Shown piece by piece: positions 1 through 64,000 of a DNA stretch of 64,000 bases; within the stretch, counting starts at the first letter, position 1, and each line of letters begins with the position of its first letter. Both the position numbers and the translations under genes were made by a program. The stretch is from contig CBDBCF010000001.1 of assembly GCA_965202985.1 (NCBI GenBank), positions 1,600,001 to 1,664,000 of the forward strand. The letters run 5' to 3'. The notes under the pieces were generated by a model. That model was not told the DNA's origin and made no database searches. It saw only the letters and a list, made by a program, of their open reading frames with translations. Source of the stretch: Longimicrobiales bacterium. GTDB taxonomy: Bacteria > Gemmatimonadota > Gemmatimonadetes > Longimicrobiales > Gaopeijiaceae.

Positions 1-543
1 GAATCCGGACCCCCGGGCTCGCCGCCTTCGGACCGCGACGGCGACGACCTTCTCGACTCCTACGACGGCGTGCGACCCCAAGGGACGATCAACTGCAACG
101 TCGTGAACCGGGACGGCGATCTGTCCGGCGTGACCACGACCTCGGGGCTGGCCTGGAAGGTGCCGGGCCGGGTCGGCGACTCGCCGATCGTCGGCGCGGG
201 GCTGTACGTGGACAACGACGTCGGGGCCTGCGGCTCCACCGGCAGAGGCGAAGCCGTGATCAAGACCTGCGGTTCGCACACCGTGGTGGAGCTGATGCGC
301 TCGGGGATGGCCCCCACCGACGCCTGCCTGGAAGCGCTGCGCCGCATCGTCGCCTTCACCGTCGAAGCGCGGCTCCTTCGCCAAGACGGACGGCCCGACT
401 TCCACGTCAACTACTACGCCGTCAACAAGAACGGCGAATACGGCGGAGCGGCGATCTTCTCCGGCGCCCGGTTCGCCGTCTGCGCGGGCGACCAAGAGGC
501 GCGTCACGAGGACTCGGCCTACCTGTTCGAGAGAGGGGAGTGA
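1..543 (+). CDS. N(4)-(beta-N-acetylglucosaminyl)-L-asparaginase / isoaspartyl peptidase family Ntn hydrolase (5' partial)
   Basis: GT nucleophile site (QGTINC) followed by TTTSGLAWKVPGRVGDSPIVGAG and TGRGE motifs; frame is open from base 1. Confidence 0.9.
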   Translation, partial: ESGPPGSPPSDRDGDDLLDSYDGVRPQGTINCNVVNRDGDLSGVTTTSGLAWKVPGRVGDSPIVGAGLYVDNDVGACGSTGRGEAVIKTCGSHTVVELMRSGMAPTDACLEALRRIVAFTVEARLLRQDGRPDFHVNYYAVNKNGEYGGAAIFSGARFAVCAGDQEARHEDSAYLFERGE

Positions 544-935
544 CGCGCGGCAAGAAGGGGGCCGCCAAGAAGAAGCCGGAGCGGGTCGGCTTCGGCGTGG
601 CCGAGTTGCCCGACGTGGAGCGGGCCGAGCGCCTGCACTGCAGCGGCCGGCAGGTGCCTTCGCCCATGGGGGACTTCCTGGTGGAGCTCGGCGTGCGCTC
701 CGAGCCCGACGGGACAAGCACCGTTCTGTTCGAATGCAAGAACTCGGCGCTGCGCTACGAGCTTCCGTTGCGCATCAGCACGTGGAGGGAGCGCAAGAAG
801 GTTCGCGCGCAGGCCTTGGACGGGCTGGACCCCCTCTGTCCCCGCGCCGAGCTGGGGCCGCCCCTGGAGCGCCGAGAAACGGACTGGTTCTGCCCCCGGT
901 GCAACCTGATGTTCGGGAGGGTGCCCGACGAATGA
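540..935 (+). CDS. hypothetical protein with C-terminal Cys motifs (possible Zn ribbon)
   Basis: GTGA overlap with upstream stop; LCPR and FCPRC motifs. Confidence 0.65.
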   Translation: MTRGKKGAAKKKPERVGFGVAELPDVERAERLHCSGRQVPSPMGDFLVELGVRSEPDGTSTVLFECKNSALRYELPLRISTWRERKKVRAQALDGLDPLCPRAELGPPLERRETDWFCPRCNLMFGRVPDE

Positions 936-960
936 CGCCGGGCGCTGGCGGCGCGGCGCG

Positions 961-2085
961 GTGAACAGAATCGCGGTGATCGGCGGAGACGGGATCGGCC
1001 CCGAGGTGGTCTCCGCGGCAGTGGAGGTCCTGACCGCCGCCGGAGACGCCTACGGCTGTACCTTGACCTTCGACGAATGGGACTTGGGCACCGAGCGCTA
1101 CTTGCGCGACGGCGCCACGCTCTCCGACGCCGAGCGGGACCGCTTGGTGGGCGAGTACGACGCCGCGCTGCTGGGCGCCCTGGGCGACCCGCGCGTCCCG
1201 GACAACGCCCACGCCCGCGACATCTTGCTGGGCCTTCGCTTCTGCGCCGACCTGTACGTAAACTACCGGCCCTGCAAGCTGCTGCTCCCCTCGCTGTGCC
1301 CGCTGAAGGACGGCGCGCGCGGCGACGGGATCGACATCGACTTCTTCCGCGAGAACACGGAGGGGCTCTACGCCGGCGCCGGGGGTCGCCTGAAGGCCGG
1401 CACCCGGGACGAAGTGGCCCTGCAGGAGAGCGTCAACACGTGGAAGGGCGTGGAGCGGATCGTCCGCGCCGCTTTCGAGCACGCCGCCGGGGCGGGCCGC
1501 GGGCGCGTGACGCTGGTGGACAAGGCCAACGCCCTGGTCCACGAGGGGGCGCTGTGGCGCCGCGTCTTCTCGGAGGTGGGCGCCGGCTTCCCCGAAATCG
1601 CGCAAGACGCCATGTACGTGGACGCCATGGCCATGGACTTGGTGCGGCGGCCGCACCGGTACGAGGTGGTGGTCACGTCCAACCTGTTCGGCGACATTCT
1701 GAGCGACTTGGCAGCCCAGATCACGGGAGGGATCGGCCTGGCGCCGTCGGGCAACCTTCATCCCGGTTCCTGGGCGCTCTTCGAGCCCATCCACGGGTCG
1801 GCGCCGGACATCGCCGGCTCGGGGACCGCGAACCCCGTGGGGGCCGTGGCGTGCGCCGGGCTGCTGCTGGACTTTCTGAGTCGCCGAGAGGCCGCGGCGG
1901 CGGTGGAGGCGGCCACGCTGGCCTCGCTCCGGGCCGGGGTGATCACGCCCGACCTGGGAGGACGGGCCACGACGGCCGAGGTCGGAACGTGGATCGCGGA
2001 CCGCGTGCGACGGACGACGAATCAAGCGACAATCGGGGTCGGCGGGCCGCGCCGGTGCCCCGCCAAGGAGACAAGGATCGACTGA
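961..2085 (+). CDS. isocitrate/isopropylmalate/tartrate dehydrogenase family (LeuB-like)
   Basis: GDGIGPEV, RENTEGLY, DKAN, NLFGDILSD and EPIHGSAPDIAG motifs. Confidence 0.92.
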   Translation: MNRIAVIGGDGIGPEVVSAAVEVLTAAGDAYGCTLTFDEWDLGTERYLRDGATLSDAERDRLVGEYDAALLGALGDPRVPDNAHARDILLGLRFCADLYVNYRPCKLLLPSLCPLKDGARGDGIDIDFFRENTEGLYAGAGGRLKAGTRDEVALQESVNTWKGVERIVRAAFEHAAGAGRGRVTLVDKANALVHEGALWRRVFSEVGAGFPEIAQDAMYVDAMAMDLVRRPHRYEVVVTSNLFGDILSDLAAQITGGIGLAPSGNLHPGSWALFEPIHGSAPDIAGSGTANPVGAVACAGLLLDFLSRREAAAAVEAATLASLRAGVITPDLGGRATTAEVGTWIADRVRRTTNQATIGVGGPRRCPAKETRID

Positions 2086-3290
2086 TGGGCACTCAAGGAT
2101 TCGGCAAAGACGTAGTGTTTCTGTCCGGCAAGCGGACCCCCTTCGGCACCTTCGGCGGGTCCCTGAAGGGCTTCTCGGCCACCGATCTGGGCGCGCTTTC
2201 GGCCCAAGCCGCCTTGGACGCCGCCGGGATCGATCCGGCGCAGGTCGGGCACGTCTTCTACGGCAACGCTCTGCAGACCTCGGCGGACGCCATCTACCTG
2301 GCGCGCCACGTCGGATTGCGCGCTGGCGTGCCGCAGGAGGCCGGGGCGCTGACCGTCAACCGGCTGTGCGGCTCGGGGTTCCAGGCGATCGTATCCGGGG
2401 CCCAAGAGGTCCTGCTGGGCGGCGCGGATGTGGCGCTCTGCGGCGGCGCCGAGTCGATGAGCCAAGCTCCCCACGTCGTCCGCGGCGCGCGTTGGGGCGA
2501 GCTGCGACTGGGTCCGGCCGCCCACGGGCTTCAGGACCTTCTCTGGGAGGCGCTGACGGACTCGAACTGCGGGCTGACGATGGCCCAGACCGCCGAGAAG
2601 CTGGCCGAACAGTACGACGTGACCCGCGAAGAGGCCGACCGCGTGGCGCTGGCCAGCCAGCAGCGGGCCAAGGCGGCGTGGGACGCGGGCCGCTACGACG
2701 CGGAAGTGGCGCCGGTGACCGTCAAGACGCGCACGGGTACGTCGGAGTTCGCCGTGGACGAGCACATGCGCCCGACCACCACGCTGGAGGCGCTGTCGGC
2801 GCTCCGCCCGTACTTCAAGAAGGACGGCCTGGTGACCGCCGGAAACGCCAGCGGCATCGGCGACGGAGCGGCGTCGGCGGTGGTGGCGGACGCGCGCTGG
2901 GCGGAAGCGGAAGGCGTGGCCCCGATCGGCCGCTTGGTGTCTTGGGGGTTCGCGGGCGTGGACCCCGAGATCATGGGAATCGGTCCGGCGCCGGCGGCAC
3001 GGGCCGCCCTTGCCAAGGCGGGCTTGACGTTGGCCGACATGGACCTGGTGGAGGTCAACGAAGCCTTCGCGCCCCAGTACAAGGCGGTCGAAAAGGAGCT
3101 GGGCCTGGACCCCGAGCGGACCAACGTGGACGGCGGCGCCATCGCCGTCACCCATCCGCTGGCCGCTTCGGGCGCGCGGATCACCATCCACCTGCTCCAC
3201 GAACTCCGGCGCCGGGGCGCGCGGTATGGCCTGGGCGCCGCCTGCATCGGGGGCGGCCAAGGCGGGGCCGTGGTGGTCGAAGCCCTTTGA
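2085..3290 (+). CDS. acetyl-CoA C-acyltransferase (thiolase)
   Basis: RTPFG, NRLCGSG, NEAFA, HPLAASGAR and CIGGGQG motifs; ATG overlaps upstream TGA. Confidence 0.95.
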   Translation: MGTQGFGKDVVFLSGKRTPFGTFGGSLKGFSATDLGALSAQAALDAAGIDPAQVGHVFYGNALQTSADAIYLARHVGLRAGVPQEAGALTVNRLCGSGFQAIVSGAQEVLLGGADVALCGGAESMSQAPHVVRGARWGELRLGPAAHGLQDLLWEALTDSNCGLTMAQTAEKLAEQYDVTREEADRVALASQQRAKAAWDAGRYDAEVAPVTVKTRTGTSEFAVDEHMRPTTTLEALSALRPYFKKDGLVTAGNASGIGDGAASAVVADARWAEAEGVAPIGRLVSWGFAGVDPEIMGIGPAPAARAALAKAGLTLADMDLVEVNEAFAPQYKAVEKELGLDPERTNVDGGAIAVTHPLAASGARITIHLLHELRRRGARYGLGAACIGGGQGGAVVVEAL

Positions 3291-3361
3291 GGGATTGACG
3301 TGACGCCCTCGCCCGGCCGTCGGGCTTGCCCCCGACGCCAGCGCAGGCGCAGGGTCGGGCC

Positions 3362-4234
3362 GTGAGCGGCGGCGGACCACTGACCCGGCGCGACTTCGAC
3401 GAGGTCATGCGACGGGCGGCGGAACTGGCAGGGGCCGACCCCGGCGCGGACGGCGCGGAACCGGTGTTCAGCGACGCGGAAGTGGTGCGCATCGGGAAGG
3501 AAGCCGGCCTTGCCGAGCACCACGTGCGCCGAGCCCTGGCCGACTTCCGCGCGGCCGGTGGGCCGAGGAGCGCCCGTCGCCGCGGGGTCGGGGCGCTTCT
3601 GGGGCCGGGGACGATCCGCACCAGCCGCGCGGTAGCCCGCTCCCGGCGCCGGATCGCGGGCGAGCTGGACGAGTTCATGGTGGCCGGGCAGCTGCTGCAG
3701 CCGGTTCGCCGCAAGGACGACCTGCTCCAGTACCGGCCCGCCATCGACTGGGCGTCTCGGGTGGCCCGGGCAGCCAGCGCCACGTCACGCCAGCACTACG
3801 TGGCCGCGGCAAGGCTGGTGGAGATCCGCTTGGCCGAGACGGACGACGAGGGCAAGGCCGGCGAAGCCGTCACCGTGGTCGACCTCTACGTGGACCCGGG
3901 GATCATCGGGAACTACCAGGGCGGGGCCGTCTTCGGGGGCGGCCTTGCGGGCGCCGCGGTGGGGACGGCGGCCGCGCTGGGGGCCGTTGCCTTGTTCCCG
4001 CTGGCGGTTGCCGTGGCTGCGGGCGTGGCTGCGGGCGCGGCGACGGCGCTGGCAGTGGCGGCGCTGGTGGCCAGGGGCTTCCGAAAGCGGCTGGACGAAG
4101 TAGAATCGGAGGTGGAGGGCATCCTGGACGGCGTGGAGGGCGGCCTGGGACTGGAGCCCCCGCCCCCGGCTTGGAGGCGATGGGTGCGGCGGCACTTCCA
4201 CGGCGTGGCCCGGGAAGTCATCGGACGACAGTAG
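3362..4234 (+). CDS. hypothetical membrane protein
   Basis: Long ORF in operon orientation with a C-terminal Gly/Ala-rich hydrophobic hairpin. Confidence 0.7.
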   Translation: MSGGGPLTRRDFDEVMRRAAELAGADPGADGAEPVFSDAEVVRIGKEAGLAEHHVRRALADFRAAGGPRSARRRGVGALLGPGTIRTSRAVARSRRRIAGELDEFMVAGQLLQPVRRKDDLLQYRPAIDWASRVARAASATSRQHYVAAARLVEIRLAETDDEGKAGEAVTVVDLYVDPGIIGNYQGGAVFGGGLAGAAVGTAAALGAVALFPLAVAVAAGVAAGAATALAVAALVARGFRKRLDEVESEVEGILDGVEGGLGLEPPPPAWRRWVRRHFHGVAREVIGRQ

Positions 4235-4260
4235 GAACGACCAAACAAGGGGAGAACGAC

Positions 4261-5139
4261 TTGAAGATCGAAGGCGTGGGCGTGGCGGGGTGCGGCCTTA
4301 TGGGAAGCGGGATCGCCGAAGTGTCGGCGCGAGCCGACTGCCGGGTGGTGGTTCGGGAGGTGGACGCCGCCGCCCTGGATGCGGGGCGCGCCCGAGTGGA
4401 GAAGTCCCTGGGCAGAGCGGTGTCGAAGGGCAAGCTGGACGCCGCCGCGCGCGACGAGACGTTGGCGCGGGTCGCCTTCACCACCTCCCTGGACGACCTG
4501 GCCGAGTGCGACCTCGTGATCGAGGCCATCGTGGAGTCGCTGGACGCCAAGAACCAGCTCTTCGCTCACCTGGACCGGGCGTGCGGACCGGAGACGATCT
4601 TCGCCTCCAACACGAGCTCGCTGACCGTGACCGACATGGCAGCGGCCACGTCCCGTCAGGACCGCTTCGTGGGCCTGCACTTCTTCAACCCCGTTCCGGT
4701 GATGAAGCTGGTGGAGGTGGTCCGCACGATCGCGACCAGCCAGGAGACGTTCGACGCGGCCTTCGCCTTCGCCAAGCGGATCGGCAAGACGCCGATCGCC
4801 GCCAAGGACAACTCGGGCTTCGTGGTGAACCTGCTGCTGGTTCCCTACATGCTGGACGCGATCCGGCAGCTGGAGCGCGGAGTGGCCACCGTCGAGGACA
4901 TCGACAAGGGGATGACGCTGGGCTGCGGGTACCCCATGGGGCCGTTCACCCTGTGCGACTTCGTGGGGATCGACACGCTGCACCTCATCTCCGAGATCAT
5001 GTTCGAGGAGTACCGGGAAGCGCGATACGCCCCGCCCCCGCTACTGAAGCGGCTCGTGTCGATGGGAAGGTTCGGCCGAAAGACCGGCGCCGGCTTCTAC
5101 GACTGGACCGCCGACGGGCCGGTGCCCCTCAAGGTCTGA
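4261..5139 (+). CDS. hbd: 3-hydroxybutyryl-CoA / 3-hydroxyacyl-CoA dehydrogenase
   Basis: GCGLMGSGIA Rossmann motif, SNTSS, GLHFFNPV, PMGPF; TTG start after GGGGAG. Confidence 0.93.
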   Translation: MKIEGVGVAGCGLMGSGIAEVSARADCRVVVREVDAAALDAGRARVEKSLGRAVSKGKLDAAARDETLARVAFTTSLDDLAECDLVIEAIVESLDAKNQLFAHLDRACGPETIFASNTSSLTVTDMAAATSRQDRFVGLHFFNPVPVMKLVEVVRTIATSQETFDAAFAFAKRIGKTPIAAKDNSGFVVNLLLVPYMLDAIRQLERGVATVEDIDKGMTLGCGYPMGPFTLCDFVGIDTLHLISEIMFEEYREARYAPPPLLKRLVSMGRFGRKTGAGFYDWTADGPVPLKV

Positions 5140-5175
5140 CCGAACCGTGCGCCGTGCCCGCGAACGGGGGTGGGT

Positions 5176-5370
5176 CTACCGGCGGCCTCGGCGCTGGCGA
5201 CGACGCTCCCTGCGGATCGCGGCCTCCCGGCGCCGCTTCCTGCGCGCGCTGGGCTTCTCGTAGAAGCGACGCTTGCGGAGTTCGGAGTAGAGCCCCGAGC
5301 GCTGCACCTTCCGCTTGAACCGGCGGAGGGCGCGCTCCAAGCTCTCGTTTTCCTGAACGACGACTTCCAA
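5176..5370 (-). CDS. rpsU: 30S ribosomal protein S21
   Basis: [14 protein letters not shown]...RFYEKPS signature; TTG start with GGAG upstream. Confidence 0.95.
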
Positions 5371-5420
5371 GTGATTCCACTCCGCTTTCGTGCGAAAAGG
5401 CCGTTGCTGGACAGACCTTA

Positions 5421-5449
5421 AGCATAGCGCTGGCAGGGGACGACCGCAA
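5421..5449 (-). promoter_or_regulatory. putative sigma-70 promoter of rpsU
   Basis: TTGCGG-N17-TATGCT on the minus strand, about 50 nt upstream of the start. Confidence 0.5.
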
Positions 5450-5468
5450 ACGAGGAGTTCGGCCCCCC

Positions 5469-6053
5469 TCAAACTTCGTCCGGCTCGGGGTCCGGCACCG
5501 GCACGCGCTTCCGGGCGCCGCCCAAGAGGCCCTTCACCGCTTCGGTCACGTCGTGCGCACTCGACCACAACTCCGCAAAGCGCCGTGCGCCGTGCTCGGC
5601 CCCCGTCCGACCGCAGACGGTGGCGAAGGCGGGCCCGGAGTGCGGAAACGGCTGCTGGAACCAGTGGAGGCCGAAGACGGCGGCGAAGGGGCGGGCGTCA
5701 CGGTGGAACACCGCGAAGTCGGGGGTCCAGAAGGTCATCGGCGCCACTCGCGCCTCCAGGGCGCCCGACGCAAGCAGGCCGTGAAGCCGCTCGGCCACGG
5801 CGCGACGCCGCGGGTCGGCCATCACGGTCTCCGCTTCGCTTCGGAAGGTGCCCGCGCTGAGCTCCGAGAGCACCACGCGGATGCGCGCCAGCCCCTGCGC
5901 TTCCTCCGCCCCCAGGTCCACGGCGGCCAAGCGGATGTGGCGCGCGGCCACGGTGATCTCCGCGCTTTCGCGGGCAAGGAGGCCGAAGCGGACCCGCAGG
6001 TCCGGCTCCGCCCGTTCGTCGACCAGTTCCCCCAACGTTCGCTTTCGAATCAT
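5469..6053 (-). CDS. hypothetical protein
   Basis: Globular-looking C-terminal part of ORF 5469..6905 starting [10 protein letters not shown]; fills the gap between ychF and rpsU. Confidence 0.65.
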
Positions 6054-6139
6054 GGGAGACACTATGGCGTCCGAAATTGGGCGTTTGGATAGCTGGATCG
6101 GCCCGTCTTGCAGCCGGCGCCCCGAAGTCCAGTCTCCGC

Positions 6140-7180
6140 TTACACGTTGAACCGCACGTGAAGGATGTCTCCGTCCTCCACCATGTAGTCCTTGCCCTCC
6201 ACGCGGACCTTTCCGGCCTCCTTCGCCGCCTTCTCCGAACCGAACTCCGCGAACGCGTCGTAAGGCAGCACTTCGGCTCGAATGAACCCGCGCTCCAGGT
6301 CGCTGTGGATGCGGCCCGCGGCCGCCCGGGCAGTCGTGCCGCGCCGGATCGGCCAAGCCCGGACCTCGTCTTCGCCCGTCGTTAGGAACGAGATCAGGTC
6401 CATCAGCCCATAGGCCGCCCGCACGAAGCGATCCAGCGTCGGTTCGCCCAAGCCCAGGTCGTCCAGAAACGCCTCCTGGTCTTCCGGACCGAGCGCCGCG
6501 ATCTCCGCCTCCACCTGCGCCGACAGCACGATCTCGGCGCCGCCCGAAGCCTCGATCTCGGCGGCAAGCGCAGCGTCCACGGGCTCGGCGGCCCGGTCCT
6601 CGTCCCGATTGACCGCGATCAGCAACGGCAGGTCTGTAAGCAGTCCGTATCCCTTCAGGAACCGCCGGTGCAGCTTCGTCGTCGGCACCCGCCGCAGGGG
6701 CGTTCCCGCCGAAAGCGACTCCGTCATCGTCTCGAAGGCCGCGATCTCGCGGGAGTCGGCGCGCTCCTTTCGCGCCCGGTCCAGACGCCGTTCCACGATT
6801 CCCAGGTCGGCCAGGACGCACTCCTCGCGGAACGCCGCCGCTTCGCCCAGCGGGTCCGGCGCGCCCTCCACAACCGCGCTGGCGAAGTCGCGTACGACCA
6901 GGCACAGGGCCTCTTGGTCGCGAAGGTTCTGCAGGGCGCTCGTGGACAGCACGCGCCCTCCGGCCCCGTGGTCGCCGGGCAAGTCCCGGAAGTTGACGGT
7001 GGCCCAGGTCGTCTTGCGGGGCGAGAACGCCTTGGACAGGGCGTCGACACGGGGGTCGGGGACCTTGACCGTCCCCAGGCGGACCTCCCCGCCGAAGCCG
7101 GCCGGCGCGTCCAGACCGGTCATGGCGTTGAAGAGGGTCGTCTTGCCCGAGCCGGCGAACCCCATCAAGCCGACCTTCAT
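6140..7180 (-). CDS. ychF: YchF/Obg-family ATPase (DUF933 C-terminus)
   Basis: GFAGSGKTT P-loop, DLPG, AAGRIHSDLERGFIRAEV, EGKDY.VEDGDI..RFNV. Confidence 0.9.
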   Translation of the reverse strand: MKVGLMGFAGSGKTTLFNAMTGLDAPAGFGGEVRLGTVKVPDPRVDALSKAFSPRKTTWATVNFRDLPGDHGAGGRVLSTSALQNLRDQEALCLVVRDFASAVVEGAPDPLGEAAAFREECVLADLGIVERRLDRARKERADSREIAAFETMTESLSAGTPLRRVPTTKLHRRFLKGYGLLTDLPLLIAVNRDEDRAAEPVDAALAAEIEASGGAEIVLSAQVEAEIAALGPEDQEAFLDDLGLGEPTLDRFVRAAYGLMDLISFLTTGEDEVRAWPIRRGTTARAAAGRIHSDLERGFIRAEVLPYDAFAEFGSEKAAKEAGKVRVEGKDYMVEDGDILHVRFNV

Positions 7181-7420
7181 GCCGACGAGAGCGGGAGTAG
7201 GTGCCGGTGGCGGGTCGAGCAGCGCGTCATGGGCACGTGGTCCTTGTGTGGGTTGCGGGGAGTCGGCGGCCCGGCCCAACGTGAACGCGGGGCCGCAAGC
7301 CGACGAGGGCGAAAGGTACGGAAGATGAACGACACGCGGGGAATCGACGCGGACGCCGCTTCGCCCGGCGGGAAGCCGGTGCCTGTACCGGTGCGGGGGG
7401 ACGTGCGGGACACGCGGGCC

Positions 7421-8749
7421 ATGTCCGTTCACGGGAGTGCTCGGGACGCGTCCGATCGCGGGGGCGTGTCTCGCCGGCGGTTCTTGACGACGGGGGCGGT
7501 TGGGCTGGCCGGGGCCTCGGCAGCAGCGTGCGGACAGTCGGTTCTCCACGCGCCGGAGGTCGCCGACGGGGAGGAAGCGTCCCCCGACCCCTTGAGCCGC
7601 CCGCCAGCGCAACCGGACGACGGCGCATGGACGGCCGCCCGAAGCCGCTTCGCTCTGGAGCCGGACACGACGTACATGAACAACGCCAGCTTGGGGAAGC
7701 CGCCGATCGCGGTCGCACATGCCGTCGCGTCGGGGTACGAGGCCCTGTCCGAGAACCCCTTTCGGGCCAAGGCCGAGCTGTCGGACGTGGTGTCGCGCCG
7801 CGTGGTGCCGGGTCTGGCCGCGTTGCTGGGGGCCGACGCGGACGAGGTGGTCCTGACCCGGAACGCCAGCGAGGCGCTTCACATGGGCGCAATGGGCGCC
7901 GTGCTCCGGCCCGGCGACGAAGTTTTGCTCACCAGCCAGGAGCACCCGGCGGGCCGGCGTCCCTGGGAGGTGCGCGAACGCCGCGACGGCGTGAAGTTGC
8001 GCACGGTCTTCATGCCGAGCCCCCTGGAGAGCGAAGACCAAGCGGCGGAGTTGATCGAAGCGGCCCTGTCTCCCGCCACCCGAGTCTTGGCCTTCTGCCA
8101 CGTCACCCGGGGCGGGCACCTGTATCCGGTGCGCCGGCTGTGCGCCCTGGCCCGCGAGGGAGGAGTGCTCAGCCATGTGGACGGCGCCCAGGCGGTGGGC
8201 ATGTTCCCGGTCGACCTGCACGACCTGGATTGCGACACCTACTCGGCAAGCCTTCACAAGTGGTTCCTGGGCCCCATGGGGACCGGTTTCCTGTACGTGC
8301 GGGCGGCTTCGCGGGAGCGCGTCCTGTCGCTCTTTGCGCCCGGCAGCCCGACGGGTGCGGCAGCCTACCAGCCGCCCGGCACGGCGGACCTGCCGGTCAG
8401 GGCGGCCCTGGCCGCGGCGCTGGACTTCCTGGAGGCCGCGACGCTCGCGGCCGTGGCGAAGCGGACCCGTCACCTCTCGGACCACCTGAAGGAACGGCTC
8501 GAGCAGATGCCCGGCGCGACCCTGCTCAGCGGGCGGGACGCCGCCGTCTCGTGTCCCGGCTCCACCATCTTCGAGATCGCCGGCGTCGACGCCGTGGCCG
8601 CCGTGGAGCGCATAGGCCGGCGGGCCGGCATCCACATCGACGAGCACCAGCGGGACGGCCACAACGCTGTCCGCGTGTCCACCCACGTCTACAACACGCA
8701 GGCGGAGATCGGGCGCCTGGTCGCCGAACTCGCACGGTTGCGCGTCTAA
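7421..8749 (+). CDS. class V PLP-dependent aminotransferase family protein with Tat signal (alternative start 7325)
   Basis: SRRRFL twin-arginine signal, YMNNAS, TRNASEA, DGAQ and SLHKW PLP-lysine motif. Confidence 0.88.
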   Translation: MSVHGSARDASDRGGVSRRRFLTTGAVGLAGASAAACGQSVLHAPEVADGEEASPDPLSRPPAQPDDGAWTAARSRFALEPDTTYMNNASLGKPPIAVAHAVASGYEALSENPFRAKAELSDVVSRRVVPGLAALLGADADEVVLTRNASEALHMGAMGAVLRPGDEVLLTSQEHPAGRRPWEVRERRDGVKLRTVFMPSPLESEDQAAELIEAALSPATRVLAFCHVTRGGHLYPVRRLCALAREGGVLSHVDGAQAVGMFPVDLHDLDCDTYSASLHKWFLGPMGTGFLYVRAASRERVLSLFAPGSPTGAAAYQPPGTADLPVRAALAAALDFLEAATLAAVAKRTRHLSDHLKERLEQMPGATLLSGRDAAVSCPGSTIFEIAGVDAVAAVERIGRRAGIHIDEHQRDGHNAVRVSTHVYNTQAEIGRLVAELARLRV

Positions 8750-8778
8750 GTTCCCCGCTTCCCAAGAGAGGTCGCTCC

Positions 8779-9879
8779 ATGTTCAAGCCCCCCGCAAGCC
8801 GCCCCGAGCGCGGCATCCGACGCCCCGGACTCGGCGTCCGACGTCCCGGACGGCCAGCGACGCTGGCGCTGGCCACCGTCGCCAGCACGTGGTTGGCGTC
8901 CTGTCGGCTGGAGCCCAAGGCCGTGCCCGAGTTGCGGGGCGACGAGCCGCCCGAGCCGAGCCATTTCCTGAGCGCCGAGAACACGCACGCTCGGTGGAGC
9001 GCCGCCGTTCCCCCGGTGCTGACCGTTCCTTCGGGCGCCGTCGTGGAGGTTCGGACGAAGGAGGCGTCCGACGGCCAGATCACGCCAGCCACCACGACGG
9101 CGGACCTTGCCGGGCTGGACTTCGGCCTCATCCATCCATTGACGGGCCCCGTCTACGTGGAAGGCGCCCGGCCCGGCGACGTGCTGGCGGTCACGCTGCA
9201 CGAGATCGAGATCGAGGGCTGGGGGTGGGCCAGCATCATCCCCGGGTTCGGGTTCTTGGCGGACGAGTTCGCGGAGCCGTGGCTGCGTGGCTTCGACATG
9301 GCCCCGGGCGTCGCGTCGGTGCGCTTTGCCGAGGGCGTGACCCTGCCTCTGGCGCCGTTCGCGGGGGTCATGGGCGTGGCGCCGGCCACCGACTCCATGC
9401 TGGTCACGATCCCGCCACGGGCGAACGGCGGGAACATGGACAACCGCCACATGACGGCCGGCACGACCGTCTACTTCCCGGTGCAAGTGGAAGGCGCGCT
9501 CTTCTCGATCGGCGATGCGCACGCCGCCCAAGGAGACGGCGAGGTGTCGGGCACGGCCATCGAGGCGCCGATGCGGATCGTTTACGGGGTCGAGGTCCTG
9601 GAGAACACGCGGGGCATGGTGGAGCCGCAGTACGAGACCGAGGACTACTACGCGGTCACCGGGTTCGCCCCAACCATCGACGAAGCGGCGCGGAAGGCGA
9701 CCCGGTACATGATCGACTACTTGACGGCCGAGCACGGCCTCTCGCGCGAGGAAGCCTACGTGCTGTGCTCGCTGGCGGGAGACCTGAAGATCACCGAGAC
9801 CGTTGACGTGCCGCACATGCTGGTGAGCATGCACATGCCCAAGTCGATCTTCGCCGCCGGGCCGAACGCGGGCTCGTAG
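8779..9879 (+). CDS. acetamidase/formamidase family protein
   Basis: HPLTGPVYVEGARPGD, GGNMD, GDAHAAQGDGEV and EAYVLCS motifs. Confidence 0.92.
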   Translation: MFKPPASRPERGIRRPGLGVRRPGRPATLALATVASTWLASCRLEPKAVPELRGDEPPEPSHFLSAENTHARWSAAVPPVLTVPSGAVVEVRTKEASDGQITPATTTADLAGLDFGLIHPLTGPVYVEGARPGDVLAVTLHEIEIEGWGWASIIPGFGFLADEFAEPWLRGFDMAPGVASVRFAEGVTLPLAPFAGVMGVAPATDSMLVTIPPRANGGNMDNRHMTAGTTVYFPVQVEGALFSIGDAHAAQGDGEVSGTAIEAPMRIVYGVEVLENTRGMVEPQYETEDYYAVTGFAPTIDEAARKATRYMIDYLTAEHGLSREEAYVLCSLAGDLKITETVDVPHMLVSMHMPKSIFAAGPNAGS

Positions 9880-9903
9880 CGGGCCCGAAAGTCGCGACGG
9901 GCC

Positions 9904-9950
9904 GCCGCCGGGGGGCCGTCCGGCGGCGCGTCCGGGATCAGCCGGGACGC
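9904..9950. terminator. GC-rich stem-loops between convergent genes
   Basis: CCGCCGG..CCGGCGG and GCGTCCGG..CCGGGACGC inverted repeats in the 9880-9956 intergenic gap. Confidence 0.4.
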
Positions 9951-9956
9951 CCGGGG

Positions 9957-10745
9957 TCAGCCGGAGCCGGCCGTATCCGCCTCCTCCCACGGCTCTTGCC
10001 GGCAAGACCGGTCGGTCTCCCACGTCACGCCGTCCGCGTTGGTCTTCTCGTGCACGGGGCTGAATCTGCACCAGCTTGTGCCAACATAACCGTAGATCGG
10101 GTCCGCCTTCACGCTGTCGATAGGCGTCCACAGCTTGACCTTCTCGGTCCAGAGCCCGTCCCGCCGGAGCTTGATGACGAACTGCCTCGGTTCTTCCCGG
10201 TAGTAGGGGGCATGGAAGCCGATCGCCATCGTGTCCACTTGGGCGCCTTCCGACATCGAGTGCCAGCCGGCTGCCGGGTGCATCATGTCCGTGTGCTGGA
10301 AGTCGATGTGCACCATTTGGTGGCGCCACCAAAGTCCGAACCAGGGCAAGAAGGGCTTGAACCACACGCCGTCCTTGCCGTTCGTCGGCCGCTCTCGGCT
10401 TGCCGTGTCCGCGGGTGCGCCGTGCACGATCGTCCGTCGCCACAAGGCCATTCGGTCGTGCGTGAACATGGTTGCGTTGCTGTGGTAGAACCACAAGTTG
10501 TGATCTCCCGCCACCACGCGCGCGCTGTCCTTGTCCTCCCAGCGGAACGACCGGACGAATACCGGGAGCTTCACGAGCGTTGCCGGGGGCGATTCGGCGG
10601 CGGCCGCAGCGATCGTTCCTGCGGCGTCTGCCGTCTCGGCGGCGTCCAGGCCGTCCGAGGGACGCTCGAGTGCGACCGGGCTGTCGGCGCAGGTTGCGGC
10701 GACCGTCAAGGCACACGGCACGGCGAGGGCACGAAGGGATCTCAT
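9957..10745 (-). CDS. hypothetical exported protein / putative lipoprotein
   Basis: Signal-like N-terminus (MRSLRALAVPCALTVAATC), GGAG upstream, Trp/His-rich body. Confidence 0.65.
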   Translation of the reverse strand: MRSLRALAVPCALTVAATCADSPVALERPSDGLDAAETADAAGTIAAAAAESPPATLVKLPVFVRSFRWEDKDSARVVAGDHNLWFYHSNATMFTHDRMALWRRTIVHGAPADTASRERPTNGKDGVWFKPFLPWFGLWWRHQMVHIDFQHTDMMHPAAGWHSMSEGAQVDTMAIGFHAPYYREEPRQFVIKLRRDGLWTEKVKLWTPIDSVKADPIYGYVGTSWCRFSPVHEKTNADGVTWETDRSCRQEPWEEADTAGSG

Positions 10746-10999
10746 CAGCGCTTGTCGTCTCCTGTGGAGTTCTTGCGGGGCCTGCAACGGTAACGCAGGA
10801 ACGCAGGCGTAGCTAGACAGGGGCCGTACCGGCGGGCCTGTGCCCCTGGAGCGGGGACCGGCGCTTCGATCTCGTTCACATCCACGAGATCTGGCTGTAT
10901 CCCAACTACGCGGCTTGTCGCGCGGCGCGGCGACATGGCGTACCCCACGTCGTCGCCGTTCACGGCGAAATGGACGGTCCGCGCCTGCGGAGCAAGCGA

Positions 11000-11800
11000 A
11001 TCAGGAAGTGGACCTGCGTGCGCGGGGTCCAGGGCGGACTGCTGCGGACGCGGTGCACGCTCTGACCTTCCGGGAAGCCGAGGGGCATTCGCCGGATCGT
11101 GAAAGCGCGTGCGGGTCTTCGTCCTGCCGTTCGGAGTCGATTGTCGGGTCGCGGACGACCGGTCGGGGCTGCCGGCGCTCTACCGTCGCTACCCGGTGTT
11201 GAGAGGGGCGAAGGTCGTTCTGTTCTTGGGGCGACTGGATCGGATCAAGGGCCCCGAGGTGCTGGCTCGAGGCTTCGCGCGGGCGTGCCGCCGGCACCGG
11301 GATGCGGTGCTGCTGTTCGCGGGCCCGGACTACGGCGCGAAGGCGCATGTGGAGAACGTCGTGCGGAGGGCAGGCTTGTCGAACCGAGTCGTCTTCACCG
11401 GGACGATCGACGGTCCAACCAAGGCCGCGGCGCTGGCGGCCGCGGACGTGTTCGCTCTGCCGTCTTATTCCGAGGGCTTTTCGAGTTCGGTGCTGGAACC
11501 TCTGGCGGCCGGCGTGCCCGTGGTCATCTCGGAGCCGTGCGCTTTCCCCCGGGTCGCGGACGAGGTTTGCAGGGCTCGTAGTGCCGATCGAGGAACGGTC
11601 GGTCGCGAGCGCCGTCGAAAGTTTGCTCTCCGACCGCGAGCTCCGCGAGGCGATGGGCGAGAGGGGAAAAGCGTTGGCGCGCGAGTACTCGTGGCCCAGC
11701 CTGGCGGCCCGGATGGCCGACCGCTATCGCGCCGTCGTGGACCAGCGCCACACGCGGGGGAGCGGGGGAACGGCGGCGGCTAGCCAATATCCGCCGGGCC
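11000..11800 (+). pseudogene. glycosyltransferase family 4 remnant (frameshifted, N-terminal half missing)
   Basis: LFLGRLDRIKG, AGPD and ADVFALPSYSEGF in frame 11109; C-terminus (LREAMGERGKALAREYSW) in another frame after ~11570; upstream VHALT..EAE in a different frame from 11109. Confidence 0.75.
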
Positions 11801-11833
11801 GACTGGGAGAGCGCCGCCGCCGGGGTCGGCCGG

Positions 11834-12712
11834 CTAATTCGCGTCGTTGCCCTCCGAATCGGTCGGGTGCGGAAGGTCCTGGGCCACCTTGATGACTTCC
11901 CGCCATACGCCTGCGGGCTGGGCGCCGAAAAGCGGCCTTCCCTGCACCAAGAACGTGGGCGTGCCGCGAACGCCCACGCGCGCTCCCGACAGAATTCCGC
12001 TTCGGACCCTGCCCTTGGGCCGCTCTTCTTGGACGCACGCCCGAAACTGCACCGGGTCCGCGCCGGCTTTGACGGCCAGCGACTCGAACACCGAGGATGG
12101 GTCGGCCAAGCCCTTCCAATCCGACTGACGCTCGTAGAGGGCCCGACTGACCTCCGGGAAGAGCCCTTGTTCGCCCGCGCACTCGGCGGCGTAGGCGGCG
12201 GGGAGGCCGTTGGGGAACATGCCGCTCACGTAGGTCACGTACTTCCAGCGCACCACGCCCGCGTCCACGAACTCCTCCATCAGCGTGGGGAATGTCTCGG
12301 AGTGGAAGCGGCGACAGTACCCGCATCCGTAGTCGCTGAACTCGACCACCTTCACCGGCGCGTCCTCGGTGCCGAAGTCGAACCCAATTTCGTCCAGGGT
12401 GAATTCCTGCGCGGGGGCGACGAACCGGGTTCCCTGTTCCGAGAGCATCGACACCGGCACCGACTGGGAAGGCGCGCCGCCGGCTCGCGGACCAGCAGTG
12501 GCACTAGTACTAGCACTACTAGTTGCCTCGCTGTCGCCTTTGCCGCCGCCTTCGTCGCCGGCGGGTGCGCACGCCGGCGCTGTCGTCGCCAGTACCGTCA
12601 GCGTCGCGAGCGTCGAGGCCGTCGCGACCCTCCGGCTCCGCGACCGCGCTTGCCGCAAGGGACTCGTGCTCCCGGCCGGGTCCGGCTTCTCCCGGCGTGC
12701 TTTCCTCGTCAC
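11834..12712 (-). CDS. DsbA-family thioredoxin-fold protein (start uncertain)
   Basis: EFSDYGCGYC (CxxC) and GVRGTPTF cis-Pro loop. Confidence 0.85.
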   Translation of the reverse strand: MTRKARREKPDPAGSTSPLRQARSRSRRVATASTLATLTVLATTAPACAPAGDEGGGKGDSEATSSASTSATAGPRAGGAPSQSVPVSMLSEQGTRFVAPAQEFTLDEIGFDFGTEDAPVKVVEFSDYGCGYCRRFHSETFPTLMEEFVDAGVVRWKYVTYVSGMFPNGLPAAYAAECAGEQGLFPEVSRALYERQSDWKGLADPSSVFESLAVKAGADPVQFRACVQEERPKGRVRSGILSGARVGVRGTPTFLVQGRPLFGAQPAGVWREVIKVAQDLPHPTDSEGNDAN

Positions 12713-13655
12713 CCTGTTGCGCTCCTTCGGTTGCGGTCCCATGTGCCGCGGCGTGCGCCTCGGTCCCACCTGTCGCTTCCGGGCGCACCCGCGAAGGCCC
12801 GGAAACATACCCGGATGCGGCTTCCCCCCACAGCCTCTGCACGCGCGGCAGGCGTTCCCGGACGACCACGGTGTCGGCGATCTTGTCGTGGATGGCTTGG
12901 CGGTTAGGGTCCCACCACACGCGGGCAAACCCCAGCAAGCCCGTAGCAGTACCCGCGGCATACCCGCCCGTGCGCTCGAACGCGGCAACCAACCCGAGCG
13001 GCCGTCCATTGAGACGGAGCACTTGCAGACCGAAGGCCCGCTTGCCCGGCGTGCGTCCCTTCCAGAGCGCAAGGAACAACGTCATGTAGACGGTGCCCCA
13101 GCCGAAGACCAATCCCGCTTGGTCGGCGGCGTCGCGCATCCAATCGGAGATTAGGGCGGCCTGGATCTCGGCGGGCGACTCGGGCTCCGCCGGCGACTCC
13201 GCCTCCACTGGCGACTGGGCCGTCGCCGATAGCGTGTCCGCCACCGTGTCGGCCACCACTTGGATGGGTTCCGTCCCGTCCTCCAGCGTGGCCGCGTAAC
13301 GCTGCATCAGCGTGGGAAGCACCATGACGAAGACGACCAGCGGCACCACCACGACGACAGCCCCGCCAACGACCGCCCGCCGTCGCCACGCGGGACCAGA
13401 ACCCAACGGCCGCCGGGCCAGCGCCGCCAAGAAGAAGATGGTGGTGAGACCCAGGAGCACGCGCCAATCCAGCACCTGTTGCAGAAAGACGATCAGCAGT
13501 CCGTCCAGCGTCAGCGCCGCCAGTCGCCGCCACGAGCGCGCCAGTTGAAGGCCGAGGAGTTCGGGCGCGACGGAAAAGGCGTCGGGCGTGACGATGGACC
13601 GAGGGTCTCGCGAAGCGGGGGTTGCCCGGGAGCGGAAGAGTGCCCGTATGGCCAT
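12519..13655 (-). CDS. RDD family membrane protein
   Basis: RRLAALTLD, GRTPGKRAFGLQV and QAIHDKIADTVVV motifs; low-complexity tail overlaps the DsbA-family ORF. Confidence 0.85.
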   Translation of the reverse strand: MAIRALFRSRATPASRDPRSIVTPDAFSVAPELLGLQLARSWRRLAALTLDGLLIVFLQQVLDWRVLLGLTTIFFLAALARRPLGSGPAWRRRAVVGGAVVVVVPLVVFVMVLPTLMQRYAATLEDGTEPIQVVADTVADTLSATAQSPVEAESPAEPESPAEIQAALISDWMRDAADQAGLVFGWGTVYMTLFLALWKGRTPGKRAFGLQVLRLNGRPLGLVAAFERTGGYAAGTATGLLGFARVWWDPNRQAIHDKIADTVVVRERLPRVQRLWGEAASGYVSGPSRVRPEATGGTEAHAAAHGTATEGAQQGDEESTPGEAGPGREHESLAASAVAEPEGRDGLDARDADGTGDDSAGVRTRRRRRRRQRRQRGN

Positions 13656-13850
13656 GCGAGAGAGCCGTCGCGAAGCGGGAAGGTGAGGAGATGCGGGGGC
13701 TCGCGGCTCCTGCCCGAAACCGGCCCAAGCGAGTACAATTCTGGGGTTGCCGCGTTCAAGCCGCAAACCAAGGCGCATCGTCGACGAACCGCGTGCCGCG
13801 GAGTGCGGGCCGCGCCACCCGCAAGCCGCCCAGCCGGGAGAGAATCGCCC

Positions 13851-14105
13851 ATGCGTTCCAGGTCGCAGGTCGTGGGCAGCCTAGAGGGCGTCTACCGAGA
13901 AGCGTACGAGAAAGCGGAATCGGCGGGGGACGCCGCTCGCATGGAGAGCCTGGACTTCGGGTTCCAGCGCGACCAGGTCGTGCTCGAAGTGCTTCTGGAC
14001 GTTCGGGACGCGCTCGGAGGGTTGCCGGGAAGCGATTCCAGCGACGAGCCGGGGCTGCTGGACCGGGCCAAGGCCATTCGCAAGTTCACCAAGAAGCTGC
14101 GGTGA
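13851..14105 (+). CDS. hypothetical protein
   Basis: 84-aa ORF with GGAG upstream, GTGA-coupled to the next gene. Confidence 0.7.
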   Translation: MRSRSQVVGSLEGVYREAYEKAESAGDAARMESLDFGFQRDQVVLEVLLDVRDALGGLPGSDSSDEPGLLDRAKAIRKFTKKLR

Positions 14106-14659
14106 AGCTGTACACGCGGCGGGGCGATCAGGGCGCGACGGGTCTCTTCGGCGGCGGTCGCGTGCGCAAGGACGACGTGCGCGTGGAAGCCATGGGGACC
14201 GTCGACGAACTCAACGCGGCGATCGGCGTGGCCGTCTGCCACCTGGCCAACAGGGACACGCGCGCCCGCCTAGGCCGCGTGCAGGCCGACCTGTTCGTCT
14301 TGGGCGCCCACTTGGCCGCCCCGCCGCCCCGGGGCAAGCGAACCGCGCCCAGCCTTCCCGCGTTTCCGGCCGAGCGCGTGCCGCAGATGGAGTCGTGGAT
14401 CGACGCGGCGTCTTCCCAAACGCCGCCGCTGGACAACTTCGTCCTGCCCGGAGGCGGTCCCGGCGGAAGCCGCCTCCACGCGGCCCGGGCGGTCTGCCGC
14501 CGGGCGGAGCGAAGGGTGGTCGCCCTTGCCGCGGAATCGCCCGCGGACCCGGAGATCCTGCGCTACCTGAACCGGCTCTCGGACTACCTGTTCGCGGCGG
14601 CGCGACTGGAGAACGCCCGCTCCGGCGGAAAGGACGCGATATGGCGCGGCAGCGGGTAA
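14102..14659 (+). CDS. PduO-type cob(I)alamin adenosyltransferase
   Basis: KLYTRRGD.G.T, GTVDELNA, RAVCRRAER and YLNRLSDYLF motifs. Confidence 0.93.
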   Translation: MKLYTRRGDQGATGLFGGGRVRKDDVRVEAMGTVDELNAAIGVAVCHLANRDTRARLGRVQADLFVLGAHLAAPPPRGKRTAPSLPAFPAERVPQMESWIDAASSQTPPLDNFVLPGGGPGGSRLHAARAVCRRAERRVVALAAESPADPEILRYLNRLSDYLFAAARLENARSGGKDAIWRGSG

Positions 14660-15516
14660 TCCACGAACGCGCGGAGACGACGCCGCCTCACGGAGACGTG
14701 ATCCGGCTGGACGTTCGACGGCCCGCGGAACGGTTGCCCGACTCGGCGGTGCTCGTGGCCCACGGCTTCAAGGGCTTCAAGGACTGGGGCTTCTTTCCTT
14801 ATCTGTGCGAGCGGCTGGCCGCGGACGGCCACTGGGTCGCGTCGTTCAACTTCTCGCTGAACGGGGTCGGCCCCGGCCTAACCGAGTTCAGCGATCTGGA
14901 CGCCTTCGGCAGGAACACGCTCAGCCGCGAGATCGAGGACCTTCACTGGATGCTGGACCGCTTGGCCGACGGAACGTGGAGCGGAGGGACGCCGCCGCGT
15001 GCGACGGGTCTTCTGGGTCACAGCCGGGGCGGCGGGGCAAGCATCGTGGCTGCCGCCGAGCGGAACCAAGGCCGACGGGGCGGGGGCGGTTGCAGGGTGG
15101 CTTCGCTGGTCACGTGGGCCGCGATCTCCACCTTCCAGCGGTGGACCGAGGACCACGCCAGGGACTGGGAGTCCAAGGGCGTCGCCTACGTGACGAACGC
15201 CCGCACCGGCCAGGAGATGCCGCTCTACCGCACGCTCCGGGACGACGTGCTGGCCAACCGAGCTCGGCTGGACGTCATGGCCGCCGCGGCCCGGGTTCGG
15301 GTCCCGTGGCTGGTGTTGCAGGGTTCGGAGGACTCGGCGGTGTCGGCGGACGAGGCCAGGGCGCTTGCGGCGGCGGGACCGGCGGCCGCGCTGCGGATCC
15401 TGGACGGCTGGGGCCATACCTTCGGGGCGGTGCACCCCATGGAGGCGCCGCCGCCGGGGTTGGAGGAGGCGGTGGCCGCCACCGTCCAGCACTTTCGGGA
15501 GTCGCTGCTGGGCTAG
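14641..15516 (+). CDS. alpha/beta hydrolase
   Basis: HGFKGFKDWGFF, GHSRGG nucleophile elbow, GHTF. Confidence 0.88.
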   Translation: MARQRVIHERAETTPPHGDVIRLDVRRPAERLPDSAVLVAHGFKGFKDWGFFPYLCERLAADGHWVASFNFSLNGVGPGLTEFSDLDAFGRNTLSREIEDLHWMLDRLADGTWSGGTPPRATGLLGHSRGGGASIVAAAERNQGRRGGGGCRVASLVTWAAISTFQRWTEDHARDWESKGVAYVTNARTGQEMPLYRTLRDDVLANRARLDVMAAAARVRVPWLVLQGSEDSAVSADEARALAAAGPAAALRILDGWGHTFGAVHPMEAPPPGLEEAVAATVQHFRESLLG

Positions 15517-15525
15517 GCTGGGTCG

Positions 15526-16929
15526 CTAGCGCCCCGTGCGTCGGCCCGCCCTGGTGTAGACCAAGATCACGCCGTTGGCCGATCCAGCCCCGAAGAGGTT
15601 GCCGGCCTGCAGCGGGCGGTAGACGACGATGCGGTCGATCGCCTGGGGCGGCATGCCCATGACGGCCTCCGGGGACGAGACTCGGGCGTTGTCCACGAAG
15701 AACACGGCGTTGGTGCAGTCGGCCTTCATGATCCGCGCCTGCCCCGGGGTCGTGCCCACGCACAACGCGCCCGACGCCGTGCGCCGAACGACCACGCCGG
15801 TCATGTGCTGCAGCCGGAGCACGTCCGCCAAGTCCCGTGCCCGGTGCCGAACCTCCTCGATCCGATGTCGCGACACCACGTGCCCGCCGGCCGCCACGAC
15901 GTCCATGTCGCCGATGGCCTGCACGGACACCTCGATCGGGTCCAGGGCGATCGGCTGCATGCTCATGGACATGGCGACCGAGACCGCCGTCCCGCTCCCG
16001 ACGCTCACCGACTCGGAGCGCTCTCCGTAGGCCATGTGGGTTGCGCGAAGCGTGTACTCGCCGGCCTCCACCGACGGCAGGCGGAAGGTGCCGCCGGGGC
16101 CGGAAACGGTGCCGTAGGACGTACCCGCAAGCCGAACTTCGGCGCCTTCGACGGCCCAGCCCCGATCCTGGTCGGTCAGCGTGCCCGAGATGGCGCCGGG
16201 TTGCAGGACCGCGGCCCGAAACGCGATCCAGCTTCGTTCCCCCGGCTCCAGGACGACCTCTCGCCGGCCGGCCGAACGGTTGAGGAACCGCGCCGCGACG
16301 CCCACGGACACGCCGGCGGGAGCCCGGCAGAAGCGATACCAGCCCCTGGAGTCGGCCACGGCCTCCAAGGTGCGGCGCTGCTCGGGGGCCTCCGTCCACG
16401 ACAAGCGGACCGTGGCGCCGGGCAAGGGAACTCCCGAACCGTCGTCACCCACGAAGCCCACGGCCACCGCCGAGTCCGTGCTCGTGCCCTCCAGCGCGCA
16501 CGTGGCCGCAAGGATCGTGAAGGGGGAAGGCGTGGCCAGCGCGACCTCGGTGGCGGCGCCCGCCGCGACGACCGCGTCGGTTCCGGGGGCCGAAACACCC
16601 AGTTCCAGGAGCAGGTCGTGCACGAAGGCGACGCGGTAGGCGCCCGGGGGCAGTGCCGGAAAGCGAAAGGCGCCGGCGCTGTCGGTGGTGGTTCTGTGCG
16701 CGGTGTTCCACAGGACGACGCGGGCGTCGGCCAAGGGGGCGGACGAAATGGAGTCGAAGACCGTTCCCGCCAAGACGCCGGGCCGGGCCGTCTCCTGGCC
16801 TTGGGCCGGCCGCGCGAGGCCGCGGGTGCCGGGCGCCAGGGCGTTGAGCGCCGCCGCAGCCAGGACCGCGCACAGCAGCAGGCGACCGCCCGGTCGGCAG
16901 GAACGCGAGCGCTTCGAATGTGGCGTCAT
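15526..16929 (-). CDS. exported protein with repeated carboxypeptidase-regulatory-like domains and C-terminal plug-like domain
   Basis: Repeated G.V.D...PL.GA.V / TD..G.F modules and C-terminal GVILVYTR. Confidence 0.75.
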
Positions 16930-17023
16930 CGTGCCCCCTTGCGGGTTGTCCGTTCGTTCAAGGGTTGCGGCGCCGTTGCGGTTGGGCAATTTTCCGGCGC
17001 CCGGCCCCCCAAAAGAGACGCGC

Positions 17024-17257
<234 letters not shown>

Positions 17258-17348
17258 GCGGTGCACTTCGACTAGAAACGCGACGAGGGGGACGGTCTCG
17301 CGTTTGACCGCCCCCCTCGCGCTGGGCTGGATCGCCCGGGCTCTCGGA

Positions 17349-17528
17349 TCAGATCCCCAGCTCTCGCAGCCTCTCGAGCCTGATCTGGCTGGGGACCGTC
17401 TCCTCCGGTGGAACCTCGTCCGCCCTCGCCTCCGCAGGCGCGGCACGACTGGTTCCCTGCCGAAGGAGCGCAAGACCCGCCGCCACGAGCGTCGCAGCCC
17501 CCACCAGACTCACGGTGAACTTGCGAAT
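17349..17528 (-). CDS. small single-TM protein, probable ATT start
   Basis: AAGGAGG 5 nt before ATT-CGC-AAG; hydrophobic N-terminus; ends RLERLRELGI; lies downstream of a sigma-54 motif. Confidence 0.55.
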   Translation of the reverse strand: MRKFTVSLVGAATLVAAGLALLRQGTSRAAPAEARADEVPPEETVPSQIRLERLRELGI

Positions 17529-17579
17529 GGCTTCCTCCTTCGCTTTGGGGTTCGTGCCTCCGGGAACGCCCATCTGTAC

Positions 17580-17595
17580 AGCAACAAACGTGCCA
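17580..17595 (-). promoter_or_regulatory. sigma-54 (-24/-12) promoter
   Basis: TGGCACGTTTGTTGCT is an exact match to TGGCACG-N4-TTGCW. Confidence 0.75.
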
Positions 17596-17866
17596 AAGAT
17601 TCTCCGCGCCGTCGCCGCGAGAGTTCGGCACGCCGAAACGCCACATGGCCGCTACCCTTCCGAAGCGTTGCCATGCCTGCCGGCGAGAGGGCTTGCGTGC
17701 GCGGAAAGTCGTGCAACTATTGCGTCGGCCGATGGAAAACCGACCCCCGGGGAGGGCGTGTCCGGGGGTGAGGGCCAAGCCCGGGTTGCCGGCGTGGCGA
17801 CGGACAACGGGCCGTGGGAGCGGCCAAGCCCCGTGGTGACCGCCAATCCGTGGTGACGAGGCCCTC

Positions 17867-19093
17867 GTGACGGGGCCGTCCGACGTGTCCGGCGGGTCGC
17901 GACGCGCTCCCGGCACTCCTGCCGATCCCGTGGCGATGACGCAGGCGCTGGTGCGCGCGCCCTCGGTCAACCCCGAGATAGAGAAGGGCGGGGCTGGCGA
18001 GGAGGAGGTCGCGCGGCTGGCCGCGGGGTGGCTGGCCGGCTGGGGCTACGACGCGACGACGACCGAGGTGGCGCCGGGGCGCTTCAACGTAGTGGCAAGG
18101 CGGGGGGCCGAGAGGGCCGAGGCGGGCGGTCCGGCCGGCAGGGCGCCGGCGCTGCTGCTGAACGGCCACTTGGATACGGTGGGCGTGGCGGGGATGGACC
18201 GGCCGTTCTCGGGGCGCATCGAAGAGGGGCGGCTCCACGGTCGGGGCGCTGCCGACATGAAGGCGGGCGTGGCGTGCATCTTGGCCGCGGCATGGGAGTT
18301 GGCGCGCGAGGAGACGCCCGGCGAGCTGATCGTGGCCCTGACCGCCGACGAGGAACACGCCTCCCTGGGAATGCAGGCGCTGGCGTCGTCCGGGGTCCGG
18401 GCGGACGGCGCGGTGGTCTGCGAGCCCACGGGCCTGGCGGTGATGCCGGCCCACAAGGGCTTCCTTTGGGTGGAGGCCCGAGTGGCGGGCCGGGCGGCCC
18501 ACGGCTCTCGGCCGGACGAAGGCGTGGACGCGATCGCCCGGGCGGGGCACCTGCTGACGGCTCTGGAGGACGAAGCCCGGCGGCTCGGGCGAGAGACGAG
18601 CCATCCCCTGCTGGGGTCGGCGTCCGTTCACGCGGGCACGATGTCGGGAGGGACCGCGCCGTCGGTCTATCCGAGCCGGTGCGACCTGGTGCTGGAGCGG
18701 CGTACCCTGCCCCGCGAGACCAAAGACGGGGTCATGGCGGAGATGGAGGCCATGGTCGCGCGGGCCAAGCGCTCATGTCCCGAGATGGAGGTCCGCGTCG
18801 TGCCCGGCCTGTACCGCGCCGGGACCGAAGTGCCGGCGGACTCGCCGCTTGTGACGGCGCTGGTGGAGGAGTGCCGGCGCGAAGGGTTGCCCGGCGCGGT
18901 GGCCGGGATGTCGGCCTGGGTGGACGCGTGCTTCCTGAACCAGAGCGGGACCCCCGCCGTCTGCTTCGGACCAGGCTCGATCGCGCAGGCGCACACCGAC
19001 GACGAGTGGGTGGCCGTGTCCGAGATCGTCGCGGGCGCAAGGGTGCTGACCAGCTTCGCCCGACGGTTCCTCCGCCCTACCGCGCCCGGCTGA
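17867..19093 (+). CDS. M20 family ArgE/DapE-type deacylase
   Basis: NGHLDTV, GRGAADMKAG, DEE, CEPT, GRAAHGS and AHTDDE motifs. Confidence 0.92.
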   Translation: MTGPSDVSGGSRRAPGTPADPVAMTQALVRAPSVNPEIEKGGAGEEEVARLAAGWLAGWGYDATTTEVAPGRFNVVARRGAERAEAGGPAGRAPALLLNGHLDTVGVAGMDRPFSGRIEEGRLHGRGAADMKAGVACILAAAWELAREETPGELIVALTADEEHASLGMQALASSGVRADGAVVCEPTGLAVMPAHKGFLWVEARVAGRAAHGSRPDEGVDAIARAGHLLTALEDEARRLGRETSHPLLGSASVHAGTMSGGTAPSVYPSRCDLVLERRTLPRETKDGVMAEMEAMVARAKRSCPEMEVRVVPGLYRAGTEVPADSPLVTALVEECRREGLPGAVAGMSAWVDACFLNQSGTPAVCFGPGSIAQAHTDDEWVAVSEIVAGARVLTSFARRFLRPTAPG

Positions 19094-19481
19094 CGACTTC
19101 GATGGCGCCGTTGGGGAAGTTGGTGCCGAACCGCATGGTCGCGTCGGAGGCGCTCATGTACCGCAGCGATTCCACGTCGGCCACCGAGATCGCCGACAGG
19201 CCCTCCAGACTGCCCATCCGCGCACCGTCCATGATGAGCTGGGGCGCGCCGCCGCCCCGGGCCCGGAGCCAGCGCGGCCGCAACCGCCGGATCACGTCGT
19301 GGGCCGTCAAGGTGGTGTATTCGGCCAGCTCTTCGGCCGTGATGAGGTTGGGGTCCCGCCGGGGTCCGTCGGAGCCGCCGCCTCCGCCGCTGGCGCAAGC
19401 GGCCAAGCCGACAACGGCGCCCAGCAGGAGGACCAGGGGCAAGCCCGCACGCATGGGCGGCATTCCGTTCGCAAATCGCAT
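19077..19481 (-). CDS. small lipoprotein with TonB-plug-like sequence
   Basis: LAAC lipobox, NLITAEEL, GAIEVVSR; AAGGAG RBS. Confidence 0.75.
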   Translation of the reverse strand: MRFANGMPPMRAGLPLVLLLGAVVGLAACASGGGGGSDGPRRDPNLITAEELAEYTTLTAHDVIRRLRPRWLRARGGGAPQLIMDGARMGSLEGLSAISVADVESLRYMSASDATMRFGTNFPNGAIEVVSRAR

Positions 19482-19591
19482 CTGCTGTCTCCTTCGTCGC
19501 AGGGGATTGGGGGGCGAACCCTTCGTCCCTTGGCCCGAACGACGCGGGGGACGCTAGGTTCCACTTCAACAGTAACCCAAGGAGCGCGGAA

Positions 19592-19759
19592 ATGAACAGC
19601 CGAAGCCCCGAGGCGAAGCGGGCCGGCGCGCCCACCGAGGGCCCCGGGCGGCAGCCGAAAGAAGGGGCGTCCGCGCGCTGGACGCTGATCCGCGTGATCG
19701 TCGCCCAACTCGTGGCCCTGGGGCTGCTGTGGCTCCTCCAGGCCCGCTACCACATCTGA
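19592..19759 (+). CDS. small membrane protein preceding the symporter (not in the ORF track)
   Basis: AAGGAG RBS; 55 aa ending LIRVIVAQLVALGLLWLLQARYHI. Confidence 0.65.
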   Translation: MNSRSPEAKRAGAPTEGPGRQPKEGASARWTLIRVIVAQLVALGLLWLLQARYHI

Positions 19760-19777
19760 TCAGGGCGCGACCGCACA

Positions 19778-21463
19778 GTGCATCCCGTCAGCTGGGTCGT
19801 CGTTCTGGGCTACTTGGGCTACGTCGTCGTGGACGGCATCCGCCGGTCCAAGGGCGCCCGCAACCTGGACGGGTACCTGCTGGCCAACCGCGCGCTGCCG
19901 TGGTGGGCCGTCGGCCTGTCCGTGATGGCCACCCAGCTGTCGGCGGTGACGCTGATCGGCACGACCGGCCAAGGCGCCACCGACGGTCTCCGCTTCGTCC
20001 AGTTCTACTTCGGCCTCCCCCTGGCGATGGTGATCCTGGGCGTCACCCTGGTTCCGCTGCTGCGCGGCGCGGGCGTCTACACGGCGTACGAGTACCTGGA
20101 GCGGCGCTTCGGCGCCCCCGTCGGAACGCTGGCGGCGTGCCTGTTCCTTGTGGGCAGGGGCATGTCGTGCGGCGTCATCATCTCGGCGCCCGCCGTGGTC
20201 TTCGCCGCCATCTTCGGCTGGCCGCTGGCGTGGTGCGTGGCGCTGATCGGCGTGCCGGCGGTGCTCTACACGGTGGTGGGCGGCGTGCAAGCCGTCACCT
20301 GGGCCGACGTCAAGCAGATGGTGCTGATCGTCGTGGCCGTGGCGGCGGTCGTGGTCGTCCTTCTGGTGCAGATGCCCGTGTCTCCCGGCGAAGCCCTTCG
20401 CATCGCGGGCGCCACCGGCCGCCTCCAAGTCTTCGACTTCTCGTTCTCGGCGACCGAGACCTACACCTTCTGGTCCGGCCTGATCGGCGGCGCCTTCCTG
20501 ATGCTGTCCTACTTCGGCACCGACCAAAGCCAAGTGCAGCGCTACCTGGCCGCCAACTCCGTGAACGCCGCGCGCAAGTCCCTTCTGGTCAGCGCCTACT
20601 GGAAGGTCCCTCTGCAGGCGATGGTGCTGCTGGTCGGCGTGCTGGTCTTCGTCTACTACCAGTTCCGGGAGCCGCCGCTGCTCTTCAACCCGGCCCACCA
20701 AGCCGCCGTTCAAGCCGAGCGGGGCGACGAGTACGAGGCCCTTCAGCAGCGCTTCGGCAACGCGCTGGCGCTGCGCGAAGAGGCGGCCCTTCGAACCGCC
20801 GACGCGCCGGACCAAGCCGAAGCGCGGGCGGCGATGGCGGCCTTTCTGGCGCGCGAAGCGTCGGTCCAGGAGGTGCGCGACGAAGCGCTGGCGATGGCGG
20901 AGGAAGTGACCGGCGAGTCGTCCCGAGACGTGAACTACATCATTCCCCGTTTCGTGCTGAACGAGCTTCCCGTAGGGCTGGCCGGGCTGTTCGTGGCCGC
21001 CGTGATCGCCGCGGCGATGTCCAGCATTTCGTCGGAGCTGAACTCCCTTTCCGCCGCCAGCGTGGTGAACGTGTACCGGCGATGGGTGCGCCCCCGCGCC
21101 ACCGACGCGCACTACCTGACGGTTTCCAGGGCGGCCACGCTGTTCTGGGGGCTGTTCGCCTCCGTCGTCGCTCTTTACGCCGTGTCGCTGGGTTCGCTCA
21201 TCGAAGTCGTGAACAAGTACGGCTCGTACTTCTACGGACCGATCCTGGGCGTCTTCCTGCTTGCGCTTATCCCTTGGGCGGGGGGCGGCGGCGCACTCTT
21301 GGGCATCGTCGCCGGGGCCGCGGCGGTGTGGACGACCGCATGGCTGGCGCCGGAGGTGTCGTTCCTGTGGTACAACGTGATCGGCTCGGGGACGGTGGTG
21401 CTCGTGGGGATGGCGGTGGGGTTGGCTGCGGGACGAGGCGGCGCGGGGAGAGGAAGAGCGTGA
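19778..21463 (+). CDS. sodium:solute symporter family transporter
   Basis: Many TM helices; YEYLERRF, GTDQSQVQRYL and AAAMSSISSELNSL motifs. Confidence 0.93.
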   Translation: MHPVSWVVVLGYLGYVVVDGIRRSKGARNLDGYLLANRALPWWAVGLSVMATQLSAVTLIGTTGQGATDGLRFVQFYFGLPLAMVILGVTLVPLLRGAGVYTAYEYLERRFGAPVGTLAACLFLVGRGMSCGVIISAPAVVFAAIFGWPLAWCVALIGVPAVLYTVVGGVQAVTWADVKQMVLIVVAVAAVVVVLLVQMPVSPGEALRIAGATGRLQVFDFSFSATETYTFWSGLIGGAFLMLSYFGTDQSQVQRYLAANSVNAARKSLLVSAYWKVPLQAMVLLVGVLVFVYYQFREPPLLFNPAHQAAVQAERGDEYEALQQRFGNALALREEAALRTADAPDQAEARAAMAAFLAREASVQEVRDEALAMAEEVTGESSRDVNYIIPRFVLNELPVGLAGLFVAAVIAAAMSSISSELNSLSAASVVNVYRRWVRPRATDAHYLTVSRAATLFWGLFASVVALYAVSLGSLIEVVNKYGSYFYGPILGVFLLALIPWAGGGGALLGIVAGAAAVWTTAWLAPEVSFLWYNVIGSGTVVLVGMAVGLAAGRGGAGRGRA

Positions 21464-22218
21464 GTGAGAGTGGTCGGAAGACTAGGACGACCCGTGAGAT
21501 ACCGGACGCGATCCACGCAGACGCTTTGCGGACGGCCCGAATCAAGGGAGGAGCGAGGCCGGGGATCGCGCTAAGCAAGAATCGAATCTTGGCGTTGCTC
21601 GGGTTGCGCGAGGAATGGAAGCGGCCCGATGAGGTCTACTCCGACGAGGCTTGGGAAATCTGCATCATCTGGCGCAGCGGGTACGGCAAGGTCGAGATCG
21701 GCACCGCCGAGGACGGCAGCGTCGGATACTACGTCAGCCGCACGCTGAGCGAGAAGAGCGAGAAAGGGAGCTTCCTGGAGCACAGCCTGGGTGGCGACTC
21801 CGACGGAAGACGCGTCAAGTCGCTCGGCAGGGTTTCCGGTCGCGTCGAGGCGTTGAACATCCATGACAAGATGGTTTGCTACGTCTATCCGGTTTCCGAT
21901 CCCGTGCGCATCGCTTATCGTTTCGCCGAGAACATTCTCGATTCGAGTTGCGGCGGCCATCGGCCGCTACGTGACGTTAACGGTATGACAATTATGACTG
22001 GTTGCGATCCTTTGCGCGCCCCTTCGACTCGCGCAGAGTGCTCCTGGACGCCGTGTGACAGATTCTCGGCCAGATTCCTAGGTGAATCTGTCACAACTGA
22101 TGATCGACGGACGCGGAGGCTTGGTGGCTTTCGGAGTAGGGGGTTGTGGCGGACGCATGGAGTCGAGTATCTTGCGGCAGCGCACCTCGAAACCCCCGGG
22201 ATGGAGACACAAACATGA
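21460..22218 (+). CDS. hypothetical ORF or chimeric remnant at the island's left border
   Basis: GTGA overlap with symporter stop; GC falls along the ORF and the last third looks non-coding. Confidence 0.35.
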   Translation: MSESGRKTRTTREIPDAIHADALRTARIKGGARPGIALSKNRILALLGLREEWKRPDEVYSDEAWEICIIWRSGYGKVEIGTAEDGSVGYYVSRTLSEKSEKGSFLEHSLGGDSDGRRVKSLGRVSGRVEALNIHDKMVCYVYPVSDPVRIAYRFAENILDSSCGGHRPLRDVNGMTIMTGCDPLRAPSTRAECSWTPCDRFSARFLGESVTTDDRRTRRLGGFRSRGLWRTHGVEYLAAAHLETPGMETQT

Positions 22219-22268
22219 GCGACACATTCGGCTGGCATCGGCACCCTACCACTCGAAGGCGAAGCGAG

Positions 22269-22754
22269 GTGTCGATCTCGTACACGGATCAACAGATCAA
22301 GGAGATGCTGGCGGAGCACAAGCAACCTCCAGTTGACACCTGTCTTCCGCTCAGCCTCACGCGCAAGCGCATCCACAACGAACGGAATCTTGATCTTCAA
22401 GGTGATTCGGGAGCGAAGTACCGGCTGATTCTGCGGCAGAACACGAGCAATGCCTTTGATTTCTCCGTCATTCTTGCTCGAGAACTGCCCGGATCCGGCG
22501 ATGTGTTTCGTCTCAGGCGACATAATGGCAAGGGCCATGAGCACAAGAACAAGATCGAGGGCGACGTCGTCTACGACCATCATATCCATTATGCTACTGA
22601 GAGATACCAGAAACGTGGCTTCGACGAAGACGGCTATGCGGAAGCAACCGATCGATATAGCACCATTGACGAAGCTGTCGACTGCATGATCAAGACTGGC
22701 AACATCACCATTCTTCCGGCCGTCCAACGGGAACTATTCTGGGGAGCCATCTAA
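22269..22754 (+). CDS. DUF6978-like protein, copy A (alternative start 22215)
   Basis: [13 protein letters not shown]...HHIHY; same motif order as 35796..36251. Confidence 0.7.
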
Positions 22755-23548
22755 TGACAAGAGAATGCATCGAGGCGGAGTTTAGGCAGAAGGTGGCGGC
22801 AGAGATCCGCATCGCACCTGAGGGTGTCGACAGATATCGCGTATTTACGCCCTTTCAGTTTGATGACGGAGACCGTTTCTCGATCGTCTTGAAGCGAGAG
22901 AAGGCGCAATGGCTGTTGTCGGACGAGGCACATACATACATGCACATGAGCTACGATATTGATGTCGACGAGCTGCATAAAGGTCGGCGCAAGGCACTCA
23001 TAACCAAAGCACTCACGATGTTCGGCGTCGAGAATCGAAATGGAGAGCTCGTTATCGATGTAGCGAAGCGCGACTACGGCGAATGTCTCTATTCGTTCGT
23101 GCAGGCGTTGCTGAAGATATCAGATGTATCCTATGTGACGCGTCCGAGAACAAAGTCTGCGTTTGCCGATGATTTTCGTGACTTGTTGTCGGAAGTAGTT
23201 CCAGTAGACCGCCGAGACTTCGAATGGCATGATCAAGAGCGCGACCCAAAGGGGAAATACACCGTTGATTGCCGGATCAACGGGGCGCATCCGCCGCTTG
23301 TCGTGCATGCACTCCCGAACGACGGTCGAACCCGAGATGCGACGATCACGCTGCTGACGTTCGAGAAATGGGGAATGCCGTTTCGGTCGCTGGCAATCTT
23401 TGAAGACCAAGAATCAATCAGCCGAAACGTACTGGCACGGTTCAGCGATGTTTGCGAAAAGCAATTCTCAAGCTTGTCTGCCGGTCGCTCTCGCCTTTCT
23501 CGTTTCCTGGAGCCGTACCTGGAGACGCGGGCCAAAGGCGCACCGTGA
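22754..23548 (+). CDS. DUF1828-domain protein with C-terminal restriction-endonuclease-like (DUF1829-like) region, copy A
   Basis: [23 protein letters not shown]-terminus; TAATG coupling upstream and GTGA coupling to hsdM. Confidence 0.75.
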
Positions 23549-25701
23549 CCCACGACCAGCTGGGCTGGATCGCCAACTATATCTGGGGCATCGCCGACGA
23601 CATGCTCCGGGACCTGTGGGAGCGTGGCAAGTACCGGGACGTGATCCTGCCCATGATCGTGCTCCGCCGACTGGACGTAGTGCTGGAGCCAACCAAGCAG
23701 GCGGTGCTGGAACGGAAGGCGATGCTGGACCAAGCCGGCGTCGCCAACCAGGACGACGGACTGCGCGCCGCGGCGGGCCAGGCGTTCTACAACTCGTCCC
23801 CCTTCACCATGCAGGACCTGAAGGCGCGAGCCAGCCAGCAGCAGCTCCGAGCCGACTTCGAGGCCTATTTGGACGGCTTCTCGCCCAACGTCCAGGAGAT
23901 CATCGACAACTTCGAGTTCCGCAACCAGGTCTCACGCCTTTCCAGGGCCGACGTGCTGGGATCGCTGATCGAGAAGCTGACTTCGCCCGACGTGAATCTG
24001 GGGCCGGAGCCAGTGCGCAAGCCCAACGGGACCGTCAAGCACCCCGGCCTCGACAATCACGGCATGGGCACGATCTTCGAGGAGTTGGTGCGGCGCTTCA
24101 ACGAAGAGAACAACGAGCAGGCCGGCCAGCACTGGACGCCGCGCGACGCCGTGCAGCTCATGGCTAAGCTCGTCTTTCTGCCGGTGGCGGACGAGATCAC
24201 GCCTGGCACCTACTTGCTATACGATGGTGCCTGCGGAACCGGCGGAATGCTGACCGTGGCTGAGGAGACGTTGCAGGCGCTGGCCGAGGAGCGCGGCAAG
24301 AAGGTGACCACGCACCTGTACGGCCAGGAGATCAGCGCCGAGACCTACGCGATCTGCAAGGCCGACCTGCTCCTGAAGGGCGAAGGCGAGGCGGCCGACA
24401 ACATCGTGGGCGGTCCCGAGCACTCGACCCTGTCCAACGACGCCTTCCCCGACAAGGAGTTCGACTTCATGCTGTCGAACCCGCCCTACGGGAAGAGCTG
24501 GAAGAGCGACTTGCAGCGCATGGGTGGCAAGCGCGACATGCACGACCCCCGCTTCGTGATCCAGCACGGCTCCGACCCCGAGTTCTCGCTTGCGACCCGC
24601 GTCAGCGACGGCCAGATGCTCTTCCTCGCCAACATGCTGAGCAAGATGAAGCGGGACACGCCGCTGGGCAGCCGGATCGCCGAGGTCCACAACGGCAGCT
24701 CGCTCTTCACCGGCGGCGCGGGCCAAGGCGAGAGCAACATCCGCCAGTGGATCATCGAGAACGACTGGCTGGAGGCGATTGTGGCGCTCCCGCTGAACAT
24801 GTTCTACAACACCGGCATCGCGACCTACATCTGGCTTCTGACCAATCGCAAGGCCGAGCATCGCGTCGGCAAGGTCCAGCTCATCGACGCCACGCAGTGG
24901 TTCACGCCCCTGCGGAAGAACCTGGGTAAGAAGAACTGCGAGCTGTCGGAAGACGACATCCAGCGCGTATGCGACGTGTTCTCGGCGTTCGAGGAGACGG
25001 AGGAGTCGAAGATCTTCGACAACGACGCCTTCGGGCACCGCAGGGTGACCGTCGAGCGCCCGTTGCGGATCGACGGCGCGGAACCCGAGCGCGTCTACAA
25101 GGCCGCGGAGATCAAGCGGCTGAAGGAGGATGGCGAGCGCGACCCGGAGGCGGCACCGGTGATTCGGCGGGCGTGGAAGAAGGGCGTCGAAGCCGATCCG
25201 CTGGCGGGCCGGTTCGAGGCTACCGTGGACGGCGCGCCAGCAGTCGTGGAGTACGAGCCGGACCCCGACTTGCGAGACACCGAGCAGGTTCCTCTGACCG
25301 ACGACGGGGGCGTGGAGGGCTTCCTGCGCCGGCAGGTCCTGCCTGAAGTGCCCGACGCCTGGTACCGTCCCGACTCGATGAAGACGGGGTACGAGATCAA
25401 CTTCACCCGGCACTTCTACAAGCCGAAGCCGATGCGGTCGCTGGCGAAGATTCGGGGGGACATCCTAACCACCCGGCGGCGGGCGGACGCGTTGCTGGCT
25501 AGCCTGGTGGCCGAGTCCCAAGCAAAGTCCTACGGGGCACGATTGCGGATCTACGTGGACACGAGCGTCGTGGGCGGCTGCTACGACGAGGATTTCCAGG
25601 GGCCCTCGCGCCGGTTGTTCGAGGCGTTCGTTCGCGGGGATTACACGCTACTTTTGTCGCAACTGACCACTGACGAGCTACAGCTAGCAGCCCGTGGATA
25701 A
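23545..25701 (+). CDS. hsdM: type I R-M methyltransferase subunit with an in-frame C-terminal PIN fragment
   Basis: [33 protein letters not shown] and [11 protein letters not shown], then [14 protein letters not shown]; the stop lies inside the IS end. Confidence 0.95.
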
Positions 25702-27216
25702 ACGGGTTTGGCGCGTGCGCGACGGAACTTGGCGGGACACGGGCGTTTACCGGGCTCTCGACGGCGCGAACGCGCGGAATTCGCGGAATTGGGCTCGAAG
25801 CGGCCCCAGGAGGCGCTCGAGCGGCCCGGGAGCGGCCAATGGGCGGCAAAATCGGCGCAAAACGCGGGATGTGGCACCCGTCGCGCAGGAATCGAGCACA
25901 GCTTGCGCTGCGGCGGGGCGGCCCTGCAGGCCCCGAGGCGTGCCGACGCCGAAGCGTCTTCGCATGAGCAGTCCGAGGTTGAAGGCGGCGACGTGAATCA
26001 GCATCCGCTTGCGGATGTCCTCGTGGCCGCGAACGTGCACGCGGCGAAGCCCGCCCGTCTCCAGCAGGTGCGCGAACGAGCGCTCGAGCTTCTCGCCCCG
26101 CATCCTCAGCAGCGCCTTGCCGCGCTCGCCCCGAATCCGCCGCCGGTTCGCGTAGACCGGCTTCTGGGCTTCCTTGTTCTGCTTCCAGCTCCGCCGACCG
26201 CGCTCGGGCTCGCTCACGTAGCCGCGCAGCCCGCGGTCCTCCAACTCCGTCATCGTCCTGTTCGAGTGATAGCCCTTGTCGCACACCACTTCCGCCGCCC
26301 CAGCACCCAGCTCCGCCAGCCGCCGCTCCGCCTCGTCCAGCGTCTCCGGCAGCGACGCCGCGTCGCCCCCGTCCGTCGTCTGCACCGTCACGCCCACCAC
26401 CGCGCCCGACTCCAGGTCCACCGCCTGCTCCAGCTTGTGACCAAGCCGCGTGCGCCCGTCCTTCATCTTCGTGATCCGCGCCTCCGGGTCCCCCGGATGC
26501 ACCCACTCCGCGTTCGACCCCTTCTTCGGACGCCTCCGGTCCAGCTTCGCCAACTCCGCGCGCGTCGGCGTCTCGATCCCCGACGCCCGCGCCAGCTCCC
26601 GCAGCCACGCCTCGTAGCCCGTGCCCGCGTCCCGACGCACGATCGAGCGCATCGCCGCGTTCGCCTCCAAAGTCGTCGAGTCCACCCCCAGCGTCCCGCC
26701 CCCCAGCAGCCCCGAGTCGTCCACCAGCCGCAGCACGCGCGCGAACACCGCGACGTGCGCCTCCACGCTCAGCCGCTTGCGCGTCTTCGACAGGCTCGAA
26801 TGGTCCGGCGGGTTCCTCGTCAGCTCGTACCCCAGGAACGCCCGCACCGAAAACGAGTCCCTGCACCGCCAGGCGATGCCCCGCTCCGACGAGATGCCCT
26901 CCAAGTACCCCACCATCAGCGCCCGGAAGTACACACTCGGAGGAACTCCCGGCCGACCCACGTTGCCCGCGTAGAACTCGGCGCACGCCTCCTCCGCGAA
27001 CTCGTCGAACCCGTCCTCCCGCAACAGCTTGTCCAGCGCGCGGTAGAACGGATGCTCGGTCACGCTGATCTCGCTGGTCGCCACGAACAGCGCCTCCTGG
27101 CGCACGCTCGGACGCTTGCCCAACGCCATCGCCGTCCTCCTTCCAGGGAATCGTCGCCTCCCTCCAATCTAACCCCTATCCCCAACGCCGCCCGGAAGGA
27201 CTTTATCCACGGGCTG
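25688..27216 (-). mobile_element. insertion sequence (IS1182/IS5-like), 1529 bp
   Basis: Perfect 15-bp terminal inverted repeats CAGCCCGTGGATAAA/TTTATCCACGGGCTG; CTAG duplicated at 25684-25687 and 27217-27220. Confidence 0.93.
25747..27129 (-). CDS. DDE transposase (DUF772 N-terminus)
   Basis: GRPGVPP, SERGI, PDHSSLS, VDSTT, CDKGY and ERSFAHL motifs. Confidence 0.92.
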   Translation of the reverse strand: MALGKRPSVRQEALFVATSEISVTEHPFYRALDKLLREDGFDEFAEEACAEFYAGNVGRPGVPPSVYFRALMVGYLEGISSERGIAWRCRDSFSVRAFLGYELTRNPPDHSSLSKTRKRLSVEAHVAVFARVLRLVDDSGLLGGGTLGVDSTTLEANAAMRSIVRRDAGTGYEAWLRELARASGIETPTRAELAKLDRRRPKKGSNAEWVHPGDPEARITKMKDGRTRLGHKLEQAVDLESGAVVGVTVQTTDGGDAASLPETLDEAERRLAELGAGAAEVVCDKGYHSNRTMTELEDRGLRGYVSEPERGRRSWKQNKEAQKPVYANRRRIRGERGKALLRMRGEKLERSFAHLLETGGLRRVHVRGHEDIRKRMLIHVAAFNLGLLMRRRFGVGTPRGLQGRPAAAQAVLDSCATGATSRVLRRFCRPLAAPGPLERLLGPLRAQFREFRAFAPSRAR

Positions 27217-27498
27217 CTAGCACGTCCAGACGTGAGAGCGACGATCCAGCGCGTTCCTGACTCTCACGTCGAGCGAAGCAGCTCGCCCAAGCCTATGTCC
27301 AGGCGGGAGCCCTGGCCAAGTCCATGAATTCCGACGCCCTGCATATTGCCCTGGCTACGTTGGCCCGGGCAGACTTCTTGACGAGCTGGAACTTCAAGCA
27401 CATCGTTAATCGGAAGCGGAGTCGCATCTGCAATGCCGTCAACTTGACGCGAGGCCATTCACCCATCACCATCCGTGCACCATGGGAGATCGAACATC

Positions 27499-27702
27499 AT
27501 GAGTAGCACCGACAGCAAGCCCTTCAGCTACGTCCGTCATCTCCGCGAGATACGAGACGAAAACAACAAGAAGATGGAAGGCATGAGCTACCGCGAACTC
27601 ATGGACTGGCTCAATTCGAAGGAGTACACCGACCCGACTCTCCGCCGATGGGCCGCCAAGTGCCGCCAAGCAGAGGCCGCGCTGGATAGGTCTCCACGAT
27701 GA
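27499..27702 (+). CDS. small putative antitoxin/partner of the PIN domain
   Basis: 67 aa overlapping the PIN stop; FSYVRHLREIRD..MS..E motif recurs at ~28200-28290. Confidence 0.6.
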   Translation: MSSTDSKPFSYVRHLREIRDENNKKMEGMSYRELMDWLNSKEYTDPTLRRWAAKCRQAEAALDRSPR

Positions 27703-27754
27703 CCCAGCGGGCTCGGGCCAAGAACCCACTGACCGACGCACTCGTCACTGGGGA

Positions 27755-28332
27755 ATCGGAGGGCCTGATGAACGCAATCGTTCCAAACCCCACACAGTTT
27801 CGTGAGCCCACGCCCCTCCGTAGCTCACACTCCTCCTGTCCGTGCGGTCGTTACGGCGTTGGAAGACGAGCGATACGAGGTGAAGGCCGTGCTGTCGCGA
27901 GTCCCTGACGCCCACACCGAGTTCCTCGCCGAGACCCCGGCGGCTATGGAACTGGTTGACGCGTACGTTCGCGTGGGCGCTATGGCCGAATCGTCGCGGT
28001 CCCACGCGTTGCACTTCGCCCTAGCCACACTGGCCAAGGCCGATATCCTGGCCAGCTGGGACTACAGGAACATTGTCAACGTCAACCGGATTCAAGACTG
28101 CAACTACGTCAATGTCGCTCAGGGCCAGCGTCGATTGATGGTCCATACGCCGCTGGCGTTAGACCTGTGTGCGTCGTGCGATGCTTCCGGATCCGCGTCT
28201 TTTAGCAACGTCAAGCTGTTGCGCGAAGTACGAGATACGATTTCCAAAGAGATCGCGGACATGAGCTTTGAGGAGAAAAGACAGTGGGAAGCATCCAGGT
28301 TGCCACCGACCCCGCGTTGCGCAAACTCATGA
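27755..28332 (+). pseudogene. second, degenerate PIN domain fused to an antitoxin-like segment
   Basis: RVPDAHTE..HALHFALATLAKADILASWDYRNIVN then FSNVKLLREVRD..MSFEE; N-terminal DTSV motif is missing. Confidence 0.7.
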
Positions 28333-28402
28333 GGCGGATTGCGTCAGCGGGGCCATCCACGCCTCGTCGCAAACTTAGACAGAGGCGAAAGGATGATCCG
28401 TC

Positions 28403-29752
28403 GTGACCAAATGGCTCCGAGACATCCCAGGGCACTGGACAGTCGCTCCTGTCAAGCGGCATTTCAATGTACGACTTGGCAAGCAGCTGCAGAACGATCG
28501 GCTTGCGTCGAGCGACCGGCGGGTGAGCTACCTGAAAGCGAAGCATGTACAGTGGCACTCGACACACACCGACGATCTGCCGCAAATGTGGGCAAGCCCA
28601 TGCGATATCGAACAATTCGGAGTCCGAAGTGGTGACCTTCTCGTCTGTGAAGGGGGCGAAGGTGGTCGATGCACGGTCGTCACAGACCCCGGCGATCAGT
28701 GGATTATCCAGAACGCTCTTCACCGCGTGCGACCGAGCGATGAGGAGCTGCGACGTGACAATTCGGCCAACTTGTGGCTCCAATTTGTGTTACGTGCTGT
28801 CGCTTCCACCGGATGGCTCGACGCGATCAATAACAAGGCAACCATTGCGCACTTCACGGTAGACAAGTTCAATGCATTGATGATTCCAATACCTCCTGCG
28901 GCAGAGCAAGGCGCGCTAGTTGTTTACCTACAACACGAAATGGCCAAGATTGACGCCTTGATCCGCAAGAAGGAAACCCTGGTCGACAGACTCGAGGAAC
29001 ACCGCACAGTCCTCATCAGCAGAACAGTGACGCGAGGACTTCCATTCACCGAAGCAAGAAGGGCTGGATTCGACCCAGATCCAAGACTCAAGTTGAGCGG
29101 AGTAGAGTGGCTGGGGGAGGTGCCTGAACACTGGGAAGTAAAAAGGGGAAAATACATATTCGATGTTGTCGACATTCGATCCATCACAGGACATGAGGAA
29201 CTCTTGACTGTGTCGTCAAAGCATGGTGTTGTTCCGAGAGCGTCCTCCGATGTTTCGGTAACGATGTTTAGGGCCGAATCTTATGTTGGGTCCAAACTGT
29301 GCTGGCCAGGTGACTTGGTGATCAACAGCTTGTGGGCTTGGGGGTGCGGGTTGGGAGTTTCGCCACATCACGGAATAGTAAGCTCGGCATATGGAGTATA
29401 TCGTTTGCGTCGTTGTTATCGGGAATACGCCGGTTACGTCCATTGGTTAGTTCGGTCACATGCGTTCCAAAGAGAACTGCAGGTCCGATCACAAGGCATA
29501 TGGGTTTCCAGACTACAGCTGACCGATGAGTCGTTTCTGGCCGCTTACTTTTCGTTGCCTCCCGATCGAGAACAAGCGGCAATCGCGGAGTACTTGGGTC
29601 ACGCTACCCAAGTCATCGATAAGGCCATTTCGCTCGCACGCAAAGAGATCAACCTGCTCCGCGAGTACCGGACGCGCCTGATTTCCGACGTGGTCACCGG
29701 AAGGGTGGACATGCAGGGGGTCTCTGGTATGGATCAGGAGACAACAGCTTGA
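28403..29752 (+). CDS. hsdS: type I R-M specificity subunit
   Basis: Two TRDs with IPPAAEQ/LPPDREQ, central SGVEWLGEVPEHW, terminal LISDVVTGRVD; low GC. Confidence 0.93.
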   Translation: MTKWLRDIPGHWTVAPVKRHFNVRLGKQLQNDRLASSDRRVSYLKAKHVQWHSTHTDDLPQMWASPCDIEQFGVRSGDLLVCEGGEGGRCTVVTDPGDQWIIQNALHRVRPSDEELRRDNSANLWLQFVLRAVASTGWLDAINNKATIAHFTVDKFNALMIPIPPAAEQGALVVYLQHEMAKIDALIRKKETLVDRLEEHRTVLISRTVTRGLPFTEARRAGFDPDPRLKLSGVEWLGEVPEHWEVKRGKYIFDVVDIRSITGHEELLTVSSKHGVVPRASSDVSVTMFRAESYVGSKLCWPGDLVINSLWAWGCGLGVSPHHGIVSSAYGVYRLRRCYREYAGYVHWLVRSHAFQRELQVRSQGIWVSRLQLTDESFLAAYFSLPPDREQAAIAEYLGHATQVIDKAISLARKEINLLREYRTRLISDVVTGRVDMQGVSGMDQETTA

Positions 29753-30890
29753 GCACCTCACGGTACGTAGCCCTCGTGGACCAGCTGCGCCGTCGGTCAT
29801 TCGAGACCAAGTGGCTGGGCCAGAGATCAGCCCGTGAGCTTCTGCGGAACGGCCTACGTGCGGATCGGCAGCAGCAAGGCCGAGCTGTCGAAGTACCCGG
29901 ACAGGGCCCGGACGATCTGGGCCCGCGAACTCGACTGGCCGGCCCAGCCCTGCAACGGTGTGGGGCTTTCCGTCCTTGAGCCGGTGACGCTGGCGAAGGC
30001 ACGCGAGCGATTCTTGGAGCGGCACCCGGCCCAGAAGCACGACATCCAAGGTTGGGACGACTCGACGTTTCTTCACAAGACCCGGCTCTTCAGGGACGGT
30101 GCGGCGACGAACGCGGCATTGCTCCTGCTGGGGCGTCCCGAGTCCGCCAGCCTGCTTGAGGACGGGATCGCCTGGCTGTTCTGGATACTCAAGGACGCGG
30201 ACAACCGGCCGCTCGACAGCGCGAATCGAACTTCCCTTTCTCGATGCGGGCGACCGCGTGCTGCAGCGCATACGAAACCTGCCCGTTCGGTTCATGCCGA
30301 AAGGAACGGTGACGCCGAAACAGTTCGACCAGTAACGACGCCTGGGTGGTTCGCGAGACCGTTCACAACGCCATTGCGCACCAGGACCACTATCGGAAAT
30401 GCCGTGTTCCCGTGGGTCGAGTTTCCCGATCGCGTGATCGTGAACAACGCCGGGGCCTTCCTGCCCGGCGACGTGGAAAACGGCGATCCGCCGAAACGCA
30501 CCGGGGATTCGCTATCAGAGCCGCTGCTGGCGGGTGCCATGTACGCATTTGGCGTCATCGAGTCCCAGGGAGGCGGCATTCGGAAGATGTTCGAGACGCA
30601 GCGCGAACGGTTCTTCCCGCTCTCCGACTACGACCTGGCCGAGTACGGTTACGTGGAGGTGACGATTCACGGCCGGCTGTTCGGGGAATCGTACTCGCGG
30701 CTGCTGATGGAGCGGCCGGACCTGGACTTGGAGCAGGTCATGCTCCTGAATAAGGTGCAGAAGGGGCTTCCCATCAGCCCCAAGGCGCATCTGGAACTGG
30801 AAGCCGAAGGACTGGTTCGCGGCTCGCATCCGCATCACGAGGTCACCGACCCGAATCTGGACGTGACGGCCCCGAGTGCCCACAAACGGC
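29749..30890 (+). pseudogene. AlbA_2 (Schlafen-like)/RecG-C-terminal ATP-binding protein, internally deleted and frameshifted
   Basis: ETKWL start, YVRIGSS, TNAALLLLG, RE.VHNAIAHQDY, EFPDR..V.NAG and GGGIRKMF spread over several frames; cut by IS at 30891. Confidence 0.75.
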
Positions 30891-32862
30891 CTAGACCGAA
30901 GTTCCGGAGTCTCTAATGCCTGTAAGTCGTTGCGTGGTGGCGAGATAGATCATGCTGGGGTTGTACGCTACTGGGTACGTCGGCTCATGGCTTGACGCCG
31001 AGGAGTCGGAAGGCGCGGTCCTGGACCGGCGTGGGAACGGTGAGCACATCCACGGCCGCGGCTCCCTTGGGCTGGACGCGGTTGCGGGCCAGCGTGCCCA
31101 AGTCTTTGAGCAGGGTCTGGAAGCTGTGGACGGGCAAGCCGTCGGAGGTGCGCTTCCGACCGCTGGCCTTGGCCCGGGCCGCGGGCGACGACCGCGCGAG
31201 CGCCACGGGAGACGGTCGCGCCTCGGCGTCGGTCGCCGCTTCGTGGTCGTCGAAGAGCATGGGAGCCAGCGCGCGGCGCATGTGCCACTCGACGTAGTAG
31301 GCGAGCATGCACAGGAACACGTGGGCGCGCACGCGGTCGGCGAGCCGGTGGTGGACGGGTCGCACCTTCAAGTCCACCGTCTTGAAGCTGCGGAACGCCC
31401 GCTCGATCCGTCCCAGGCCCTTGTAGGCGCGCACGGCGTCGGCGGCGCTCAGCTTCCGCTTCGCCACGTTGGTGCGCAGCACGTACACGCCGTCCAGCGC
31501 CGCTTCCCGGGCGATCCGCGCTTCGTTGCGGGCATACGAGAACGAGTCGCGCGTCGCGCGCACCTCGAAGTGCTTGCCCACCTTGCGCGACCGCAGCGCG
31601 CGGTCCGCACGCACGGCGATCCGCGCCTCGCCGCGCAGCGGCCGCCGCTCCCGCCGCACGGCTTGCGCCACCTGCGCGAGCTTCGCCTCCGTGTCGGCCA
31701 GCAGCTCCCTGCGCTTGCGCGCTCGCTCCTCGGCCAGCAACGGGTTCCTGCACACCACCAGCCGCTCGCCCGGATACAGCGCCGGCGCCTCGATCTCCGC
31801 CAGGTCCTGCTCGTCGAACAGCGACAGCTGCAAGCAGCCCTCGGCTGCCAGCTTCTGCACTTCGGGCGCGCGCAGCGCCGTGATCCAGTCCAGCCCGGCC
31901 GGCTCGACCTCTTCTCGGATGCGGGCGCTCGTCAGCAGTCCGCGGTCGCCCACCACCACGACCTTCGTCAGTCCGAAGCGACCGCACAGCTTCTGCAGCT
32001 GACCGCCCAGCACGCCCGGGTCCGCCGTGTTCCCCTCGAACACCTCGACCGCCACCGGACAGCCGTCGGCCGCGCACAGCAGCGCGAAGACGATCTGCAG
32101 CGAGCCCCGCTTGCCGTCGCGCGAATGCCCTCGCTTCGCCAGCGGACAGCAACGGGGCCCTCGAAGTACGACGACGTCACGTCGCACAGCACCAGCGAGC
32201 CGTCCTGCAGGCGCCTCCGCGCCAGTCCGCGCTCGATCTTGTCCTGCCTTGCCAGCAGCCAGTCCATCGCCCGGTACAGCTCGTCGGCGTCCGCGTCCTC
32301 GACATCCAACTCCTCGGCCAGCGTGCTGGTCAGCGTCTCGCGGCCCAAGCCCCGAGCCGTCGCAGCTTCGAGCCGGGGTCCAGTATGCGCGCCAGCGCCA
32401 TGGCCGCGGCCAGCGACCGGTTCCTCGAGGGCTTGCGGTCCAGCAGCCGCTCGAAGCCCAGCTTGCGGGCGGCGCCGACGACGGCTGCGACGTGGCCGTG
32501 GGGACGCGAGCGCTCGATGCGGAAGACGTCGTCGATCGACGGCAGCGCGACGCCGCCCCTGAGCAGGACGCGGAGCCCCTCGACGAGCTCGTCGGGCCAG
32601 CGGGAAAGGTTGGCCAGCGTCTGCTTGCGCACCTTGCCGCCTTCGCGGTAGGAGCGCCGCAGCAAGACGGCGGGCGGCGAGTTCCGGTTGGGCACGCGTT
32701 CGATGTACATGGGCATGACCGTAGCGTCAGAACGAAATCATGTCAACTCCAACCAAGATCGCTACATGGGTACATACGACGATGGCAGAAAGCCCGCAAG
32801 TCCTTCAACTGCAACGACTTGCGACGCCAGAACCGGCGAATTCCTGCGGAACTTCGGCCTAG
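30891..32862 (-). mobile_element. IS1634-family insertion sequence
   Basis: Terminal IRs CTAGACCGAAGTTCCG / CGGAACTTCGGCCTAG (1 mismatch) plus a subterminal AAGTCGTTGC motif at both ends. Confidence 0.85.
30985..32716 (-). pseudogene. IS1634-family transposase with two frameshifts (~32350, ~32160)
   Basis: MYIERVPNRNSPPAVLLRRSYREGGKVR, DVTSSYFEG, GDRG, IERAFR and VRAHVFLCMLAY in three successive frames. Confidence 0.85.
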
Positions 32863-32879
32863 ATGAGTCGCCACCGGAC

Positions 32880-33237
32880 CTGGGCTACCAACACTATGTG
32901 GACCTGGTGCCCGCCGGGCCGAGGACGACGATGTTGTGGCCGTCGTCGATCCAGTCGCCTCCGTTGGCGAGGACGCGGACCAAGCGTCCGACAGCCCGGG
33001 CAGGCGGTCGAAGTCGAAGTTGTCGAGCGTCTTGCTGGTGGGCAGCCCGGCCCCGGTGGGGTGGCGCTCGAGGCGACGGCGCGCGCGGTCGGCGAGTTCC
33101 TGGTCGGCGAGATGGGCGAGGTAGCGGTGATGGGACCAGCCTTCGCGCTCGGCCCGTTGGGCCAGCGACCTCCACATGTCCTTCATGGTCGGCACGCCCA
33201 GCTCCCGGAGCATCCGGTCGACTTCGGCTCTGTCCAC
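32880..33237 (-). pseudogene. istB: IS21-family helper ATPase IstB remnant
   Basis: AEREGWSH..YL..L...E, KTLDNFDF, then a frameshifted NIVVLGPAGT degenerate Walker A; no istA present. Confidence 0.8.
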
Positions 33238-33266
33238 GACGGAGGGCTGCTGCTAGATTGTGGTGG

Positions 33267-35009
33267 CTAGCGGCGGTCCATTTCAGAGCGGAGGGAGCGT
33301 GGTGAAGAAGCAGTACCAAGCGTGGACGCAAGACCAGTTGTACTTGATGCCGCCGTCGATGCGGGAGTGGCTTCCGGCCGACCACTTGGTGTGGTTCGTG
33401 CTGGACGTGGTGTCGGAGCTGGACATCACGGCGATCGAGGCTGCGGTGCAGGAGAAGGACGCTCGGGGCCAGCGGCCGTACGATCCGCGGATGATGGTGG
33501 CGCTGCTGGTGTACTCGTACAGTTCGGGCGTGTACTCGTCGCGGCGGATGGCGCGGGCGTGCCGCGAGAACGTGGCGTTCCGGGTTCTGACGGGGAACGT
33601 CGAGCCTCACTTCACGACGATCAACGAGTTCCGCCGCGTGCATCGCAAGCACTTCGAGCGTTTGTTCGTCGAGGTGCTGAGGCTGTGCGGCGCGGCGGGG
33701 CTGGTGAAGTTGAGGCACGTGGCGGTGGACGGGACGAAGGTCGAGGCGAACGCGAGCAAGCACAAGGCGATGAGCTACAAGCGCCTGGTGGCGGAGGAGA
33801 AGCGGCTGCGCGCGGAGGTGGCGCGGATGCTGGCGGAGGCGGAGGCGGCGGACCGGGCCGAGTCGGAGCGGACGGAGGCGAGCGGCGCCGACGGGCTGCC
33901 GGAGGAGTTGAGTCGGCGCGAGGACCGGCTGGCGCGGATACGGGAGGCGAAGGCGCGGCTGGAAGAGGCGGCGCGGCTGACGCGTGCGCGCAAGCTGCGG
34001 ACGCAGGCGGCGGGCATGGAGCGGACGGCGGCGGGCCACGGCAACCCGGCGGTGGCGAAGGGGCTGCGGACGCGGGCGGCTGGATGCCGGGCGCGGGCGA
34101 ACGTGTTGGACCCGCAGGGCGCGCAAGCAGCGGAGCCGCCGGAGCGGGTGCCGGGGCTGTTGCCGCCAAAGGAGACGCCGGCGACGCCGGAGGCGCTGCC
34201 GACGGACGGGGCGCAGCGCAACTTCACGGACCCGGAGAGCCACGTCATGATGGGGACGCACGGGTTCGTGCAGGCGTACAACGCGCAGCTGGCGGTGGAC
34301 GACGCCGCGCAGGTCGTCGTGGCGCACGGGGTGACGAACCAGCCGGCCGACTGCCGCAACTTGGAGCCGGTGATCGAACGCGCCAAGGAGAACGTAGGCG
34401 AAGCGCCGGCGAACGCGACCGCCGACGCCGGCTACTGGAACCCGGAAGTCGAGGCGCGAGCGCGGGCCCTGGGGACGGAAGCGTGGGTGGCGACGGCGCG
34501 CAAGCCCGCGGAGGCGCCGTCGGACGCGGGCGCGACCGCGCACGACGAAGCGTCGCCCCGGGAGCGGATGCGGGCTCGCGTGACGAGCGAGGACGGACGG
34601 GCGCTGTACGCGCGCCGCAAGGCCGTGGTCGAGCCGGTGAACGGCCAGATCAAGCAGGCGCGCGGCTTCCGGCGCTTCTCGTTCCGAGGACTCGAGGCGG
34701 TCGAGGCCGAGTGGGCGCTGGTGTGCGCCTGCCACAACCTGCTCAAGCTGTTCGCCAACCGCCCGCAACAGGGGCGCCGTGCGCCCAAACGCCGCGCTCC
34801 GCACGCCCTGCGCCCCTCTTTTCGCCCGAATTCGGCCTCTCGGCGCCCTTCGGACGCCCGCCGACGCCCAAGACTGCCCATCGATCTGCTCGGCACACGC
34901 CGACGTGCCCCCTCCAACATGCGCGCCCGCCTCCAACGTGTCCCGCCAACACGCCCCGCCCGGCTTCGCTTCGCCCGCCGTGCGCTACGCCCTACGGGCT
35001 CCTAGCGGC
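33267..35009 (+). mobile_element. IS1182-family element (ends uncertain)
   Basis: Transposase flanked by CTAGCGGC at 33267 and 35002; no convincing inverted-repeat pair found. Confidence 0.6.
33302..35005 (+). CDS. IS1182-family transposase
   Basis: LMPPSMREWLPADHL, YDPRMM, VDGTKVEANASKHK, NFTDPES, ADAGY and VEPVNGQIK motifs. Confidence 0.93.
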   Translation: MKKQYQAWTQDQLYLMPPSMREWLPADHLVWFVLDVVSELDITAIEAAVQEKDARGQRPYDPRMMVALLVYSYSSGVYSSRRMARACRENVAFRVLTGNVEPHFTTINEFRRVHRKHFERLFVEVLRLCGAAGLVKLRHVAVDGTKVEANASKHKAMSYKRLVAEEKRLRAEVARMLAEAEAADRAESERTEASGADGLPEELSRREDRLARIREAKARLEEAARLTRARKLRTQAAGMERTAAGHGNPAVAKGLRTRAAGCRARANVLDPQGAQAAEPPERVPGLLPPKETPATPEALPTDGAQRNFTDPESHVMMGTHGFVQAYNAQLAVDDAAQVVVAHGVTNQPADCRNLEPVIERAKENVGEAPANATADAGYWNPEVEARARALGTEAWVATARKPAEAPSDAGATAHDEASPRERMRARVTSEDGRALYARRKAVVEPVNGQIKQARGFRRFSFRGLEAVEAEWALVCACHNLLKLFANRPQQGRRAPKRRAPHALRPSFRPNSASRRPSDARRRPRLPIDLLGTRRRAPSNMRARLQRVPPTRPARLRFARRALRPTGS

Positions 35010-35034
35010 TCATTGAGCATCTCCTTCTGCTCCT

Positions 35035-35799
35035 TTACGCCACGAGGCTCTTCACCGCATCTTCCCGGGCCGACCAGAGAATCGTCCGCACACCGTAGCT
35101 GTCGAGTGCCCTGTCGACGGACGGTGGTACGGATCCGCCTGTGTCGTTGAGGATGGCGTAGGCGGCCGCGTTGGGGTCGCGGACCTCCTTGGTGTCCAGC
35201 CATGCGAAAGCCATCGTCTGCGCCGTGTTGCGGTCCGGTCGGTTGATCGACCTGCATAGGCGTTCGGGTTGATCCGGCGATTTCGGGATGACGAAATCGA
35301 ACTTGTGGTCGTAGCCGCTCTTGCCCGAGAACTTGACATTCGGCGTGTATCTGACGCTGGATGTGTCGAGCCACGTGGTCACGTCTTCGTGAAACAGGCT
35401 CTCCACTGTCGGCGATGCCAAGTAGAACATGTCGGAAACAGCGAGCATGGCTTGAAGAAGGCTGTGCTTGCGGAGTCCGAAGTCTTCGGGGGAGGTCGCC
35501 ACCTGCAAAGCACCCGCAACCTCTTGAACTCCAAAGCCGTTGAGTGTTTCCTGCAGCAACGAGCGACGCTTGTCGCTGGTTGCCTCGAAGCCAGCCTGTG
35601 CCAAGTCGTTGAGCACGTAGCCGTCGTCTGTAAGGATGAGGTCGTCACCATGCTTTCCGGCATACAACTGAAGGCAGTCGTTATGGCGGTCGAGGTAGGG
35701 AGTCGTGATCTCGACGTAATCGCCGACTTCCCGGATCGCCGTCTGCTCCTGCAACCAGTTCCAGTACCGGTCCAAGAGGCGTTGGACCTCACCGATCAT
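35035..35799 (-). CDS. DUF1828/DUF1829-domain protein, copy B
   Basis: EITTPYLDRHND..LTDDGY, GKSGYDHKFDFVIP, AWLDT; ATGA coupling to the upstream gene. Confidence 0.82.
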   Translation of the reverse strand: MIGEVQRLLDRYWNWLQEQTAIREVGDYVEITTPYLDRHNDCLQLYAGKHGDDLILTDDGYVLNDLAQAGFEATSDKRRSLLQETLNGFGVQEVAGALQVATSPEDFGLRKHSLLQAMLAVSDMFYLASPTVESLFHEDVTTWLDTSSVRYTPNVKFSGKSGYDHKFDFVIPKSPDQPERLCRSINRPDRNTAQTMAFAWLDTKEVRDPNAAAYAILNDTGGSVPPSVDRALDSYGVRTILWSAREDAVKSLVA

Positions 35800-36251
35800 G
35801 CCGGCTCCAGACCCTGTTCGATGGCTGGACGGTCAACGACGTTGCAGAAGCCCATAAAGTCCGTAAGCATGGTCCATGGATCCGTGGTATTCGTGACAAA
35901 CCTGTCGAATGGCACCTCATAGGCCCATTTGTCCCCGAAGCCCTCTTGGTATAGGTGAAGATGGGGTGACATGACCGGCTGGCCATCCGGGTTGCGGTGC
36001 GGCTTCCCGCCAAAATCTAGACGAGCAAGAACGACAGTCTTTCGAGCGCGGTTCTGGTAGCTGCCCTTAGTCATGTCGATGCTGTTTCGAGTGACGTCGA
36101 GCAAAAACTTCTCGCACTTGTCCGTGCTCGTCAAGGGAATCACGATCCGCCCGCCAAGGCTCGGGTACTTCCATACCTTGGCGTCCACACGACGCTTGGG
36201 AGTCCCCAGCAGTCGGTCGGCATCCGCTTGGGTCATCAGGTTCGTTGGCAT
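35796..36251 (-). CDS. DUF6978-like protein, copy B
   Basis: LARLDFGGKPHRNPDG...PHLHLYQEGFGDKWA...FCNV. Confidence 0.78.
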   Translation of the reverse strand: MPTNLMTQADADRLLGTPKRRVDAKVWKYPSLGGRIVIPLTSTDKCEKFLLDVTRNSIDMTKGSYQNRARKTVVLARLDFGGKPHRNPDGQPVMSPHLHLYQEGFGDKWAYEVPFDRFVTNTTDPWTMLTDFMGFCNVVDRPAIEQGLEPA

Positions 36252-36544
36252 CGCTGTCGAATCGTCACGTCAGGAGTCGTTTCGCCCCACCTGGGAAGAC
36301 GGCACATCGACCAGTAGCTTGGGAGCCAAGGCCGATCTCTGTCAAGACCAGTGTGCCCGCCCCGGGACACCTCGCGCGCCCCGAGACTGCACGCAAGTGA
36401 CCCTCTCGGCCGGCCGACCGGCACTCTTGGCACAGGCCAAACGAGGCTGGCTGACGTCGCTAACGACCATTATGTTGACTCGATTGCGTACTACCGAACC
36501 CTGAACCGTGCCGGGCAAGGGAGCCTACACACCCCCGCACCGTC

Positions 36545-39500
36545 ATGCCTACCGACACCACCGAACGCGGCCTCGAACGCCTGATCTGCGTCGCAATGAC
36601 GGGCTCGCCCTGCGATCCAGGGGCTATCCCCGGCGGCGACAGCACCGGCAGCACCGCCAGCGACGGTCGCGCATTCCCCGCCAAGGTGCGGGAGCCTCGG
36701 CGCATCTACGACGCGGGCGCGCCCAGCGGCCAACCGCGCGGCTCCGGCTGGACCTGCGGCAACCCGCGCGACTACGACCGCGAGCACTACGTGGATATGG
36801 CGCAGCTCGCGGCGTTTCTCTCCGACACGCAGCCCGAGACAGCCGAAGCCCTGGCCTTGCGCGGAAACGGCCCGGCCCGCCGCAAGTTCCTGGCTCGCGT
36901 CCGGGGCCAGATCAGCAGGCGCGGCACCATCGACGTGCTCCGCCACGGCGTCAGGCACGGCCCCCGCGAGATCAGCCTCTTCTACGGCACGCCGTCTCCG
37001 GGCAACGAGGCGGCCAAGACGCGCTACGACGCCAACCGCTTCACGGTCACGCGACAGCTGCACTACAGCCTGGACCAGCCGGGGCTGGCGCTGGACTTGG
37101 CGCTGTTCGTCAACGGGCTGCCGGTGGTCACCTTCGAGCTCAAGAACCGGCTGACCAAGCAGACGGTGCACGACGCGGTGCGTCAGTACGCGCGCGACCG
37201 CAGTCCTCGGGAGCGGCTGTTCGAGCTTGGGCGGTGCATGGCGCACTTCGCGGTGGACGAGCAACGCGTGCGGTTCTGCACCCACCTGTGCGGCAAGGAC
37301 TCGTGGTTCCTGCCCTTCGACCGGGGGCACGCGGGCGGCGCGGGCAATCCTCCGAACCCCGCCGGCCTTCGCACCGCCTATCTGTGGGAAGAGGTGCTGG
37401 CCCCGGACAGCTTGGTCGGCATCGTCGAGAACTACGCGCAGGCGCTGGCCGAGAAGGACCCAAAGACGGGACGCCGCCGCAAGACGCAAATCTGGCCCAG
37501 GTACCATCAACTGGACGTAGTGCGGCGGCTGCTGGACGACGCTCTCCGTCACGGTCCCGGACGGCGCTATCTGATCCAGCACTCGGCGGGCAGCGGCAAG
37601 TCCAACTCCATCGCTTGGCTGGCGCACCAGCTGATCGGTCTGGCCCAGCGCGGCGAGCCCGTCTTCGATGCGGTCGTGGTCGTCACCGACCGGCGCATTC
37701 TGGACCGGCAGATCCGCGACACGATCAAGCAGTTCGCGCAGGTTGGCGCGACCGTCGGCCACGCCACGCGCTCCCGCGATCTGCGCCGGTTCATCGAGGG
37801 CGGCAAGAAGATCGTCGTCTCCACGGTGCAGAAGTTCCCGTTCATCCTGGACGAGATTCGGGAGCAGCAGGTCGGCCGCACCTTTGCCATCGTCATCGAC
37901 GAGGCGCACTCCAGCCAAGGAGGCCGACAGTCGGGGGCCATGTCGCAGGCGCTCTCGGGGTCGGGGAGCGCGGGCGGCGCAATGGCCGAACGGGACGCCG
38001 CCGCCGGAGACGCCACCGCCAACGCGGTCGCCGACGCCGACGGCGATACGGACACGCTTGAAGACCGGATCAACCGCATCGTCGAATCCCGTCGAATGTT
38101 GCCCAACGCCAGCTACTTCGCGTTCACGGCGACGCCCAAGAACAAGACGCTGGAGCTCTTCGGGACGCCCGTGCCGCAGCCCGGCGACGATCCGCCGAAG
38201 CGCCGTCCCTTCCACGCCTACACCATGAAGCAGGCGGTCCAGGAGGGCTTCATTCTGGACGTGCTGCAGCACTACACGCCCGTGCGCAGCTACTACCGGC
38301 TGGTCAAGAGCGTGGAGGACGACCCCCTCTTCGACGCCAATCGCGCGGCGAAGAAGCTGCGGCGGTACGTCGAGGACCACGACCACGCGATCCGCTTGAA
38401 GGCGGAGATCATGGCGGATCACTTTCACAACCAGGTGGTGGCAAAGCGCAAGATCGGCGGCAAGGCCAGGGCGATGGTCGTAACGAGCAGCGTCCGGCGC
38501 GCCATCCAGTACTACGACGCCGTTCAAGCCTACCTGTCCGCGCGGAAGAGAGGGTACAAGGCGCTTGTGGCGTTCTCCGGCGAGCGCGAACACGGCGGCG
38601 CGACGGTTTCTGAGGCGTCGCTGAACGGATTCCCCGAGTCGCAGACCGCCGACAAGTTTCGCGAGGACCCGCACCGTATCCTGGTGTGCGCCGACAAGTT
38701 CCAGACCGGCTACGACGAGCCGTTGTTGCACACGATGTACGTGGACAAGCCGCTGTCGGGTGTGCGCGCGGTGCAGACGTTGTCGCGCCTGAACCGGGCC
38801 TGTCCTGGCAAGCACGACGTGGCGGTGCTGGACTTCGCGAACGACGAGGATGCGATCAAGGCGGCGTTTGAGCCGTACCACCAGACGACGATCTTGTCGG
38901 GCGAGACCGACCCCGACAGGCTCCACGACCTGCAGAGCGCCCTGGACGCTTGCCAAGTCTACGACCCGGACAGCGTGGACGAGTTCGTGGAGCTGTATCT
39001 GGGCTACGCGGGCCGGGAGCGGCTCGACCCGATCCTTGACGGGAGCGTGGAGGCCTACGTGAACGACCTGGACGAGGACGGCCAAGTGGAGTTCAAGGGG
39101 AAGGCCAAGACGTTCCTGCGCACCTACGACTTCCTGTCGTCGATCCTGCCGTACGCGTATCCGCCTTGGGAGAAGCGGTCGATCTTTCTGCACTTTCTGA
39201 TTCCCAGGCTGCCGGCGCCCAGGGAAGAAGACCTGTCGCGGGGCATTCTGGAAGCGATCGACATGGACAGCTACCGGATCGAAAAGCAGGCGGTACGGGC
39301 GATCTGGATGAGCGAAGAGGAAGAAGAGATCGATCCCGTGCCCGTGGGCGGCGGCGGCCATGCCCGCGAACTCGAACTGGACATGCTGTCCGCGATCATC
39401 GCCCAGTTCAACGAGCGGTGGGGCGGAGACGGCCAGTGGCGCGACGAGGACCGCGTGCGTCGCTTGATCACCGAGGACTTGCCCTCCGCGGTCCGGGCCG

Positions 39501-39700
39501 ACGAATCCTTTCGCAACGCGCAAGAGCATTCCGACGGCCAGAACGTGCGGATCGAGCACGACAAGGCGTTGAAGCGCGCGGTCAACGGAACCATCGAAGA
39601 CGACATGCAGTTCTTCAAGCGCTTCTCCGACGACGAGTCCTTCAAGCGCTGGGTGGCGGAGAGCATCTTCCGGCTGGTGTCGTCGTCGGGCGGTCCTTAG
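36545..39700 (+). CDS. hsdR: type I R-M restriction subunit
   Basis: D..LFVNGLP..FELK nuclease motif, HSAGSGKS Walker A, DEAH, FTATP, QTGYDEP and VQTLSRLNR. Confidence 0.96.
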   Translation: MPTDTTERGLERLICVAMTGSPCDPGAIPGGDSTGSTASDGRAFPAKVREPRRIYDAGAPSGQPRGSGWTCGNPRDYDREHYVDMAQLAAFLSDTQPETAEALALRGNGPARRKFLARVRGQISRRGTIDVLRHGVRHGPREISLFYGTPSPGNEAAKTRYDANRFTVTRQLHYSLDQPGLALDLALFVNGLPVVTFELKNRLTKQTVHDAVRQYARDRSPRERLFELGRCMAHFAVDEQRVRFCTHLCGKDSWFLPFDRGHAGGAGNPPNPAGLRTAYLWEEVLAPDSLVGIVENYAQALAEKDPKTGRRRKTQIWPRYHQLDVVRRLLDDALRHGPGRRYLIQHSAGSGKSNSIAWLAHQLIGLAQRGEPVFDAVVVVTDRRILDRQIRDTIKQFAQVGATVGHATRSRDLRRFIEGGKKIVVSTVQKFPFILDEIREQQVGRTFAIVIDEAHSSQGGRQSGAMSQALSGSGSAGGAMAERDAAAGDATANAVADADGDTDTLEDRINRIVESRRMLPNASYFAFTATPKNKTLELFGTPVPQPGDDPPKRRPFHAYTMKQAVQEGFILDVLQHYTPVRSYYRLVKSVEDDPLFDANRAAKKLRRYVEDHDHAIRLKAEIMADHFHNQVVAKRKIGGKARAMVVTSSVRRAIQYYDAVQAYLSARKRGYKALVAFSGEREHGGATVSEASLNGFPESQTADKFREDPHRILVCADKFQTGYDEPLLHTMYVDKPLSGVRAVQTLSRLNRACPGKHDVAVLDFANDEDAIKAAFEPYHQTTILSGETDPDRLHDLQSALDACQVYDPDSVDEFVELYLGYAGRERLDPILDGSVEAYVNDLDEDGQVEFKGKAKTFLRTYDFLSSILPYAYPPWEKRSIFLHFLIPRLPAPREEDLSRGILEAIDMDSYRIEKQAVRAIWMSEEEEEIDPVPVGGGGHARELELDMLSAIIAQFNERWGGDGQWRDEDRVRRLITEDLPSAVRADESFRNAQEHSDGQNVRIEHDKALKRAVNGTIEDDMQFFKRFSDDESFKRWVAESIFRLVSSSGGP

Positions 39701-40530
39701 AGCCCCGGCCCGGGGACCGCAGGCTCGATCCGAGAAACCGGGCGGTCGCGAAAGTGCGCAAGCAGGCGGTCCACGGAGGCGAAGGCGCGAAAGTCCTCCA
39801 GGGTTCTGCGCGTCGGGAAGACCAAGGGGAGCGTCCCGTCGTGGTGACGGGCCAAGGCTTCGGTGGGGGAGAGCCAGCACGCGTCCGTGGTTTCTCGTCC
39901 GTCGGGGGCGGCGGTGGAGCCGGCCGGCGCGCGGGCCGCGAAGAACCGGGTGTCGTAGCGCCGGGGGGCGGCAGCGGGCGTCACCCAGTGCGCGAGGTAG
40001 ATCAGGGCGGAGCCGTCCAGGCGAAGGCCGAGGTCGTGAAGGACCTGGGAGAAGGAGGCCGAGCCGTCCAGCAGCGCTTCGCGAGCGGCCGATGCTTCGC
40101 GGGCGCGCGGCCGTAATGCGGGCCGCCGGAATCGACCGGGCCAGGAATCGCCGCCGGAGCGGGACTTGGACCGGATTGGGCTGGTCACCGGCTCGCCGGA
40201 GCGGGCGGGCCGCACGCACGGAAGGATGCCGGTTTCCTCGAAGGTTTCGCGCACGGCGGCGGCGTAGTAGGCGATCGCGGGGGGCGCGGCATCCAGGGCC
40301 AGCCCCAGCCGTTCGGCCGCGCTGGCGGGCAACAAGTCGGCCCAGGCGCGAGCCATCGCCGAGCTCGAGTCGGCTGCGTCCACCCGACCGCCGGGGAAGA
40401 CGAATGCACCGGGCGCGAACCGGGTCGCTTGGTTGCGGCGAAGGAGAAGGACCTCGATCCCGCCGGGACGCTCCTGCAGGCCGGGGCCGTCCCGCAGGAG
40501 CACGAGGGTGGCCGCGGGCAGGGGCGGCAC
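39697..40530 (-). CDS. NUDIX hydrolase (start uncertain)
   Basis: AATLVLLRD, FVFPGGRVD, RETFEETG and HWVTP...RRYDTRFF motifs. Confidence 0.88.
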   Translation of the reverse strand: MPPLPAATLVLLRDGPGLQERPGGIEVLLLRRNQATRFAPGAFVFPGGRVDAADSSSAMARAWADLLPASAAERLGLALDAAPPAIAYYAAAVRETFEETGILPCVRPARSGEPVTSPIRSKSRSGGDSWPGRFRRPALRPRAREASAAREALLDGSASFSQVLHDLGLRLDGSALIYLAHWVTPAAAPRRYDTRFFAARAPAGSTAAPDGRETTDACWLSPTEALARHHDGTLPLVFPTRRTLEDFRAFASVDRLLAHFRDRPVSRIEPAVPGPGL

Positions 40531-40603
40531 GGGTCGCGCGGATGCGGCAGGTGGCGTCGCCGCCGCCGACGGTTGTTCGCGCAAGGGATGCCGTCCGGGG
40601 CGT

Positions 40604-42268
40604 CTAGTGGCCGGCGGCGTGTCCGTCCTTGCGCGGCTCGGAGGCGGCCGCCCAGCCACGGGCCAGCTTGGCGACCAGCTGCGCGCCGCCGAAGCTCGTC
40701 CGAGTCCAGTCGGCGATCTCGTGGCCCAGGGCCTCCAACGCCGCCGCCGCTTCGGGACCGATCCTCTCGATGGCCACGCGTCGGCCCGACAGGTGGCGGA
40801 ACCGCGGCGCGTCGACCGCTTCCTGCGGGTCCATGCCGAAGACCAGCATGTTGAGCAGGAGCTGGACATGGCCTTGGGGCTGCATCGACCCGCCCATGAC
40901 TCCGAACGCCATGTACGGCTCGCCGTCGCGGGTCGCGAACGCTGGGATGATCGTGTGGAAGGGGCGCTTCCGGGGCGCGGCCTGGTTGGGGTGCCCGTCT
41001 TCGAGAACGAACCCGGCGCCTCGGTTCTGGAGGGCGAATCCGGTGCCCGGCACCACGATCCCCGAGCCGAACGACGAGTACACCGAGTTGATGAACGACA
41101 CCATGTTGCCGTCCTGGTCGGCCACCGCCAGGTAGATCGTCTCCGAGTCCGTGACGGCTCGGCCCGGCTCCGGGCGGTCCGCCGCCGCCCCCGGATCGAT
41201 GAGCTTGCGCCGGGCGTCCACGAACGCGGGCGCCAGCAGCGCCTCGGGATCGATCTCCATCGTCTCGGGGTCGGACACGTACCGGTGCAGGTCGGCGAAC
41301 GCCAGCTTCTTGGCTTCGATCAGGTGGTGCAGGTACTCGGGCGAGTTGTGGCCCATCGCCGCCAAGTCGAACGGCTCCAGCAGCTCCAGCATTTCCAAGG
41401 CCGCGATCCCCTGCCCGGCGGGCGGCAGCTCCCACACCGTCCAGCCGCGGAACTCCGTGCCCAGCGGCTCCACCCACCGCGGTTGGTGCGCGGCCAAGTC
41501 GTCCAGCGTCAAGAACCCGCCCAGGGCGTCCAGCCCTTCCACCAGCTCCCGCCCCAGCGCGCCGCCGTACAAAACGCCGGGCCCCTCTTGGGCGATCCGC
41601 CGCAAGGAGCGGGCCAAGTCCGGGTTGGCGAACCACTCGCCGGCCCCGGGCGCCCGCGCGCCGTCCACCAAGTACGTGGTGCGCGCGCCCTCGTCGCGGG
41701 CCAACCGATCGGCCGCCGCGGCCCACTGCTCCGCGATCACGGGCGTCACCGGGAAGCCCGTCTCGGCGATGCGGATCGCGGGCGCGAGCACGTCGGCCAG
41801 GTCCAAGCGTCCGTAACGCTCCACCAAGGCGTGCCAGCCCGAAACGGCGCCGGGCACGGTCACCGTCTCCGCGCCGCCGCCGGGCATCCGTTCGTGGCCC
41901 CGTTCGCGCAACGCCCGGGCGGACAGGCCGCTCCCGCTCCGGCCGCTGGCGTCCAGGCCGACCAGCTCGCCGGTATCGGCCCACCACAGCAGGGCGAAGG
42001 CGTCTCCCCCCGCGCCGGTCATGTGCGGCTCCACCACGTTCAGGACGGCCGCCGCCGCGACCGCGGCATCGACCGCGTTCCCGCCTCGGCTCATGATTTC
42101 CAGGGCCGCCGACGTGGCCAGGGGCTGGCTGGTAGCCGCCGCGGCCCGCGGCGCATAGACGGTGGAGCGGGCCGCCATGTCGGACCGACCACTAGATTGA
42201 ACGCCGTCGGCAGTCACGGGGAACGCCGCGGCCGCGAGCAGACAGACGACAAGTCGACGAGAGAACAT
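40604..42268 (-). CDS. ggt: gamma-glutamyltransferase
   Basis: GGNAVDAA, TVPGAV, SETIYLAVAD, FGSG, PFHTIIP and GVMGG motifs. Confidence 0.94.
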   Translation of the reverse strand: MFSRRLVVCLLAAAAFPVTADGVQSSGRSDMAARSTVYAPRAAAATSQPLATSAALEIMSRGGNAVDAAVAAAAVLNVVEPHMTGAGGDAFALLWWADTGELVGLDASGRSGSGLSARALRERGHERMPGGGAETVTVPGAVSGWHALVERYGRLDLADVLAPAIRIAETGFPVTPVIAEQWAAAADRLARDEGARTTYLVDGARAPGAGEWFANPDLARSLRRIAQEGPGVLYGGALGRELVEGLDALGGFLTLDDLAAHQPRWVEPLGTEFRGWTVWELPPAGQGIAALEMLELLEPFDLAAMGHNSPEYLHHLIEAKKLAFADLHRYVSDPETMEIDPEALLAPAFVDARRKLIDPGAAADRPEPGRAVTDSETIYLAVADQDGNMVSFINSVYSSFGSGIVVPGTGFALQNRGAGFVLEDGHPNQAAPRKRPFHTIIPAFATRDGEPYMAFGVMGGSMQPQGHVQLLLNMLVFGMDPQEAVDAPRFRHLSGRRVAIERIGPEAAAALEALGHEIADWTRTSFGGAQLVAKLARGWAAASEPRKDGHAAGH

Positions 42269-42332
42269 TGCAGCCCTTCGGGACGCTGGGAGTAACGCGG
42301 GTGTCGCATACGTCGTAAGATTATAAGTCCAA

Positions 42333-45089
42333 ATGGCTGGACCGAAGCCGAACAAAGCGAAGCGCAACATGGAAGAACGGTTCTCCCTGCCGGTGCTCCC
42401 CTTGCGGGACACGGTGGTCTATCCGGGCGTGGCCGTGCCTATCTCGGCCGGGCGCACGGGAACGATAGAGGCGGCCCAGCAAGCGCTGGAAGGCGACCGG
42501 CGGCTCTTTGCGGTCGCGCAGCAGGACAACTTGGAGGACCCCGACCCCCAGATCCTCTTCTCCGTCGGCACGGTGGTGCGGGTCATTCAGACCCACCGCG
42601 TGAGGGGCGGCGTCCAGCTTCTGGTGCAGGGCGAAGGGCGCGCCCGGGCGCGGGCCTACATCAACGAGGGCGAGGCCATGCTGCGGGCTACCCTCGTGTC
42701 GTTGGAGCGCAAGGGGCCGGGTAACGCTCAAGACCCGGAGTTCCTTGCCCTGGACACCGAGCTCCGCGAGCGGGCGGCCGAGCTCAGTGCCCGGCGCGGC
42801 GTGTCGTCGGAGGCCGTCAACCAGCTCATCGAGGGCGTGGACGACCCCGGCGCCTTCGCGGACCTGGTGGTCTTCTACCTGGACTTGGACACGTCCAAGA
42901 AGCAGAAGCTGCTGGAGACCTTGGAAGACGAAGCCCGGATGAAGGCCGTGCTGGTGGCCGTCAAGCGGGCCTTGGTCGGCTTGGACGCGCAAGAGCACAT
43001 CCAGGCCAAGGTCCAGGAGGAGCTCGGGGAACGCCAGCGCGAGATGCTGCTTCGCGAGCAGATGAAGCAGATCAGAAAGGAGCTGGGCGAAGAAGGCGAA
43101 AAGGACGAGGCCGAAGAGCTTCGCGAGCGCATCGACGCCTTGGCGCTATGCGACACGGCTCGCAAGGAGGTGGAGCGGGAGCTGCGTCGCTTGGACCGGA
43201 CCGCGCCCCAGTCGGCCGAGTACCAGGTCATTCGCACGTACTTGGAGTGGGTCACGGAGCTGCCGTGGAACGCGCGAACGGAAGACAAGCTGGACCTGCA
43301 ACGGTCGGAGGAGATACTCGAAGAGGACCACTACGGCCTCTACGACGTGAAGGACCGCGTCCTGGAATTTCTGGCCGTGCGCAAGCTGCAACAAGAGCGG
43401 TTCGACGCGAACGGCGAAGGCCCCGAAGGCGCGAGCGACGAATCCGACGAGGCGAAGGCACGCTGCCAAGGCGAAGGGGATGAGACGGCCGAGGAGGGCG
43501 ACCGTTCGGGCGAAGCCGATGCCGACGCCGACGAACCTGCGACGGAAGCCGAGGGTGCGGCCGGGGACGGCAAGGCCGGTGGCGCCGCCGCCGCGGACCC
43601 GGTCGCCGGCTCTGAAGGCGTCGCGCCCCGCGATGCCGACAACACCGGGGACGCCGAGGAGGCCAGTGCCGCTGACGCGGACGCCACTGACGAAGCCGCC
43701 GCCGAAACGCCGGGCGGCAAGGGGCCGATCTTGCTCTTTGCCGGACCGCCGGGGGTGGGCAAGACCAGCATCGCGCGTTCGATCGCGCGCTCCATTGGCC
43801 GCAAGTACGTTCGCATCTCGTTGGGCGGCGCAAGGGACGAAGCGGACATCCGGGGCCACAGGCGCACCTACGTGGGTTCGATGCCGGGGCGGATCATCCA
43901 GGGCATGAAGGAGGCGGGCAACAAGAACCCGGTCTTCCTTCTGGACGAGGTGGACAAGCTGGGCGTGTCGTTTCAGGGCGACCCGAGTTCGGCCCTGCTG
44001 GAGGTCCTGGACCCCGCCCAGAACGCCACGTTCATCGATCACTACCTGGGCGTTCCGTTCGACCTGTCCGAGGTCCTCTTCATCGCGACTGCCAACTACG
44101 CCGACAAGATCCCGGCGCCCTTGCGGGACCGCATGGAGGTGGTGGAGTTCCGGGGCTACACCGAAGACGAAAAGGTGGAGATTGCCCGCCGGTACTTGCT
44201 TCCGCGGCAGATGCGCGATTCCGGACTGCGCGAAGGGGAGCTGGACATCGGCGCCGACGCGCTGCTGATGGTGATCCAGAAATACACGCGGGAGGCCGGC
44301 GTGCGGCAGCTGGAGCGCGAGTTGGGGAAGCTGGCCCGAAAGGTGGCCCGCAAGATCGCCGCCGCCGAAACCGACGGCATGAAGGTGACGCCCGAAGAAG
44401 CGAAGGAGTTGCTGGGGCGGCCTCGGGTCCACCCGGAGCGCAGGGCCGCCGAAGACGCCGTGGGCGTGGCCACTGGGATGTTCTACACGCCCATGGGAGG
44501 CGACATCATGTTCGTCGAAGCCACGGTCATGCCGAGCGGCGAGGGCGGGCTCGTGCTGACGGGACAGCTGGGCGACGTCATGAAGGAATCGGCCCGTGCG
44601 GCCCTGTCCTACGCCAAGACGCACTACGTGTCGCTGGGGATCGACAAGAACGTCCTGGACAAGCGCGAGACCCACATCCACGTGCCCGCGGGCGCCGTGC
44701 CCAAAGACGGGCCGTCGGCGGGGATCACGATGGCCACGGCGCTGATCTCCGCCGTGTCGGGCCGGAAGGTGCGAAGCGACTTGGCGATGACGGGCGAGCT
44801 CACCCTGACGGGTCGCGTGCTGCCGATCGGCGGCGTCAAGGAAAAGGTCCTGGGCGCGGTCCGGGCGGGGATCGAGGAAGTGATCCTCCCCCACGAGAAC
44901 GAAGCCGACCTGGAAGACCTTCCCGATTCGGTGCGGGACTCGCTCACCGTGCACTTGGTGGAGGACTTGGACCGCGTGGTGGCGCTGGCGATCCGAGGCC
45001 CCCGGCCCCACGCGGGAGTCGGCGCCGGACCCGGGGCGGTGACCGCCGTACTGGAAAAGGAGACGGGGCCGACGCACGTGCAGGCCTGA
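42333..45089 (+). CDS. lon: ATP-dependent Lon protease
   Basis: LPLRD N-domain, [18 protein letters not shown] and PKDGPSAG catalytic Ser motif. Confidence 0.96.
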
Positions 45090-45105
45090 GGGGCGCGGTC
45101 CCTCG

Positions 45106-46209
45106 TTACGCGACCACCAAGCGGCCCGGACCCGCGGTTTCGCCCTCGACCATCGACCCGATCTCGGCACAGGTCACGCCCCTGGCCGTCATCTCGTCCC
45201 GAAGCGCCGGCAGCCGTGTCGCGGGGCACACCACCAGCAGCCCCCCCGACGTCTGGGCGTCCGACAGCAGCAGGCGCGTCGTCTCGGAAGTCGCGTCGTC
45301 GTACGACACGTAAGGCGCGGCGTCGGCCAAGTTGCGACGCGTGCCGCCGGGAACGTGACCCGCGTCGGCCAGGGCGGCGGCGCCTTCCAGCAGCGGCACC
45401 CGTGCGGCGCCGATCCGCGCCGACGTGCCCGAGGCGCGAGCCATGGCGAGCAGGTGCCCGGTCAGGCCGTAGCCGGTCACGTCGGTGGCGGCGTGGGCGC
45501 CGGCGGCCAGGGCGGCATCGGAGGCGGCTCGGTTCAGCTGCGCCATGGACCGGACGGCGCGCTCCAGCACGTCGGGCGGGCACGCCTCCTGCTTGACGGC
45601 GGTGGCCACGACGCCTGTCCCCAGCGGCTTGGTCAGGACCAAGTGGTCTCCCGGACGCGCCCGGTCGTTGGCCAGCATCTTGCCGGGGTCCACTTCGCCC
45701 ACGGCCGCCAAGCCGTACTTGGGCTCGGGGTCGTCGATGGAGTGGCCCCCCAGCACGGGCGCACCGGCTTCCGCCGCCTTCTCGGCGCCGCCCCGAACGA
45801 TCTCTTCAACGATCCCGGCACCGAGCAGGGCGCGGGGGAACGACAGCAGGTTCAGCACGAACAGGGGCTTGCCGCCCATGGCGTAGACGTCCGACAGGGC
45901 GTTGGCCGCGGCGATCCGACCGAAGTCGTACGGGTCGTCCACCACGGGCGCAAAGAAATCCGCGGTCGCGACCAGCGCCCGGTCCTTGCCGATCCGGTAG
46001 ACGGCCGCGTCGTCCCCGGTCCCGGCGTCCACCAACACGCGCGGATCGTCCACGGGCAAGAGGGGGCGCAAGACCTGCGCCAGCTCGGCTTGGCCGAGTT
46101 TGCACGCTCACCCGGCGCCGTGGGAAAGCGTGGTCAGGCGGATCCGGGGTCGCTGGTCCAGGGCAGGCGTCTCCCCGCCCTCCTTACCGGTTGAAGCAGG
46201 GCGCGGCAT
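45106..46209 (-). CDS. selD: selenide, water dikinase; selenoprotein (UGA at 46108-46110); start uncertain (ATG 46209 or CTG 46161)
   Basis: [17 protein letters not shown] in frame with [36 protein letters not shown] and DAQTSGGLL. Confidence 0.93.
46084..46098 (-). promoter_or_regulatory. putative SECIS hairpin
   Basis: CTCGGC-CAA-GCCGAG perfect 6-bp stem starting 9 nt after the UGA. Confidence 0.55.
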
Positions 46210-49200
46210 CGGCCGCCGACGCCGGGTGGACGATCCGCTGCGTCAGGCCGCCGCTGCCGTCGTTCTGCCACTGGACTTGCAAGCCCGTGAGCGCCTGCTG
46301 GCTGCCCGCGGCCCGGTGTCCCAGGGGCGCCACTCGAAACGGACCCAGAACGGTCTCGGTGTCGGCGGCGAACAGGAAGTCGCGCATGGCATGGCGGTCG
46401 ATCCGCCCCGTCGAGTCCAGCGAAGACCGGATCGCCTGGGTCAGCAGCTCGACGGCCCCGAAGCCGCCGGCGGCGTGGTAGCCCGCCGGCTCGCCGTACT
46501 CGTCCCGAAAGCGCCTCACGAACGTCTCGCTCGCGGCAATCGCGCCCCGTGTCCGGATCGACGCGATCCACGGCGTGTTGCCCGCCACGCAGCGCGCCAA
46601 GTCGCCCACCGCATCGGGGAACGACGGATCGGCCGGACCGATGTTCCAGCTCATGAGCTGCGGCGCGTAGTCCACGGCCGCCGCCGCCAGCGTCAGGCCG
46701 ACGGCCTCGCGCAGATAGCCTCCGCCCACGAACAGGTCCGCCCCCGCGTCCCTGGCCCTGGTCGCGAGCCCCTGCAGCACGGCGGCGTCCGCAGCGCCCG
46801 CCGGGTAGGACTCGTCGACCACGATCTCCAGCCCGTGATCGGCGGCCGCGGCCCGCACGCCCGCCGCCACCGACGCCGGGAACCGGGAGTCCTCCCACAC
46901 CAGCGCCGCCGTCTCCGCCCCGTGCTGGGTCGCCAGCGCCACGGACCCGCGCAGGTACGTGGCGGCCGAGTTCAGCATCTGCACGCTCCACTGCCGGCGC
47001 CGCCCTTCCCACAGCTCGCTGGATGCGGCCATGGCGGCGATCACCGGCAGTCCGGCGGCCTCCGTAACCGGCAGCACGGCCTCGGTCACGGGGCTGGCGT
47101 AAGGACCCAGCAGCACGTCCACGTTCGGGTCCGCCACGAACCTTCGATAGGCGGCGGCGGCGGTCCGGCCGTCGCTGCGGTCGTCCACCATGGTCAGCTC
47201 CAGCATCCGGCCCGCGCTTCCGTCCTGGTTGGCGGAGCCTGCGCCCCCGACGCGGAAGCCGCCCTGCTCGTTGAAGAGCTTCACGGCCAGCGCGTATCCC
47301 TGGCGCATCTTGCGGCCGTCTTCGCTCAGGTACCCGGTCTCGGGGAACGTTGCCGCCACGCGAACCGGCGGCGGCGGCGCAGTGAAGCATGCTTCGCCCT
47401 CGGCGGCGTCCCGCGGGTGCACGATGCGCTGGACCAGCCCGCCCGCGCCGTCGTCCTGCCACTGCACGGTCAGGTTCTGCAACGCCCGCTGGCTGCCCGC
47501 ATCCGCTTGGCCCAGCGCCTCCACGCCGTAGTCGCCCAGCACCGTCTCGATCTCGGCGTCGAACAGGAAGTCGCGCAACGCCTCGTCGTTGATCTCGCCG
47601 CCCCGGTCCAGGGCGGCCTTCAGTCCCTCGTACAAGAGTTCGACGGCTGCGAACCCGCCCGCCGCGTGGTAGCCGGCCAGGCCCCCGTAGGCGGCCTCGT
47701 ATCGGGAAACGAACGTCTCGCTGGCGGCGATCGGCCCCTGTGTGCGGATCGTCGGCAGCCACGGCGTGTTGCTGGCCACGCAGCGCGCCAAGTCGTCGCC
47801 CACCTCGTCCGCGAACCCCGGGTCCGCCGGGCCCAAGGTCAGGCTTGCAAGACGAGGCGCGTACCGTTCGGCGGCCGCGCCCCGGAGGAACTCGGCGGCG
47901 TCGCGGTAGTAGCCTCCGCCCACGAACAGGTCCGCGCCCGCGTTCTTGGCGGCCCGCGCCAGCAGCTGGTGGCGAGCCTCGCCGGGCGGATACGACCGGT
48001 CCATCACCAAGCGCAACCGGTGGGCTTGAACCGCTTCGCGCACTCCCGCCGCCACCGAAGCCGGGAACCGCGAGTCCTCCCACACCAAGGCCACGTTGCG
48101 GGCGCCGCCCCGCGCGGCGAGCTCCACCGACCCCTTCAGGAAGTTCCGGGCCGAGGCCAGCAGCTGAACCGTCCACTCCCGGTTCCGTCCCTCCCAGAGC
48201 TCGGCGGACGCGGCCATGGCCGCGATCATGGGCCGTCCCGCGCCTTCGACGACGGGAAGCACGGCCTCGGTGATCGGGCTGCTGTAAGGCCCGAGCAGCA
48301 CGTCCACGTCCTCGTCGGCGGCGAACTCGGCGTAGATGCGGGCCGCGCTGTCGGGGCTGCTGTGGTCGTTTCGCGCAACCAGTTCCAAGCGGCGCCCGCT
48401 CAAGCCGCCCCGCTCGTTGAGCATCTCGACGGCAAGGGCGTAGCCTTCCCGCATCTTGCCGCCGTCCCGATACAGGTAGCCCGACGCCGGGAAGGTGGCG
48501 GCGATGCGGATCGGACCTCCGGGGCGGCGGAAGCAGGCCTCGGACTGGGCGGACGCGGTCGGGTGCACGATCCGCTGCACCAAGCCGCCTTCCCCGTCGT
48601 CCTGCCACTGGATCTGGAGGACCCGCGACGCCTGCTGGCTGCCCGACGAGGGGTCGCCCAGCGGCGCGACTCCATACGGGCCGGCCACCGTCTGCGTGGT
48701 CGTGGAGAAGAGGAAGTCGCGCAAGGCGCCGTCGTTGACCTGGCCGTCGGCGGCCGCCGTGGCGCTCAGTCCAGCCGCCAAGAGCTCAACCGCCCCGAAA
48801 GCGCCGGCGGACAGGTAGTGGGCCGGCTCGCCGAAGGCTTGGCGGTAGCGCTGGACGAAGGTGGCGTTGTCGGCCAGGAGACCCTGCGTGGACATCGACG
48901 GCGCCCAAGTCGCGTGGCTGGTGACGCATCGAGCCGCCTGCACGCCCGCCGCGCTCGCGAATCCGGGGTCGCCGGGGCCCACCAGCAGTCCCATGAGCTG
49001 GGGCGAGTAGTCGGCCGTCCGGGCCGCTTGGGCGAACGCCACGGCGTCTTGCAAGTACCCGCCGCCTAGGAAGACGTCCGCGTTGGCGGTCTTTGCGGCC
49101 GTCGCCAAGGCCGCGTGATCAGCGCTTCCCGGGACGTAGGACTGGTCCAGGACGATGCGCATGCCCGCTTGGATCGCCGCTTGGCGAACCCCGCTGGCCA

Positions 49201-49771
49201 CGGACCGGGGGAAACGGGAGTCTTCCCAGATCAAGGCCACCGTCTCGGCCCCGTTCGCCGCGGCCAACTCCACCGAGCCGTCCAAGTAGTGCCGCGCCGG
49301 GGCCGCCATCTGCACGCTCCACTGCCGCGCCCGTCCGTTCCACAGCGCCGCCGAGCCGGCTGCCGCGGTCACCAGCGGCTTGCCCGCGGACTCGACGACC
49401 GGCAGCACGGCCTCGGTGATCACGCTGCTGAACGGACCCAGCACCACGTCCACGCTCGGGTCCGTCACGAACTCGCGGTAGATGCGCGCGGCCGCCTCGG
49501 GGTCGCTGCCGTCGTCCCGCAACGTCAGGACCACCTCCCGGCCTCCGATGCCGCCCTGCTGGTTGAGCATCTCCACGGCCAGCGCGTACCCGTTGCGCAT
49601 CTTGCCGCCGTCGTTGCTCAGGTAGCCCGTCTCGGGGAACGTGGCCGCGATTCGGACGGGTTCGGGATCGGGCTCGGGCTGCGGCCCGACAGCCTCGGAG
49701 CAAGCTGCCAAGAACAGGGTTGCCGCCGGCATCGCCAACAGCGGGAAAGACCTGGAACGCGCGAAACGCAT
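46184..49771 (-). CDS. lipoprotein of three tandem branched-chain-amino-acid-type solute-binding domains
   Basis: LAAC lipobox, GGAGG RBS; three ~385-aa repeats each starting P(V/I)R(I/V)AATFP..GYL and ending QRIVHP...ACF/PCF. Confidence 0.9.
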   Translation of the reverse strand: MRFARSRSFPLLAMPAATLFLAACSEAVGPQPEPDPEPVRIAATFPETGYLSNDGGKMRNGYALAVEMLNQQGGIGGREVVLTLRDDGSDPEAAARIYREFVTDPSVDVVLGPFSSVITEAVLPVVESAGKPLVTAAAGSAALWNGRARQWSVQMAAPARHYLDGSVELAAANGAETVALIWEDSRFPRSVASGVRQAAIQAGMRIVLDQSYVPGSADHAALATAAKTANADVFLGGGYLQDAVAFAQAARTADYSPQLMGLLVGPGDPGFASAAGVQAARCVTSHATWAPSMSTQGLLADNATFVQRYRQAFGEPAHYLSAGAFGAVELLAAGLSATAAADGQVNDGALRDFLFSTTTQTVAGPYGVAPLGDPSSGSQQASRVLQIQWQDDGEGGLVQRIVHPTASAQSEACFRRPGGPIRIAATFPASGYLYRDGGKMREGYALAVEMLNERGGLSGRRLELVARNDHSSPDSAARIYAEFAADEDVDVLLGPYSSPITEAVLPVVEGAGRPMIAAMAASAELWEGRNREWTVQLLASARNFLKGSVELAARGGARNVALVWEDSRFPASVAAGVREAVQAHRLRLVMDRSYPPGEARHQLLARAAKNAGADLFVGGGYYRDAAEFLRGAAAERYAPRLASLTLGPADPGFADEVGDDLARCVASNTPWLPTIRTQGPIAASETFVSRYEAAYGGLAGYHAAGGFAAVELLYEGLKAALDRGGEINDEALRDFLFDAEIETVLGDYGVEALGQADAGSQRALQNLTVQWQDDGAGGLVQRIVHPRDAAEGEACFTAPPPPVRVAATFPETGYLSEDGRKMRQGYALAVKLFNEQGGFRVGGAGSANQDGSAGRMLELTMVDDRSDGRTAAAAYRRFVADPNVDVLLGPYASPVTEAVLPVTEAAGLPVIAAMAASSELWEGRRRQWSVQMLNSAATYLRGSVALATQHGAETAALVWEDSRFPASVAAGVRAAAADHGLEIVVDESYPAGAADAAVLQGLATRARDAGADLFVGGGYLREAVGLTLAAAAVDYAPQLMSWNIGPADPSFPDAVGDLARCVAGNTPWIASIRTRGAIAASETFVRRFRDEYGEPAGYHAAGGFGAVELLTQAIRSSLDSTGRIDRHAMRDFLFAADTETVLGPFRVAPLGHRAAGSQQALTGLQVQWQNDGSGGLTQRIVHPASAADAAPCFNR

Positions 49772-50064
49772 GGTGCCTCCTAGGGCGAAATTAGGGAAAA
49801 GAAATCTACGGCTGATCCGGCGGTCGGGAAAGGAAGCCGGGCGCTTCGACGGCGGAGACGAAGGGCAAGCGCATCGCGTTGGTCGTCGGCATCGGGCGAT
49901 GGGATTCGCAAGGACCGTTTCGTGCTTGACGGTGTGGAGTCGAGCGTCGAAATTGCCTCGTGCTCGCCACCAACCAAACGCTGGCCAGCAACTATGACAG
50001 CCGTTCCAACCGCTCCCCCGATTCAGGCAGCCGCGTTCCGGCCCGAGCGTCAAAGACCTCTGCG

Positions 50065-51165
50065 ATGTCGGTAGCGAAAAACCGCACTCGCGGCCCTCGG
50101 CGCCTCTTGTGCTTCTCAACGGGGCCGACCAGGGGGTCGCGGGCCGGGGCAGACGAATACCGGGCGGCCACCGAGGGTTGCGGGCTGGTCCGCCGGGACG
50201 ACCGAAGCCTGTTGCGGGTGCACGGGCGGGCGCCGCGCCGGATGCTCCACGGGATGCTCACGAACGCGATCCCCGATCCGCCGGTCGAAGGGGCCGGCGC
50301 ACGCGCCCTCCTCGGCAAGGCGGCATACGGGGCCGTCCTCACGCCCAAGGGCCGCATGATCACCGATTTGACGACCTATTGGCTGGGCATCGGCGAGTCC
50401 GACGGCATCGCGCTGTCCGTCTCCGCAGCGGCCATTCAGTCGACCAAGACCCACTTTGCCCGGTTCCTGCCTCCGCGCTTCGCGCAGGTGGAGGAGCTGG
50501 GCGAAGGCGCAGGAAACGACGATCCGGTCGGACTGCTGACGGCGACAGGGCCTCTGGCGGAAGAGGTGGTTCGCGCCGCCGCCGGCATGGCCCCGGACGA
50601 GGGATACGCGCTGATCGAAGGCGGACCGGGGTGCGCAAACGGCGTCCTGGTGGCCCGGGGGATCGAGCAGGCGGGGCCGTCTTGGGACGTCTGGGCGCAT
50701 GGCGACGCGCTTCGGGACTTCCGTGGGCGGCTGGAAGAGGCCGGCGCCGTTCCCGTGGGTCCGGAGGTTTGGGAAGCGCTGCGCGTCGAAGCCGGTTTTC
50801 CCCGCTACGGGGCGGACATGGACGAGACGACGATCCCTATCGAGGCGGGGCTGGAAGACCGGGCCTTCGACCACGACAAGGGCTGCTACACCGGCCAGGA
50901 GGTAATCGTGCGTATCCTCCACCGCGGACACGTGAATTGGCATCTGCGCGCCCTGCGGTTCGGCGACACGGGGGCCGGGCCGGGCGACAAGCTCTTCGAG
51001 CCCGGGGGGACCAAGGTCCGAGGTCGGGTCACCTCCGCGACGGAGTCGCCGCGGTTCGGCCAGAGGATAGGCCTGGGCTACGTGCGCAGAGAGGTGGAAC
51101 CGCCGGCGACCTTGCGGCTGGGAGACGGCGACGGAGCGCCCGTAGGCGTGGAGGCGCTGGCGTAG
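50065..51165 (+). CDS. ygfZ: YgfZ/GcvT-like folate-binding protein (start uncertain)
   Basis: LTPKGR and KGCYTGQE signature. Confidence 0.85.
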   Translation: MSVAKNRTRGPRRLLCFSTGPTRGSRAGADEYRAATEGCGLVRRDDRSLLRVHGRAPRRMLHGMLTNAIPDPPVEGAGARALLGKAAYGAVLTPKGRMITDLTTYWLGIGESDGIALSVSAAAIQSTKTHFARFLPPRFAQVEELGEGAGNDDPVGLLTATGPLAEEVVRAAAGMAPDEGYALIEGGPGCANGVLVARGIEQAGPSWDVWAHGDALRDFRGRLEEAGAVPVGPEVWEALRVEAGFPRYGADMDETTIPIEAGLEDRAFDHDKGCYTGQEVIVRILHRGHVNWHLRALRFGDTGAGPGDKLFEPGGTKVRGRVTSATESPRFGQRIGLGYVRREVEPPATLRLGDGDGAPVGVEALA

Positions 51166-52229
51166 ACGGCCGCCGCAATGCGCGCTCCGTGCTCGCGGCC
51201 GTTCTCGATGAAGATCTTGTTGGCGTCGAAGCCGGCGGCGATCACGCCCGCGACGTAGACGCCGGGGACGTTGGTCTCCATGGTGGCCGGATCGTGGGCC
51301 GGAATGCCGCTCTCGGGGTGCGCGCGAACGCCCGCGCCGTGCAGCAGGGCGTGGTCGGGACGCCATCCGGTCATCGCAAGGATCCAGTCCGCGGGGTGCT
51401 CGGCCGACGCGCCGGTCTCCAGTTTGACCACCGTGGCCGTGTCCGGGCCAACAGCCGCCACCCGCGACCGCCAGTGCATCGGGATGTCGCCCGCGGCGAT
51501 CCGATTGTCGATGTCCGGCCGGACCCAGGGCTTGACGCCCCGGTCGAAGGCGGCGCCGAAGTGCACCATCCGCACGCGAACCCCGTTCCGGTGCAGCTCC
51601 AGGGCGGCCTCCACGGCCGAGTTGCCGCCGCCCACCACGATCACGTCCTGTCCGTAGTACGGGTACGGCTCGCGGTAGTAGTGCACGATGCGTCCGTCCG
51701 GGTAGGCGTCCGGCCCACCGGGCAGCTCCAGCCGATTCGGCTCGCCGAAGCCTCCGGTGGCGATCGCCACGGCCCTGGCCGCGTAGATCCGCGCTTCGCC
51801 CCTGCCGCCCGGACGCCTGCAAATCGAGCGAACGCGAAAGCGGGGACCCTGGGCGCCCGCGCCGCCGCCGGCCGCGACCGCCGCGATCTCGTCGTACCGC
51901 CGCAGCGCTCCCGTCTCCGCGATCTCGGCAACCTCTTCGTACTGGCGGACCGCCAAGTCGTGATGCCGCACCACGTGGCGATAGTAGGCAAGCGCCTCCC
52001 GCCGCGTCGGCTTGGGGTCCGGGACGGCAAAGGGCACGCCGCCGATCTCCAGCCGCTCCGCCGTGGAGAAGAAGGTCATGTAGTACGGGTAGCGGATCAG
52101 CGACTGGGCAATGCAACCCTTGTCCAGCACCGCGTAGCGCAGACCGCGTTCCTTGGCCGCCACGCCGACGGCCAGGCCGCAAGGACCTGCGCCGACGATC
52201 AGCAGGTCCAGGGCGTCGTCCCGATGCAC
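51078..52229 (-). CDS. YpdA-family FAD-dependent disulfide reductase
   Basis: GAGPCG, FFSTAERLEIG, GGGNSAVEAA and KIFIENGREH motifs. Confidence 0.88.
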   Translation of the reverse strand: MHRDDALDLLIVGAGPCGLAVGVAAKERGLRYAVLDKGCIAQSLIRYPYYMTFFSTAERLEIGGVPFAVPDPKPTRREALAYYRHVVRHHDLAVRQYEEVAEIAETGALRRYDEIAAVAAGGGAGAQGPRFRVRSICRRPGGRGEARIYAARAVAIATGGFGEPNRLELPGGPDAYPDGRIVHYYREPYPYYGQDVIVVGGGNSAVEAALELHRNGVRVRMVHFGAAFDRGVKPWVRPDIDNRIAAGDIPMHWRSRVAAVGPDTATVVKLETGASAEHPADWILAMTGWRPDHALLHGAGVRAHPESGIPAHDPATMETNVPGVYVAGVIAAGFDANKIFIENGREHGARIAAAVYASASTPTGAPSPSPSRKVAGGSTSLRT

Positions 52230-52239
52230 TCTTCTGGTT

Positions 52240-53757
52240 CTAGTTGACGGGTTGCCCGCCCTTGCCCACTACGGCTTGGCCCGGCCGGGCGCCCGGCACG
52301 TTCTCTCCGTCCCGGACCACGAACTGGCCGTTCACCAGCACGTGGGCCACGCCCCGGGAGTACGACAGATCGTCCTCGAAGGTGGCGGTGTCGATGATCG
52401 ACGCCGGGTCGAAGACCGTGATGTCGGCGTCGGCGCCGGTCTGGATGCGCCCCTTGCGCGTCATTTGGCTCGACATGCCCTCCAGTCGGCGAGCGGGCAT
52501 GAGCGTGATGCGCGCCAGCCCTTCCATGAGCGGGACCAAGCCCTCGTCGCGGACGTAGCGTCCCAGGAAGCGCGAGAACGTGCCGGCGCTGCGCGGATGG
52601 GCGCCCGGCGCGTAGGGCATGCCGTCGGAAGCCACCATGACGAACTCCCGCGACAGCGCTTCGCGTATCCACTCGGGCCGCATCATGTGAATGATCACGG
52701 TGCCGCCCGACGCCCGATAGCGGCGGAAGCTGGCCTCCGTGAGCCGCTCGCCCGTGTCCTGCCACTGAAGGTCGCCGTAGCCGATGCGCAGGTCGTCCTG
52801 CCAGCCAGGATCGAATATGGCGGACTGCAGGCCCGTGGACGCCGCCGTGTAGGGGTACGCCTCCGTGCTGACGTCGAAGCCCCGGTCGCGGACGCCGGCC
52901 ACGAGGTCCATCACCGTGGCGATCTCCCACAGGCTGGAGCTGTTGGCGTGGACGATGTGGAGCGGCGCGCCCGTGACCACCGCGTCCGCGATCACCTCTT
53001 GGATGGCGCCGACGCCCATGCTGCGCACGTGCGTGAAGATCACCGCCTCTTCCTCGGCGGCCAGCTGGAAGACCCGCAGGATCTCTTCGCGCGTGGCCCC
53101 CGGGTAGTACTGGTGCGCCATGCCGACCCCCAGCGCGCCGCCGGCAAGCCCTGCGCGAAGCGCCTCGCGGAGCGCCTCGTGGCGCTCGGGCGGCACCGGG
53201 TCGTAGCGGGCAGCGGACGCGATCCGGCCCACGGCGCGCTCCCCGGCCTCGGCCCCGTTCTCGTAGGCCCGTCGGGCGCGCTCCAGTCCCGGCCGCCCGG
53301 GGACGGCCCACGCCCGAGCGGACATGTGCGACACCGTGGCCCCGAAGTTCAAGACGGCGTCGCCCGCGCGGTGCGCCAGGAACGCCGCCGGATCGGCCAC
53401 GCCGCTCTCCAGCTCGAGCGCCGTGGTGACGCCGTCCCGCGCCTGGAACTCGTTGGCCCGGTTGGTCTGTCCGTGCGCGTGCAGATCGATGAACCCCGGC
53501 GCCACCACGAGCCCCGCCACGTCCACGATCACGTCCCCGTCCAGCGGCTCTTCCGACACCGCCGCGATCTCGGAGCCCACGATGCCCACGTCGCGCACCG
53601 CGTCCAGTGCCGTCTCCGGGTCGATCACGCGACCGCCCCGAAGAACGACGTCGTAGCGTGCGGTCGACTGGGCCGCGACGCCGGCGGGCGCGACAAACAG
53701 GGCGACCGCGACGACGGCGACCGCGACGCGGAGGAACGCTGACGCTCTCGCTCTCAC
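52240..53757 (-). CDS. exported amidohydrolase (D-aminoacylase/dihydroorotase-like)
   Basis: PGFIDLHAH, ASDG, HPRSAGTF and GADADITVFDP motifs; signal peptide. Confidence 0.88.
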   Translation of the reverse strand: MRARASAFLRVAVAVVAVALFVAPAGVAAQSTARYDVVLRGGRVIDPETALDAVRDVGIVGSEIAAVSEEPLDGDVIVDVAGLVVAPGFIDLHAHGQTNRANEFQARDGVTTALELESGVADPAAFLAHRAGDAVLNFGATVSHMSARAWAVPGRPGLERARRAYENGAEAGERAVGRIASAARYDPVPPERHEALREALRAGLAGGALGVGMAHQYYPGATREEILRVFQLAAEEEAVIFTHVRSMGVGAIQEVIADAVVTGAPLHIVHANSSSLWEIATVMDLVAGVRDRGFDVSTEAYPYTAASTGLQSAIFDPGWQDDLRIGYGDLQWQDTGERLTEASFRRYRASGGTVIIHMMRPEWIREALSREFVMVASDGMPYAPGAHPRSAGTFSRFLGRYVRDEGLVPLMEGLARITLMPARRLEGMSSQMTRKGRIQTGADADITVFDPASIIDTATFEDDLSYSRGVAHVLVNGQFVVRDGENVPGARPGQAVVGKGGQPVN

Positions 53758-53886
53758 GATGGGCGGCTCCGGTGGTTTGAGGCTGGGGGGACGAACAATC
53801 GTAACCCGCGACGGGCGGGGCGCAATGTCCCGGGTCCGGGACGCAATGCCAGGCGCGCAAGTCCTAGGGCGCGCAAGTCGGGAAGC

Positions 53887-53915
53887 TTGATGTCCTCCGC
53901 TCTCTTGCGTATCTT
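53887..53915 (+). promoter_or_regulatory. putative sigma-70 promoter of the tRNA pair
   Basis: TTGATG-N17-TATCTT ending 20 nt before tRNA-Glu. Confidence 0.55.
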
Positions 53916-53935
53916 GCCCGTCCGTTCCTTGAAAT

Positions 53936-54008
53936 GCCCCCATCGTCTAGTGGCCTAGGATACCTGGTTCTCAGCCAGGAGACCGGGGTTCGATTCCCCG
54001 TGGGGGTA
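53936..54008 (+). tRNA. tRNA-Glu(CTC)
   Basis: Cloverleaf: acceptor GCCCCCA/TGGGGGT, anticodon arm CCTGG-TTCTCAG-CCAGG, T-loop TTCGATT; no encoded CCA. Confidence 0.95.
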
Positions 54009-54033
54009 TTCGGCGGCGACCGCGTCGCCGTTC

Positions 54034-54106
54034 GGTCGCTTAGCTCAGTCGGTAGAGCACTACGCTCACATCGTAGGGGTCGCTGGTTCGAGTCCAGCAG
54101 CGACCA
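54034..54106 (+). tRNA. tRNA-Val(CAC)
   Basis: Cloverleaf: acceptor GGTCGCT/AGCGACC, anticodon arm CTACG-CTCACAT-CGTAG, T-loop TTCGAGT. Confidence 0.95.
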
Positions 54107-54111
54107 TTGAA

Positions 54112-55059
54112 ATGACCCCACGGCGTTCGGAACGCGCATCGGCGCTCGCGAAACGGGAACCGGCGTCCAGGACGGAACCGGCGTCCACGACGACGCCGAG
54201 AGCCGCCCTCGCTCTCCTGGCCCTCTGTTGCGGGGTCGCCCTGGGCCTGTCGCCCGTCTCCGTCCGCGCCGTCCCCCAGCGCACCGCCGCCACCCGGCCG
54301 ATCCTGTCGTTCGACTCCCTGGTGGCTGCTCCAGCCCCTCTTCCGGCGGAGGCCTCCCGTCCGGCCCCGGCTTCTCGGATTGCCCCGCGCGCGTCCGCGT
54401 CCCTCCGCTGGCCAGGCGGCTGGGCCCAGGTCCGCTTCGGCGGCGACGGCGCCACCGACTACTGGGTCACGGAGCTGGACGGCGAGCCGGCACTGTGCGC
54501 GGAGAGCCGCAACCACGCCTCGGCCTTGGTGCGAAGCTTGTCCTTCGATGCCGAGACGCATCCGATCCTGCGGTTCCGCTTCCGGGTGGAGGACGTGGTG
54601 CCCGGCGCCGACGGCCGCGAGAAGAAGAGGGACGACTTCGCCGCCCGCATCTTCGTCAACTTCGAGTTCGACCGCGAGAACGAAAGCCTCCTGTCCCGCC
54701 TTGCCCACGCCGCGTCCGAGCGCATGAAGGAGCGCGAGCTGCCCGGCCGGGCGCTGAACTACGTGTGGGGCGCCGCGACGCCCGCCGGCACCCAGATGCC
54801 CAGCCCGTACACCGACCGCGTGTCCGTCGTGGTCGTGGCCTCGGGCAAGCCCCGCCGCCCGGTGTGGCGGGCGTTCGAGCGCGACGTGGTCGCCGACTTC
54901 ATCGCGGCGTTCGGACATCCGCCGCCGCCCGTCCACAGCGTCGGCGTCATGTCGGACTCGGACGACACGGGCACGCGCGCGTCGGCCTGCTTCGGAGAGA
55001 TCACGGCGGCCACCGTCTTCGGCGCAACCGGAGACGCCTCGGCGAACCGTCGTCCGTAG
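54112..55059 (+). CDS. DUF3047-like protein
   Basis: DDFAARIFV, ALNYVW, ERDVVADF and MSDSDDTG motifs. Confidence 0.78.
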   Translation: MTPRRSERASALAKREPASRTEPASTTTPRAALALLALCCGVALGLSPVSVRAVPQRTAATRPILSFDSLVAAPAPLPAEASRPAPASRIAPRASASLRWPGGWAQVRFGGDGATDYWVTELDGEPALCAESRNHASALVRSLSFDAETHPILRFRFRVEDVVPGADGREKKRDDFAARIFVNFEFDRENESLLSRLAHAASERMKERELPGRALNYVWGAATPAGTQMPSPYTDRVSVVVVASGKPRRPVWRAFERDVVADFIAAFGHPPPPVHSVGVMSDSDDTGTRASACFGEITAATVFGATGDASANRRP

Positions 55060-55092
55060 ACGGCGCGCTCGACGACCACCTCGCAGTTCGCG

Positions 55093-58000
55093 CTACCGCC
55101 TCCGGTCCCAGTAGTCCACGGGGAGGTCGTCCATCCGCCATGCGTCCGGCTCCACCCACCAGTGCTCGCCGTAGGGCGCGCGGGTGGGCCACACCTCGTC
55201 CAAGGTGACCGCGTCTCGCGCGATCCCGCCCTGCACCACGTACAGGATGTCGGTCGTGTTGCGGATGTCGTCCAAGGGGTTGGAGTCGAGCACCAGCAGG
55301 TCGGCCAGCTTGCCGGGCTCGATTGTGCCGATGTCCTGGTCCGCGCCCAAGAAGACGGCGCCGTGCACGCTTGCCACCTCCAGCGCCGTCATGGGATCGG
55401 ACGCCGACTCCGCCATCCATATCTCCCAGTGCGACGCGATCCCGTGGGCCTGTCCATGGGAGCCGATGGCGCCCCAGCCGCCGGCCTCGATCACGTCCAT
55501 CATGCCTTGCGCGATCAAGGGGAAGCTGTAGTCGGTCTCGGGTCTGATCCAGCGCCGCCGCATGTGCGGAATCACCTGGCGCCAGGGCATCCACTGCCGC
55601 TGCTTCTCGTCCAGCCAAGCCTCGCTTTCGGCCAGGAAGTACTCCTCGTTCCACGGCCCAATGCCGCCGACGACGAACGTAGGCGAATACGTGGCGCCGG
55701 CCAGCCCCAGGAACCGGCTCAAGTCGCCGTACATGGGCAAGTAGGTCATGGGATGCTCGAAGCCCGTGTGCCCGTCCATGATCATGCCGATCGTGTAGGG
55801 GGTGTCGTTGTTCTCCGACGTGACCATGAGCCCCTTGGCCCGTGCGATCTCGGACACCCACTGCCGCTGGTCTCGGCGCGGCTGCATGTACTGCTTCAAC
55901 GCCGTCGCCCCCCACGACGCCAAGCGGTTGACGTTCTGCTCGGCCGCCTCGTAGCTGGACAGCTGGTTCTGCCTGGCGCCGTTGCCCCGGTAGAGCGGAT
56001 CGCCCGTGGAGAACGTGCGCGGCCCCGCCACTGCGCCGGCCCGAATCAGCTCGCCGCTGGCGAACACGTTCTGCGACCACATGGAGTTGTCCAGGTTGGT
56101 CGTGACGCCGTACGCCAAGTACACGGCCGACTCGAAGTCGCGCTTGGGGATCAGTCCCCGGTGCTCTCGGTAGTGGTGCGCGTGCATGTCCACGAATCCG
56201 GGCACGATCGTCTTGCCCGTCATGTCCAGCATCTCGGAAGCGCCCGACGTGTCGCACTCGCCCACGCACGCGATGCGGCTGCCCTCGACCAGCACGGTTC
56301 CGTTCTCGACCACCTGCCGGTCGTTCAGCGTGACGATCCGGGCGTTGGTCAGCGCCAGGACGCCTTCGGGGATGCGGCGCGGCACCCGCAGGTCGACGAC
56401 CATCGTGTCCGTGACGCCGGTCGCTGCGTCGTGCACGAAGAAGCGGTCCGCGCTGCCGTACTCGAGCTCGTCGTTCGTGCGCCAGCGGGGGTAGAGCCCG
56501 CCCTCGGTGGTGAGGCGGACGACCGGAACCGGCGCGTTCTCCTTGGTCAGCGCCACGGGCTCTCCGCCCGTTCCGCCCGGGGGCAGCGGCGCCCAGAAGA
56601 CGTTGTCGCCCTCCTGGAAGGCCACGCGACTGCCGTCGGGAGAGATCACGAACTCGTCGCCGAACGGGATCGTGGCGTGCGCGCGCAGATCGGAGCCGTC
56701 CCTGCGCACCGACGTCAGCGCTGTCACGGTGCCGCCGCCCTCGGACTCTTGGCGCGAGGGAAAGTAGATGCGCCCGCCGGGGCCGAACGAGGCGCGAACG
56801 ATCTGGCGTCGGTTGCCCAGCAGGCCCTCGACGCCTCGGGGCAAGGTCATGATCCGCTCTTCCCCGCTGCCGTCGGCCGGCACGCGCCAAAGCTCCCAGT
56901 ACGGGTTCTGCGTCGCCGAGCGGGCACGGGAAGCGGCGCCCGAACCCCTTGTCGCCACGATCTCGGAACCGTCGAGGCTCCACACCGGATGCACGTACTC
57001 GGAGGACGACGTGGTCAGCCGCTGCGGTCCGCTTCCGCCGCCGTCCGCCCGAGTCTTCCAGATGTGGCCGCCGTCCGCGCCGCCCCAAGTGGCGTAGGCG
57101 ATCCACTGCCCGTCGGGAGACCACGCCGGCGAGTATTCGAAGGGGCCGTCGCCGGTCGTGAGTCGCTCGGGTTGGCCGCCGTCCGCCGCCGCGATCCACA
57201 CGCGCCCCACGGCTTGGAAGGCGATCCGCGATCGGTCGGGCGAAGCGCCGTACCAGCGCAGCATCTTGGCTTGGAAGGGGTCGTCGTCGATCCGGAAGCT
57301 GGCGCGGGCCATCTCGGAGATCGTGCGCCGCACGCGCGCCGTGAACGGCACCGTGGTCACCTCCCCGCCGGCCACGTCCAACCTGCGTATCTTGCCCCCC
57401 TGCGTCACGACGATGCCCGAACCGTCGGCGGTCCACGCGTACCCCGGCAGAATGCGCAGCGTCTTGATCCCCTCGGCGTTGTCCACCGTGATCGGGTCCA
57501 TCGCCACGCGCTCCCGTCCCGTCTCCAAGTCGCGGATCCACAGCGCCGCGCGCGGCCCGAAGGTGTGGCCCCGGTACGAGATCGTGCCCCCGGCGATCCG
57601 CCGCGCAAAGGCCAAGTAGCGCCCGTCCGGCGAGATCTCGGCCGCGTAGGCGCTGCCGCTGGACGCGCGAACCTGCTGCGCCGCCGTGCCGTCGGTGACG
57701 AGCGTCACTTCGCCGGTCTCCAAGTCCATGCGTCGCACCTGCCAGTGCCCGGCCATGGCGTCCCTACCCTGAAGCCCCGGCGGCCCCGTGTACACGTGGA
57801 AGTACAGGTGGCGCCCGTCCTTCGACGGCGAAGGCCACGCAGCCTGGGGCTGGTCGGCGACCACCTGCACGCCCTTGCCCCCGTCCCTATGGTACATCCA
57901 GATGCCGCCTGTTGCCGCCCCGAGTCCGGGCGGCAGGCTCTGTCGCCGCACGAAGACGTAGTTGCCGTCCGCCGACCACGCCGGCTCCAAGGCGCGGACC

Positions 58001-58434
58001 ATCGGCTCCTCGAAGACCGCCCTGGCGTTCGATCCGTCGGCGTCCATGATCCACAGGTTGTTCTGGCCCTTGCGGTCGCTGATGAAGGCGATCGATGCGC
58101 CGTCGGGCGAGTAGCGCGGATGGTAGTGGGTCGCAACGCCGGTGCCGCCGGTGAGCAGCTGGGCCTCGCCGCCGCCCTCCGCCGGCACCCGGTAGACGTG
58201 TCCCAGCAGGTCGAAGGCGATCCAGCGCCCGTCCGGCGAGATGTCCAGGGACATCCAGGTGCCTTCGTCGGTGGTGAAGTCGATCTCCCTGGTCTCGCCC
58301 CGCGCAAGCGTCACGTCCCATTCGTCCGCCTGGGCGTCGTCTTCCTGGGCGACGACGGGAGCGGGGGACGCGAGGGCGAAGACGGCGAAGACGACGAGCG
58401 GGGCGGAGAGGCGGGAGAAAGAGGGAGCGCACAC
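55093..58434 (-). CDS. exported protein: TolB/PD40 beta-propeller repeats plus amidohydrolase domain
   Basis: Multiple SPDG repeats, then PGFVDMHAH and GKLADLLVLDSNPL. Confidence 0.9.
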   Translation of the reverse strand: MCAPSFSRLSAPLVVFAVFALASPAPVVAQEDDAQADEWDVTLARGETREIDFTTDEGTWMSLDISPDGRWIAFDLLGHVYRVPAEGGGEAQLLTGGTGVATHYHPRYSPDGASIAFISDRKGQNNLWIMDADGSNARAVFEEPMVRALEPAWSADGNYVFVRRQSLPPGLGAATGGIWMYHRDGGKGVQVVADQPQAAWPSPSKDGRHLYFHVYTGPPGLQGRDAMAGHWQVRRMDLETGEVTLVTDGTAAQQVRASSGSAYAAEISPDGRYLAFARRIAGGTISYRGHTFGPRAALWIRDLETGRERVAMDPITVDNAEGIKTLRILPGYAWTADGSGIVVTQGGKIRRLDVAGGEVTTVPFTARVRRTISEMARASFRIDDDPFQAKMLRWYGASPDRSRIAFQAVGRVWIAAADGGQPERLTTGDGPFEYSPAWSPDGQWIAYATWGGADGGHIWKTRADGGGSGPQRLTTSSSEYVHPVWSLDGSEIVATRGSGAASRARSATQNPYWELWRVPADGSGEERIMTLPRGVEGLLGNRRQIVRASFGPGGRIYFPSRQESEGGGTVTALTSVRRDGSDLRAHATIPFGDEFVISPDGSRVAFQEGDNVFWAPLPPGGTGGEPVALTKENAPVPVVRLTTEGGLYPRWRTNDELEYGSADRFFVHDAATGVTDTMVVDLRVPRRIPEGVLALTNARIVTLNDRQVVENGTVLVEGSRIACVGECDTSGASEMLDMTGKTIVPGFVDMHAHHYREHRGLIPKRDFESAVYLAYGVTTNLDNSMWSQNVFASGELIRAGAVAGPRTFSTGDPLYRGNGARQNQLSSYEAAEQNVNRLASWGATALKQYMQPRRDQRQWVSEIARAKGLMVTSENNDTPYTIGMIMDGHTGFEHPMTYLPMYGDLSRFLGLAGATYSPTFVVGGIGPWNEEYFLAESEAWLDEKQRQWMPWRQVIPHMRRRWIRPETDYSFPLIAQGMMDVIEAGGWGAIGSHGQAHGIASHWEIWMAESASDPMTALEVASVHGAVFLGADQDIGTIEPGKLADLLVLDSNPLDDIRNTTDILYVVQGGIARDAVTLDEVWPTRAPYGEHWWVEPDAWRMDDLPVDYWDRRR

Positions 58435-58579
58435 GGGGTCCTCCGGGTCGAACGGCGCCTGCGAGCGGGATATGGAACGGGGTGAAGTAGCGCCGCAACC
58501 GGGGCCGGGCAAGAAGTTGCGCGCCGATGTCGTCCGAGTTGCCCTCCGGACCGTTCCTGGCCATTCTACCTTTCTTCCC

Positions 58580-60121
58580 ATGGCAATCGAGAACCCTAGC
58601 GGCGGGCGCGGCAAGGCGGTCGGCCTTTGGCTGGGTCCCGCGCTGGCCGTGCTGTTCCTGGCGTTTCCGGTAGCGCCGGACAACATGCCCGCAAGTCGGT
58701 TGGCGGCGGTGGCGGTGCTCATGGCCGTGTGGTGGGTCACCGACGCCATTCCCCTCTTCGCCACGGCGCTGGTCCCCCTGGTCCTGTACCCGCTCCTGTC
58801 GATCATGGACGGGGGCGACACCGCGCCGCTCTACTTCAACAGCACCATCGTGCTCTTCATCGGCGGCTTCATGATCGCCCTGACGATGGAGAAGTGGAAC
58901 CTGCACCGTCGCATCGCCCTGAACATCATCCACTTCGTGGGCGGCGGTCCGGCGCGCATCGTCCTGGGGTTCATGCTGGCGGCGGCGTTCCTGTCCATGT
59001 GGATCTCCAACACGGCCACGGCGGTCATGATGGTGCCGATCGGCTTGGCGATCGTGCTCCAGATCGAGGACGCGGCCCAGGACAAGGCGCGCCCCCTGAC
59101 CGTGGGACTCATGCTGGGGATCGCCTACGGCTGCTCCGTGGGCGGCCTTACGACGCTGGTGGGCACGCCGCCCAACCTGACCTTCCAGCGCATGTTCGAG
59201 ATCCTGTTCCCCGATGCGCCGGGCATCTCCTTCGGCCAGTGGATGATCATGGCGCTTCCCATCGGAGCCGTCATGCTGGCGGTGTCGTGGTTCCTGATCA
59301 CCCACGTGTTCTTTCGCGTGCCGGAGGGCGTCTCGGTGGACAGGACCGTCGTGGAGAAGGAGCGCGCGCGCCTCGGGCCGGTTTCGTTCGAAGAGCGGGT
59401 CGTGACGGCGGTCTTCGCCCTGACCGCGCTCCTTTGGGTGTTCCGGGGCGACTTGCGCGTGGGCCTCTTCACGATCCCGGGCTGGTCCAACTTGCTCCCC
59501 GACCCCGGGTTGGTGGACGACGGCACCGTGGCGATCGCCATGGCTTCGGTGCTCTTCTTCGTACCCGCGCGAAACCGGGAGCACGGCGACACGCGGGTCA
59601 TGGGCCCCGGCGTGATACCGCGCCTGCCTTGGAACATCGTGCTGCTGCTGGGGGGCGGCTTCGTGCTGGCGGCCGGCTTTCAGGAGACGGGCTTGGCCCG
59701 GATCATCGGCGACCAGTTCCAGGCGCTGGGGAACCTTCCCACCTTCGGCCTGATCCTTCTGGTGTGCCTGTCGCTCACCTTCCTGACGGAGCTGACCAGC
59801 AACACGGCGACCACCGAGATGATCCTTCCGATCCTGGCCTCCGTCGCCGTGGCCACGGGCATCCATCCGCTGGTGCTCATGATCCCCGCCACGCTGTCGG
59901 CTTCGTGCGCCTTCATGATGCCGGTGGCCACGCCGCCCAACTCCATCGTCTTCGGCAGCAACCGCATCACGGTGAGCGAGATGGCCCGCACCGGCATCTT
60001 CCTGAACCTGATCGGCGTCGTGGTGATCGCCGTGGTCGTGTTCACGGTGGGGCTGGTCGTCTTCGACATCGACCCGGCGGTGGTGCCGGAGTGGGCTTCG
60101 TCGCTGTCGGGAGAGCCGTAG
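58580..60121 (+). CDS. DASS/SLC13 family anion transporter
   Basis: LSMWISNTAT, GTPPN, TELTSNTAT and PVATPPN motifs. Confidence 0.93.
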   Translation: MAIENPSGGRGKAVGLWLGPALAVLFLAFPVAPDNMPASRLAAVAVLMAVWWVTDAIPLFATALVPLVLYPLLSIMDGGDTAPLYFNSTIVLFIGGFMIALTMEKWNLHRRIALNIIHFVGGGPARIVLGFMLAAAFLSMWISNTATAVMMVPIGLAIVLQIEDAAQDKARPLTVGLMLGIAYGCSVGGLTTLVGTPPNLTFQRMFEILFPDAPGISFGQWMIMALPIGAVMLAVSWFLITHVFFRVPEGVSVDRTVVEKERARLGPVSFEERVVTAVFALTALLWVFRGDLRVGLFTIPGWSNLLPDPGLVDDGTVAIAMASVLFFVPARNREHGDTRVMGPGVIPRLPWNIVLLLGGGFVLAAGFQETGLARIIGDQFQALGNLPTFGLILLVCLSLTFLTELTSNTATTEMILPILASVAVATGIHPLVLMIPATLSASCAFMMPVATPPNSIVFGSNRITVSEMARTGIFLNLIGVVVIAVVVFTVGLVVFDIDPAVVPEWASSLSGEP

Positions 60122-60127
60122 GGGGCG

Positions 60128-62302
60128 TCAGAACGCCTTCAAGTAGGTCAGCTTGGCCACGCCGGTGCGGCGTTGCCATCGTTCGGTTCGGGGGTCGCGA
60201 AGCGCACCGGTCAGATAGCCCGAGTCGAACACCAGGAACAGGTCGCTTCCCGGCGTGTGGATCCAGTTGATCCGCACGTTGGCCTGCATCATGTCGGACA
60301 CGTCGTCCCACTGCACCAGCGCGTTGGCGAACAGCGACCGGCTCACCGCCCCCAGCACCGTGACGCCGAACAACCGCGTGGCGAAGTCGCCGTCGCGCGC
60401 GGGCAGGCTGACGTCGTTCCACGCGTAGTCGCCACCGATCGTCAAGTACGGCCCCGTCTTCCACGCGCCGCCGACCGAAACCTCCGTCCGCGTGCCGCCC
60501 CAGAAGCCGCCCGTGGACACGCCGCCCCGTGACGACAGGCGCCGGCTCTCGTTGGTGCGGAAGCGAAGCTCGACGGTCGTGAACGCGTAGTCGCCCGCCG
60601 CCAGCTCGCGCCCCTGGATTCTCGCGGGCTGCCGCAACGCTTCGGTGCGGCGGCGCACGTTCGCGACGATCCAATCGCCCGACTCGAACGACAGCATGCT
60701 GTGCGACAACAAGGTTGTGCTCTGCCGGACGCCGTCGAGTCCCTGCACGTAACCGCCGTTCACCGCGGCGATCAGCTGGCGGGCCCAACGGCTCTGCTCG
60801 AAGCGCGGAAAGGCGGCCACCGAGCCTTCGTACCGCCGCATGTCCCGTCGGCGCACGAACCCCAGCGCGGGCTCGAATTCGCTCGGCACCTGGGTGAAGC
60901 CGGCGCGCGCCGAGAAGTTGCGGTTGCCTACGGTCGCCTGGGCGGACGCTGCCGTGGCGGCCTGTCCGCCGTCGCCGGAAGAACGCGCAGCCCACGCAAC
61001 CACCGAGCCGGAGCCCCCGAAGCGGATCTGCGCGTCCGCTCCCGCGACCTGGTTTTGCGCGGCGTCGGTCCTCAGCGACGTGAAGATGCCGCCGACGGTC
61101 GTGCGGGGAAGCGGGTCGGCGCGCAGGCGGAGCACGGAGTTGAGGCCGCCGGGAAGCCGGCTTCCGCCCGGGCGCCGGGCGTCGTCGGTGAACAGGCTCA
61201 GCGCGCCCACGGACACGGGGCCGGCCTGGCCCGTCAGGCGCCCGCCCCCGGCGATGTCGTTGTTGATGCCGATCCGGCGGCTGAAGAAGACCTCGGTTTC
61301 GCGGGCGTCGCCGAAGTCGAAGAGGCCCGCCCGTTCCAGGAAGAACTCTCGCTTCTCCGGGTAGAAGAGGCCGAAGCGGGTCAGGTTGATCTGGACGTTG
61401 TCCGCCTCCACCTGGGCGAAGTCCGGGTTCGCCGTGGCGTCCAGGGTCAGGTTGGACGTGATCGAGTACTTGAAGTCGAGGCCGATCTCGTCGAGGGCGC
61501 GGGTGGCGGCGGGCGCGTCTCCCGCGCGTCCCTCGGCGGACCGCCCGGCGATGGCGAAGGGCTTCACCTCCATGTAGCGGCCCCGGCGCAGGTCCTCCAG
61601 GCCGGTCAGCGTGGCGTACTGGGAGACCTGCGTGAGGCCCGAGCGGAACTCTTGGCCGACGTGGGGGAAGTACACGAACTCGTTGTTTCGCCGGATCGTG
61701 CGCTCCACCAGGATGCCCATCGTCGGCGCGGCTTCGTCGGAGAACCGGATCGTGGTGAAGGGGACCGCGGCCTCCACGACCCAGCCGTCCTCGGTGACGC
61801 GGGCCTCGCTCTCGTAGATGCCCTCCCAGTTCCAGTCGGCCAGCGTCATGGACTCGTCGGTGATCAGGGCGTCGCCCTGCGTGCCGAAGGGGTTGATCTC
61901 GAAGATGTAGGCGTTCCGCCGGTCGTGGTACGTGTCCAGCCCGATGCGGATGTTGTCGTCCTGGTCGATGCGCCCTTCGCGGTGGAGGATGCTGCGGCGG
62001 ATGCCGGCCGGGTCCGAGTCGTGGAGGACGAGAGCGAAGTACAGGTTGTTTCGGTCGAAGGCGACGCGCAGTTCGGTGCGCTCCGAAGCGGGGGCGCCGT
62101 CCACGGGGACGCGTTGCCGGAAGTCGGTGACGACCGGGACGTCTCGCCAGAAGGGCTCGTCCAGGACTGCGTCGATCACCGGTGGTTCCGGCGCCCTGAC
62201 TGCTTGGACGACGGCCTGTGCGCAAGCGACGCCCGCCGGAGGCGCGAGTCCGGCGGCGACGAGCAACAGGCACGCGGTCGCCAGGAGGCCCGGTGGCCGC
62301 AT
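60128..62302 (-). CDS. DUF5916 / CBM9-like outer-membrane-associated protein
   Basis: PVIDAVLDE..W, NPDFAQVEAD, EKREFFLE, FFSRRIG; terminal YLKAF. Confidence 0.82.
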   Translation of the reverse strand: MRPPGLLATACLLLVAAGLAPPAGVACAQAVVQAVRAPEPPVIDAVLDEPFWRDVPVVTDFRQRVPVDGAPASERTELRVAFDRNNLYFALVLHDSDPAGIRRSILHREGRIDQDDNIRIGLDTYHDRRNAYIFEINPFGTQGDALITDESMTLADWNWEGIYESEARVTEDGWVVEAAVPFTTIRFSDEAAPTMGILVERTIRRNNEFVYFPHVGQEFRSGLTQVSQYATLTGLEDLRRGRYMEVKPFAIAGRSAEGRAGDAPAATRALDEIGLDFKYSITSNLTLDATANPDFAQVEADNVQINLTRFGLFYPEKREFFLERAGLFDFGDARETEVFFSRRIGINNDIAGGGRLTGQAGPVSVGALSLFTDDARRPGGSRLPGGLNSVLRLRADPLPRTTVGGIFTSLRTDAAQNQVAGADAQIRFGGSGSVVAWAARSSGDGGQAATAASAQATVGNRNFSARAGFTQVPSEFEPALGFVRRRDMRRYEGSVAAFPRFEQSRWARQLIAAVNGGYVQGLDGVRQSTTLLSHSMLSFESGDWIVANVRRRTEALRQPARIQGRELAAGDYAFTTVELRFRTNESRRLSSRGGVSTGGFWGGTRTEVSVGGAWKTGPYLTIGGDYAWNDVSLPARDGDFATRLFGVTVLGAVSRSLFANALVQWDDVSDMMQANVRINWIHTPGSDLFLVFDSGYLTGALRDPRTERWQRRTGVAKLTYLKAF

Positions 62303-62333
62303 GGCTGTGGCGATTTGCGGCCTGCGGGCGGCG

Positions 62334-62630
62334 TCAGTCTTGGTCGTGGTCCGCGTCGTGGTGGGCGTCGGCGTCCTGGCGGCCGTTGTCGCCGTCGTCC
62401 CCGGCCTCGGCGTCGCACGTCTCCCGACGGCAGCAGCACGGGTCCAGGCGACAGCAGCACGACTCCGACCCGGCGCCGAAGCTCCAGCAGCAACCGCCGC
62501 CGCGCCGCCGCCTGCGCAACCAGCAGAAGAGCAGGACCAGCAGCAGGATGTGGGGCAGGCCGATGCGCACGGCTGCCGTCCAGAACGCCGCCAGCGAATA
62601 GAAGTACCCTTCGACGAACGTGCTCAGCAT
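62334..62630 (-). CDS. small membrane protein with Cys clusters and Asp/His tail
   Basis: GGAGGAG RBS; TM segment, RRRRR, CC/CCC/CCC, then DADAHHDADHDQD. Confidence 0.65.
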   Translation of the reverse strand: MLSTFVEGYFYSLAAFWTAAVRIGLPHILLLVLLFCWLRRRRRGGGCCWSFGAGSESCCCRLDPCCCRRETCDAEAGDDGDNGRQDADAHHDADHDQD

Positions 62631-62686
62631 CTTGTCTCCTCCGTTTGCCAATTCATACGCGCTGCGGCGCGTCTTGGTTTCGTCTC

Positions 62687-63730
62687 CTACCGTTCGCCCG
62701 AGCCGGGACGGCGCTCTCGGACCAGGGCAATTCGGTCGCCGGCAGGGCTGACCGCGATGCGGGAGATCGCTCCGGCCTCCGCGCCTTGGGCTCCCGCGCC
62801 TCCGGCGTTCCCGGCGCTCAACTCCGCCAAGAGTCTCCACCCCGAGTCCGGGGTCCAGTAGTGAAGGGCCGCCCCGTCGCCCATCAGGATTTCGCCGTGC
62901 GGAGTCCAGGCGTAGTCCTCGCGGCCGGGCAAGGTGCGGACCAGCCGCTCGGTCCGGCCCGAAGCCGGGTCGAGGCGCTCGATCCACCATTCTCCCTCGG
63001 CGAGCTTGTGCACGAACGAAATGTCGCCTGATCCAGCGATCCGGTGGATCGAACGACCCGGGTTGTCGACCACGGTTTGCAGCGTGCCGGACAGCGCGTC
63101 GCCGATCCGGAGGACGGGGGGGTCGCCCAGGACGAACAGAACCGCCACTCGCTCGTCGGCCCATGCGTGATAGCCCACCGGCTCGGCGGTCGAGAAGACG
63201 GGCCCCAGCGCGGCGCCGGCGTCGTCGTAGCGCCAGAGGTACTGCTTGCCTCGGATCTCGCGGATCGCCGAAAACGCCTCCTGTCCAGGGATCGGAGTCG
63301 GCGAGAACTCGCTGGCTTCGGGCGTGCGGGTCAGCCGTTCCGACCGGCCCGCGTCCAGGACGTACCGGAACGCCTCCGTCTGGATGGAGTCCACGGCGGA
63401 CGTGTAGTAGAGGCTGTTGCCGTCCGGACCGAAGCGGGGCTGGTTGTCGTAGCCGTCCCGGTCCGTGGCGTTGAACAGGTCGCGAACCAGCGGGGCGCCG
63501 TCGCTCGAGCGGTCGAGAACGCCAAGCCAGATGTCCGTCGACGGCGCCCCGGCCGCGGTGGGCCGGTAGTCGGCGGGGGCTGGACCGATCTCGGGCATGG
63601 GACCGTCGGCCGGGGTTCCGGCGAAGGGATCGGGCTCCGGCGCCGTGCAGGCCAGCGACAGCGGCAGAAGCAGCGCCGCCAGCGTCCGACTCGGAGCGGA
63701 TGTCCCGGCCATCGCGGCCGCCCAGGTCAT
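62687..63730 (-). CDS. TolB-like beta-propeller lipoprotein
   Basis: SLAC lipobox; GYDNQPRF, SEFSPTP, PVGYHAW and VSPAGD repeats. Confidence 0.78.
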   Translation of the reverse strand: MTWAAAMAGTSAPSRTLAALLLPLSLACTAPEPDPFAGTPADGPMPEIGPAPADYRPTAAGAPSTDIWLGVLDRSSDGAPLVRDLFNATDRDGYDNQPRFGPDGNSLYYTSAVDSIQTEAFRYVLDAGRSERLTRTPEASEFSPTPIPGQEAFSAIREIRGKQYLWRYDDAGAALGPVFSTAEPVGYHAWADERVAVLFVLGDPPVLRIGDALSGTLQTVVDNPGRSIHRIAGSGDISFVHKLAEGEWWIERLDPASGRTERLVRTLPGREDYAWTPHGEILMGDGAALHYWTPDSGWRLLAELSAGNAGGAGAQGAEAGAISRIAVSPAGDRIALVRERRPGSGER

Positions 63731-64000
63731 TGCGGTTGTTCGGCGCGACCGTGGTCGCCGCGCTCGCCGGCGTCCGCGCCCTGGGCGTCGTCGTCCGCGG
63801 CCGTTGTCGGCGGCTGCGTCAGTTCGCGGCTCAGAGCGGTCGCCTCCAAACCCCAGGCGGCCAAGACGCGATCCGATTCCGGGTCTCCGGCCCCGGCCAC
63901 GCCCAGCAAGAGGTGGACTCCGGTGGTGGCGGGCCACCCGCGCGCCGAGCTGAACTCCACCGCCGCGGCAAGCGCCGCGTGCGACGAAGGCGAGAAGGGA
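63727..64000 (-). CDS. C-terminus of a protein with a Clp-N-like repeat (5' part lies outside the window)
   Basis: HLLLGV...VLAAWG motif; TGA overlaps the next ATG. Confidence 0.5.
   Translation of the reverse strand, partial: PFSPSSHAALAAAVEFSSARGWPATTGVHLLLGVAGAGDPESDRVLAAWGLEATALSRELTQPPTTAADDDAQGADAGERGDHGRAEQPQ

Follow-up and report, generated by a model that had tools for sequence, protein, structure and literature searches.

Two divergent copies of a coupled gene pair in one type I restriction-modification locus as candidate toxin-antitoxin-like anti-phage modules

Results

A type I R-M locus with two coupled gene pairs

The window (the whole stretch of DNA that was analysed, 64,000 nucleotides of a Longimicrobiales bacterium) contains a type I restriction-modification (R-M) locus in which a small gene followed by a larger one occurs twice. 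An earlier, sequence-only reading had described these four open reading frames and their coupled small/large architecture, and all are present. The locus comprises the following features, for which orthologues were taken from the congeneric genome G001 or from genome G002.

22269..22754, + strand: copy A small gene (P0001), 161 aa; divergent DUF6978-like subfamily A; predicted effector
22754..23548, + strand: copy A large gene (P0002), 264 aa; DUF1828 N-domain and divergent C-domain; predicted inhibitor
23545..25701, + strand: hsdM (type I methyltransferase); its reading frame continues into the beginning of a PIN-like domain, which an insertion sequence interrupts
25683..27221, − strand: insertion sequence with perfect 20-nt inverted repeats (25683-25702 and 27202-27221) and a DDE transposase (25747-27129)
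27264-27503, + strand: remainder of the interrupted PIN-like domain, by tblastn with the G001 orthologue
27853-28152, + strand: second PIN-like remnant, by tblastn with the G001 orthologue; both remnants lie within 27264..28152
28403..29752, + strand: hsdS (type I specificity subunit)
29819..30916, + strand: truncated HATPase_c_4 (RecG-C-like) cargo gene, covering only residues 119-472 of the 567-aa G002 orthologue
30985..35005, mixed strands: transposase debris, three fragments or genes, namely
30985-32716, − strand: split DDE transposase
32743-33237, − strand: istB-like fragment
33260-35005, + strand: DDE transposase
35035..35799, − strand: copy B large gene (P0004), 254 aa; PDC-M24B, DUF1828/DUF1829; predicted inhibitor
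35796..36251, − strand: copy B small gene (P0003), 151 aa; PDC-M24A / DUF6978; predicted effector
36545..39700, + strand: hsdR (type I restriction subunit)

The genes of copy A, the small one of which has a GTG start that agrees with the start of its homologues, are joined by a TAATG overlap, and those of copy B by an ATGA overlap. Both of the links to R-M genes noted earlier were seen as well: the copy A large gene overlaps hsdM through GTGA, with the GTG at 23545 as the hsdM start codon, and copy B is divergent from hsdR (36545) with 293 bp between them, where no sigma-70-like promoter was found. The uninterrupted hsdM-PIN orthologue in G001 has 816 aa; the fused domain is named PIN-like on the strength of a sequence motif, not of a profile match. 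A search for repeats bounding the island returned insertion-sequence ends only. The picture of intact pairs amid decayed cargo was correct for the cargo, as the PIN gene is split by the insertion sequence, the HATPase_c_4 gene is truncated and transposases are split, but hsdM, hsdS and hsdR are open too, so the pairs are not the sole intact genes. Selection on both pairs is borne out by the dN/dS values of the four window genes (0.12, 0.12, 0.27 and 0.10, compared with G001), all of which are under purifying selection.

Copy B is a catalogued candidate and copy A belongs to a separate subfamily

Judged by profile matches, copy B is the PADLOC phage defence candidate PDC-M24 (Payne, Hughes, Fineran and Jackson 2024, bioRxiv 10.1101/2024.01.29.577857), both genes aligning end to end: the small protein matches the PDC-M24A profile PDLC04538 (E 2.5e-51, residues 6-147) as well as Pfam DUF6978 (141.5 bits), and the large protein matches the PDC-M24B profile PDLC04539 (E 1.9e-98, residues 5-254). 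Because of this match the pair is not the new system that it had been proposed to be, though PDC-M24 is a computational candidate only. The portion of the Payne et al. text examined holds no mechanism or test of M24, and literature searches returned no published test of a DUF6978 plus DUF1828/DUF1829 pair. PDC-M24 is widespread, with 2,597 B-type proteins.

The copy A small protein scores 22 bits against Pfam DUF6978, below the cut-off of 29.6, and matches PHROG 27326 (E 3e-25); against the PADLOC profiles it hits 0 families at E<=1, so that there is no PDC-M24A match. Its large partner matches DUF1828 (E 4.7e-22) and, over residues 17-147 of the N-domain only, PDC-M24B (E 1e-18), with no DUF1829 match in a Pfam search. 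On these profile comparisons copy A is a widespread separate subfamily, homologous to PDC-M24, whose small gene is missed by the PADLOC profiles; the copy A profile matches about 1,377 clusters at 50% identity, some of which may be B-type. NCBIfam gave no meaningful match for any of the four window proteins.

Copies A and B share about 20% identity, and the proposal that the two pairs are homologous was supported by profile comparison. The large proteins are clearly homologous over their N-terminal 145 residues (BLASTP E 7e-11; profile-profile 98%, E 1e-13). For the small proteins the similarity is weaker, yet above chance: BLASTP gives E 0.002 and profile-profile comparison 61% with E 8e-5 over 136 columns, and with a diverse A small profile B-type proteins reach E 2.6e-8 at best, compared with 0.009 for the best of 600 shuffles, P0003 itself reaching just 3.7 bits. 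A series K-R-H-N-H-H is kept across both small-protein subfamilies (K18, R84, H92, N94, H105 and H107 in copy A; K19, R77, H85, N87, H97 and H99 in copy B). Among the shared motifs listed earlier, L.R.(N/D)..G..H.N and H.H occur in both, and the first had to be amended to T...(I/A)..(M/L)L...K, one residue longer. Local duplication is ruled out, as the copies fall in separate clades (75/75 and 99/99 sequences) and each is far closer to relatives elsewhere, in agreement with independent captures. The genome carries four copies; two weak tblastn matches in it (C1:663272 and C1:1201136) are not copies of the pair.

The genes are inherited as a cognate pair and decay in one direction

The large gene lies directly behind the small gene in 79/80 B loci and 73/80 A loci; in the seven remaining A loci the contig ends within 155 nt. 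The best large-gene match is always of the cognate subfamily (80 A and 80 B loci), and pairwise identities among the small proteins track those among the large ones (Spearman 0.84 in A, 0.89 in B). The two coupled genes are inherited as a cognate pair, as in type II toxin-antitoxin systems. Natural small-large fusions were considered and rejected: six of eight longer matches join both genes, each a single sequence with a junction that looks like a frameshift or deletion.

A survey of 401 genomes yielded 42 loci, with both genes whole in 21. The large gene is whole and the small gene broken or undetected in 11, a count to be read with the caveats that these loci are mostly of one family and not independent, that some 'missing' small genes may be too divergent to detect, and that metagenome assemblies may contain indel errors. 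The reverse, an intact small gene whose large partner is broken or missing, was seen in 0/42; the remainder are eight loci with both genes broken, one small-gene fragment and one contig edge. At least 9 of the 11 orphan-large loci carry different lesions. Outside these genomes there is a counter-example, L052, in which the small gene retains residues 1-141 of 149 before an insertion sequence interrupts it and the following 6.8 kb contain no large gene, and on the 1.4-kb contig L152 the small gene is whole and the large gene split. A large gene useful in its own right would produce an equal decay asymmetry, and orphan large genes show dN/dS of 0.12-0.17 in five pairings without an intact partner locus.

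Relatives are embedded in several defence operons

Relatives of the pair are found in operons of type I and type III R-M, of BREX and of Hma, and also downstream of prophage repressors. Of the loci with 3 kb or more on each side, 28/59 B and 7/17 A have R-M, BREX or Hma genes on both sides; any such gene is present in 26/267 control windows, all of which come from one genome, the defence queries having been drawn from the very loci compared. Where loci are flanked, all defence genes are on the strand of the pair in 31/32 B and 10/10 A cases. A repressor-like gene stands upstream in 12/22 viral loci with the pair. The recurring neighbour clusters scanned contain no secretion genes, and nothing relevant stood among the literature matches listed for transcription of prophage Lj965.

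The large protein combines a chaperone fold with a restriction-enzyme fold

The large partner had been suggested to have a chaperone or nuclease fold, and structure comparison finds both in copy B: a T3SS-chaperone/YbjN-fold domain at about residues 12-130 and a PD-(D/E)XK-fold domain at about 132-254. The former matches PA14_16140 (Z 9.2, rmsd 3.0, 104 aligned), 3cxj (Z 9.0) and SycN-YscB (Z 8.5), and the latter AF1548 (Z 11.9, rmsd 3.0, 110 aligned) and Can2 (Z 11.1). The (D/E)xK motif is absent from the C-domain in both subfamilies (80 B and 55 A proteins): position 185 in B is I/V/F/L/A in 80/80 and its A equivalent L/V/I in 55/55, so the third core strand ends with neither a conserved acid nor a conserved lysine. 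The first two acids of the nuclease motif are kept (B: E138 in 73/80, D168 in 70/80; A: D140 in 55/55, D172 in 54/55), these positions being taken from alignments and secondary structure, not from superposition, and D202, R207 and N218 are conserved in B. A rearranged nuclease site is possible despite the missing (D/E)xK.

The chaperone domain features a conserved D-x-x-x-D loop, DRHND in B. A model of the copy B small-large complex scores 0.74 against 0.00 for the best of three controls, a mark reached by 116/157 solved complexes and 2/215 mismatched pairs; the runs share at least 77% of contacts with partner pLDDT of at least 83. The modelled interface falls entirely within large residues 25-70, and its residues exceed the others in conservation by a modest margin only (0.78 vs 0.68; 0.76 vs 0.64). 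Large H39, N40 and D41 contact small R77, D79, H85, N87 and H99, with H39 touching H85 and H99, and the DRHND loop is thus predicted by the model to sit over the small-protein histidines. Five phage genes (L231-L235) encode the chaperone domain alone as 125-132 aa proteins with their own start and stop and an intact DRHND loop, one of them at L232:3992-4387; their dN/dS of 0.4-0.8 is uninformative, resting on 4-6 synonymous changes. Such chaperone-only genes are a possible decoy against the system.

For the small protein, Foldseek against the PDB gave nothing at E<=0.001, a PDB sequence search 0 matches, the viral library at best an uncharacterised phage protein (E 0.008) and the Atlas search DUF6978 clusters only, with nothing once these were skipped. 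No known toxin fold matched among the VIA comparisons listed (best Z 4.7), and RelE/BECR, HNH and E2-like families are absent among the structural matches listed. The E2-like, RelE-like and TumE-like folds, considered as leads, are unsupported by all of these searches; such an absence of matches does not establish a new fold.

Discussion

We lean, with some reserve, towards each pair being a toxin-antitoxin-like anti-phage module with the small protein as effector and the large protein as inhibitor. This polarity, already suggested by the sequence-only reading, is favoured by the decay count (11 orphan large against 0 orphan small genes) and by the complex model. In such a module the small upstream protein would be a beta-meander enzyme, with the K-R-H-N-H-H cluster probably a metal-dependent active site acting on what we guess to be nucleic acid or a nucleotide. 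The N-terminal domain of the large protein would inhibit it by docking the D-x-x-x-D loop over the effector histidines, and the C-terminal restriction-enzyme fold would bind nucleic acid as a sensor or autorepressor. Infection would then free the effector, and the infected cell would be stopped. The R-M locus would serve as a landing site, here gathering two old subfamilies, and orthogonal pairs could coexist. A bolder extension, rather unlikely as a whole, makes PDC-M24 and subfamily A one large anti-phage toxin-antitoxin class, with a histidine-cluster effector of unsolved fold and a chaperone-fold plug, in which the failure of divergent subfamilies to neutralise one another explains why they accumulate in a single locus, and phage chaperone-only genes act as decoy antitoxins.

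Alternatively, the complex itself might be the enzyme, either as a PD-(D/E)XK nuclease with a rearranged site (type IV-like or abortive) and the small protein as sensor or activator, or through a metal site shared between three small-protein histidines and large H39. The match of the C-domain to the active nucleases AF1548 and Can2, the two retained motif acids in both subfamilies together with D202, R207 and N218 in B, the continued constraint on orphan large genes and the modelled contacts of H39 with H85 and H99 all speak for it. We nevertheless consider it unlikely, given the lack of (D/E)xK in both subfamilies and the direction of decay: if each subunit were harmless by itself, the large gene, as the bigger target, should be lost more often and leave more orphan small genes than orphan large ones, yet 0 of the former and 11 of the latter were counted.

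The pair could also be a toxin-antitoxin system that serves addiction only, stabilising islands and prophages without protecting against phages. This would fit the same polarity evidence (decay count and complex model), and the pair does ride on transposase-rich mobile islands and prophages, is patchily spread (28/401 genomes), and in G001 the A/B block sits among different flanking genes. Repeated co-oriented embedding in four unrelated defence operons and the position after prophage repressors are in keeping with defence instead, and the small gene alone is often lost, which implies weak addiction, making this reading quite improbable in our view. The role first proposed for the pair, a dedicated guard of the adjacent type I R-M complex set off by phage anti-restriction proteins that block R-M, has precedents of this logic in PrrC and PARIS. 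It draws on the 30/80 B-type pairs between hsdM/hsdS and hsdR, on the overlap of copy A with hsdM, and on the genome itself, where three of the four copies lie within or next to R-M genes and the fourth is near a type II R-M pair. However, the pair is just as much at home in BREX and Hma operons and downstream of prophage repressors; close relatives of copy A lie in BREX at 7 loci, in Hma at 3 and inside type I R-M at 0 of 80, while 32/80 B loci have no R-M, BREX or Hma neighbour, prophage copies stand without R-M, and copy B is inverted relative to hsdR in the window, G001 and G002. We therefore regard a dedicated guard as very unlikely.

If the toxin-antitoxin-like reading is true, it would bring to light a new effector fold, give T3SS-chaperone-like domains a new role as antitoxins, and mean that current defence annotation misses a whole subfamily, that of copy A. 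The locus offers two versions, which we take as orthogonal, and leads to predictions of the toxin gene, of key residues on both sides and of a candidate phage counter-measure.

Comparison with known systems

The closest relative is PDC-M24, one of a set of candidates whose prediction is described as starting from genes located within BREX, DISARM and type I R-M (bioRxiv 10.1101/2024.01.29.577857). Copy B matches both of its proteins end to end and the embedding context is that seen for the pair, whereas copy A, in a separate clade, has no PDC-M24A match for its small gene and only an N-domain match for its large one.

DS-6/HipAD (PADLOC PDC-M66) is described as a validated defence system in which DS-6B, of which DUF1829 is a part, partners a HipA kinase (PMC13092281). 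Like the pair, this combination of HipA-like kinase and DUF3037-DUF1829 protein is a two-gene defence toxin-antitoxin system whose DUF1829-bearing partner is predicted to bind toxin and DNA, and in a similar pair, that of Retron-Sda1, deletion of the DUF3037 gene is reported as toxic (PMC12548924). In contrast, the window pairs have no kinase or DUF3037 match and their N-domain is DUF1828; homology of DUF3037 with DUF1828 was rejected (profile probability 0.6%), and the analogy to DS-6B is limited to the C-domain (DUF1829) of the large protein.

That C-domain shares its fold and the first two acidic positions with PD-(D/E)XK nucleases (AF1548, Can2/Card1, NucS, PspGI) but differs from them in having neither the (D/E)xK motif nor a CARF or other nucleotide-sensing domain. 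Large residues 12-130, in turn, share the fold of the T3SS-chaperone/YbjN ('TY-chaperone') domains, described as predicted peptide-binding chaperones in anti-viral systems (PMC9503650), whereas here this domain is fused to a restriction-enzyme fold and is predicted to cover the histidine cluster of its partner.

Two subfamilies of a catalogued pair in one locus

The coordinates and overlaps of the four genes proposed in the sequence-only reading were borne out by an ORF check of the window, and two neighbouring features were added:

22269-22754, + strand, copy A small gene (predicted effector)
22754-23548, + strand, copy A large gene (predicted inhibitor)
35796-36251, - strand, copy B small gene
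35035-35799, - strand, copy B large gene
between copies A and B, insertion sequence with 20-nt inverted repeats
21460-22218, low-GC ORF behind a sodium:solute symporter gene, not part of the block in common with the congeneric genome G001 (starts 22124)

Copy B belongs to PDC-M24, a PADLOC phage defence candidate (PDC), matching PDC-M24A (E 2.5e-51) and PDC-M24B (E 1.9e-98); in Pfam its small protein is DUF6978 (141.5 bits) and its large protein DUF1828/DUF1829. Copy A is a divergent variant missed by present profiles: DUF1828 is present in its large gene, and its small gene falls below the Pfam cut-off and has no PADLOC match. Subfamily A is no rarity, as A-type sequences made up 54/81 candidates from a single-sequence search and its profile collects ~1,377 clusters at 50% identity, some of which may be B-type. 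Both genes of the two subfamilies are homologous yet form separate clades at ~20% identity (174 pairs), which identifies two old subfamilies captured separately and upholds the independent captures read from the sequence. In the available parts of two preprints, PDCs are described as 145 computational candidates located inside BREX, DISARM and type I R-M systems (bioRxiv 10.1101/2024.01.29.577857) and termed unvalidated (bioRxiv 10.1101/2025.01.08.631726); no test of the pair turned up in the accessible literature under PDC-M24, the DUF names and the accessions. The module is real, under selection and captured twice, and belongs to a family catalogued without a functional test.

The window is ~70% GC, with dips at ~21.5-31 kb and 35-36 kb, and GC3 of the four pair genes (0.61-0.77) lies below that of flanking genes, hsdM and hsdR (0.87-0.90). 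Besides the insertion sequence, hsdM, PIN-like remnants, hsdS, a truncated HATPase_c_4 gene and transposase debris separate the pairs, and hsdR comes after copy B. A PIN-like domain continues in frame from hsdM (window 23545-27503) and is cut here by the insertion sequence; the uncut fusion in G001 has 816 aa. More PIN-like remnants lie downstream of the fusion in both genomes. The low-GC ORF had no match in Pfam, PADLOC or NCBIfam.

In G001 the block A-hsdM ... B(inverted)-hsdR recurs with different flanks, at 87-89% nucleotide identity; a second congeneric genome, G002, carries its B-hsdR half, in which the small gene is frameshifted. Against G001, dN/dS was 0.116 and 0.115 for the genes of copy A, 0.27 and 0.097 for those of copy B, 0.20 for hsdM and 0.21 for hsdR; the low values of the pair genes indicate that selection is real. 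Copy B (window 35035-36545) is inverted relative to hsdR in all three genomes; unlike it, the type I R-M-embedded relatives within the 80-locus set are co-oriented with the R-M genes (30/30). This genome holds two further A-type pairs, both with frameshifts:

C1 1297.6-1298.9 kb (L001:7608-8910), flanked by type III res and mod, each pair gene going out of frame close to its start
C1 1721.7-1723.0 kb (L002:7717-9003), near a type II R-M pair, small gene frameshifted, large gene whole

Because the former is whole in G001 (L178), its state reflects decay or assembly error.

The pair is a passenger of defence sites

Among the best 80 of 494 B-type loci from genomes and the best 80 of 583 A-type loci from metagenomes, the large gene directly follows the small one in 79/80 and 73/80, the seven A misses being contig ends, and is always of the cognate subfamily. 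Searching with 17 query proteins taken from these same loci and this genome placed R-M, BREX or Hma genes in 48/80 B and 17/80 A loci, many of the A contigs being short. Such genes flank the pair left and right in 32/80 and 10/80, or in 28/59 and 7/17 where at least 3 kb is present on each side. As a control, 26/267 windows of 14.4 kb from this one genome gave any such match. By the same count, the genome as a whole is rich in DNA-modification defences (type I/III R-M, BREX, Hma). The typical B-type slot is hsdM-hsdS-[pair]-hsdR, and the typical A-type slot brxC-[pair]-pglXI or within hmaABC. The large gene also found 29 viral loci, 22 of them bearing the pair; a repressor-like gene lies upstream on the same strand in 12 of these 22 (six of the 12 being Pfam-checked queries), and 18 annotated phage records also match. 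These contexts together mark the module as a mobile passenger of defence sites and not an R-M subunit. In L217 (2934-3541) and L218, the PDC-M24 pair is separated from the prophage repressor by two small genes, a possible second TA pair.

A predicted inhibitor over a putative active site

The small protein was modelled (pLDDT 88.8) as a helix, beta-meander, H-x-N loop, H-x-H hairpin and helix, and structure and sequence searches gave no clear solved relative. Six residues are common to both subfamilies (B: K19, R77, H85, N87, H97, H99, 78-80/80; A: K18, R84, H92, N94, H105, H107, 90-93/93), and the three histidines and asparagine suggest a metal-dependent catalytic site. The large protein (pLDDT 88.9) combines an N-terminal T3SS-chaperone/YbjN fold (8q8o, Z 9.2, rmsd 3.0, 104 aligned; 3cxj, Z 9.0; SycN-YscB, Z 8.5) with a C-terminal PD-(D/E)XK fold (1y88, Z 11.9, rmsd 3.0, 110 aligned; Can2, Z 11.1).

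The copy B complex scored 0.74, against 0.00 for the best of three controls; the score mark was reached by 116/157 solved complexes and 2/215 mismatched pairs, counts that apply only approximately to the alignments used here. At least 77% of contacts were common to runs, with partner pLDDT at least 83. Because our searches gave no solved relative of the small protein, the model is unlikely to repeat a complex already known. All confident contacts on the large protein fall within residues 25-70, where H39-N40-D41 of the loop D37-R-H-N-D41 (76-80/80 conserved in B; D38-G-D40-H41 in A) touch small-protein R77, D79, H85, N87 and H99. The modelled geometry is that of an inhibitor over an active site; the two proteins may instead share one site.

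Losses fall mainly on the small gene

Searching 401 genomes for the large gene and both small types gave 42 loci, this genome's four included: both genes whole in 21, a whole large gene with a broken or undetected small gene in 11, both broken in eight (L275 among them ambiguous), one lone small fragment and one at a contig edge. In none of the 42 loci was the small gene whole while the large gene was broken or absent. The small-gene lesions include nonsense codons, frameshifts, internal deletion, truncation and whole loss, at least nine of them distinct; 11/11 such losses has p ~2e-5 if hits scale with length, although related loci are not independent. In the 80 + 80 loci above, chosen by small gene, five (L042, L043, L050, L096, L151) carry a split small gene upstream of a large gene that is whole or nearly so, and in L111 both are split. 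Two oppose the pattern: L152, with a split large gene on a 1.4-kb contig, and L052, where an insertion sequence cuts the small gene after residue 141 and the large gene is absent. From this skew, the small protein seems to depend on the large one rather than the other way round.

DUF1828 without the C-domain or small gene occurs in 6/29 viral loci. The sixth, L228, is remnant-like; five are clean 125-132-aa ORFs amid methylase, VRR-NUC or lysozyme genes on viral contigs:

L231:2976-3371, stand-alone DUF1828 ORF
L232:3992-4387, stand-alone DUF1828 ORF
L233:3992-4390, stand-alone DUF1828 ORF
L234:3992-4369, stand-alone DUF1828 ORF
L235:3974-4351, stand-alone DUF1828 ORF

These five lie in phage replication or lysis regions. 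All five keep the DRHND loop, which lies over the small-protein histidines in the model, and in four of them 14/22 predicted interface residues match, versus 43-46% elsewhere (p 0.07-0.10 each), which is the level of full-length relatives. Since L231-L234 form one close group, the five ORFs amount to roughly two events; dN/dS within that group was uninformative. A decoy antitoxin is possible, and a tolerated truncation equally likely.

Function and precedents

Most likely, in our view and at somewhat better than even confidence, the pair acts as an anti-phage system of TA type in which the small protein is the predicted effector; the one-sided gene loss and the modelled interface are consistent with it. 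An active two-subunit nuclease is unlikely: the (D/E)xK motif is absent in subfamilies A and B alike, although the PD-(D/E)XK domain keeps acidic residues at the first two motif positions. Slightly less probable is a pure addiction module, which would share the small protein's apparent need for the large one and must be set beside the recurrent defence neighbourhoods. The R-M guard proposed from the sequence would suit the B-type slot; with BREX, Hma and viral settings also occupied, we regard it as improbable. The pair itself is not new, but its polarity, interface and decoy lead make the module directly testable.

Precedents exist for parts of this arrangement. TY-chaperone domains are, in the available text, predicted chaperones of anti-viral systems (PMC9503650). 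In 9/151 genomes of the phylum (L276-L284), DUF3037 sits in short ORFs of 130-252 codons that apparently lack DUF1829. DS-6/HipAD is a validated defence system in which a HipA kinase has a DUF3037-DUF1829 protein as its partner; the partner is predicted to bind both the kinase and DNA (PMC13092281). In a similar pair, deletion of the DUF3037 gene was reported to be toxic (PMC12548924). What DS-6/HipAD has in common with the large proteins of copies A and B is the C-domain only.
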